Positions 1 to 32,000 of a DNA stretch of 32,000 nt are shown here, one piece after another; positions within the stretch are counted from its first letter, which is position 1, and every line of letters starts with the position of its first letter. The position numbers were made by a program, and so were the translations under genes. Source of the DNA: Clostridia bacterium (GTDB lineage Bacteria > Bacillota > Clostridia > UMGS1810). Below the pieces are notes generated by a model. It was given only the letters and a program-made list of their open reading frames with translations. It was not told the origin of the DNA and did not search any database. The stretch is taken from positions 7,587 through 39,586 of the forward strand of contig JAZQDA010000102.1 of the NCBI GenBank assembly GCA_045546535.1, read 5' to 3'.

Positions 1-71
1 GAAAGCAAACGGATTCCGTAAAAGGCACGGTTTATTATGCTGTTTCCGTCAATTATAAGAAGGTTTTTCAT
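1..71 (-). CDS. polA: DNA polymerase I / 5'-3' exonuclease family protein, first 23 codons only (gene runs off the left edge)
   Basis: Minus-strand ATG at 71-69 follows a purine-rich GAGAGAGGGAAAG RBS-like run. The translation MKNLLIIDGNSIINRAFYGIRLL matches the conserved Pol I 5'-nuclease N-terminus pattern (LLIDGNS..RAFY). Too short to appear in the ORF track. Confidence 0.5.
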   Translation of the reverse strand, partial: MKNLLIIDGNSIINRAFYGIRLL

Positions 72-130
72 TTTCTTTCCCTCTCTCAAATTAAATATAC
101 ATTAAGTATAACATATATTGAAGATTTTTT

Positions 131-1633
131 CTACTCTTTTATTGGGTAAAATTTGTCAATTCCCTCACAAATTTTTAAAAATGGCTCAACTGCACTTACC
201 GCACCGCTTTTGCCGTCTTCTGAAAACACCGCAACTGCATATTTGGGGCTGGAATAGGGGAAAAATCCGCAGAACCACCCGTGCTCGTAGTATGATAAAT
301 CTTCTTTTTGCCAACCGGTTTCCGCAGACCCCGTCTTTCCTGCAATCTCGAGGGGAGATGACGCTATTTTTTTTGCCGTGCCGTAGAGAACACAGTCACG
401 CATCATAGAAGATATTTTTCTGGCGGTTTCTTCCTTTATTGCCCTTACCGAATCGTAATTTGAAAGATTCTCTATCACTTCTCCTTTTTCGTTTATAACC
501 GATTTTGCAATATTTACTCTTCCCCTTATTCCTCCGTTTGCAATAGTGGCACACATTAGAGCACATTGAATTGGCGTTATAAGAATTTCCCCCTGACCTA
601 TAGAGATATTTGCACTTTCTGTTTGTGTATAATTTTCTTTTACGGGGATATTTCCTTTTGCCTCTTCAGAGCCGAAAAAAAGTTTTCTTTCGCCAAGACC
701 GAGTTTGATAGCGGTATTTGTGATTTTTTTTGCACCAAGATTTAATCCTATTTCATAAAATGCGCAGTTGCACGAATTTGCAAAAGCCTCGGAAAGAGAC
801 TGAAGTCCGTGCCCGTCTTTTTTATTACAGTAAAATGTGTGCGAGTTTATTTCTTTAAAACCATTGCACAAATATTCCCTGTTTAAGTAAGGATTTTCAT
901 CAATTAAGGCAGATGCAGTTACAATTTTAAAAATGCTTCCCGCATTATACTGACAAAGTGCCCTGTTTAAAAGTTCGCCGTTTTCAGAACTCATACTCTT
1001 ACTCAAATCGTTTGCGTCAAACTTTGGATTACTTGCAATCGCCAAAACATCAAAAGTTTCTGCGTCAAGCACAACCGCCGAGCCTTTTGGCACATATTTG
1101 TCTAAAACGTCCTCACACACTTTCTGGATATGATAATCTATTGTAAGCGACACAGAATTTATATCGCCGTCTTCTTTTGTAAGTTCAGACTCTGAATCAG
1201 GCATAGGTCCGCCGACGGCGTCTGAAAGGTAGGTGACTTTGATTTTCTCATCGCTTTTTAAAAGTGAATCAAACTTTTTCTCAACACCGCAAACACCCGT
1301 GCCGTCTATGTTTGTATAACCTGTTATATGAGGTGCTGTGCCTGAATTTGCATATCTTGACGGCATTGTAAACTGAGATTTACCCGCACCTAGTCTGACT
1401 TTCCCTCTGTCTGTTATATGAAAAAGGGAAAGGTCTCTTTCGGTCAGCGGGATAAGATTTCTGTCATAGATTGTTCCTCTCTCATTTTTAACTGTAATAC
1501 AAACCGTTTCCTGATTTAAAACCGCCTTTTTATATTCTTCGTTTTTGAATACAGAAAGATAGAAAATTTTTGCAAAAAGAGAAGATGAAATAAATATAAA
1601 AGAAAAAAATAAAACTGATATGCGTTTTTTCAA
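131..1633 (-). CDS. Class B penicillin-binding protein, peptidoglycan D,D-transpeptidase (FtsI/SpoVD/PBP2 family, no PASTA tail)
   Basis: ORF 131-1642. N-terminal membrane anchor, then the three transpeptidase motifs SxxK (GSIFK), SxN (SCN) and KTG (GKTGSAE). The likely true start is the TTG at 1633 (MKKRISV...), which has an AGGTGA RBS 4 nt upstream. The GTG at 1642 has no RBS. Confidence 0.85.
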   Translation of the reverse strand: MKKRISVLFFSFIFISSSLFAKIFYLSVFKNEEYKKAVLNQETVCITVKNERGTIYDRNLIPLTERDLSLFHITDRGKVRLGAGKSQFTMPSRYANSGTAPHITGYTNIDGTGVCGVEKKFDSLLKSDEKIKVTYLSDAVGGPMPDSESELTKEDGDINSVSLTIDYHIQKVCEDVLDKYVPKGSAVVLDAETFDVLAIASNPKFDANDLSKSMSSENGELLNRALCQYNAGSIFKIVTASALIDENPYLNREYLCNGFKEINSHTFYCNKKDGHGLQSLSEAFANSCNCAFYEIGLNLGAKKITNTAIKLGLGERKLFFGSEEAKGNIPVKENYTQTESANISIGQGEILITPIQCALMCATIANGGIRGRVNIAKSVINEKGEVIENLSNYDSVRAIKEETARKISSMMRDCVLYGTAKKIASSPLEIAGKTGSAETGWQKEDLSYYEHGWFCGFFPYSSPKYAVAVFSEDGKSGAVSAVEPFLKICEGIDKFYPIKE

Positions 1634-1660
1634 AAGAATCACCTGAAAAGTTTTTTAGTC

Positions 1661-1689
1661 TTGAATATTTTCTTCATTTGGTGTAAAAT
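1661..1689 (+). promoter_or_regulatory. Sigma-A type promoter for the PRTase gene
   Basis: TTGAAT (1661-1666), 17 nt spacer, TAAAAT (1684-1689) with TG immediately upstream. Its position argues that the downstream CDS starts at 1742, not 1661. Confidence 0.5.
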
Positions 1690-1741
1690 GTATGTATCCG
1701 AATTTGGAAAGAGGGTAATTTTTTTGAAAAAATTCCATACT

Positions 1742-2284
1742 ATGAAAATCGCAGGACTTGAAAGAAACCTGCAACTTTTTAAAATAAGCGATAACCTCCA
1801 GATAGCCGCTTTTATACTTTTCGGCGATGCTGAAATCACAGTAAAAAGCGCAGAGGAACTTTTAAAACTTGCACCCGATTATGACATTCTTTTTACTGCA
1901 GAGTGTAAGAGCATACCGCTTATTCACGAAATGGCAAGGCAAAGAGGCGATGATAATTACATAATTGCCCGTAAAGCACCTAAACTTTATATGGAAGATA
2001 TAATGAGTGTTGAAGTAAACTCTATTACCACTGAAAACAAGCAGACGCTTTGCATCGGAAAAGGCGATGCTCAAGCACTCAGTGGCAAAAAAGTCCTTAT
2101 TGTAGACGATGTTATAAGCACAGGCGAATCACTTACTGCCATGGAAACTTTAGTTGAAAAAGCAGGGGGAAACATTGTCGGCAAAATGGCGGTCCTTGCT
2201 GAAGGCTCGGCAAAAGACAGAGATGATATAATTTACCTCGAGCCTCTTCCGCTCTTTGATGCAGACGGAAATCCGCTTAACTAA
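1742..2284 (+). CDS. Phosphoribosyltransferase family protein (adenine/purine PRTase-like)
   Basis: PRPP-binding motif VLIVDDVISTGESL. N-terminal MKIAGLERNLQLF..IAAFILFGD is typical of the Firmicutes purine-PRTase-like family. The start at 1742 was chosen because the promoter lies inside the longer ORF. Confidence 0.8.
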   Translation: MKIAGLERNLQLFKISDNLQIAAFILFGDAEITVKSAEELLKLAPDYDILFTAECKSIPLIHEMARQRGDDNYIIARKAPKLYMEDIMSVEVNSITTENKQTLCIGKGDAQALSGKKVLIVDDVISTGESLTAMETLVEKAGGNIVGKMAVLAEGSAKDRDDIIYLEPLPLFDADGNPLN

Positions 2285-2308
2285 AAGCGAACATAAAATA
2301 TGAAAAAA

Positions 2309-2330
2309 GCCAGTCAAATTTTTGACTGGC
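2309..2330. terminator. Bidirectional rho-independent terminator between convergent PRTase and spoIIR
   Basis: GCCAGTCAAA/TTTGACTGGC perfect 10 bp stem, flanked by an A-run (2303-2308) and a T-run (2331-2335). Confidence 0.8.
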
Positions 2331-2970
2331 TTTTTATTTTATTCATAACAGTGCTTATTTTTTGTTTTGATTTCTGCCACAGTTCGTAGGTTTTGAATTT
2401 AAATTCTACACTCCCGTCTTTTTCGGTGCTTATAAATTCTTTGTCTAAATCATCTGATGCGGAACTGATTTTTTCAATAGCATCTCCCGAAACTGTAACG
2501 CAGGTCTGGTCTACAAAACAAAGGGGCGGAAAAAGTACGCACCACCAGTTTTGCCCCGAGGCTTTCCCTATTTCGACTCTTACCGCTTCATATGAACCTG
2601 TGGGAAGAACAAGGTCTCCGTATTCTTTAGTAGGAAAATATGAGGGGGCAAAAACTACATTTACATCATAAGAATATCCGTTTTTTCTTACCTCATCTAT
2701 AGCGCAGTTTTCTATTTTTCCTAAGTTTGCAAGAATATCTTCTCTTGCAGTATCAATGGTTTCATTTTCAGAAAAAATATCGCCACACTCTTTTATAACT
2801 CTGTCCCTTACCTTTAGTTTAAGACTCTGGTCATCACCCGAATCGCTGTTTGCTATAACATGAAGCCTTATAAGGCTCTGGGCAAGGGCGGTTTCTTTTT
2901 TTTCAAAATGCGAATTTATAAAAAATACACATATAAAGCCAATACAAAGAGATATTATAATTTTCTTCAT
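2314..2970 (-). CDS. spoIIR: Stage II sporulation protein R
   Basis: Signal/anchor sequence, then LIRLHVIANSDSGDDQSLKLKVRDRV and NWWCVLFPPLCF, which are hallmark SpoIIR motifs. Confidence 0.9.
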   Translation of the reverse strand: MKKIIISLCIGFICVFFINSHFEKKETALAQSLIRLHVIANSDSGDDQSLKLKVRDRVIKECGDIFSENETIDTAREDILANLGKIENCAIDEVRKNGYSYDVNVVFAPSYFPTKEYGDLVLPTGSYEAVRVEIGKASGQNWWCVLFPPLCFVDQTCVTVSGDAIEKISSASDDLDKEFISTEKDGSVEFKFKTYELWQKSKQKISTVMNKIKSQSKI

Positions 2971-3046
2971 CAGGTAAAACTCCTTTGAATTTACATCTTT
3001 TTATAAGTATTGACTTTTTATTAAATTTTATACAATACGAGAAAAT

Positions 3047-3538
3047 TTACTTATTAAAAGTAATTAAATCAATTATATCTTCTTTGGAAATATCTTTATA
3101 AATATTAATTTGTTCATAAATTATTTTAAGCGCTTCCTTAAATGCGGTTTCATCTGCTTTATGTAATTTTTTCCCTCTGGTTAAAAGTTCGCATTTGTGA
3201 GTTTCGATGCTTTTAATTAAACATATAATTTCATCATACTCGCCGAAAGAAAGTATCTTTTTAAAATCTTCTTTCCTTTGGACGTCATTATTTGTCCAGA
3301 CTGAATCAAATAAAGGCTCTTTTAATTTTGCAACCAATTCTTCATATTTGGCAACAGGGTGCATTTTTGAAGTGAGTTTTTCGTTTTCTACAGGCACAAA
3401 GAAAGTTGAGTTGTTAAAGTAAAGACTTTCAAGAACATAGTATGAAATGTCTTTATCTTCAAATGTTTTTTTGCAGATGTCTGCAATTTTACATACGCCC
3501 ACTGTTGCATATACAATATTATCTCCGATTTTAAACAT
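3047..3538 (-). CDS. CarD/CdnL family transcriptional regulator
   Basis: 163 aa. The N-terminal MFKIGDNIVYATVGVCKI is a Tudor-like RNAP-interacting domain typical of CarD_CdnL_TRCF, followed by a helical C-terminal domain. Confidence 0.75.
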   Translation of the reverse strand: MFKIGDNIVYATVGVCKIADICKKTFEDKDISYYVLESLYFNNSTFFVPVENEKLTSKMHPVAKYEELVAKLKEPLFDSVWTNNDVQRKEDFKKILSFGEYDEIICLIKSIETHKCELLTRGKKLHKADETAFKEALKIIYEQINIYKDISKEDIIDLITFNK

Positions 3539-3738
3539 ATAAAAACCCCTTGTTGCCCAAAATACAGACTTTGAAATAAGTCATATATTTATTTTAACAT
3601 AAATCAAAGGCAATTTCTAAGGGCAGTTTTTCACAAAAAAACGACATTTTGATATTGTAAATTTTAACAAAAGTAAACTTAGCCATCGGAGTTCGGATAA
3701 TCTCTCAATGGCTATTCAAAAAAATTTAAAGAAAAGAC

Positions 3739-3787
3739 TTGACAAACTACTCTTACAGTTGTAAGATATAATTAAACTACACGTGTA
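3739..3787 (+). promoter_or_regulatory. blaI promoter with two cop-box type operators
   Basis: TTGACA (3739-3744), 17 nt spacer, TAAGAT (3762-3767). Two TACAnnTGTA dyads, TACAGTTGTA (3754-3763) and TACACGTGTA (3778-3787), match the BlaI/MecI/CopY operator consensus and overlap or follow the -10. Confidence 0.7.
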
Positions 3788-3807
3788 AGAGTAAAGGAGT
3801 TGTTAAT

Positions 3808-4173
3808 ATGACATCAATTCATTCAATAAGCGATGCAGAACTTGAAGTAATTCAGGTTTTGTGGAGAGAAAAAAGACCGATGAAAATAAGCGATGTTCTT
3901 GAGAGTCTTTCGGGGACTGGCTGGAAGTACAATACCGTCGGCACACTTCTTTTGAGAATGGAGGCAAAAGGGGCTGTTTCATCATCGAAAGATGGCAGAA
4001 ACATCGTATATACACCTGTTCTTTGCGAAGAGGAGTATAAAATAAACCGAACCCGCTCACTTGTTGAAAAATTATATAACGGCTCTGTAAAAGACCTTGC
4101 CGTTTCGCTTTTTAAATCAAACGAAATGAGCGAGGAAGATATAGAGGAAATAAAGAAGATGTTCAATCTGTGA
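3808..4173 (+). CDS. blaI: BlaI/MecI/CopY family transcriptional repressor
   Basis: 121 aa winged-helix protein (SDAELEVIQVLW...MKISDVLESL...WKYNTVGTLLLRMEAKG). It lies directly upstream of an M56 peptidase gene. Confidence 0.9.
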   Translation: MTSIHSISDAELEVIQVLWREKRPMKISDVLESLSGTGWKYNTVGTLLLRMEAKGAVSSSKDGRNIVYTPVLCEEEYKINRTRSLVEKLYNGSVKDLAVSLFKSNEMSEEDIEEIKKMFNL

Positions 4174-4183
4174 GGTGATATAT

Positions 4184-5827
4184 ATGATTGAATCTGTATT
4201 CAAAGCAGTTCTTATAATGTCGGCATCAAGCGCAGTTCTCACCCTTATTTTGCTTATTATAAAACCTTTTACCGAAAAAACATTCGGTTACAGATGGCAA
4301 TGCGGAGTCTGGTATGTTGTGCTTATTTGCGCTCTTATTCCGATAAGTATTACTTTTCCAAGTTATGATGCACTGCATAATACGGAAAATTTTAAAATTA
4401 TTGAAACGGCAGATTTAAGTGTGCAAAATGTAACTTTAAGCACTAAGACTCAAAGTTATAATTCGGGTTTAGATTATGCTGATTCATTTGTTTCGGCGCT
4501 TTCTTATATATGGCTTATCGGAGCGGTGTACTTTTTTGCAATCTCCCTTATAAGATATTTGCTTTTTAAAAAAGAAATCCGCAAAAATTCCGTTTCTGAC
4601 GGGGAGTATAACGGTATAAGAGTATTTTCCACAAATATTTTGTCAGCACCTCTTGCTCTGGGATTTTTTAAAAAGAAAATATTTATTCCCTGCTATACAG
4701 AAAATGAAGAGAAAGACCATATCTTGCTTCACGAATACACTCATATCAGACATCACGATATTTTTTACAAATGGCTATGCCTTTTTGCGCGTTGTATACA
4801 CTGGTTTAACCCCTTTATGTATATGGTTTCCCGTCAGATAGACCAGCAGTGTGAAATTTGGTGCGATACATCGGTAACAAAAGATATGACGGCACTCGAA
4901 AAAAAGCAGTATATGAATATTATACTTTCGCTTATTTCCCGTTCCAATATGCCGTTGGAACTTACTACCCGTATGGCAGATTCAAAACACAGTATCAAAA
5001 AAAGATTTTCGGCAATAACAAACTCTTCAAAACAAAATAGAATTATAAAATGTTTGTCAGCCTCTCTTACGGCAGTTATCCTTGCATCAATGCTTTTTGT
5101 GAGCGGTATTGCAGGAGGTGTGGCATATAAAAACAATCCCGTTTGCTTTAAACTTGATTTCTCGCCGAAAATAAACGGCGGGTCAGAAAAAGTTGCAATA
5201 GACAAAGAAGAAATCAAGGACTTTAACGAAGAGGTCTTACAAAATTTTGATGAGAAAATTAGTAATAAAGAGGAAAACAGCACCAACCAAAATCCGTCTT
5301 CATACTATGAAAACGATACCGTTTTGAAAAATTCCGAAGAAGTACAAGCCCCCGAACGAGAAAATGAAGATACGCGTGAAGATTTCTGGGTTTATGAAAC
5401 AGACCACTCTTTAGATATTACATATCCTGTTTTTGGCGAAATATATTCACAGAAGAAAGATATGGAAACTGTAATATCTGAAATAGAGAGAAACGGCGAC
5501 TTTAAATCTGACGGAATAGGGACTGACCTTTCTTCATCGTACTACAAAGACACTTTGAGTTATGAAAGCGGAAATACAGGGATACTAAAGGGCGTTAAAG
5601 CCAACAAAAACGGTATGATATACTTTTATATGGATTCTGACTACAGGCAATATATAAAAATAGGTGTAGAGCATAACGGCAGACAGATAAGCGGAAACGG
5701 GATAATTCCCGAAAATGATACAGTTTACGCAATCGGGGGACTTGACCCCGAAAAAACTTATGACATAACCGTTACAAACGGGGCGGGAGATACGTGGAAA
5801 ACAACGGGCGAATATGTTATTTACTGA
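4184..5827 (+). CDS. blaR1: BlaR1-type M56 family membrane metalloprotease/signal transducer with a non-PBP extracellular C-terminal region
   Basis: Multiple TM helices and the HExxH zinc site (LLHEYTHIRHHD). The ATG at 4184 has a GAGGTG RBS 6 nt upstream; the track start is a GTG at 4175. The last ~250 aa show no SxxK/KTG motifs. Confidence 0.85.
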   Translation: MIESVFKAVLIMSASSAVLTLILLIIKPFTEKTFGYRWQCGVWYVVLICALIPISITFPSYDALHNTENFKIIETADLSVQNVTLSTKTQSYNSGLDYADSFVSALSYIWLIGAVYFFAISLIRYLLFKKEIRKNSVSDGEYNGIRVFSTNILSAPLALGFFKKKIFIPCYTENEEKDHILLHEYTHIRHHDIFYKWLCLFARCIHWFNPFMYMVSRQIDQQCEIWCDTSVTKDMTALEKKQYMNIILSLISRSNMPLELTTRMADSKHSIKKRFSAITNSSKQNRIIKCLSASLTAVILASMLFVSGIAGGVAYKNNPVCFKLDFSPKINGGSEKVAIDKEEIKDFNEEVLQNFDEKISNKEENSTNQNPSSYYENDTVLKNSEEVQAPERENEDTREDFWVYETDHSLDITYPVFGEIYSQKKDMETVISEIERNGDFKSDGIGTDLSSSYYKDTLSYESGNTGILKGVKANKNGMIYFYMDSDYRQYIKIGVEHNGRQISGNGIIPENDTVYAIGGLDPEKTYDITVTNGAGDTWKTTGEYVIY

Positions 5828-5841
5828 GAGGAGAAAATTTT

Positions 5842-6519
5842 ATGAAAAGATATTTAAGTATTATTCTTGCTGTAGTATGTATGTTTAATTTATGTGTGGT
5901 TTCCTTTGCAAAAGAGCCGACTAAAGAGGAACTTTCAGATCTTAAAAAATATGCAATTATTCAAGGCGACCCCGACGGCAACTTAAGACTTGGCGATACC
6001 TTAACCCGTGCAGAAGCGGTAAAAATTATTTGTACTATGGCAGGGTATGATAAAATAGCGGAAAATTCAAATGAAATTGTTCTTAATGAAGACAAACCTT
6101 TCCCCGATGTTCCACAGGGCCACTGGGCAACGGAATATATAAGATGCGCTAAAAATTTCGGTATAGTCGAGGGCGATGAAAACGGATATTTCAATCCTGA
6201 GGCTGAGGTTAAAAACGAAGAGTTTGTAAAAATGCTCGTTATTATTCTTGGCTATGATATGATGGCTCAGCACCGCGGAGGTTACCCTGTAGGCTACAAT
6301 GTAGTTGCCAATACTTACGGAGTAACCCAGGGACTTCAGTTTGCGGTAAATACCCCTGCAATACGCTCAGATGTCGCTGTAATGAGTATAAATTCACTTG
6401 ATGTTCCCCTGATGAAACAGACAGGCTACGGCGACCAGATATCATACTCTGTTATGGACGGGGAGAATGGACATAAAAAAGAAACTCTGCGAATAAATCT
6501 TGAACTTTTAAAAAAATAA
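5842..6519 (+). CDS. Secreted S-layer-homology (SLH) domain protein
   Basis: ATG at 5842 with a GAGAGGAG RBS. Signal peptide MKRYLSIILAVVCMFNLCVVSFA. SLH-like repeats (LTRAEAVKIIC; FPDVPQGHWATEYIRCAKNFGIVEGDENGYFNPEAEVKNEEFVKMLV). Confidence 0.75.
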   Translation: MKRYLSIILAVVCMFNLCVVSFAKEPTKEELSDLKKYAIIQGDPDGNLRLGDTLTRAEAVKIICTMAGYDKIAENSNEIVLNEDKPFPDVPQGHWATEYIRCAKNFGIVEGDENGYFNPEAEVKNEEFVKMLVIILGYDMMAQHRGGYPVGYNVVANTYGVTQGLQFAVNTPAIRSDVAVMSINSLDVPLMKQTGYGDQISYSVMDGENGHKKETLRINLELLKK

Positions 6520-6520
6520 C

Positions 6521-6556
6521 AAAAAATGGTTTGCGGATATCCGCAAACCATTTTTT
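6521..6556. terminator. Bidirectional rho-independent terminator between the SLH gene and trmO
   Basis: AAAAAATGGTTTGCGGAT/ATCCGCAAACCATTTTTT is a perfect palindrome with A- and T-runs. Confidence 0.85.
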
Positions 6557-6567
6557 ATATTAACACA

Positions 6568-9268
<2,701 letters not shown>

Positions 9269-9280
9269 TCAAAAAACTTT

Positions 9281-9320
9281 AAAACGGACTTTTGTCCCGT
9301 CAGGACAAAAAGTCCGTTTT
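9281..9320 (-). terminator. Rho-independent terminator downstream of the 9328-10494 gene
   Basis: AAAACGGACTTTTGTCC ... GGACAAAAAGTCCGTTTT long stem. Read on the minus strand, it is followed by a T-rich tract. Confidence 0.7.
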
Positions 9321-9327
9321 CATTATT

Positions 9328-10494
9328 TTACTCTATTTTTGTAAGTAAATACTCTGAATCTATGTATTCGAGAGTATATGTCCAGTCAAAACTTTTTTTC
9401 TCAGATGCACCGTCAGCATAATACAAAGTTTCTGCCTCTGTTACATCAATTTTCCATTTTGTGTCAGAAATTTTTGTGATTGATTTTACAGTAAGAGAAT
9501 CAAAACCTTGAGAAATTCCCTGGTCAATACAGGTCTGAACAAGTTTTTTCTGGTCATTATAAAGTTGACCTGCAAGATGGGATTCAACAACTGAAAAATC
9601 TCTGCTGTTTATTGCCATAACAAGGTCTTCAATATATTCAACAAGGATAATTTCTGCTTTTTTAAAACTCATTTCATCGGTATCTTTTGAATTTTCAGAT
9701 TCAAGATACTGTTTAATCTGAGATATATATTCTTCAAGGAGCGATACATCGGAATCGTCAAGATATTTTGTGTCAATGAGTTCTGATTCGGTCAGGGCAT
9801 CTTCGTACTTTTCATTCTTCATAAAGTTTTGCACATTTTCAAAAGTTTTGTATGCAGTTTCATATGAAAGAATTTCGTCGTCAAGACTTTCAACATCTGT
9901 GCGTATTGAATAATCTATGTATTCTATCGGAATTTCATCAAAAAGTTCTCTGGCTTCTTCAAATTTTTTGCTTTGAAGTTTTTTCAGCGCTCTGTTATAG
10001 TTGTACACTATTGTGTGCAGTGTTTCTGCCTCGTCATTTTCGGGGTCTGTTTCTAAAACTGCCTTAAAAACAGTTTCAGCCTCGTCATATTCGGCGTTTT
10101 TGAGATTGTCCATACCCTTTTCCATAAGGGTATCAGTATCTTCTTGTTCTAACACGACATCTTCTGCGCCCGGGTTTTCTTCCTCTTTTTTGCCTATGGC
10201 ACCTGATATGAAAAGAGAAACAACAACTAAAACCAAAGAGGTAATAATACATATTAAAACGGTCGGGTTTATACCGTCTTTTTTCTTTTTGCCGGTGGCT
10301 GTTTTCTTCTTGGTGTAGATTGGTTTTGTTTCATTAAACTCTGCCGAATCTGAAACAGGTCTTATTTTCTGCGTATCGCCAAATTCTGTTTTGCTAAAAG
10401 GCGAAATCTGGTCAGAGTCTATTTCGAGTTGGAGTCCGCAGTGGGGACACCATTTTGCTCCGCCGGACTCTTTTTTGCAATTGGGACAAATCAT
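9328..10494 (-). CDS. Zinc-ribbon membrane protein with TPR-like region and TcaA/YvbJ-like extracellular C-terminal domain
   Basis: N-terminal CPNCKK..CPHCG zinc ribbon, one TM helix (VLICIITSLVLVVVSLFISGAI), acidic helical repeats, and a C-terminal NTF2-like segment resembling the TcaA/YvbJ family. RBS GGGGG 7 nt before the ATG. Confidence 0.65.
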   Translation of the reverse strand: MICPNCKKESGGAKWCPHCGLQLEIDSDQISPFSKTEFGDTQKIRPVSDSAEFNETKPIYTKKKTATGKKKKDGINPTVLICIITSLVLVVVSLFISGAIGKKEEENPGAEDVVLEQEDTDTLMEKGMDNLKNAEYDEAETVFKAVLETDPENDEAETLHTIVYNYNRALKKLQSKKFEEARELFDEIPIEYIDYSIRTDVESLDDEILSYETAYKTFENVQNFMKNEKYEDALTESELIDTKYLDDSDVSLLEEYISQIKQYLESENSKDTDEMSFKKAEIILVEYIEDLVMAINSRDFSVVESHLAGQLYNDQKKLVQTCIDQGISQGFDSLTVKSITKISDTKWKIDVTEAETLYYADGASEKKSFDWTYTLEYIDSEYLLTKIE

Positions 10495-10509
10495 ACAAAA
10501 GCCCCCTTC

Positions 10510-11865
10510 TTATTTTGACATTACTGCCGAAAGGCTTATATCTGAATTTAAAATACTGTTTCCTGTCTGGTCGATTATAACGGTTTTGCCCGTAGCATCT
10601 TTTACAACTGCAAAACCGTCAGGATAAAATTCTCCCGCCTCGGTAAATCGGGGGTCTATCGCAAAACTTCCGTCTTCTTTTACATATCCCCAAAGACCGT
10701 CTTTTAAAACAGGCGCAAGACCGCCCGAGAACGAAAGTGCCTTGTCAAATTGAGGCTCTATGACAAATTCTCCATCTTTGTTTATGAATCCGTATTTTCC
10801 GTCGCCTCTTTGAGCAAATATAAGGGTTTCGCATCCAAAAACACCCATATCAGAAAAACGGGGAGGAATTATGTACGCACCCTCTGCATTTATATAGCCG
10901 TAACGAGTGCCAAGTTTTACTCTTGCACTTAAATCGGGGTCGAATGCGGAAATTTCATCAAACTGAGGTTCAATAAGGAAATTGCCCTCTGTATCTATAA
11001 CGCCGTAATCGGAGAAAATTTTAACCTTTGCTCTGCCGTCTTTGAAAAGGTGCGCCATTTCAAATTTGGGTTCAATAACCGCAGTGCCTTCCTTGTTTAC
11101 ATATCCCCACTTGCCGTCTGCTTTTATGGGAGCAAGGCCGTCAGCGGAAAATTCAAGAGCCATATCGTACTGAGGCGCTATTGTGTATTCGCCGTCCTCA
11201 CCGATATAACCGAAAGCACCGTTTACAGAAACCGCTGCAACGCCCTCTGAGAAAACTGATGCACTTGAGAATTTGGGGTTTATCACATAACTTGCATCTT
11301 TTGTCATATAACCCCATTTGCCGCCCTCCATAACAGCAATATAGCCATTATCGGATACCTTGCCGAAAGAGTCATACTGCGGAATTGTAAGAAGTTGACC
11401 TTCCTTGTTTATCATAGCATATTTATCGCCGATGAGAGCAAAAGCAATATCGCCGTCAAAAGCGGTGAGCATACGGAACTGAGGTTTTACCGAAAATTTT
11501 GTCGGTTCGTCTTTTGAAATATATCCCCATTCGCCATCAAGACACACCGCAAGTGTATCGGAAGTGAAAAGGGTGTCGGGATTTACCACGGGTTCTTCTT
11601 CGTTTGGAATAATCCAACTGACAATTATTATAACTGCCGCAATTATAAGAACTACAGCACTTATAAGACCAATGAGTTTTCTGTAATCAATTTTGTATTT
11701 TTTCACCTTTTTCTGAGGGATCGGTTCCTCAATTACACGGACTTGAGATGCGTCCGCAACTGTCTGGCTGAAATTTGTGTCATTATCTATGTAGGCTGAA
11801 TTGTCTTCGCCGCAAAAAGAACATACGGGTGAGTCGAGTTCTCTTTTGCATACTCTGCATACCAT
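10510..11865 (-). CDS. Zinc-ribbon membrane protein with about ten extracellular WG (KWG) repeats
   Basis: ATG at 11865 follows an AGGAGG RBS (the track ORF begins 33 nt earlier). CRVCK..CSFCG ribbon and one TM helix. Repeated units follow: GEWGYISKD, GKWGYMTKD, GAFGYIGEDG, GKWGYVNKEG, TRYGYINAEG, GKYGFINKDG, GLWGYVKEDG, each followed by ..EPQFD/PKF. Confidence 0.8.
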   Translation of the reverse strand: MVCRVCKRELDSPVCSFCGEDNSAYIDNDTNFSQTVADASQVRVIEEPIPQKKVKKYKIDYRKLIGLISAVVLIIAAVIIIVSWIIPNEEEPVVNPDTLFTSDTLAVCLDGEWGYISKDEPTKFSVKPQFRMLTAFDGDIAFALIGDKYAMINKEGQLLTIPQYDSFGKVSDNGYIAVMEGGKWGYMTKDASYVINPKFSSASVFSEGVAAVSVNGAFGYIGEDGEYTIAPQYDMALEFSADGLAPIKADGKWGYVNKEGTAVIEPKFEMAHLFKDGRAKVKIFSDYGVIDTEGNFLIEPQFDEISAFDPDLSARVKLGTRYGYINAEGAYIIPPRFSDMGVFGCETLIFAQRGDGKYGFINKDGEFVIEPQFDKALSFSGGLAPVLKDGLWGYVKEDGSFAIDPRFTEAGEFYPDGFAVVKDATGKTVIIDQTGNSILNSDISLSAVMSK

Positions 11866-12132
11866 ACTTTCACGCCTCCTGTCTTCATTATAATTCATTT
11901 TAGCATTTTTTTAAAAAAAAGTCAACAATAACTCTCTTTGCAAAACGCCCCGTTTTCGTATGTTTTTTCACGCAGACAAAGGCTTAAACACAAGAGAAAA
12001 GGCACTTGTGTGCTGTTTTGTTTTTGCCGGTGTTTATAAAAACAGCAAACCGCTTTTCGTATAAAATATAATCAGGGTAACAAAAGGCAGATAAGCAGAT
12101 ATTAACGCATCTGTTTATGTAAAGGAGGAAGT

Positions 12133-13845
12133 ATGAAAGAATCAGAAAACAAAAAACTTTTTCCCATAACGGAAGAAGATGTGCAAAATGCTGCACAGAT
12201 ACTCAGAAAATATAAGCAGGGTAAATCAAATCTTGAGAAAAGGATAATAGAAAACGAAAGATGGTGGAAACTTCAGCACTGGTCAATGATTGGAAAATCC
12301 AATCCGACCGACCCTGAACCTGCGTCTGCATGGCTTTTTAACTGCCTTGCCAATAAACACGCAGACGCTATGGATAATTTCCCCACCCCGTGCGTTTTGC
12401 CCCGTGAAGAAAGGGACTTTAAAAGCGCGGGAATTCTTTCCGAGGTTCTTCCCGTAATCCTTGAGTACAATGATTTTGAAAAGACATATTCGGACGTATG
12501 GTGGTACAAACTCAAAACAGGCACGGGATGCTACGGGGTATTCTGGAATAACTCTCTTCGCTCAGGGCTTGGCGATATCGACATAAAACAGATTGATATT
12601 TTAAATATGTTCTGGGAAAGCGGAATCAAAGATATTCAGGACAGCCGTAATGTCTTTGTTGTCGAACTCGAATCTAACGATGTGATAACAGAGAAGTATC
12701 CTCAAACCTATGGCAGACTTTCGGGTTCAACTCTTGATGTGGCAAGGTATATTTATGATGACACAGTAGACACCGAAGACAAAAGCGCAGTTGTTGACTG
12801 GTACTATAAAAAAAGAGTGGGAAACCGCGAGATTGTGCATTACTGCAAGTTTGTAAACGACATCATTCTCTATTCTTCAGAAAATGACCCTCTTCTTTTT
12901 ACAAGAGGTTTTTACGACCACGGAAAATATCCCTTTGTCTTTGACATTCTCTTTGCCGAAGAAGGAACGCCTTGCGGATTCGGTTATGTAGATGTGATGA
13001 AAAATGCACAGATGTATATTGATAAACTCAATCAGATTATTCTCAAAAACGCCCTTCAATCAGGAAGACGCCGTTTCTTTATCTCTGACAATGCAGGGAT
13101 AAACGAAGAAGAATTTGCCGACTGGTCAAAAGAGTTTGTCCACACCGCAGGAAGTCTTGACGAAAGAAATATAAGGGAAATTCAGGTGTCCCAACTTGAC
13201 GGAAGCGTTGTAGGGCTACTCAATCAAAAAATTGAAGAACTGAAAGAAACTTCAGGAACGCGTGATGTTATGCAGGGCGGAACAGCGGCAGGTGTAACAG
13301 CGGCAAGTGCTATTGCCGCACTTCAGGAACAAGGATCAAAACTTTCAAGGGATATGATAAAAAGTTCCTACAGAGCATTTAGAAAGATAAACTGCTTTGT
13401 AATTGAACTCATACGCCAGTTCTACGATGAACCCAGATGCTTCAGAATAAGCGGAGCACAGTTTTCAAGCATTTCAAAAGGTTCACTCTTTGAAAATTCT
13501 TCACTTTTCGGAGAGCCGATTTTCGACATAGTTGTTTCAAGCGAAAAAGAAAACCCGTTTTCGACTTCAGCGCAAAACGAACTTGCAAAAGAACTCTATA
13601 ACCTTGGTATGTTCAATCCCGAAATGGCAAATCAGGCTTTGGCGTGTCTTGAAATGATGAACTTTGACGGCAAAGAAAAAGTCATGAAAATAATAAAGGA
13701 AAACGCATCGGCAGTTATAACCGAAAATGTCCCGGCTAAAGAAATTAAAGATGGAGAGAATGAGTCTGATATCATAACGGCATACCGCAAAAACCTTCCG
13801 GGCAAAACAACGCTTGAAGAGGCTAAAAGGAGGCTTGGAATATGA
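12133..13845 (+). CDS. Phage portal protein
   Basis: 570 aa with an AAAGGAGG RBS. The size, the N-terminal helical stretch (ILRKYKQGKSNLEKRIIENERWWKLQHW), the central GFYDHGKYPFVF / GFGYVDVM region and the glycine/alanine-rich TSGTRDVMQGGTAAGVTAASAIAALQEQGSKL tunnel-loop-like segment are typical of portals. First gene of the operon. Confidence 0.75.
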   Translation: MKESENKKLFPITEEDVQNAAQILRKYKQGKSNLEKRIIENERWWKLQHWSMIGKSNPTDPEPASAWLFNCLANKHADAMDNFPTPCVLPREERDFKSAGILSEVLPVILEYNDFEKTYSDVWWYKLKTGTGCYGVFWNNSLRSGLGDIDIKQIDILNMFWESGIKDIQDSRNVFVVELESNDVITEKYPQTYGRLSGSTLDVARYIYDDTVDTEDKSAVVDWYYKKRVGNREIVHYCKFVNDIILYSSENDPLLFTRGFYDHGKYPFVFDILFAEEGTPCGFGYVDVMKNAQMYIDKLNQIILKNALQSGRRRFFISDNAGINEEEFADWSKEFVHTAGSLDERNIREIQVSQLDGSVVGLLNQKIEELKETSGTRDVMQGGTAAGVTAASAIAALQEQGSKLSRDMIKSSYRAFRKINCFVIELIRQFYDEPRCFRISGAQFSSISKGSLFENSSLFGEPIFDIVVSSEKENPFSTSAQNELAKELYNLGMFNPEMANQALACLEMMNFDGKEKVMKIIKENASAVITENVPAKEIKDGENESDIITAYRKNLPGKTTLEEAKRRLGI

Positions 13846-14168
13846 CGCAGATTTCAAGGGAAGAAACAAAAGACAAATTATGCCTTACGGTACTTGGGCA
13901 CTGCGACGCAGGAAGAATAAACGGTCTTGACCTTTGTTGCTGTGCGGTTTCAATGCTGGTATTCACTCTTATGGAATCACTTAAAAAACTAAACCTTTCC
14001 TCTCCTGAAATTTCCTATGGCGGAGGCTGGTGTCTTGTGCGTTTTTCAAACAAAAGCAAAGACTACGAAAAGGCAAAAATTATAACAGATACTGTAATGA
14101 CGGGGTTTCTACTACTTGAAAAATCATATCCGTCGAGTGTCTGCATTTTAAAGGAGGCAGAAAAATGA
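13842..14168 (+). CDS. Prp-family (DUF464, ribosomal-processing-type) cysteine protease, phage-borne paralogue
   Basis: 108 aa. LTVLGHCDAGRINGLDLCCCAVSMLVFTL reproduces the Prp GH...D.VCAAVS His/Cys dyad context. The C-terminal ITDTVMTGFLLLEKSYPSSVCI parallels the Prp C-terminal helix/strand. ATGA overlap with the portal stop. Confidence 0.75.
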   Translation: MTQISREETKDKLCLTVLGHCDAGRINGLDLCCCAVSMLVFTLMESLKKLNLSSPEISYGGGWCLVRFSNKSKDYEKAKIITDTVMTGFLLLEKSYPSSVCILKEAEK

Positions 14169-15178
14169 GCGAAGTTAAAGACGGATACTGTATTATTGAC
14201 GCTATGAGCGGAATGGAAGATGCTCATGTTCAGACAAGTCAGTTTACAGATAATTTTGATAAAATCAAATTCCTTTTGGGCAAAAACTTTGATGACTACA
14301 CAATGATGATTATAACCGATATAAGCGGTCACGTGGAAGTTATACATACCGACGGGGCATCTCTTATAAAAGAAACGGACGAATCGGGCGAAACAAGTCT
14401 TTTATGGAATCTTGGCGTAAATGTTACTTCACAGACGGGAGTTGTGATATATCAGATTGCTGCCTATAAAAAAAGTGGCGACACTATTGAAAAAACCTGG
14501 TATTCCAAAGAGGGAAGACTTATAGTAACTGAGAGCATAAGCACAAATGAATACAGTGCAAACCTTTTGGGTGCATATCCAAATCTTCTCACAAGACTTT
14601 TAGCAGAGGCTGAAGATATAAAAACCGAACTTGACAAGGTGAATTTTGACAAGGTTTCAAAAGAAGAGGGAAAAGGGCTTTCGCATAACGACTATACTGA
14701 TGAAGAAAAAGAAAAACTTTTATCTGTTTCAGTCGGCGCCGAGGTAAATGTTCAGCCTGACTGGGCAGAGTCAGATGATGAGAGCGATGCCTTTATAAAA
14801 AATAAACCAACTCTTTCAAAAGTGAGTTTTTCAGGGTCTTTTTCTGACCTCAAAGATAAGCCCGTAATTGATACAGAGTTTAAAAATAACAGTCAAAATG
14901 CCCAGAGCGGAATTGCGGTGGCACAGGCGATTGCAGATATGGTAAACTCTGCTCCCGAAACTTTAGATACTCTTTCAGAACTTGCAAAAGCACTCGGCAA
15001 CGACCCGAATTTTGCAACAACCATTATGAACTTAATGGGCAAAAAGTCAGATAAAACCGAAACTGAAAATCTCATAGACGGCGTGACAGAAGAAATGAAC
15101 ACAAAAATCGGCGACATCGAAACTGCACTTGACCAAATACTTAAACTTGATAACGAACTTCTGGGGGTGAGTGAATGA
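14165..15178 (+). CDS. Tail fibre protein with BppU_N-like N-terminal domain
   Basis: The N-terminal ~120 aa resemble the BppU N domain (GVVIYQIAAYKKSGDTIEKTWYSKEGRLIVTESI). Classic fibre motifs are present: NVQPDWAESDDESDAFIKNKP and APETLDTLSELAKALGNDPNFA. Coiled-coil C-terminus. ATGA coupling at both ends. Confidence 0.8.
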   Translation: MSEVKDGYCIIDAMSGMEDAHVQTSQFTDNFDKIKFLLGKNFDDYTMMIITDISGHVEVIHTDGASLIKETDESGETSLLWNLGVNVTSQTGVVIYQIAAYKKSGDTIEKTWYSKEGRLIVTESISTNEYSANLLGAYPNLLTRLLAEAEDIKTELDKVNFDKVSKEEGKGLSHNDYTDEEKEKLLSVSVGAEVNVQPDWAESDDESDAFIKNKPTLSKVSFSGSFSDLKDKPVIDTEFKNNSQNAQSGIAVAQAIADMVNSAPETLDTLSELAKALGNDPNFATTIMNLMGKKSDKTETENLIDGVTEEMNTKIGDIETALDQILKLDNELLGVSE

Positions 15179-16533
15179 ACCTTTCAGAAAAACTCATAAC
15201 AATTGCAGATAACCGAAAAAAATTATATGAATCGGGTAAAAATTCAATGGTTGACCCTGAAAAAATCATATTCAAAACGGAATCTGGCAGACTCTTTTCA
15301 ATGAATGATGTATCTGAAATTGCGCACGATGTCAATATAAAAACCGAAAACGGCGCAAATGTTACTGTGTGCGCAAGAAACTTATTCAGAGAAGATTTGA
15401 TGGAGGGTACAACCAGCGTAAATGGTATTACTTGTGAGTATGAGGGCGATGGAATTTTCCATATATATGGTTCGTATGAAAATGCAGCAACAACGCATAA
15501 AGACTTCTATATTCACGCAAAAACATTAAATATACCGATAGATGTGAACTCGTCTTACTCTGTTTATTCAAAAATTATTGAAGGTGACACTTCGAATAAT
15601 ACTTATTCTTATTTATTAACAAGTAACGGAACGCAAACAAAGAATTGGATTTGTGCGACTGTAAAACCATCAACAGAAGTTGGAAGCACGGTTGTTACGT
15701 CTGGCAAAGGCGGATTGTATCAGACAGATGCAAAAAGATTAGAACGATTTCATTTTTATATCAGAGTCGAAGCAAATTCAACGCTGAATGTAAATATCAG
15801 GATTCAGGTTTGGTTATCGAAAGGCAGTTTGCCCGATTACGAAAAATATATCGGTACAACTTACACGGCAGACGCCGATGGTAATGTTTACGGAGTAAAA
15901 TCCTTATCACCTTATATGAATATATACACTTCTTCTGATGAAGATATGGTTGTTTCCTATCACAAGTCATATGGTATGCAGACTGAACGTGAAAGGTTTT
16001 GGGAAACATTTCAAAACAAAGGAACCAGAAACCAATATCCTTATGCTTTTTATGGTTCTTGGTGGACAGATAATATATACAATCCTATATATAATATTGT
16101 ACATAGCGATGGTGTTTCAGTTTTTCAAAATTCAAGCATTACCGACACAAAGGTAACAATCGATTTGAGCAATTTTTCGGGCAGTATGACTGCAATGTTC
16201 AGCGGTTGCCGTGCACTTAAAAAAATAAGAAAACTGATTGTTCATGAAGCGCTCGGATATGAAAGGTGTTTTGTAAACGCTGATAAACTCACAGACGTTG
16301 AATTTGAAGGAGTTATCGGCAAAAGCATAAGTTTTGCCCAGTCCCCGCTAGGTATTGAAAGTCTTAGAAATATAATACTTCATCTTAAAGACTACAGCGG
16401 AGGAAGCACAGAAACACATATTCTCACTTTAAAAGATGGGTGCAAAACTCTTTTAGAAGAGAATGGAAACACATCGCCGAACGGGAACCTTTGGACAGAA
16501 TATGTTTCTGACCTTGGCTGGACTCTTGCATAG
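15175..16533 (+). CDS. Receptor-binding-like tail protein with C-terminal BspA-type leucine-rich repeats
   Basis: The N-terminus LSEKLITIADNRKKLYESGKN is typical of prophage fibre-associated proteins. The C-terminal FSGCRALKKI / CFVNADKLTDVEF repeats are LRR-like. Location directly after the fibre gene. Confidence 0.6.
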   Translation: MNLSEKLITIADNRKKLYESGKNSMVDPEKIIFKTESGRLFSMNDVSEIAHDVNIKTENGANVTVCARNLFREDLMEGTTSVNGITCEYEGDGIFHIYGSYENAATTHKDFYIHAKTLNIPIDVNSSYSVYSKIIEGDTSNNTYSYLLTSNGTQTKNWICATVKPSTEVGSTVVTSGKGGLYQTDAKRLERFHFYIRVEANSTLNVNIRIQVWLSKGSLPDYEKYIGTTYTADADGNVYGVKSLSPYMNIYTSSDEDMVVSYHKSYGMQTERERFWETFQNKGTRNQYPYAFYGSWWTDNIYNPIYNIVHSDGVSVFQNSSITDTKVTIDLSNFSGSMTAMFSGCRALKKIRKLIVHEALGYERCFVNADKLTDVEFEGVIGKSISFAQSPLGIESLRNIILHLKDYSGGSTETHILTLKDGCKTLLEENGNTSPNGNLWTEYVSDLGWTLA

Positions 16534-16546
16534 AAAGGAGAATTTT

Positions 16547-16831
16547 ATGTATACAGATATTGAAACTTTAATAGAAAATGCAACAATGAAAAAATATTTT
16601 AATGGTGACGGCAAATTCACAGCGTACATAATTGAGCCTTACCCTGACTTTATGCTCCATATAAACTCAAGGGACGAGATTGTTTTTGACCCTCAGACCG
16701 ATATGGCGACAGGTGAGATAATAAAAGGTTACACAAAAGGCGAAGTGAGACTTTGCGCCGATTATGATTTTTCAGTAAATCCTCTTGATATTTATGCAGT
16801 CCCGACAGTTTGTGAGGAGGAAAAGATTTGA
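16547..16831 (+). CDS. Hypothetical phage protein (94 aa)
   Basis: ATG at 16547 with an AAAGGAG RBS. Its stop overlaps the next start (TTGA). No recognisable motif. Confidence 0.55.
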   Translation: MYTDIETLIENATMKKYFNGDGKFTAYIIEPYPDFMLHINSRDEIVFDPQTDMATGEIIKGYTKGEVRLCADYDFSVNPLDIYAVPTVCEEEKI

Positions 16832-17136
16832 AAAACATTTTAGACTACATAATTTATGCATCAACAGTTATCGGTGCGATAGGGGCAGTGTTTTTGGCAC
16901 TCAGAAAATGTCTTTCATCTCTTTTTGACCCCATATGCAAAAAACTTAATTTTATGGACAAGCGTGAGTGCCGTCATTTTCTGGTAAGTTTTCTGTGCGA
17001 TGTAGAAAACGGAATCGAAAAAGACGAAGTTCAATGGAAACTTGCCCACGATACTTATGATTATTACAGAGATACTTTAAAGGAAAATTCATACGTTCAC
17101 GACAAATGGGAAAGGGTGGTAAATAATGAAGATTGA
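16828..17136 (+). CDS. N-terminally membrane-anchored small protein of the lysis cassette
   Basis: TTG start 7 nt after GAGGAGG. One TM helix (IIYASTVIGAIGAVFLAL) and a soluble tail. Located directly upstream of the holin. Confidence 0.55.
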   Translation: MKNILDYIIYASTVIGAIGAVFLALRKCLSSLFDPICKKLNFMDKRECRHFLVSFLCDVENGIEKDEVQWKLAHDTYDYYRDTLKENSYVHDKWERVVNNED

Positions 17137-17440
17137 TATAAGTTTAGTTTCTTTAATTGTTGCTCTTCTTGGCTTCGGAGTCAACATAATTGTTCAGATT
17201 ACAAAAGAATTTATGCCGATTCCTACAAAACTCTGGACAATTATAGTTTCAGCATCGCTTTGCATCATATGTTACATATCGGGTGTAAGCGAGGGCTTTT
17301 TTGAGGCGGGAATATCGGGGGCGCTTGGGTGTATTGTTTCGTCTTTTTTCATCGCATACTGCGCGATGTACGGCTTTGATACATTCTCAGAACTTTTTGA
17401 AAGATTTAAAGGCGGTGAAAATATAAATGACGATAACTGA
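17126..17440 (+). CDS. Putative holin
   Basis: 104 aa with three predicted TM helices and a charged C-terminal tail (FKGGENINDDN). GGGTGGT RBS. Immediately precedes the amidase and overlaps it. Confidence 0.7.
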   Translation: MKIDISLVSLIVALLGFGVNIIVQITKEFMPIPTKLWTIIVSASLCIICYISGVSEGFFEAGISGALGCIVSSFFIAYCAMYGFDTFSELFERFKGGENINDDN

Positions 17441-18158
17441 AAAATATTATAATTTTTCTTCGCCTCTTGAGAAAAGAAAAAACACCGATTTTATAATACT
17501 TCATCACGCTGCGGCAAAGGTGTGCAGCGCAGATGATATTCACAGAATCCACCAGAGCAACGGGTGGTCGGGCATAGGCTATCACTATTTTGTGAGAAAG
17601 GACGGCAGAGTCTTCCAGGGGCGTCCCGTAGGGGAAATCGGCGCTCACTGTATAGGCAAAAACTCTGAGAGCGTCGGAGTATGCTTTGAGGGTAATTTCG
17701 AAAAAGAAGAAATGCCGGTCACGCAGTTTGAAGCAGGAAAAGAACTTATAGCCTACCTTAAAGGCATATACAAAAATGCAAAAGTGAAAAAACATTCGGA
17801 CTTTAACGCAACCGTATGTCCCGGGGAAAATTTCCCTTTTGATAAAATATCTTCACTGGTGTATGAAGACGAATCTGACATCATAAGCATTCTTTCCAGA
17901 AGGGGTATTATGACAGATATACCTCTGTGGAAAGAAAAATGCAAGGGAAAGACAAATGCCTACTATCTTGCAAAAAACATAGCCAATAAAACAACTGATA
18001 CCAAATTGAGAGAAAAGCCTCTGGAAAGTGTAAATGATATTGTGTGGGAACTTTGTGAGAGAAAAATAATAACCGACAAAAATCTTTGGCTTTCTCTTTT
18101 TGAAAAGGACAAAAACCTTTACTGGCTTGGGTTTAAGGCAGTAAATCAGACGAAATGA
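17427..18158 (+). CDS. N-acetylmuramoyl-L-alanine amidase endolysin (Amidase_2/PGRP fold) with C-terminal wall-binding-like domain
   Basis: ILHHAA, GWSGIGYHYFVRKDGRVFQGRP, GAHCIGKNSESVGVCFEGNF and VCPGENFP are the T7-lysozyme-type zinc amidase motifs. Confidence 0.9.
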   Translation: MTITEKYYNFSSPLEKRKNTDFIILHHAAAKVCSADDIHRIHQSNGWSGIGYHYFVRKDGRVFQGRPVGEIGAHCIGKNSESVGVCFEGNFEKEEMPVTQFEAGKELIAYLKGIYKNAKVKKHSDFNATVCPGENFPFDKISSLVYEDESDIISILSRRGIMTDIPLWKEKCKGKTNAYYLAKNIANKTTDTKLREKPLESVNDIVWELCERKIITDKNLWLSLFEKDKNLYWLGFKAVNQTK

Positions 18159-18167
18159 GGCGAGATT

Positions 18168-18344
18168 ATGCAACTAAAAACAGACAGGATAAATTTTGAC
18201 GGAACTGACTCTGAAAAAATAAACCGTCTTATAAACTATACTGAAACTTTGAGAGATGAGATTGATTTCAGGCTCTCATCGCTCAAAGAAAAGCAGGACG
18301 CAATATATGAAATACTAAGAAAGATACAGGGAGGTGCAAAATGA
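18168..18344 (+). CDS. Small coiled-coil phage protein (58 aa, below the ORF-track cutoff)
   Basis: ATG at 18168 lies 7 nt after GAGG. Translation: MQLKTDRINFDGTDSEKINRLINYTETLRDEIDFRLSSLKEKQDAIYEILRKIQGGAK. The stop overlaps the next start as ATGA. Confidence 0.55.
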   Translation: MQLKTDRINFDGTDSEKINRLINYTETLRDEIDFRLSSLKEKQDAIYEILRKIQGGAK

Positions 18345-18697
18345 GGATAACAGATGTTATAACTCAGTGTGACAGGATAAAACCGAATGAATATACATAT
18401 GACGATAAAAGACGGTGGGTTGAAAAAGTCGAAACTGATATCAGACGCTTTGCAGACAGGTTTTCACTCGAAAAAGCAGATATGAGTTTCAAAAAGGAAG
18501 AAGACCCCCAACTTTTTCTCGGCACAGAGTATATGGATATTTACATTTATTATCTTATATCTATGATAGACCTTTCCAATCAGGAATATGCCCTCTACAA
18601 CAACAGTTCTGCATTTTTCAATTCACTTTTTTTAAAATGGCAGAAAAATCACAGAAGAGAAAATATCCCTGAAAAATCAGCGCAAATTAAAGTATAA
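18341..18697 (+). CDS. Hypothetical phage structural protein, possible head-tail adaptor (positional guess only)
   Basis: 118 aa. Sits directly before the nozzle-like gene, in the position of a podovirus adaptor. Motif YYLISMIDLSNQEYALYNNSSAFFNSLF. Confidence 0.5.
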   Translation: MRITDVITQCDRIKPNEYTYDDKRRWVEKVETDIRRFADRFSLEKADMSFKKEEDPQLFLGTEYMDIYIYYLISMIDLSNQEYALYNNSSAFFNSLFLKWQKNHRRENIPEKSAQIKV

Positions 18698-18709
18698 GGA
18701 GGTGGAAAA

Positions 18710-20512
18710 ATGCTTCCTGTAATGAGGACAAATATAAATTTTTACGAAAAAGATATTAAAGTTTTCGGCGGTATAAACACACAGGAGAATTCTTCTCTGG
18801 GTCAACTTTTAATCAGTGAGAACATATCTTCACAAAATTATCCTTTTTTGTCTGCAAGGAAAAAGCGTACTATAGTTGCGCAAACCGACAAGATAATTAA
18901 CTCGGTGTGGGGATATGGCGGGATTATATATACCTCGCATAGTGAAGACGGCAAAAAAATATTTTTTACCTTTGGGGAGAAAGAGTATGAATTCACAACT
19001 TATTCATCGTCAAATGATTTTACTTTAAAGAGGAAATTTGCCTGTGTCAAAGATGCAATTTTGATAATCCCTGATAATGTCATATTTGACACAAGCAAAA
19101 AAACTTTCAAAAAAGCATCTTTTCAAAAAACGCAGACCCCCGATACTGCCAAAGCAAAATTCAAAACTGAAACAGGAGGAGCGTCAAATTCAGATGTATC
19201 TTTAAGTGAGTATGTAGGGAGAATATATGACAATAAGATAAGTGCAAGACAAATCTCTTATACTTATTCTGGTAACAGCCGTGTTTTCTACTTTGCATCA
19301 TTCCCTGATGAGTTAAAAGAAGGTGATGTTATTGAAATAAAAATGTCAGCATATGCAAATTCATATGAAAGTGCAACTCAATATCAGGAGTGTATGCTGA
19401 AATTAGCAGCAGGAACAACTGCCAAAATTAAAAGCATAACAAAGGTTTCGCACACAACTCCTTCGGGAAAAGTAACTGATAATACAGAACTTATCTTCGA
19501 GGACGGTGCGTTTGATACTAGCGGATGCGGGACAATATTTATAAAAAACATCACAGTTACGAGAAAACTGCCTGACTTAAAGCATATTTGTTCATTCCAG
19601 AACAGAGTCTGGGGAATATCAGGCAAAAGTGTGTATGCTTCAAAACTCGGCGACGCATCGGAATGGAACGATTTTACCATTGATGAATACGGAACTTTGC
19701 CATACGCTTCTTTTAATGCTGAAGCATCAACAGAGGGCGATTTTACTGCAATAGTGCCTTTTGGCAACTACATATATGCATTTAAGGAAAATTCTATAAA
19801 CAAAATCTACGGCGACTCACCCGATGAATATAAGTTCAATACTCAAGTTTGTCAGGGTGTAAGGACAGGGTCGGGCGAAAGCATGTGCATATGCGACGGA
19901 AGTTTAATATATCCGTCAAATGACGGAATATACCGTTACTACAGTGATTATCCGAGAAAAATCTCAGATGATGTCGGTGATTTGGGCGAGGTTTTATCGG
20001 GTGCTTCTACCGAGCGCTATTGCTATTTCCTTTGCCGAAAAGAAGACAGGCTTTGCCTTTGGGTATATGATATCAGATACGGCATATGGCATATGGAAAC
20101 CGCATCTGAAAAAAGCCTGATGCTCTTCTCTTACAAAAATAAAGTCTATCTTACATCGCAGACTCAAATTCTTTGCCTAACAGACGACTCTCTTTCAGAA
20201 AAAAATGAGAAGATGGTAAATTGGAAATTCCGTATGCGTATTGATGATAAGTTTTTCAATAAAAAAGGCTATGGCAAACTTATGGTCAGATATTCTCTTT
20301 CAAAAAATGCATCATTTACCGTCCGTGCATTTTATGATGACGGTGGGAGAGGTGCAATATGCGGAGCGTGTTATGACGAGGCAGAGTCAAGCCTTGCGAC
20401 AATTTCTCTGCCCATAAAAAGATGCAACTGGTTTGAACTTGAATTTTCAGGGTTTGGTGATTTTGTCCTGAAAGGCATTAAACTCAAGTTCTACCGCGGA
20501 AGCGAAATATAA
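18710..20512 (+). CDS. Podovirus nozzle / tail tubular protein B-like protein (T7 gp12-like pattern)
   Basis: 600 aa. The N-terminus KVFGGINTQENS...NYPFLSARKKR and the internal SFQNRVWGISGKSVYASK resemble, from memory, T7 gp12 GGISQQP...GLQKRP and FFRNRLGFLSG. Beta-propeller-like repeats (YIYAFKENSINKIYG, DGSLIYPSNDGIYRY). Confidence 0.6.
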   Translation: MLPVMRTNINFYEKDIKVFGGINTQENSSLGQLLISENISSQNYPFLSARKKRTIVAQTDKIINSVWGYGGIIYTSHSEDGKKIFFTFGEKEYEFTTYSSSNDFTLKRKFACVKDAILIIPDNVIFDTSKKTFKKASFQKTQTPDTAKAKFKTETGGASNSDVSLSEYVGRIYDNKISARQISYTYSGNSRVFYFASFPDELKEGDVIEIKMSAYANSYESATQYQECMLKLAAGTTAKIKSITKVSHTTPSGKVTDNTELIFEDGAFDTSGCGTIFIKNITVTRKLPDLKHICSFQNRVWGISGKSVYASKLGDASEWNDFTIDEYGTLPYASFNAEASTEGDFTAIVPFGNYIYAFKENSINKIYGDSPDEYKFNTQVCQGVRTGSGESMCICDGSLIYPSNDGIYRYYSDYPRKISDDVGDLGEVLSGASTERYCYFLCRKEDRLCLWVYDIRYGIWHMETASEKSLMLFSYKNKVYLTSQTQILCLTDDSLSEKNEKMVNWKFRMRIDDKFFNKKGYGKLMVRYSLSKNASFTVRAFYDDGGRGAICGACYDEAESSLATISLPIKRCNWFELEFSGFGDFVLKGIKLKFYRGSEI

Positions 20513-20526
20513 AGGAGATGATAAAA

Positions 20527-21483
20527 ATGTCAAGTTATTTTACAAAGAAAAAACTGATTGACGATAATTCCGACCTCTATATCTCGGAATATGATAAAAG
20601 TCTTCCCTCGAAAGACCTTGAGGGAATAATAAGTGCAAAGAGAAGTTATAACGAAGCACAGAAAACGGGCAATACCTATGCAATGCAGGAGGCAAATAAA
20701 AGAGCAAACGACATAAGAAAGACAAGCGGAAGTTATACGGGCGGACTGGACGGTTCCGAATATAAACGCACCCCGAAAGATTATGAAATAAGAGTTTACG
20801 AAGGTTTTTCTTCGCCTTATTCAAAAGAGAAAAAAAGGGTTCTTAGTAAAATTAATTCTATGAATGATTTTTCATATAACCCTGAAGATGACCCGATTTA
20901 TGCAATCTATGCAAATCTTTACAGGTCGCTCGGTGAAGATGCTTATGACAGAGCACTTTCGCAAAATGCTATGCGTACAGGCGGTGTTGCAAGTACAAGT
21001 GCACAGTCTCTTGCTATGCAGGCACAGAATAAGTATAACTCAATGCTAACTGCAAAAATTCCTGAACTCTACGCCCAAGCGTATGACAAATATCTGAATG
21101 AATACGAAAGACTCTACAGAGAACTTGAAATGTATGAGGACTTTGAAAACACAGAGTACAAACGCTACCGCGACAGAGTGTCCGACTGGGAAAACGACAG
21201 AGACTATCAGAGCAAAAGAGATAAGGAAACAAGAGATGAACTTTGGAATCAATATGAGTTTAACTCAAATCTTGAATACGACCTTGCAAAAGACGAAGAA
21301 GAAATGTCGTTTAAAAAAGAACGGGCAGATATGGAAGATGCAAAGTGGGGCATGGAATTTGACCAAAAATCCTATATGGATGCGCTAAATGCCACTATGG
21401 ATCTTGTAAAAATTATTGTTGATGAGCCGGATATTTCAGCAGCGCTTATTCAGGAACTTTATGACAGTTTGAAACTCGACTGA
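20527..21483 (+). CDS. Highly charged helical phage protein (possible internal virion/ejection protein, speculative)
   Basis: ATG at 20527 lies 9 nt after AAGGAG; the track start at 20518 abuts the RBS. Contains AKRSYNEAQKTGNTYAMQEANKRANDIRKTSGSYTGGLDGS and the DPIYAIYANLYRSLGEDAYDRAL...TGGVASTSAQ motifs seen in Firmicutes phage structural modules. Confidence 0.6.
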   Translation: MSSYFTKKKLIDDNSDLYISEYDKSLPSKDLEGIISAKRSYNEAQKTGNTYAMQEANKRANDIRKTSGSYTGGLDGSEYKRTPKDYEIRVYEGFSSPYSKEKKRVLSKINSMNDFSYNPEDDPIYAIYANLYRSLGEDAYDRALSQNAMRTGGVASTSAQSLAMQAQNKYNSMLTAKIPELYAQAYDKYLNEYERLYRELEMYEDFENTEYKRYRDRVSDWENDRDYQSKRDKETRDELWNQYEFNSNLEYDLAKDEEEMSFKKERADMEDAKWGMEFDQKSYMDALNATMDLVKIIVDEPDISAALIQELYDSLKLD

Positions 21484-21489
21484 TAAAAA

Positions 21490-21680
21490 GGGCGTCCTCA
21501 CTTGGGGATGAATCGGTTTTGACTTGAAATTTTCCGTTAATACGGAGCAAAAAAATCCCGTAACGCGACAGCATTACGGGATTTTTTTGTCTTGTCTTAT
21601 TCGTAAAATCTCTGACTCAAAACTGCAAAGCACCTCAAAAGCATAATTTTGGGGCGAATAATCCCTAAGCGAGGACGCCC
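21490..21680. repeat. 191 bp element bounded by 19 bp imperfect terminal inverted repeats
   Basis: GGGCGTCCTCACTTGGGGAT (21490-21509) versus ATCCCTAAGCGAGGACGCCC (21661-21680): 19 of 20 positions pair, one of them a G.U, with one A/C mismatch. Further pairing is possible between GTTTTGA (21516-21522) and TCAAAAC (21617-21623). Confidence 0.7.
21549..21588. terminator. Bidirectional rho-independent terminator ending the phage-derived operon
   Basis: AAAAAAA-TCCCGTAA-(10 nt loop)-TTACGGGA-TTTTTTT. Confidence 0.8.
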
Positions 21681-21715
21681 AAAAGTAAGGTCTCTTTTTT
21701 CATTTATATATGCGA

Positions 21716-21744
21716 TTGTTTTTTTGCTTAATCAGTGGTATAAT
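21716..21744 (+). promoter_or_regulatory. sbcDC promoter
   Basis: TTGTTT (21716-21721), 17 nt spacer, TGgTATAAT extended -10 (TATAAT at 21739-21744). A 9 bp inverted repeat, TTGCTTAAT/ATTAAGCAA (21724-21751), overlaps the -10. Confidence 0.6.
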
Positions 21745-21782
21745 TAAGCAAAAAATGTCTTTAAATAACTCTGGAGGTTTTT

Positions 21783-22907
21783 ATGAAAATACTTCACACT
21801 TCCGACTGGCATCTTGGTATAACCTTAAACAGTGCAAGTATGGCAGATGAGCAGAAAAATTTTATAGACCAAATTTGCGAAATTGCAAAATCTGAAGGCA
21901 TCGGTGCAGTTGTAATTGCGGGTGATATATATGACACAAGTGTTTCAAGTTCCGATGCTGTGTCGCTTTTCAGTTATGCAACAGACAGACTTTGTAATGA
22001 ACTCGGCTTAAAAGTTTTAGTCGTTGCGGGTAACCACGACGGCGCGGCAAGGCTTAGCGCATACAGTTCCATAACAGATAAGGCAGGGCTTTTTATACGC
22101 GGAAGACTCACAAAAGATGCACAGCCTGTTAAAATAGACGGAGTTAACTTTTTTCTCTTTCCGTATTTTAATACAGACGAAGTAAAATCACTTTTCCCGG
22201 ACAGATATATAAAAAACTACACCGACGCTTTCAAAACAGTATGTGAAAATATTGATGAAAACATTTCAGAAACAGAGAAAAATATCGCCGTAGTCCATAC
22301 ATTTATAACAGGTGCCGAGACTGGCGATACCGACAGGGCGGCAATTGTGGGAACCTGTGCAAATGTAAGCGCATCAGTATTTGAAAAATTTGATTATGTC
22401 TGCGCAGGTCATATTCACAGAGCGCAGGATATCGGCAAAAACATAAGATACTCAGGCACTCCTATGAGAATGTCTTTTTCAGAATGCAGTCAGGAAAAAA
22501 CCGTTACAGTTTATGACACCGACACAGGCGAAAGAAAAGAAATTAAAGTAAAACCCCTTTTTGATATGAAAATTCTCTCTGGAAGCATAGAAGAACTTAC
22601 CCGAGATGCCGAGCCTTGCGATGATTATATAAAAATCGAACTTGAAAAAGGCTTTGCAGGACTTGAACAGCAACAGTTTTTCAGAGAGTTTTATCCAAAC
22701 CTTATAATGATTACAACCAAAGGCACAGACGATACCATAGAAGACATAACGCTTGATATGTCTGATATCGACACGCTTTCGCCCAAAGAGATGTGCCAGA
22801 GTTATTTCACAGAAGTCCTCGGCATTTCACCTGAAAAAAGACAGGTCGATATGCTTCTTGATGCACTTTTGGAAATTGAAAATGAAAGAGAGGGGGAAAC
22901 AAAATGA
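21783..22907 (+). CDS. sbcD: Exonuclease SbcCD, nuclease subunit D (Mre11 family)
   Basis: Calcineurin-like phosphoesterase motifs DWHLG, GDIYD, GNHD and GHIH. GGAGG RBS. Confidence 0.9.
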   Translation: MKILHTSDWHLGITLNSASMADEQKNFIDQICEIAKSEGIGAVVIAGDIYDTSVSSSDAVSLFSYATDRLCNELGLKVLVVAGNHDGAARLSAYSSITDKAGLFIRGRLTKDAQPVKIDGVNFFLFPYFNTDEVKSLFPDRYIKNYTDAFKTVCENIDENISETEKNIAVVHTFITGAETGDTDRAAIVGTCANVSASVFEKFDYVCAGHIHRAQDIGKNIRYSGTPMRMSFSECSQEKTVTVYDTDTGERKEIKVKPLFDMKILSGSIEELTRDAEPCDDYIKIELEKGFAGLEQQQFFREFYPNLIMITTKGTDDTIEDITLDMSDIDTLSPKEMCQSYFTEVLGISPEKRQVDMLLDALLEIENEREGETK

Positions 22908-25564
22908 AACCTTTATATCTTTCGTTTAAGGCATTCGGGCCTTATCTTGAAAAACAGGAAATAGATTTTACAAAACTCTCACAAGCGGGAATTTATCTTA
23001 TTTCAGGTCAGACGGGCGCGGGGAAAACCGCAATACTCGACGCTATGAGTTATGCGCTCTACGGAGTGAGTTCAGGAGGTCAGAGGGGCGATTTCCTGTC
23101 TATGAGATGCCAGATGGCAAAAGAAAATCAGGACACAGAGGTTGAATTCATAATAGAGGTAAACGCCAAAGTATATAAGTTTACAAGGCAAGTACGCTTT
23201 GCCAGGAAAAACTTCAACCAGACCCAAAATGTTTTTATAAAAAATTCAGACGGCGTTTTTCAGCCCATATATGCAAACCCCAGGCAAAGCGATGTAACCG
23301 AAAAAGCAATTGAATTAATCGGTCTTTCTTCAGAACAGTTCAGGCGTGTAATTCTTCTTCCGCAGGGGCAGTTTGAGAAACTTCTAACATCAAAATCTGA
23401 TGAAAAAGAAGCGGTACTCGTTTCGCTCTTTGGCACAGACAAATGGCAGAAGGCATCGCAGAGAGTATATGAAAAAGCAAAAGAAAATAAAGACAAGATT
23501 TTAGCGGATTTTCAGTCTGTAACATATACACTTGCAACTTATGGGTGCGAAAATAAAGATGCGCTCAGTGCTCTTATCCAAAGCACAAAAGAAGAAGAGA
23601 AAAGACTCAAAGAGGAACATAAGAGATGCTCTTGTGAGTATGATAAAAAGAAAAAAGAGTACGAAACACTAAAAGAAATATCTGCTAAATATGACGAGTA
23701 CAAAGAAACGGCAGACGAGTTCAAAACTCTGATATCAGACGAAGAGAACCAAAACAAAATCGAGAAAAGACTGTCGATGTGTTCATTATCTTATGATATA
23801 AAGCCTTTGTATGATAAAAAAGAGGACGCAAAGATAAATCTTTCTTCAAGGAAAAAAGAGGCAGAAGATTTAAAAGAAAAATTAGACATAAAAAATAAAA
23901 GCCTTTCACTATTAAATGAAAAACTTGAAACCTTAAAATCAAAAGAAAGCCAAATAGAGCAGTTGTCAGCCAAAGCAGTTTTTATGGAAAGTCTTATTCC
24001 CCTATACACTGACGGCGAAAAACTCTCAGACGAAAAAAAGAAAGCACAACTTGATTTAGACAGTGTCCGACAAAGCCTTTCTTCAGTGAATTCAGATTAT
24101 GAAGAAAAAGAAAAAGAGTATAAAATAAAAGGCGAAGATTTTAAAAATGCATTAGATGAGTACAAAAGGGCAACTGCCGGGTACATTTTGCATATAAGTT
24201 CTTCACTTGCAAAGGATTTAAAAGAGGGAGTGCCTTGTCCTGTCTGCGGAAGTCTTTCTCACCCCGAGCCTAAGAACTGTGATACGGATGCTGTGAGCGA
24301 GGAAGAAAAAAACACAAAAGAAAAAGAACTCACAAAAGCAAAAGAACTTTTTGATATATGTCAGAGGAAAAAAGACGAACTTTCAAAAAAGGCAGAAAGT
24401 GTTCAGCAACAGTATCAGAACACACTTTCGGAATTTGAAAAGATTTGTGCGAGAGCCGAAAACTTTGAAAAATCAAAAATCGAAACAATTGACACATTAG
24501 ATGAGTTAAACGAAAAAATATCTTCATATCAGAAAAAAGTCAGGGACTACCGTGAAACTTTTGAGAAAACAAAACGGGAATTTGATGCATATAATATCGA
24601 ATTTGCCACACTTGAAAGTCAGTATAAAAAGGCTTTGGAGGAAGAAACTAAGGCCTTAAAGTTATACGAAAAAGAAAAAGAGACCTTTGACAAAGCACTC
24701 TTGTCGGGCGCCTTTGTCAGCGAAGAAGAAATGAAAAACGCACTTCTCACGCCCGAAGAAAAAGATGCTCTTATAAAGCAAAGAGAAGACTACAACTTAA
24801 AATACAAATCATTAAAAGAAAAACTTGAAAACTTAAAAGAGTTTGAAGACACCAGTCAAAAGCCTGATTTGACAGCATTTGCGCAAGATGTAAATCTTTT
24901 GTCGGAAAAGAAAGAAGACGCTTCAAATTCTCTTGCGGTACTGAGCGAAAGACTTACCCGAATGGAAAAAGATTTTGAAGCCGTTTTAAAAAAGACGGAA
25001 AAATATCAGAAAGATATAAGTTTAGCCGACTCTGACCTTGAATTTGCAAAAAGATTGAGGGGCGACACGGGTATGGGTATTCAGCGCTACATCTTAGCCG
25101 CAATGCTCGGTGCGGTAACGGGCGAGGCGAATAAACTTCTCTCTGAGGTTCACGCGGGAAGATATAGACTTCACAGAACATCATCAACCTCTGATTTGCG
25201 TACAAGAAAATCAGGTCTTGAACTTGAAGTTTTTGACCGCATTTCAGGCGAAACGAGAAGTGTCACAAGTTTATCGGGCGGCGAAAAATTCCTCGCATCT
25301 CTTAGCCTTTCGATAGGACTTGCATCGGTTGTTATGTCGCAGTCGGGGGGCAGGAAACTTGACTCAATGTTTATTGACGAAGGCTTTGGGAGTTTAGATG
25401 CTCAGTCGGTAAGTGATGCACTCTCTGTTCTTTCACATGTTAAAAATGCAAAGGGAAGTGTCGGCATAATTTCCCACGTAAGCACCTTGAAAGAGAGCAT
25501 AAACACCCGCATTGAAATTACAAAGTCAAACGGCACAAGTAATTTAAAAATAATAACTGACTAA
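22904..25564 (+). CDS. sbcC: Exonuclease SbcCD, ATPase subunit C (Rad50 family)
   Basis: Walker A GQTGAGKT, long coiled coil with a central CPVCGS zinc hook, signature LSGGEKF, Walker B MFIDEGFGSLD and an H-loop ISHV. ATGA coupling to sbcD. Confidence 0.9.
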   Translation: MKPLYLSFKAFGPYLEKQEIDFTKLSQAGIYLISGQTGAGKTAILDAMSYALYGVSSGGQRGDFLSMRCQMAKENQDTEVEFIIEVNAKVYKFTRQVRFARKNFNQTQNVFIKNSDGVFQPIYANPRQSDVTEKAIELIGLSSEQFRRVILLPQGQFEKLLTSKSDEKEAVLVSLFGTDKWQKASQRVYEKAKENKDKILADFQSVTYTLATYGCENKDALSALIQSTKEEEKRLKEEHKRCSCEYDKKKKEYETLKEISAKYDEYKETADEFKTLISDEENQNKIEKRLSMCSLSYDIKPLYDKKEDAKINLSSRKKEAEDLKEKLDIKNKSLSLLNEKLETLKSKESQIEQLSAKAVFMESLIPLYTDGEKLSDEKKKAQLDLDSVRQSLSSVNSDYEEKEKEYKIKGEDFKNALDEYKRATAGYILHISSSLAKDLKEGVPCPVCGSLSHPEPKNCDTDAVSEEEKNTKEKELTKAKELFDICQRKKDELSKKAESVQQQYQNTLSEFEKICARAENFEKSKIETIDTLDELNEKISSYQKKVRDYRETFEKTKREFDAYNIEFATLESQYKKALEEETKALKLYEKEKETFDKALLSGAFVSEEEMKNALLTPEEKDALIKQREDYNLKYKSLKEKLENLKEFEDTSQKPDLTAFAQDVNLLSEKKEDASNSLAVLSERLTRMEKDFEAVLKKTEKYQKDISLADSDLEFAKRLRGDTGMGIQRYILAAMLGAVTGEANKLLSEVHAGRYRLHRTSSTSDLRTRKSGLELEVFDRISGETRSVTSLSGGEKFLASLSLSIGLASVVMSQSGGRKLDSMFIDEGFGSLDAQSVSDALSVLSHVKNAKGSVGIISHVSTLKESINTRIEITKSNGTSNLKIITD

Positions 25565-25566
25565 AT

Positions 25567-25595
25567 AAAAAACTCGGCATATGCCGAGTTTTTTT
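25567..25595. terminator. Bidirectional terminator between sbcC and the lipid kinase gene
   Basis: AAAAAA-CTCGGCAT/ATGCCGAG-TTTTTTT perfect palindrome. Confidence 0.85.
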
Positions 25596-26541
25596 ACGTG
25601 TTTATATAAACTTTTTTGTTTTTTTGGGGCAGAACAAAATCATATGCACTATGACAGATTTCAAAGACAATCTCACCTGCATCGGTAATCTCTCCGTCTA
25701 TTCCGAGCCTTATCTTTATATCTTCAGGGATGATTGTAACTTTTTTGCATTTGACAGACTCAATATATTTCCTTGCTCTTTTTGAATTTATAAACTTGCC
25801 GTTCATATAAAGGGGAAGCAGGGTTATAAAATTAAACCTTGATACGTTTTTGACAATGTTTATATTTATAAAACCGTCATTTACCTCTGCCAAAGGATTA
25901 CTCTTTATACCGCCTCCGCAATACGAACCGTTTGCAATACTTGTAAGAAGAATTTCACCCTCATATAAAACCTCGCCGTCTGCGATGATTTTAACGGGCG
26001 TTGTCTTTTTCTTTAAAAGGGTAATGAAAATAGAAAAAATATATGCAAATGTACATTTTATAAATTTTCGCTTTTTGAGTTTATTTGAGGTATCTGCTAC
26101 TTCTGCATCAAAGCCGATGTTAAACATATTGACGCAGTATCCGCTCTTTTTCTCTCCGTTAACATAGGTGGTATATTTAATCGCATCGCATATTGTGGCA
26201 TCTGAACTTATCTGAGTTTTAACATCTTCAAAATCCGAAGAAGCAAAATTTCTGCAAAAATCATTCCCCGTACCAATCGGCAAAACTCCTACTTGCCCTT
26301 TGCCTGACTTCAAAACCCCGTTTAAAACCTCACTCAGTGTCCCGTCGCCGCCACAGGCTATGAAACGCGCTTCGCCGTTTTTCGTTGCATAGTCTTTCAC
26401 AAAGCGGTATGCATCGCCCTCTGATTTTGTGATGTATAACTCTGAGTTCTCATTTTCTGTAACACTTTTTATTTTTTCGGTAAGCGCATCAAACTTTTTC
26501 CCTTGTCCCGCTTTCGGATTTACCACAAAAACTGTTTTCAT
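25594..26541 (-). CDS. Diacylglycerol kinase-family lipid kinase (YegS/BmrU/DagK type)
   Basis: Motifs VVNPKAGQGK, ACGGDGTLSEV and PIGTGNDF are characteristic of the DAGK catalytic domain. Confidence 0.85.
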   Translation of the reverse strand: MKTVFVVNPKAGQGKKFDALTEKIKSVTENENSELYITKSEGDAYRFVKDYATKNGEARFIACGGDGTLSEVLNGVLKSGKGQVGVLPIGTGNDFCRNFASSDFEDVKTQISSDATICDAIKYTTYVNGEKKSGYCVNMFNIGFDAEVADTSNKLKKRKFIKCTFAYIFSIFITLLKKKTTPVKIIADGEVLYEGEILLTSIANGSYCGGGIKSNPLAEVNDGFININIVKNVSRFNFITLLPLYMNGKFINSKRARKYIESVKCKKVTIIPEDIKIRLGIDGEITDAGEIVFEICHSAYDFVLPQKNKKVYINT

Positions 26542-26556
26542 TCGTATTCCTCCAAA

Positions 26557-27924
26557 TTACAGTTCGTCTGCCAGAGATTTTCTTCTTTCCCATATGGGCG
26601 ACAAGAAATATATAACACTCGGTATTGCATAGCCGTAAGGTGCAAGTGCATAGCCGAGAACAAATCCGTAAAAGCCGAGATTTAATGTAAAACCGAAAAG
26701 ATAACTAAGACCGATTCTGAGTACTACCCCGTCTAAAATGGCAAGAATCATACTGAGTCTGCCGTTACCAATTCCCTGAATAAACGCACCGCTTCCTCGC
26801 ATTAAAGCAAATGCGGGGAACATCCAAAGAATTGCCTTTATAAATACTTCAGACATTTCGTGAACTTTCACATCGTCAGAGAAAGCCATAAAGAGTTCTT
26901 TGCCAAAGAATACATAAAGTGCCATAAAGAAAATTGTGAGAAGACACGAATAAATCCAAGCCCAGTAAACAACTTTTTTTGCCCTTTTCTTCTCTTTCGC
27001 ACCGATGTTTTGACTAATCATCGGCATCGCCGCGTGTTGAATGCCTTGAGAAATTTTATTTACAATATCGTCAATTCTCATACCTACGCCAAATGTTGCC
27101 GATGCCACAACGCCTACACTGTTTATTATGGAATTTACAAAAAGCATTGAAAGATTTATAAATCCAAGTTGAACTGCCATCGGAGTTCCAAGACCTATTA
27201 TCATTTTTGAATATGTCTTTTCTATTTTAAAACTTTTAAGTTTAAAATCAAAGCCGAAAAGATATCTGTGTCTGTAAAGATACCATACAGAAAAGAAAAA
27301 CGAAACCGCCTGACCGATGATAGTTGCCCATGCAGCACCTGCCACACCCATTCCCATATATCCTATGAAAATAATGTCAAGCACAAGGTTTATAACAGAT
27401 GCAATAAATATAAAAAGAAGCGGTCTTTTTGAATCACCCATACCTCTGAGTACCGCCGACACCATATTATACCCTGCAGTAAAAACAAGTCCTCCGCCGC
27501 AGATTATAAGATAATCTAAAGCCATTGAATGCGACTCGGGGGGAGTATTCATAAGTTTTAATATAGGTTCTTTAAATGTTATCAAGGCAAAAGTGAAAAA
27601 GAGAGAAATAATCATAAGAATGGAAAAAAGAGTCCCGATTATTCCGTTTGTTCTGTCTTTTTTCCCTGCACCGATTGCCTGAGAAACAAGAACCTGACCC
27701 GCGTTTGACACGCCAAGGCAAACCATCGTTGCAAGATTGACCATAAGAGATGTCTGCGAAACCGCCGAAAGACCAGCCGTGCCCTCGTATTTTCCCACAA
27801 CAATCATATCGATGGTAGAGTAAAGCACCTGAAGAGCATTTGATGCCATAAAGGGCAGGGTAAACCATAAAAGCCTTTTAGGGATATTTCCTTTTGTAAA
27901 ATCTTTTGTTATAGATGCACTCAT
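26557..27924 (-). CDS. MATE family efflux transporter
   Basis: 455 aa, about 12 TM helices, N-terminal KGNIPKRLLWFTLPFMASNALQVLYSTIDMIVVGK typical of MATE/NorM proteins. Confidence 0.85.
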   Translation of the reverse strand: MSASITKDFTKGNIPKRLLWFTLPFMASNALQVLYSTIDMIVVGKYEGTAGLSAVSQTSLMVNLATMVCLGVSNAGQVLVSQAIGAGKKDRTNGIIGTLFSILMIISLFFTFALITFKEPILKLMNTPPESHSMALDYLIICGGGLVFTAGYNMVSAVLRGMGDSKRPLLFIFIASVINLVLDIIFIGYMGMGVAGAAWATIIGQAVSFFFSVWYLYRHRYLFGFDFKLKSFKIEKTYSKMIIGLGTPMAVQLGFINLSMLFVNSIINSVGVVASATFGVGMRIDDIVNKISQGIQHAAMPMISQNIGAKEKKRAKKVVYWAWIYSCLLTIFFMALYVFFGKELFMAFSDDVKVHEMSEVFIKAILWMFPAFALMRGSGAFIQGIGNGRLSMILAILDGVVLRIGLSYLFGFTLNLGFYGFVLGYALAPYGYAIPSVIYFLSPIWERRKSLADEL

Positions 27925-27984
27925 AAGTTTTTTCTCCGTTTTTAAGTTCTGAAAAAATAAAACTTCTTCTGACCGCTGGAATAA

Positions 27985-28016
27985 AAATTAAAAAAGACAC
28001 CGCAAGGGTGTCTTTT
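27985..28016 (-). terminator. Rho-independent terminator after the tRNA
   Basis: AAGACACC-(GCAAG)-GGTGTCTT stem. On the minus strand it is followed by TTTTTT. Confidence 0.75.
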
Positions 28017-28023
28017 AATTTTA

Positions 28024-28097
28024 TGGACCTTCAGCGACTCGAACCCCGGACCAACCGCTTATGACCCGGTTGCTCTAACCAACTGAGCTAAAGGTCC
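28024..28097 (-). tRNA. tRNA with CAU anticodon (Ile2/lysidine-type or elongator Met), with two stem mismatches
   Basis: The reverse complement GGACCTTTAGCTCAGTTGGTTAGAGCAACCGGGTCATAAGCGGTTGGTCCGGGGTTCGAGTCGCTGAAGGTCCA folds as a cloverleaf. Acceptor GGACCTT/AAGGTCC, D arm GCTC/GAGC, anticodon loop GTCATAA, T loop TTCGAGT. G31.G39 and G52.G62 do not pair. No encoded CCA. It has its own promoter and terminator. Confidence 0.75.
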
Positions 28098-28128
28098 ATA
28101 TATTATATGCTATTTTTGGCACCTTGCT

Positions 28129-28157
28129 ATTATAACATATGAATTTTGAAAATTCAA
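28129..28157 (-). promoter_or_regulatory. Sigma-A promoter for the tRNA
   Basis: On the minus strand: TTGAAT, 17 nt spacer, TATAAT (plus-strand ATTATA at 28129-28134 and ATTCAA at 28152-28157). The -35 lies within the perfect palindrome GAATTTTGAAAATTC (28141-28155). Confidence 0.65.
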
Positions 28158-28208
28158 GTGTTTTTTTTACTTTTTTTAAAATCTTTGTTAAGGTTTAAAA
28201 TCATTATA

Positions 28209-28859
28209 TTACTTAATGATGCTACATATATCAACTTTCTTAAACTCAATATCATCTTCTCTCATAGTGCAAAGAGAAATCGCATAACCATCTTTGTCAA
28301 ACTCTTTTATAAAACACTCGGGTGCTTCCTTTATATGTACAACGGGCAAGAGCGAAACCGAGAAATCTTTAAATGATGCAAGTCCTTTACCTGTCATTTT
28401 TGCATATGCTTCTTTTATAGTCCACATTCTGAAAAAAGCGTCTGACTTTTCAATGTCAGAGTATTTTGAGAATTCTTCTTTTTCGTTTTCGGCAAAAAAT
28501 CTTTCTATAATAGAGGGATTAAAAAATGATTTTTTTTCTGCATCAATGCCGATTTCTGTATCGGAGACTGCGCAGATTGCAAGTGAATCTGAATGGGAGA
28601 GTGAAAAATGAATATCAAAATTTTTAATATACGGTTTTTTATTCTCATCTTCGCAAAGGAGCGCAGAGCCAAAAGAGAGATTTTTTCTTTTAAGGCACTC
28701 GCCTAGCATAAGCGACGCACCGACAGATAACATCTTCGCTTTTTTCAACTTTAGTTTTTCTGCCTTAATCACTCTTTCTTCAGGTAGTGCGGAAAGTGCC
28801 TTATTGTATAAAGCGTTATCTGAAAGGGGAGACACATCAGTATATAAAACAGTAATCAT
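28209..28859 (-). CDS. 4'-phosphopantetheinyl transferase, Sfp type
   Basis: ATG at 28859 follows a GGAGGTG RBS (the track ORF starts 30 nt earlier). Motifs GIDAEK and WTIKEAYAKMTGKGL. Confidence 0.85.
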   Translation of the reverse strand: MITVLYTDVSPLSDNALYNKALSALPEERVIKAEKLKLKKAKMLSVGASLMLGECLKRKNLSFGSALLCEDENKKPYIKNFDIHFSLSHSDSLAICAVSDTEIGIDAEKKSFFNPSIIERFFAENEKEEFSKYSDIEKSDAFFRMWTIKEAYAKMTGKGLASFKDFSVSLLPVVHIKEAPECFIKEFDKDGYAISLCTMREDDIEFKKVDICSIIK

Positions 28860-28937
28860 TTTTTCACCTCCGAATTGCAAATTTATCAAAAATAATTATA
28901 CCGTAATACAGTATAAGTGAATAAGAATTTCATGACT

Positions 28938-28966
28938 ATTTTAACACAAATTTCATCTGAAATCAA
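28938..28966 (-). promoter_or_regulatory. Likely PPTase promoter
   Basis: On the minus strand: TTGATT, 17 nt spacer, TGtTAAAAT extended -10. Confidence 0.5.
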
Positions 28967-29027
28967 ACCTTAAATTTTGCAAAATACGACACAAAAAGCA
29001 ATTTTTGACAAGAAAAAAAGACCCGAT

Positions 29028-29056
29028 ATTTCCACATATCCACATGGTTATCCACA
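29028..29056 (+). promoter_or_regulatory. Cluster of three same-orientation DnaA boxes
   Basis: ATTTCCACA (29028-29036, 7/9), ATATCCACA (29036-29044, 8/9) and TTATCCACA (29048-29056, 9/9), compared with the TTATCCACA consensus. Confidence 0.6.
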
Positions 29057-29362
29057 CGCACGTTTCCCATAAAAGAGCGGTTTCGGGGGTTTTTCACATC
29101 AAAAATTATGAGTGGGAGATGGCTCGTTTGAATTCGAATTTTACCCAAAAAATAAGTAAAATTTTTGGAAGTTTTCAAAAAAGAATTTTTTTGCGTCTTC
29201 GTTGTAACAAAAAGGGCATAACAAGGCTCAAACCCAGTAGTTTCAAGGCTTTGGCATGTTTGCATAATTTTTAAAAATTTTGCATAAATGTGTCGAAAAC
29301 CTACTGCGGTGTGCCTTAGAGGAATGTATGAAAAACTTTTTGAAATTTTTTCAAAAAAACTC

Positions 29363-29417
29363 TTGACAAAACGAAAGTTTAGTTGTATAATGCACGTGAA
29401 AGTCAAAGAAAGTCAAA
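29363..29417 (+). promoter_or_regulatory. ctsR operon promoter with CtsR operator
   Basis: TTGACA (29363-29368), 17 nt spacer, TATAAT (29386-29391). The heptad direct repeat AGTCAAA-GAA-AGTCAAA (29401-29417) matches the CtsR box (A/GGTCAAAnAnA/GGTCAAA). Confidence 0.85.
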
Positions 29418-29485
29418 GTCTAAAAATTTCGAAAAAGTCAGAAAAACATAAAATAGCCTTAATTTTATAGGAGGAATGGTGGAAA

Positions 29486-29935
29486 ATGAAAATAAGCGAT
29501 ACTATAGAAACTTTCATACGCGAACTTTTTGAAGACGAAAACAGTATAGAATTAAAACGAAATGAACTTGCGGGATATTTCAACTGCGTACCCAGTCAGA
29601 TTAACTATGTTATATCTACCCGCTTTACTACCGAGAGGGGATATATAGTAGAAAGCCGTCGCGGAGGCGGGGGCCATATAAAAATCACAAGAGTGGCGGT
29701 AAACAGAAACGATGCAATCCGTCATATCCTTTCAAACATTGGTGATTCTGTTGATGTTTTAACCGTAGAGGCTATAATAGATAACCTTTATTCAAGCCAG
29801 ACTATAAATGCCGACCAGGCAAAACTGATGCTTTCTGCGTGTTCAAATAACGCTCTCTCGCCGATAGCGGACGGTCTTTTAAAGAACAGAGTAAGAGCAA
29901 GTATATTTAAAAATTTATTGTTAATGTTTATATAA
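29486..29935 (+). CDS. ctsR: Class III stress gene repressor CtsR
   Basis: CVPSQINYVISTRFTTERGYIVESRRGGGGHIKI is the CtsR hallmark. First gene of the ctsR-mcsA-mcsB-clpC operon. Confidence 0.95.
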   Translation: MKISDTIETFIRELFEDENSIELKRNELAGYFNCVPSQINYVISTRFTTERGYIVESRRGGGGHIKITRVAVNRNDAIRHILSNIGDSVDVLTVEAIIDNLYSSQTINADQAKLMLSACSNNALSPIADGLLKNRVRASIFKNLLLMFI

Positions 29936-29947
29936 GGAGGGAAAAAT

Positions 29948-30445
29948 ATGTTATGTTCAAACTGCGGTATAAATGATGCTAACTTTCACTATAAACACAT
30001 ATCAGGCGGAAAAATGACTCAGGTTCACCTTTGCTCTGATTGTGCAAAGAGACTCGGATATATAAAAGAAAACGAAAGCATTTTTTCTCTTCCTAACTTT
30101 TTCGGTGATTTTTTATCTACACCCAAAACAATTGAAACAAGGGAAAAATGTCCGTCGTGCGGTACAAGTTTTGATACAGTAAGGCGTACAGGATTTGTCG
30201 GGTGCGATAAGTGCTATGAAACATTTAAAAATCTTATAGAAGCGATGCTTGGCAAAATTCAGCCGTCTACATCGCATAAGGCAAATCAAAAAGCAACCAT
30301 TAAAGAAAATATAGAAAAAAGCCCTCTCGAAAAATATAAAGAAGAACTTAAAACGGCTATAGAAAAAGAAAATTACGAACAGGCGGCAGTTTTAAGAGAT
30401 AAGATAAAGGCTCTTGAATCGGAAGGAGTTGAAAACGATGGCTAA
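29948..30445 (+). CDS. mcsA: McsA, zinc-finger activator of the protein arginine kinase (UVR domain protein)
   Basis: Two CxxC pairs near each of CSNCG..CSDC and CPSCG..CDKC, plus a C-terminal UVR motif (ENYEQAAVLRDKIKALE). Confidence 0.9.
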   Translation: MLCSNCGINDANFHYKHISGGKMTQVHLCSDCAKRLGYIKENESIFSLPNFFGDFLSTPKTIETREKCPSCGTSFDTVRRTGFVGCDKCYETFKNLIEAMLGKIQPSTSHKANQKATIKENIEKSPLEKYKEELKTAIEKENYEQAAVLRDKIKALESEGVENDG

Positions 30446-31454
30446 GTGGTTTGAAGAAAACGGTCTGGATTCTGATGTAGTACTCAGTACCCGAATCCGT
30501 CTTGCAAGAAATTTAAAAGGCATACCCTATCCAAGTAAAATGACCCCCGATGACGCTTTAAAAGTTATTTCAATCGTAGAGGGCGCTCTGGAAGAAATGA
30601 ACTATACTTTTACAAAAATAGACGTTTCAACTCTTGGCGATGCAGAGAAGCAGAAACTTGTTGAACAGCGCTATATAAGTCCTGATTTTGCATCAACCAA
30701 ACTCCCCTGTGCTGCATATGTGAGCGAAGATGAAAACATAAGTATTATGGTAAATGAAGAAGACCATATCCGCATTCAGTGCATATGCTCAGGTCTTTCA
30801 GACAAAAAAGCGTATGAACTTATATCAAAAGTAGACTCATATCTTGGAGAGCGCCTTGAATATGCTGTGCACGAAAAATACGGACATCTCACCTCGTGCC
30901 TTACAAACCTCGGCACAGGAATGAGAGTTTCGTATATGCTTCATCTTCCTGCAATGGTTATGTCGGGAGTTTTAGAAAATGTTTTTGACGCAATAAGAAA
31001 ACTCGGCGTAACTGTAAGGGGAATGTACGGAGAGGGCACTAAATCATACGGCAATCTTTTCCAAATCTCCAATCAGACAACGCTTGGCAGATGCGAAACG
31101 GAAATAATCGATGCAATAAAGGAAACCCTTTCAAGTGTTGTTTCTAAGGAAAGGGAGATAAGAGGTGTACTTTTAAAGAAAAAGGGCGTTATATTAGAAG
31201 ATAAAATAATGCGTTCGTATTCAATCTTAAAATCTGCCCGTATAATGCAGTCAAAAGAAATGATGGAAAGGCTTTCAGACCTTCGTCTGGGTCTTGGCCT
31301 GGGTATAATTGACGGGGTTGAATACAAAGCACTTGGCAAAATAATGATATCGGCATCTCCTGCGAACTTAATCGCTGAAAACGCAGATGAAAATGCGTTT
31401 GACAGAGATGTGCGCAGAGCAAAACTTATAAGAGATGCACTCGAGGAGGAATAA
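30438..31454 (+). CDS. mcsB: Protein arginine kinase McsB
   Basis: ATP:guanido phosphotransferase motifs (NEEDHIRIQ, CLTNLGTGMR, GEGT). ATG at 30438 (MAKWFEENG) overlaps the mcsA stop by 8 nt. Confidence 0.9.
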   Translation: MAKWFEENGLDSDVVLSTRIRLARNLKGIPYPSKMTPDDALKVISIVEGALEEMNYTFTKIDVSTLGDAEKQKLVEQRYISPDFASTKLPCAAYVSEDENISIMVNEEDHIRIQCICSGLSDKKAYELISKVDSYLGERLEYAVHEKYGHLTSCLTNLGTGMRVSYMLHLPAMVMSGVLENVFDAIRKLGVTVRGMYGEGTKSYGNLFQISNQTTLGRCETEIIDAIKETLSSVVSKEREIRGVLLKKKGVILEDKIMRSYSILKSARIMQSKEMMERLSDLRLGLGLGIIDGVEYKALGKIMISASPANLIAENADENAFDRDVRRAKLIRDALEEE

Positions 31455-31456
31455 CT

Positions 31457-32000
31457 ATGGAATCAAGATTTACAGATAAATCAAGGTCGGCACTGAGATT
31501 TGCCCACGACATTTCGCAAGAACTTGGTTACGGTTTTGTCGGAAGCGAACATATAGTGGCAGGTATACTTAAAGAGGGCAGTTCCCCCGCTTCATCAGCA
31601 CTCGAAAAAAGCGGAGTGAATTATGAAGAATTTGTGGCAGAAATTGTAAAAGTTTCACCCCCCGATGAGACGGTAAATATCATAGGCTCATCACTTCCCC
31701 TGACCCCGCGATGCAAAACAATACTCGAGATGAGTTTTAACGAAGCAAAAAAACTCGGCTCTCTTCTCATTTCGCCCGAACATATTATAGTTGCAGTTTT
31801 AAGAGAGGGACACAGCGTTGGAGCAAGAATACTTTCAAAGTTTGTTACCGATGTAAATGAACTTGTAAGCGATATGTTTTCATCAGATGAAATTCACAAT
31901 AACTCTCATACGCAAAACTCGGGTTCAAAAGATGTGCCCAAGAGCCTTTCGCAGTTCGGTCAGGACCTTACAAAGATGGCAAAAGACGGTAAATTCGACC
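31457..32000 (+). CDS. clpC: ATP-dependent Clp protease ATP-binding subunit ClpC, N-terminal part (runs off the right edge)
   Basis: The two Clp_N repeats are present (FTDKSRSALRFAHDISQELGYGFVGSEHIVAGIL; TPRCKTILEMSFNEAKKLGSLLISPEHIIVAVL). Operon position after mcsB. Confidence 0.9.
   Translation, partial: MESRFTDKSRSALRFAHDISQELGYGFVGSEHIVAGILKEGSSPASSALEKSGVNYEEFVAEIVKVSPPDETVNIIGSSLPLTPRCKTILEMSFNEAKKLGSLLISPEHIIVAVLREGHSVGARILSKFVTDVNELVSDMFSSDEIHNNSHTQNSGSKDVPKSLSQFGQDLTKMAKDGKFD

Follow-up and report, generated by a model that had tools for sequence, protein, structure and literature searches.

A portal-tail-lysis operon of gut Clostridia is probably part of a dispersed, GTA-like particle system derived from a podovirus

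We analysed a 32,000-nucleotide stretch of a Clostridia genome (the window), in which a 9.4-kb operon encodes a portal, a short tail and a lysis cassette. The operon probably supplies the portal, tail and lysis proteins of a multi-locus particle system that descends from a podovirus and is domesticated and vertically inherited; such a system would be a GTA-like 'viriform' related to FpGTA. In a relative, the capsid genes occupy a separate chromosomal site, which suggests that the operon is most likely half of a GTA-like particle system; a novel weapon that works without a capsid is the less likely reading. An earlier note, made from the letters alone, had described an operon for a portal, a short tail and lysis that is intact, has no head or packaging genes and lies between core genes, and the ORF map and family searches agree with that description. 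The features of the window are listed below.

12001..12132, + strand: leader/promoter region, read from the sequence
12133..13845, + strand: portal of the P22/SU10 type, 570 aa (PF16510, PF23899, phrog_156)
13842..14168, + strand: Prp-type cysteine protease, 108 aa (PF04327, E 2.5e-11; phrog_4478)
14165..15178, + strand: tail fibre, 337 aa (24 PHROG families, mostly tail fibre/tail protein, residues 212-319)
15175..16533, + strand: variable, putatively receptor-binding-like protein, 452 aa
16547..16831, + strand: small conserved protein, 94 aa (orthologues in L005, L009, L011 and L014)
16828..17136, + strand: small protein with one N-terminal hydrophobic segment, 102 aa (phrog_13632, E 1e-6)
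17126..17440, + strand: holin-like membrane protein with three hydrophobic segments, 104 aa (phrog_18218, E 9e-11)
17427..18158, + strand: endolysin, N-acetylmuramoyl-L-alanine amidase, 243 aa (PF01510, E 3e-20; phrog_35436, E 1e-37)
18168..18344, + strand: 58-aa protein, first gene of a conserved tail-hub unit, from gene context
18341..18697, + strand: head-to-tail adaptor candidate, 118 aa (phrog_12105, E 9e-23)
18710..20512, + strand: tail nozzle of the T7 gp12 / P22 gp10 fold, 600 aa (phrog_511, E 1e-34)
20518..21483, + strand: charged Tyr/Asp/Arg-rich tail-hub protein, 321 aa (homologue: a 341-aa protein of phage contig L001)
21555..21590, + strand: intrinsic terminator at the operon end, hairpin ATCCCGTAA...TTACGGGAT then T7, read directly
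29486..32000, + strand: host genes ctsR-mcsA-mcsB-clpC (CtsR Pfam matches), outside the element

The ORF list of the window places 12 tightly packed ORFs, all on the + strand, between 12133 and 21483. As previously described, neighbouring ORFs overlap by 4 nt (at 13842, 14165, 15175, 16828 and 18341), by 11 nt (at 17126) or by 14 nt (at 17427, where the holin-like gene runs into the amidase start), or are separated by gaps of 5-13 nt, and the minus-strand ORFs inside the operon are short, with none above 129 aa, and nested in + strand genes. In Pfam and PHROG profile searches, of the kind that the earlier note had proposed, none of the 12 ORFs matched a family of capsid, scaffold or terminase proteins or of polymerases, repressors or recombinases, and no replication or integration genes were found among them. 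Core genes flank the operon on both sides: trmO, ligA and genes for a TcaA-like and a WG-repeat protein to its left, sbcD and sbcC to its right. Their GC matches that of the operon. A search for att-like direct repeats flanking the operon found none, and the sole tRNA lies 6.5 kb away. By reading of the sequence, the leader features a terminator-like hairpin and T-run at 12001-12024 (a simple scan called the hairpin at 12001-14), an AT-rich, -10-like TAAAAT/TATAAT block at about 12062-12075, and then a small hairpin and an RBS. No -35 was recognisable for this block, and a simple promoter scan found no sigma-70-type promoter on the + strand of the leader. A TAAAAT-type -10 block is common to the upstream regions of orthologous loci, and the operon promoter probably depends on an activator.

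The portal is the most conserved gene of the operon set. It matches PF16510 (E 5.9e-26) and phrog_156 (E 5.3e-75), and is 64-77% identical to its orthologues in the capsid-less loci first fetched, 58-61% identical to the later L214 and L215 portals, and at most 60% identical to portals of genome or viral loci with terL and MCP. Portal dN/dS was 0.06-0.09, while values of about 0.14 and 0.18 were obtained for the nozzle and the adaptor candidate, and a relaxation comparison indicated that constraint on the portal is not weaker than on the nozzle. The next ORF, 13842-14168, had been considered a possible adaptor, which overlooked its identity as a Prp-type cysteine protease. Its catalytic motif, GH...DLCCCxVS, is invariant in 16 orthologues, and its dN/dS is 0.08-0.27. 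In related phages, the Prp family is encoded between the portal and scaffold/MCP genes, and the MCPs of relatives start with the Prp motif (K)LNLQLFA; a Prp-type cleavage motif is absent from every frame of the window. The presence of Prp in the module is itself a clue to a Prp-processed capsid protein supplied in trans.

Fibre orthologues range from 319 to 612 aa and can be aligned across a conserved N-terminal region of ~300 aa, which is followed by a C-terminus of varying length. The product of ORF 15175-16533 appears to be a receptor-binding-like protein, with a homologue at the equivalent position in phage L226; its orthologues (227-281 aa) have only their ends in common and do not contain a ~250-aa insertion seen in the window. 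This ORF yielded no Pfam or PHROG match, a profile comparison with the MCP family showed no similarity (hhalign probability 0.4%), and its single-sequence AlphaFold2 model (pLDDT 38) was of too low confidence to be used. The LRR identity once assigned to it received no Pfam support even at E <= 5. The 94-aa protein, for which an alternative start exists at 16463, has a homologue after the w04-like gene in phage L226. The 102-aa protein, whose orthologues are 45-57% identical, is encoded ahead of the holin and amidase genes, a location that makes it a possible lysis accessory protein. ORF 17126-17440 is conserved in groups 1 and 3 of the capsid-less loci and probably functions as a holin, and CHAP or Peptidase_M15 lysins occupy the amidase position in other lineages. 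The 58-aa gene is always upstream of the gene for the adaptor candidate, and this also holds at the detached hub locus of a sister clade (L163, L164). In phages, the adaptor candidate follows MCP/phrog_15239 and immediately precedes the nozzle, a position that suggests a head-to-tail adaptor; no PDB sequence matched it. The gp12-like nozzle proposed earlier was confirmed by an AlphaFold2 model built from a 52-sequence alignment (pLDDT 89.3, pTM 0.85), for which Foldseek against the PDB returned the PhiM1 nozzle 8vbx (E 3e-18), T7 gp12 and P22 gp10, all at probability 1.00. The nozzle gene is followed by the charged hub gene in phages as well as at the Faecalibacterium locus L077 and the sister-clade hub locus; the product of this hub gene, which has no similarity to the MCP profile, is a candidate needle, plug or ejection protein.

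The comparison of synteny and dN/dS that the earlier note had suggested revealed the capsid-less module in at least 17 further gut Clostridia genomes, with a portal dN/dS of about 0.07. Gene order is identical in L003-L015, L017 and L216-L218, where the module adjoins WG-repeat/TcaA/ligA/trmO, and all ORFs of the group-1 loci are intact with low dN/dS, in agreement with the earlier view that a decaying stump fits poorly. Portal identity correlates with ligA identity (r = 0.83). In a portal tree of 166 sequences, the 28 capsid-less loci that entered it are monophyletic, and the capsid-less portal clade comprises at least 120 clusters at 90% identity. All 70 of the 70 IMG/VR loci long enough to judge are arranged as TerL-portal-scaffold-MCP, and no relative carries a full prophage at this site. 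Among ~30 capsid-less loci (groups 1-3, L214 and L215), L217 is the sole exception to flanks without a head or packaging gene. The lysis cassette is present in all capsid-less loci examined, and fibre genes are missing at the locus in groups 2 and 3. By these sequence comparisons, purifying selection has preserved an intact module in many species.

L217, whose portal is 77% identical to that of the window, harbours scaffold, MCP and phrog_15239-like genes 7.3 kb downstream of the module on the opposite strand, with ctsR-mcsAB-clpC and one transporter gene between, and this block contains exactly the genes the module is without. Its MCP (322 aa, PF25209, E 8e-112 to a phage MCP) has a Prp-site-bearing N-terminus, MILDLRLFDA; the scaffold gene was matched at E 9e-15, the phrog_15239-like gene encodes 94 aa, and the GC3 of the block equals that of core genes. 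The head locus was seen in this one group-1 genome, in a retrieved stretch that ends within it; no MCP lies within about 9 kb downstream in L216 and L218, and no terminase of the system was found in any locus examined. Because the phages nearest to the L217 MCP are not those nearest to the portal, phylogeny gives no proof of a common origin of both loci. In phage L226, the order is terL-portal-106aa-scaffold-MCP-15239-...-w04-like-w05-like-...-holin-amidase-adaptor-nozzle, which is the window order plus exactly the scaffold-MCP-15239 block; the operon is also without everything upstream of the portal in the L226-type late operon.

The second-site capsid block of L217 favours a split, GTA-like element, which was among the explanations listed in the earlier note, as does a sister clade in which the same genes are distributed over at least three loci that have one promoter motif in common. 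In the MAG JAZURE01, the portal (L019) and hub genes (L163, in the order 58aa-113aa-nozzle-333aa) are on different contigs, each between core genes. The motif GTAGNCGAAA-N10-AAAYR-N3-TAHAAT is found upstream of every sister-clade portal/hub locus and nothing else (164 loci). A metagenome scan also placed it upstream of a small wHTH gene, homologues of which, in phage-type loci, lie upstream of the region with terminase and portal; the scan gave portal, hub and regulator loci and recovered no head locus under the motif, which had 1 match in 2.9 million viral contigs.

Alphaproteobacterial GTAs of the RcGTA type are domesticated and vertically inherited, with accessory loci dispersed under common regulation and release by lysis. 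The system proposed here similarly combines domesticated, vertically inherited phage structural genes with dispersed, commonly regulated loci and predicted release by lysis, but it has no sequence relationship to RcGTA, which is siphovirus-like and encodes terminase, portal, protease and MCP contiguously in a head-tail cluster. Tailocins (R/F pyocins, diffocin, monocin) are also chromosomal; their loci encode no capsid and include a lysis cassette and variable tips for receptor binding. Their origin is in long tails, built with a tube and a tape measure (plus a sheath in the contractile R type), and they have no portal; in contrast, the module has a portal and a podovirus nozzle and none of the core genes of tailocins, and a relative carries a capsid block in trans. 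P22 and T7 tail machines share with it the portal, adaptor, nozzle and fibres, although the window nozzle is only 8-12% sequence-identical to the matched solved structures and the module has candidates at most for the adaptor and needle. Gut Clostridia podophages with N4-gp56-type MCPs (IMG/VR L226, faecal contig MT835662) contain homologues of all module proteins above 100 aa, with weak similarity for the RBP-like protein, and L226 likewise places fibre and lysis genes before the adaptor and nozzle. However, these phages encode terS/terL and scaffold-MCP-15239 in line within ~40-kb genomes that have replication genes, and their portals share no more than 60% identity with the window portal. 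FpGTA of Faecalibacterium prausnitzii is a podovirus-like GTA with two operons 125 kb apart, of which operon I holds terS, terL, portal, scaffold and MCP together and operon II the fibre and lysis genes (PMC12946183, Nat Commun 2026). Like the module, FpGTA is chromosomal, podovirus-derived, split over operons and without replication or lysogeny genes; both have a P22-type portal, Prp, phrog_12105, a phrog_511 nozzle, a p341-like protein and a fibre/RBP/holin/endolysin set, and both reside in gut Oscillospirales. The portal of L077, which judging from gene order is probably FpGTA I itself, is 52% identical to the window portal. The module differs in that its portal gene has remained next to the tail and lysis genes and the part split off is scaffold-MCP-15239, and in that its sister lineages are more fragmented and use a dedicated promoter motif.

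The earlier note had also raised a capsid-less, podophage-derived tail device, in which headless portal-adaptor-nozzle-fibre complexes ('podo-tailocins'), self-released by the lysis cassette, would act autonomously on other cells. The bare flanks of the ~30 loci other than L217, the constant lysis cassette, the hypervariability of the fibre C-terminus and RBP-like protein, as in tailocins, and a sister-clade regulon that showed no head locus are consistent with such a device, yet we consider it unlikely. To our knowledge, portals act only in capsid assembly, DNA packaging and tail attachment, and here the portal is the most conserved gene; Prp has an intact active site and no substrate in the locus; L217 contains the complementary scaffold-MCP-15239 block; no killing function (sheath, pore-former or toxin) is encoded; and group 3 is entirely without fibre genes. 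That the operon is an inert prophage remnant of a recent clean deletion, persisting by accident, is scarcely credible. Its gene order does correspond to that of an L226-type late operon from which one block and all genes upstream of the portal are missing, but recent deletion, which the earlier note had listed, is refuted because the module recurs across many species: ORFs are intact and dN/dS is low in at least 17 further group-1 loci from separate genomes, a single diverse clade unites the capsid-less portals, GC matches the host's, and the site has no full prophage in any relative.

A further reading, which we regard as quite improbable, is that the targets of the module are phages of the same family that infect the cell or reside in it, through helper-dependent capsid piracy or through a decoy portal and premature lysis as anti-phage defence. 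The same habitats are rich in related phages with an MCP of N4-gp56 type that is processed by Prp, groups 2 and 3 are without fibre genes at the locus, and the sister-clade regulator is homologous to a phage-type gene upstream of terminase/portal, which leaves room for cross-activation. However, the operon has no integrase, replication, packaging-redirection or att feature, and with every satellite hallmark missing, the helper-dependent satellite proposed earlier is disfavoured. The chromosomal position is stable over deep divergence, the sister-clade motif is nearly absent from viral contigs, L217 owns host-like capsid genes, and group 1 fibres are still diversifying, which would be needless for defence.

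Under the GTA-like reading, a signal would fire the putatively activator-dependent promoter, and the portal from the operon would nucleate procapsids with scaffold and MCP supplied by the other locus. Prp would trim the MCP leader, DNA would be packaged provided that a terminase exists elsewhere, and the portal vertex would gain the adaptor, nozzle, hub protein and fibres. Holin and amidase would then break open the producer cell, and the short-tailed particles set free would choose recipient cells through their variable fibre/RBP tips. The window shares the ctsR-clpC synteny of L217, which provides an anchor for the position of a head locus: in the window genome, this locus is predicted about 4 kb past the right edge, after clpC, which starts at 31457 and is cut by the window end ahead of the predicted site.

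Re-reading the ORFs at 12133-21483 recovered exactly the layout that the earlier note had described, with 12 co-directional ORFs packed through start-stop overlaps and small gaps, and in the sequence the operon ends at a hairpin followed by a T7 run.

Features of the window
12001-12024, terminator-like hairpin with T-run in the divergent intergenic region, 5' of the operon's -10-like box
12133-21483, forward strand, operon of 12 ORFs
15175-16533, forward strand, 452-aa protein resembling a receptor-binding protein (RBP)
17427-18158, forward strand, Amidase_2 lysin
21555-21590, hairpin with T7 run that ends the operon
28209-29935, region compared with L297; includes tRNA-Met/MatE
29486-32000, ctsR-mcsA-mcsB-clpC, with the last 544 bases in clpC

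Profile searches identified the portal as P22/SU10 type (PF16510, E 6e-26; phrog_156, E 5e-75), for which the criterion was that the Pfam gathering score be exceeded across most of the model; the portal scored 91.6 bits against a cut-off of 26.1, with residues 82-533 covered. The same searches revealed a Prp-type cysteine protease that the earlier reading had overlooked (PF04327, phrog_4478; 44.1 bits against a cut-off of 27). Within its catalytic motif, GH...DLCCC, the GH and the DLCCC cysteine are invariant in 16 orthologues, and protease activity is predicted. The operon also encodes a tail fibre, an adaptor candidate (phrog_12105), a nozzle (phrog_511) and an Amidase_2 endolysin, the last immediately preceded by a three-segment, holin-like membrane protein. 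The AlphaFold2 model of the 600-aa nozzle (pLDDT 89.3) matched 29 podophage tail entries in Foldseek (E 3e-18 to 1e-9, probability 1.00, TM ~0.5-0.65), including the PhiM1 nozzle (E 3e-18), T7 gp12 and P22 gp10. A charged 321-aa protein is homologous to a 341-aa protein (p341) encoded after the tail genes of related phages. As the earlier note had stated, head, packaging and replication genes are missing from the operon: profile searches matched none of the 12 ORFs to capsid, scaffold, terminase, replication, repressor or recombinase families. Neither the portal sequence nor profiles of the nozzle, hub protein and adaptor candidate matched a PDB sequence, and the operon and leader gave no match to Rfam. 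For ORFs without an assignment, Pfam at E <= 5 yielded only noise and no LRR match, which leaves the proposed LRR protein without Pfam support. The 452-aa protein (single-sequence AlphaFold2 pLDDT 38) and the C-terminus of the fibre are hypervariable in the module. Residues ~40-290 of the 452-aa protein form a beta-rich insertion of ~250 aa that is missing from all eight aligned orthologues. Hairpins with T-runs like that at 12001-12024 are present in most orthologous upstream regions, and this element may be an operon insulator or part of the leader.

The module lies between genes that were identified as core, as the note had read them, with trmO, ligA, a TcaA-like gene and a WG-repeat gene on the left and sbcDC followed by ctsR-mcsA-mcsB-clpC on the right. 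Its GC content matches that of the flanks, no att-like repeats were found at the module, and neither the 12 ORFs nor the flanks contain replication, lysogeny or integration genes. Many species carry the module at this same chromosomal site, and no complete copy has a disrupted ORF. Comparison across copies, which the note had called for, gave low dN/dS values (0.06-0.27 overall) for the portal (0.06-0.09, solitary group-2 portals included), Prp (0.08-0.27), the adaptor candidate (~0.18) and the nozzle (~0.14), and in a comparison of eight genomes the identities of portal and ligA are correlated (r = 0.83). At a given portal identity, nozzle identity is 38-49% in group 1 versus 52-57% in phage pairs, which indicates that the portal is not relaxed. 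We conclude that the module is inherited vertically under purifying selection. The intact ORFs and low dN/dS confirm the view that a decaying stump fits poorly and exclude a cryptic prophage remnant, a class marked by pseudogenes, patchy occurrence and relaxed selection; together with the recurrence of the module, they also exclude a one-off clean deletion of a prophage, which had been offered as an explanation. The host genome carries spoIIR, which suggests that the host is probably a spore-former. The lysin adjoining the portal has been exchanged between lineages (Amidase_2 in the window, with Amidase_2, CHAP or Peptidase_M15 represented overall; other lysin sites are L024 13044-13760, L214 4112-4834 and L215 12788-13471) and the small membrane proteins have been retained, which suggests that selection maintains lysis within the system. 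In L297 (JAZMWG010000072.1), whose CtsR is identical to that of the window, the PPTase gene is preceded by rplM-rpsI, a place taken by tRNA-Met/MatE in the window, which indicates that the region from the module to ctsR is rearranged even among very close relatives.

We compared the portal with those of other loci. Faecal phage contigs and 80 IMG/VR loci encode portals at most 58% identical to that of the window, and all phage or viral loci of sufficient length are arranged as TerL-portal-(Prp)-scaffold-MCP-(phrog_15239)-phrog_12105-nozzle-p341. These loci encode MCPs of the N4-gp56 family, with a Prp-type cleavage motif, (K)LNLQLFA, at the N-terminus. Species-representative genomes supplied a separate set of portals, 64-77% identical to that of the window, and none of these has terL or an MCP gene beside it. 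In a neighbour-joining tree built from 166 portals, the 28 capsid-less loci that were included group together in a single clade that contains zero phages. In the protein database, where the window's portal has a 100%-identical twin (P0196), this clade is represented by at least 120 clusters at the 90% identity level.

Capsid-less loci related to the window
Group 1: the window, L003-L015, L017 and L216-L218; full module of 11-13 genes
Group 2: L016, L018-L025, L058 and L214; portal, small membrane protein and CHAP lysin
Group 3: L210-L212; module without fibre and RBP genes, at a different chromosomal site
L023 and L215: portal-Prp-short protein adjoining sbcDC, with an M15 lysin next in L215

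The comparison of synteny on the ligA side that the note had proposed showed that the capsid-less module recurs throughout group 1, where it adjoins WG-repeat/TcaA/ligA/trmO in every locus for which the upstream flank was retrieved.

Although MCP and scaffold genes are absent from the 32-kb window, head genes were found at a second site in L217, a group-1 relative with a portal 77% identical to that of the window. The module of L217 is followed by a 107-aa ORF, ctsR-mcsA-mcsB-clpC and a transporter gene, and head genes then begin on the opposite strand, 7.3 kb from the module.

Head genes of L217
phrog_15239-like gene, opposite strand, 94 aa
MCP gene, opposite strand, 322 aa, PF25209, E 8e-112 to phage MCP, N-terminus MILDLRLFDA
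Scaffold gene, opposite strand, E 9e-15, running off the end of the retrieved stretch

This block corresponds exactly to the phage genes between Prp and the tail genes, stops where the module's hub unit would start, and has the GC and GC3 values of core genes. The closest viral relatives of its MCP are phages such as L226 from IMG/VR (70% identical), in which the late operon reads terL-portal-106aa-scaffold-MCP-15239-...-w04-like-w05-like-...-holin-amidase-adaptor-nozzle (w04 and w05 being the 452-aa ORF and the next ORF). The order in L226 is thus the window's odd order, with lysis genes in mid-operon, plus the scaffold-MCP-15239 block. Since the window shares the ctsR-mcsA-mcsB-clpC run of L217 and ends inside clpC, we predict that the head locus of its genome lies ~4 kb past the right edge. 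The catalytically intact Prp motif, combined with the finding that no reading frame of the window contains a Prp-site motif, agrees with a head locus elsewhere. A search with the window's CtsR returned only contigs of at most 5.9 kb, all ending in clpC. No relevant genome appeared among the best 120 of >8000 matches to the MCP profile, and the identity of the L217 MCP to these matches does not exceed 60%. Two further candidates were rejected. L224, a portal-less MCP match from IMG/VR, is an ordinary phage with a 2893-aa gene 5' of the scaffold gene, and L079 proved to be a true prophage, with RecE/RecT, a replication initiator, terS and terL, rather than a capsid-less module. At L079 8091-21602, a 744-aa nozzle-like gene and tail genes come straight after portal-Prp, with no scaffold or MCP gene between them or elsewhere in the retrieved stretch, which suggests that displacement of head genes may occur in replicating phages of this family too.

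GTAs and other viriforms are characterized by chromosome-fixed phage structural genes without replication, lysogeny or integration functions, by vertical inheritance under purifying selection, by MCP and scaffold genes at some place in the genome, by a terminase that packages random host DNA, and by particles that contain host DNA. The operon is best read as one locus, for portal, tail and lysis, of a domesticated particle system that descends from a podovirus and is split over separate sites, and among the options in the earlier note the split GTA-like element is favoured by the scaffold-MCP-15239 block at the second site in L217. In such a system the head and module loci would be co-expressed, the portal would nucleate capsid assembly, Prp would process the MCP, and DNA would be packaged into particles that are released from the cell. 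Among published systems it comes closest to FpGTA of Faecalibacterium, a podovirus-like GTA whose genes lie in two operons separated by 125 kb (PMC12946183). In a Faecalibacterium locus, L077, the order is terL-portal-Prp-scaffold-MCP-15239-adaptor-nozzle-p341, with a portal 52% identical to that of the window. In the window's lineage, a probable variant of this kind, the cut falls elsewhere: the portal stays with tail and lysis genes, the scaffold-MCP-15239 block has moved away, and sister clades are fragmented further.

Tailocins encode a tail tube, tape measure and baseplate, plus a sheath in the R-type, and have no portal. The module resembles them in its own holin-like and amidase lysis cassette and in its variable fibre C-terminus and 452-aa protein, whereas it has a portal and a podovirus nozzle-type tail and gave no sheath, tube or tape-measure match in profile searches. 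A literature search found no podovirus-derived tailocin, and the tail-only device that the note had listed is disfavoured by the portal and by the capsid block in trans in L217. Phage satellites such as PICI, cf-PICI and P4-like elements carry an integrase, a replication module, packaging redirection and mobility; in contrast, the module encodes no integrase, replication or packaging redirection and has a stable chromosomal context, which argues against the note's satellite option. A function of the window's module without a capsid is unlikely, but it retains some weight because the head locus is known from one relative only, no capsid-less locus retrieved contains terL or terS, and no MCP gene lies within ~9 kb of the module in L216 and L218. 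It also does so because the nearest phage relatives of the L217 MCP and portal differ, and because a motif scan of the sister clade recovered no head locus. A co-phylogeny test of this MCP against the portal gave no correlation and carries no information either way. A capsid-free function is somewhat more likely for groups 2 and 3, which are left with the portal, a lysin, the 58aa-adaptor-nozzle-hub unit and a fibre-less locus and are the candidates for capsid-free use; group 2 additionally has a dedicated wHTH regulator. It is improbable that at least some lineages lack any capsid or terminase and have co-opted the portal-nozzle channel and lysis cassette, with the L217 capsid genes an unrelated remnant. 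The new task might then be that of a headless bacteriocin of podovirus descent or of abortive infection with the portal as decoy, and if no capsid exists this would be the first machine of podovirus origin to work without one. A role in interacting with phages, as decoy or through piracy, is likewise improbable.

The split particle system appears in a more dispersed form in a sister clade. A nozzle search uncovered a second nozzle clade at 29-33% identity, and the MAG JAZURE01 carries a nozzle of this clade on contig 64, within 58aa-113aa-nozzle-333aa amid Ddl/Mur-ligase and other core genes, and a solitary portal on contig 59. Both portal and hub loci are preceded by the motif GTAGNCGAAA-N10-AAAYR-N3-TAHAAT, which occurs once per locus in 12 of 12 such loci, nowhere else among 164 loci, and is essentially absent from viral contigs; neither the window nor the group-1 loci contain it. 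Scanning metagenomes for the motif yielded, besides three more hub loci and a portal locus, three loci in which a small winged-helix protein comes first. The presence of scattered portal, hub and regulator loci behind one motif indicates that the system can be split into co-regulated pieces. The strongly conserved, promoter-like form of 34 nt, GTAGGCGAAA-N10-AAAYG-N3-TAAAAT, lies 5' of scattered sister-clade loci, which look like a dedicated regulon of a dismantled phage.

Sites of the 34-nt motif and of small wHTH proteins
34-nt motif, 5' of the portal in L016, L018-L025 and L058
34-nt motif, L163 9471-9504
34-nt motif, L164 9411-9444
34-nt motif, further loci L166, L176, L188, L189, L174, L180 and L206
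Small wHTH proteins, alone 3' of the motif: L174 2645-3067, L180 from 1766, L206 from 1709

The wHTH proteins (140-192 aa) have only sub-threshold matches to MarR, GntR and DnaD_N, and their homologues sit 5' of the terminase/portal region in the phage-type loci L117, L127 and L054. The wHTH protein is a candidate for a host-retained, autoregulated late activator.

Podovirus-like GTAs of gut Firmicutes were described in 2026 from one genus, and GTA-type DNA packaging was also seen in Oscillospiraceae, Christensenellaceae and Gemmiger, where the responsible genes were not found (PMC12946183). The locus studied here defines a large second lineage, previously unannotated, of GTA-like elements with an unusual split; its portals form at least 120 clusters (90% identity) and come from gut Clostridia associated with ruminants, rabbits and humans. 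In this lineage the cut through the particle genes falls at another point and parts the portal from the capsid genes, and in the sister clade these genes lie scattered behind one common promoter, with a regulator of phage origin. Elements scattered in this way would escape standard prophage and GTA finders, which is also a plausible reason why GTA-type packaging is seen in taxa without a findable GTA operon. The promoter motif and gene set provide a concrete search image, and the series from one locus to two to three or more illustrates how a host dismantles and rewires a virus.

Leader structures were also observed. Downstream of the 34-nt motif, portal and hub loci often have a leader hairpin together with AAGACATCTT in one or the other orientation. 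The portal leaders of the fibre-less group-3 modules L210 and L211 contain, at ~9860-9990 between the -10-like box and the RBS, two tandem hairpin copies of CAAAGAGTGCGGACTTTG, which are absent from the window and may constitute an RNA-level control element. In L210, a tyrosine-recombinase-like gene and a >1200-aa protein with LRR_5/Flg_new domains come after the module (16741-21764 for this stretch).
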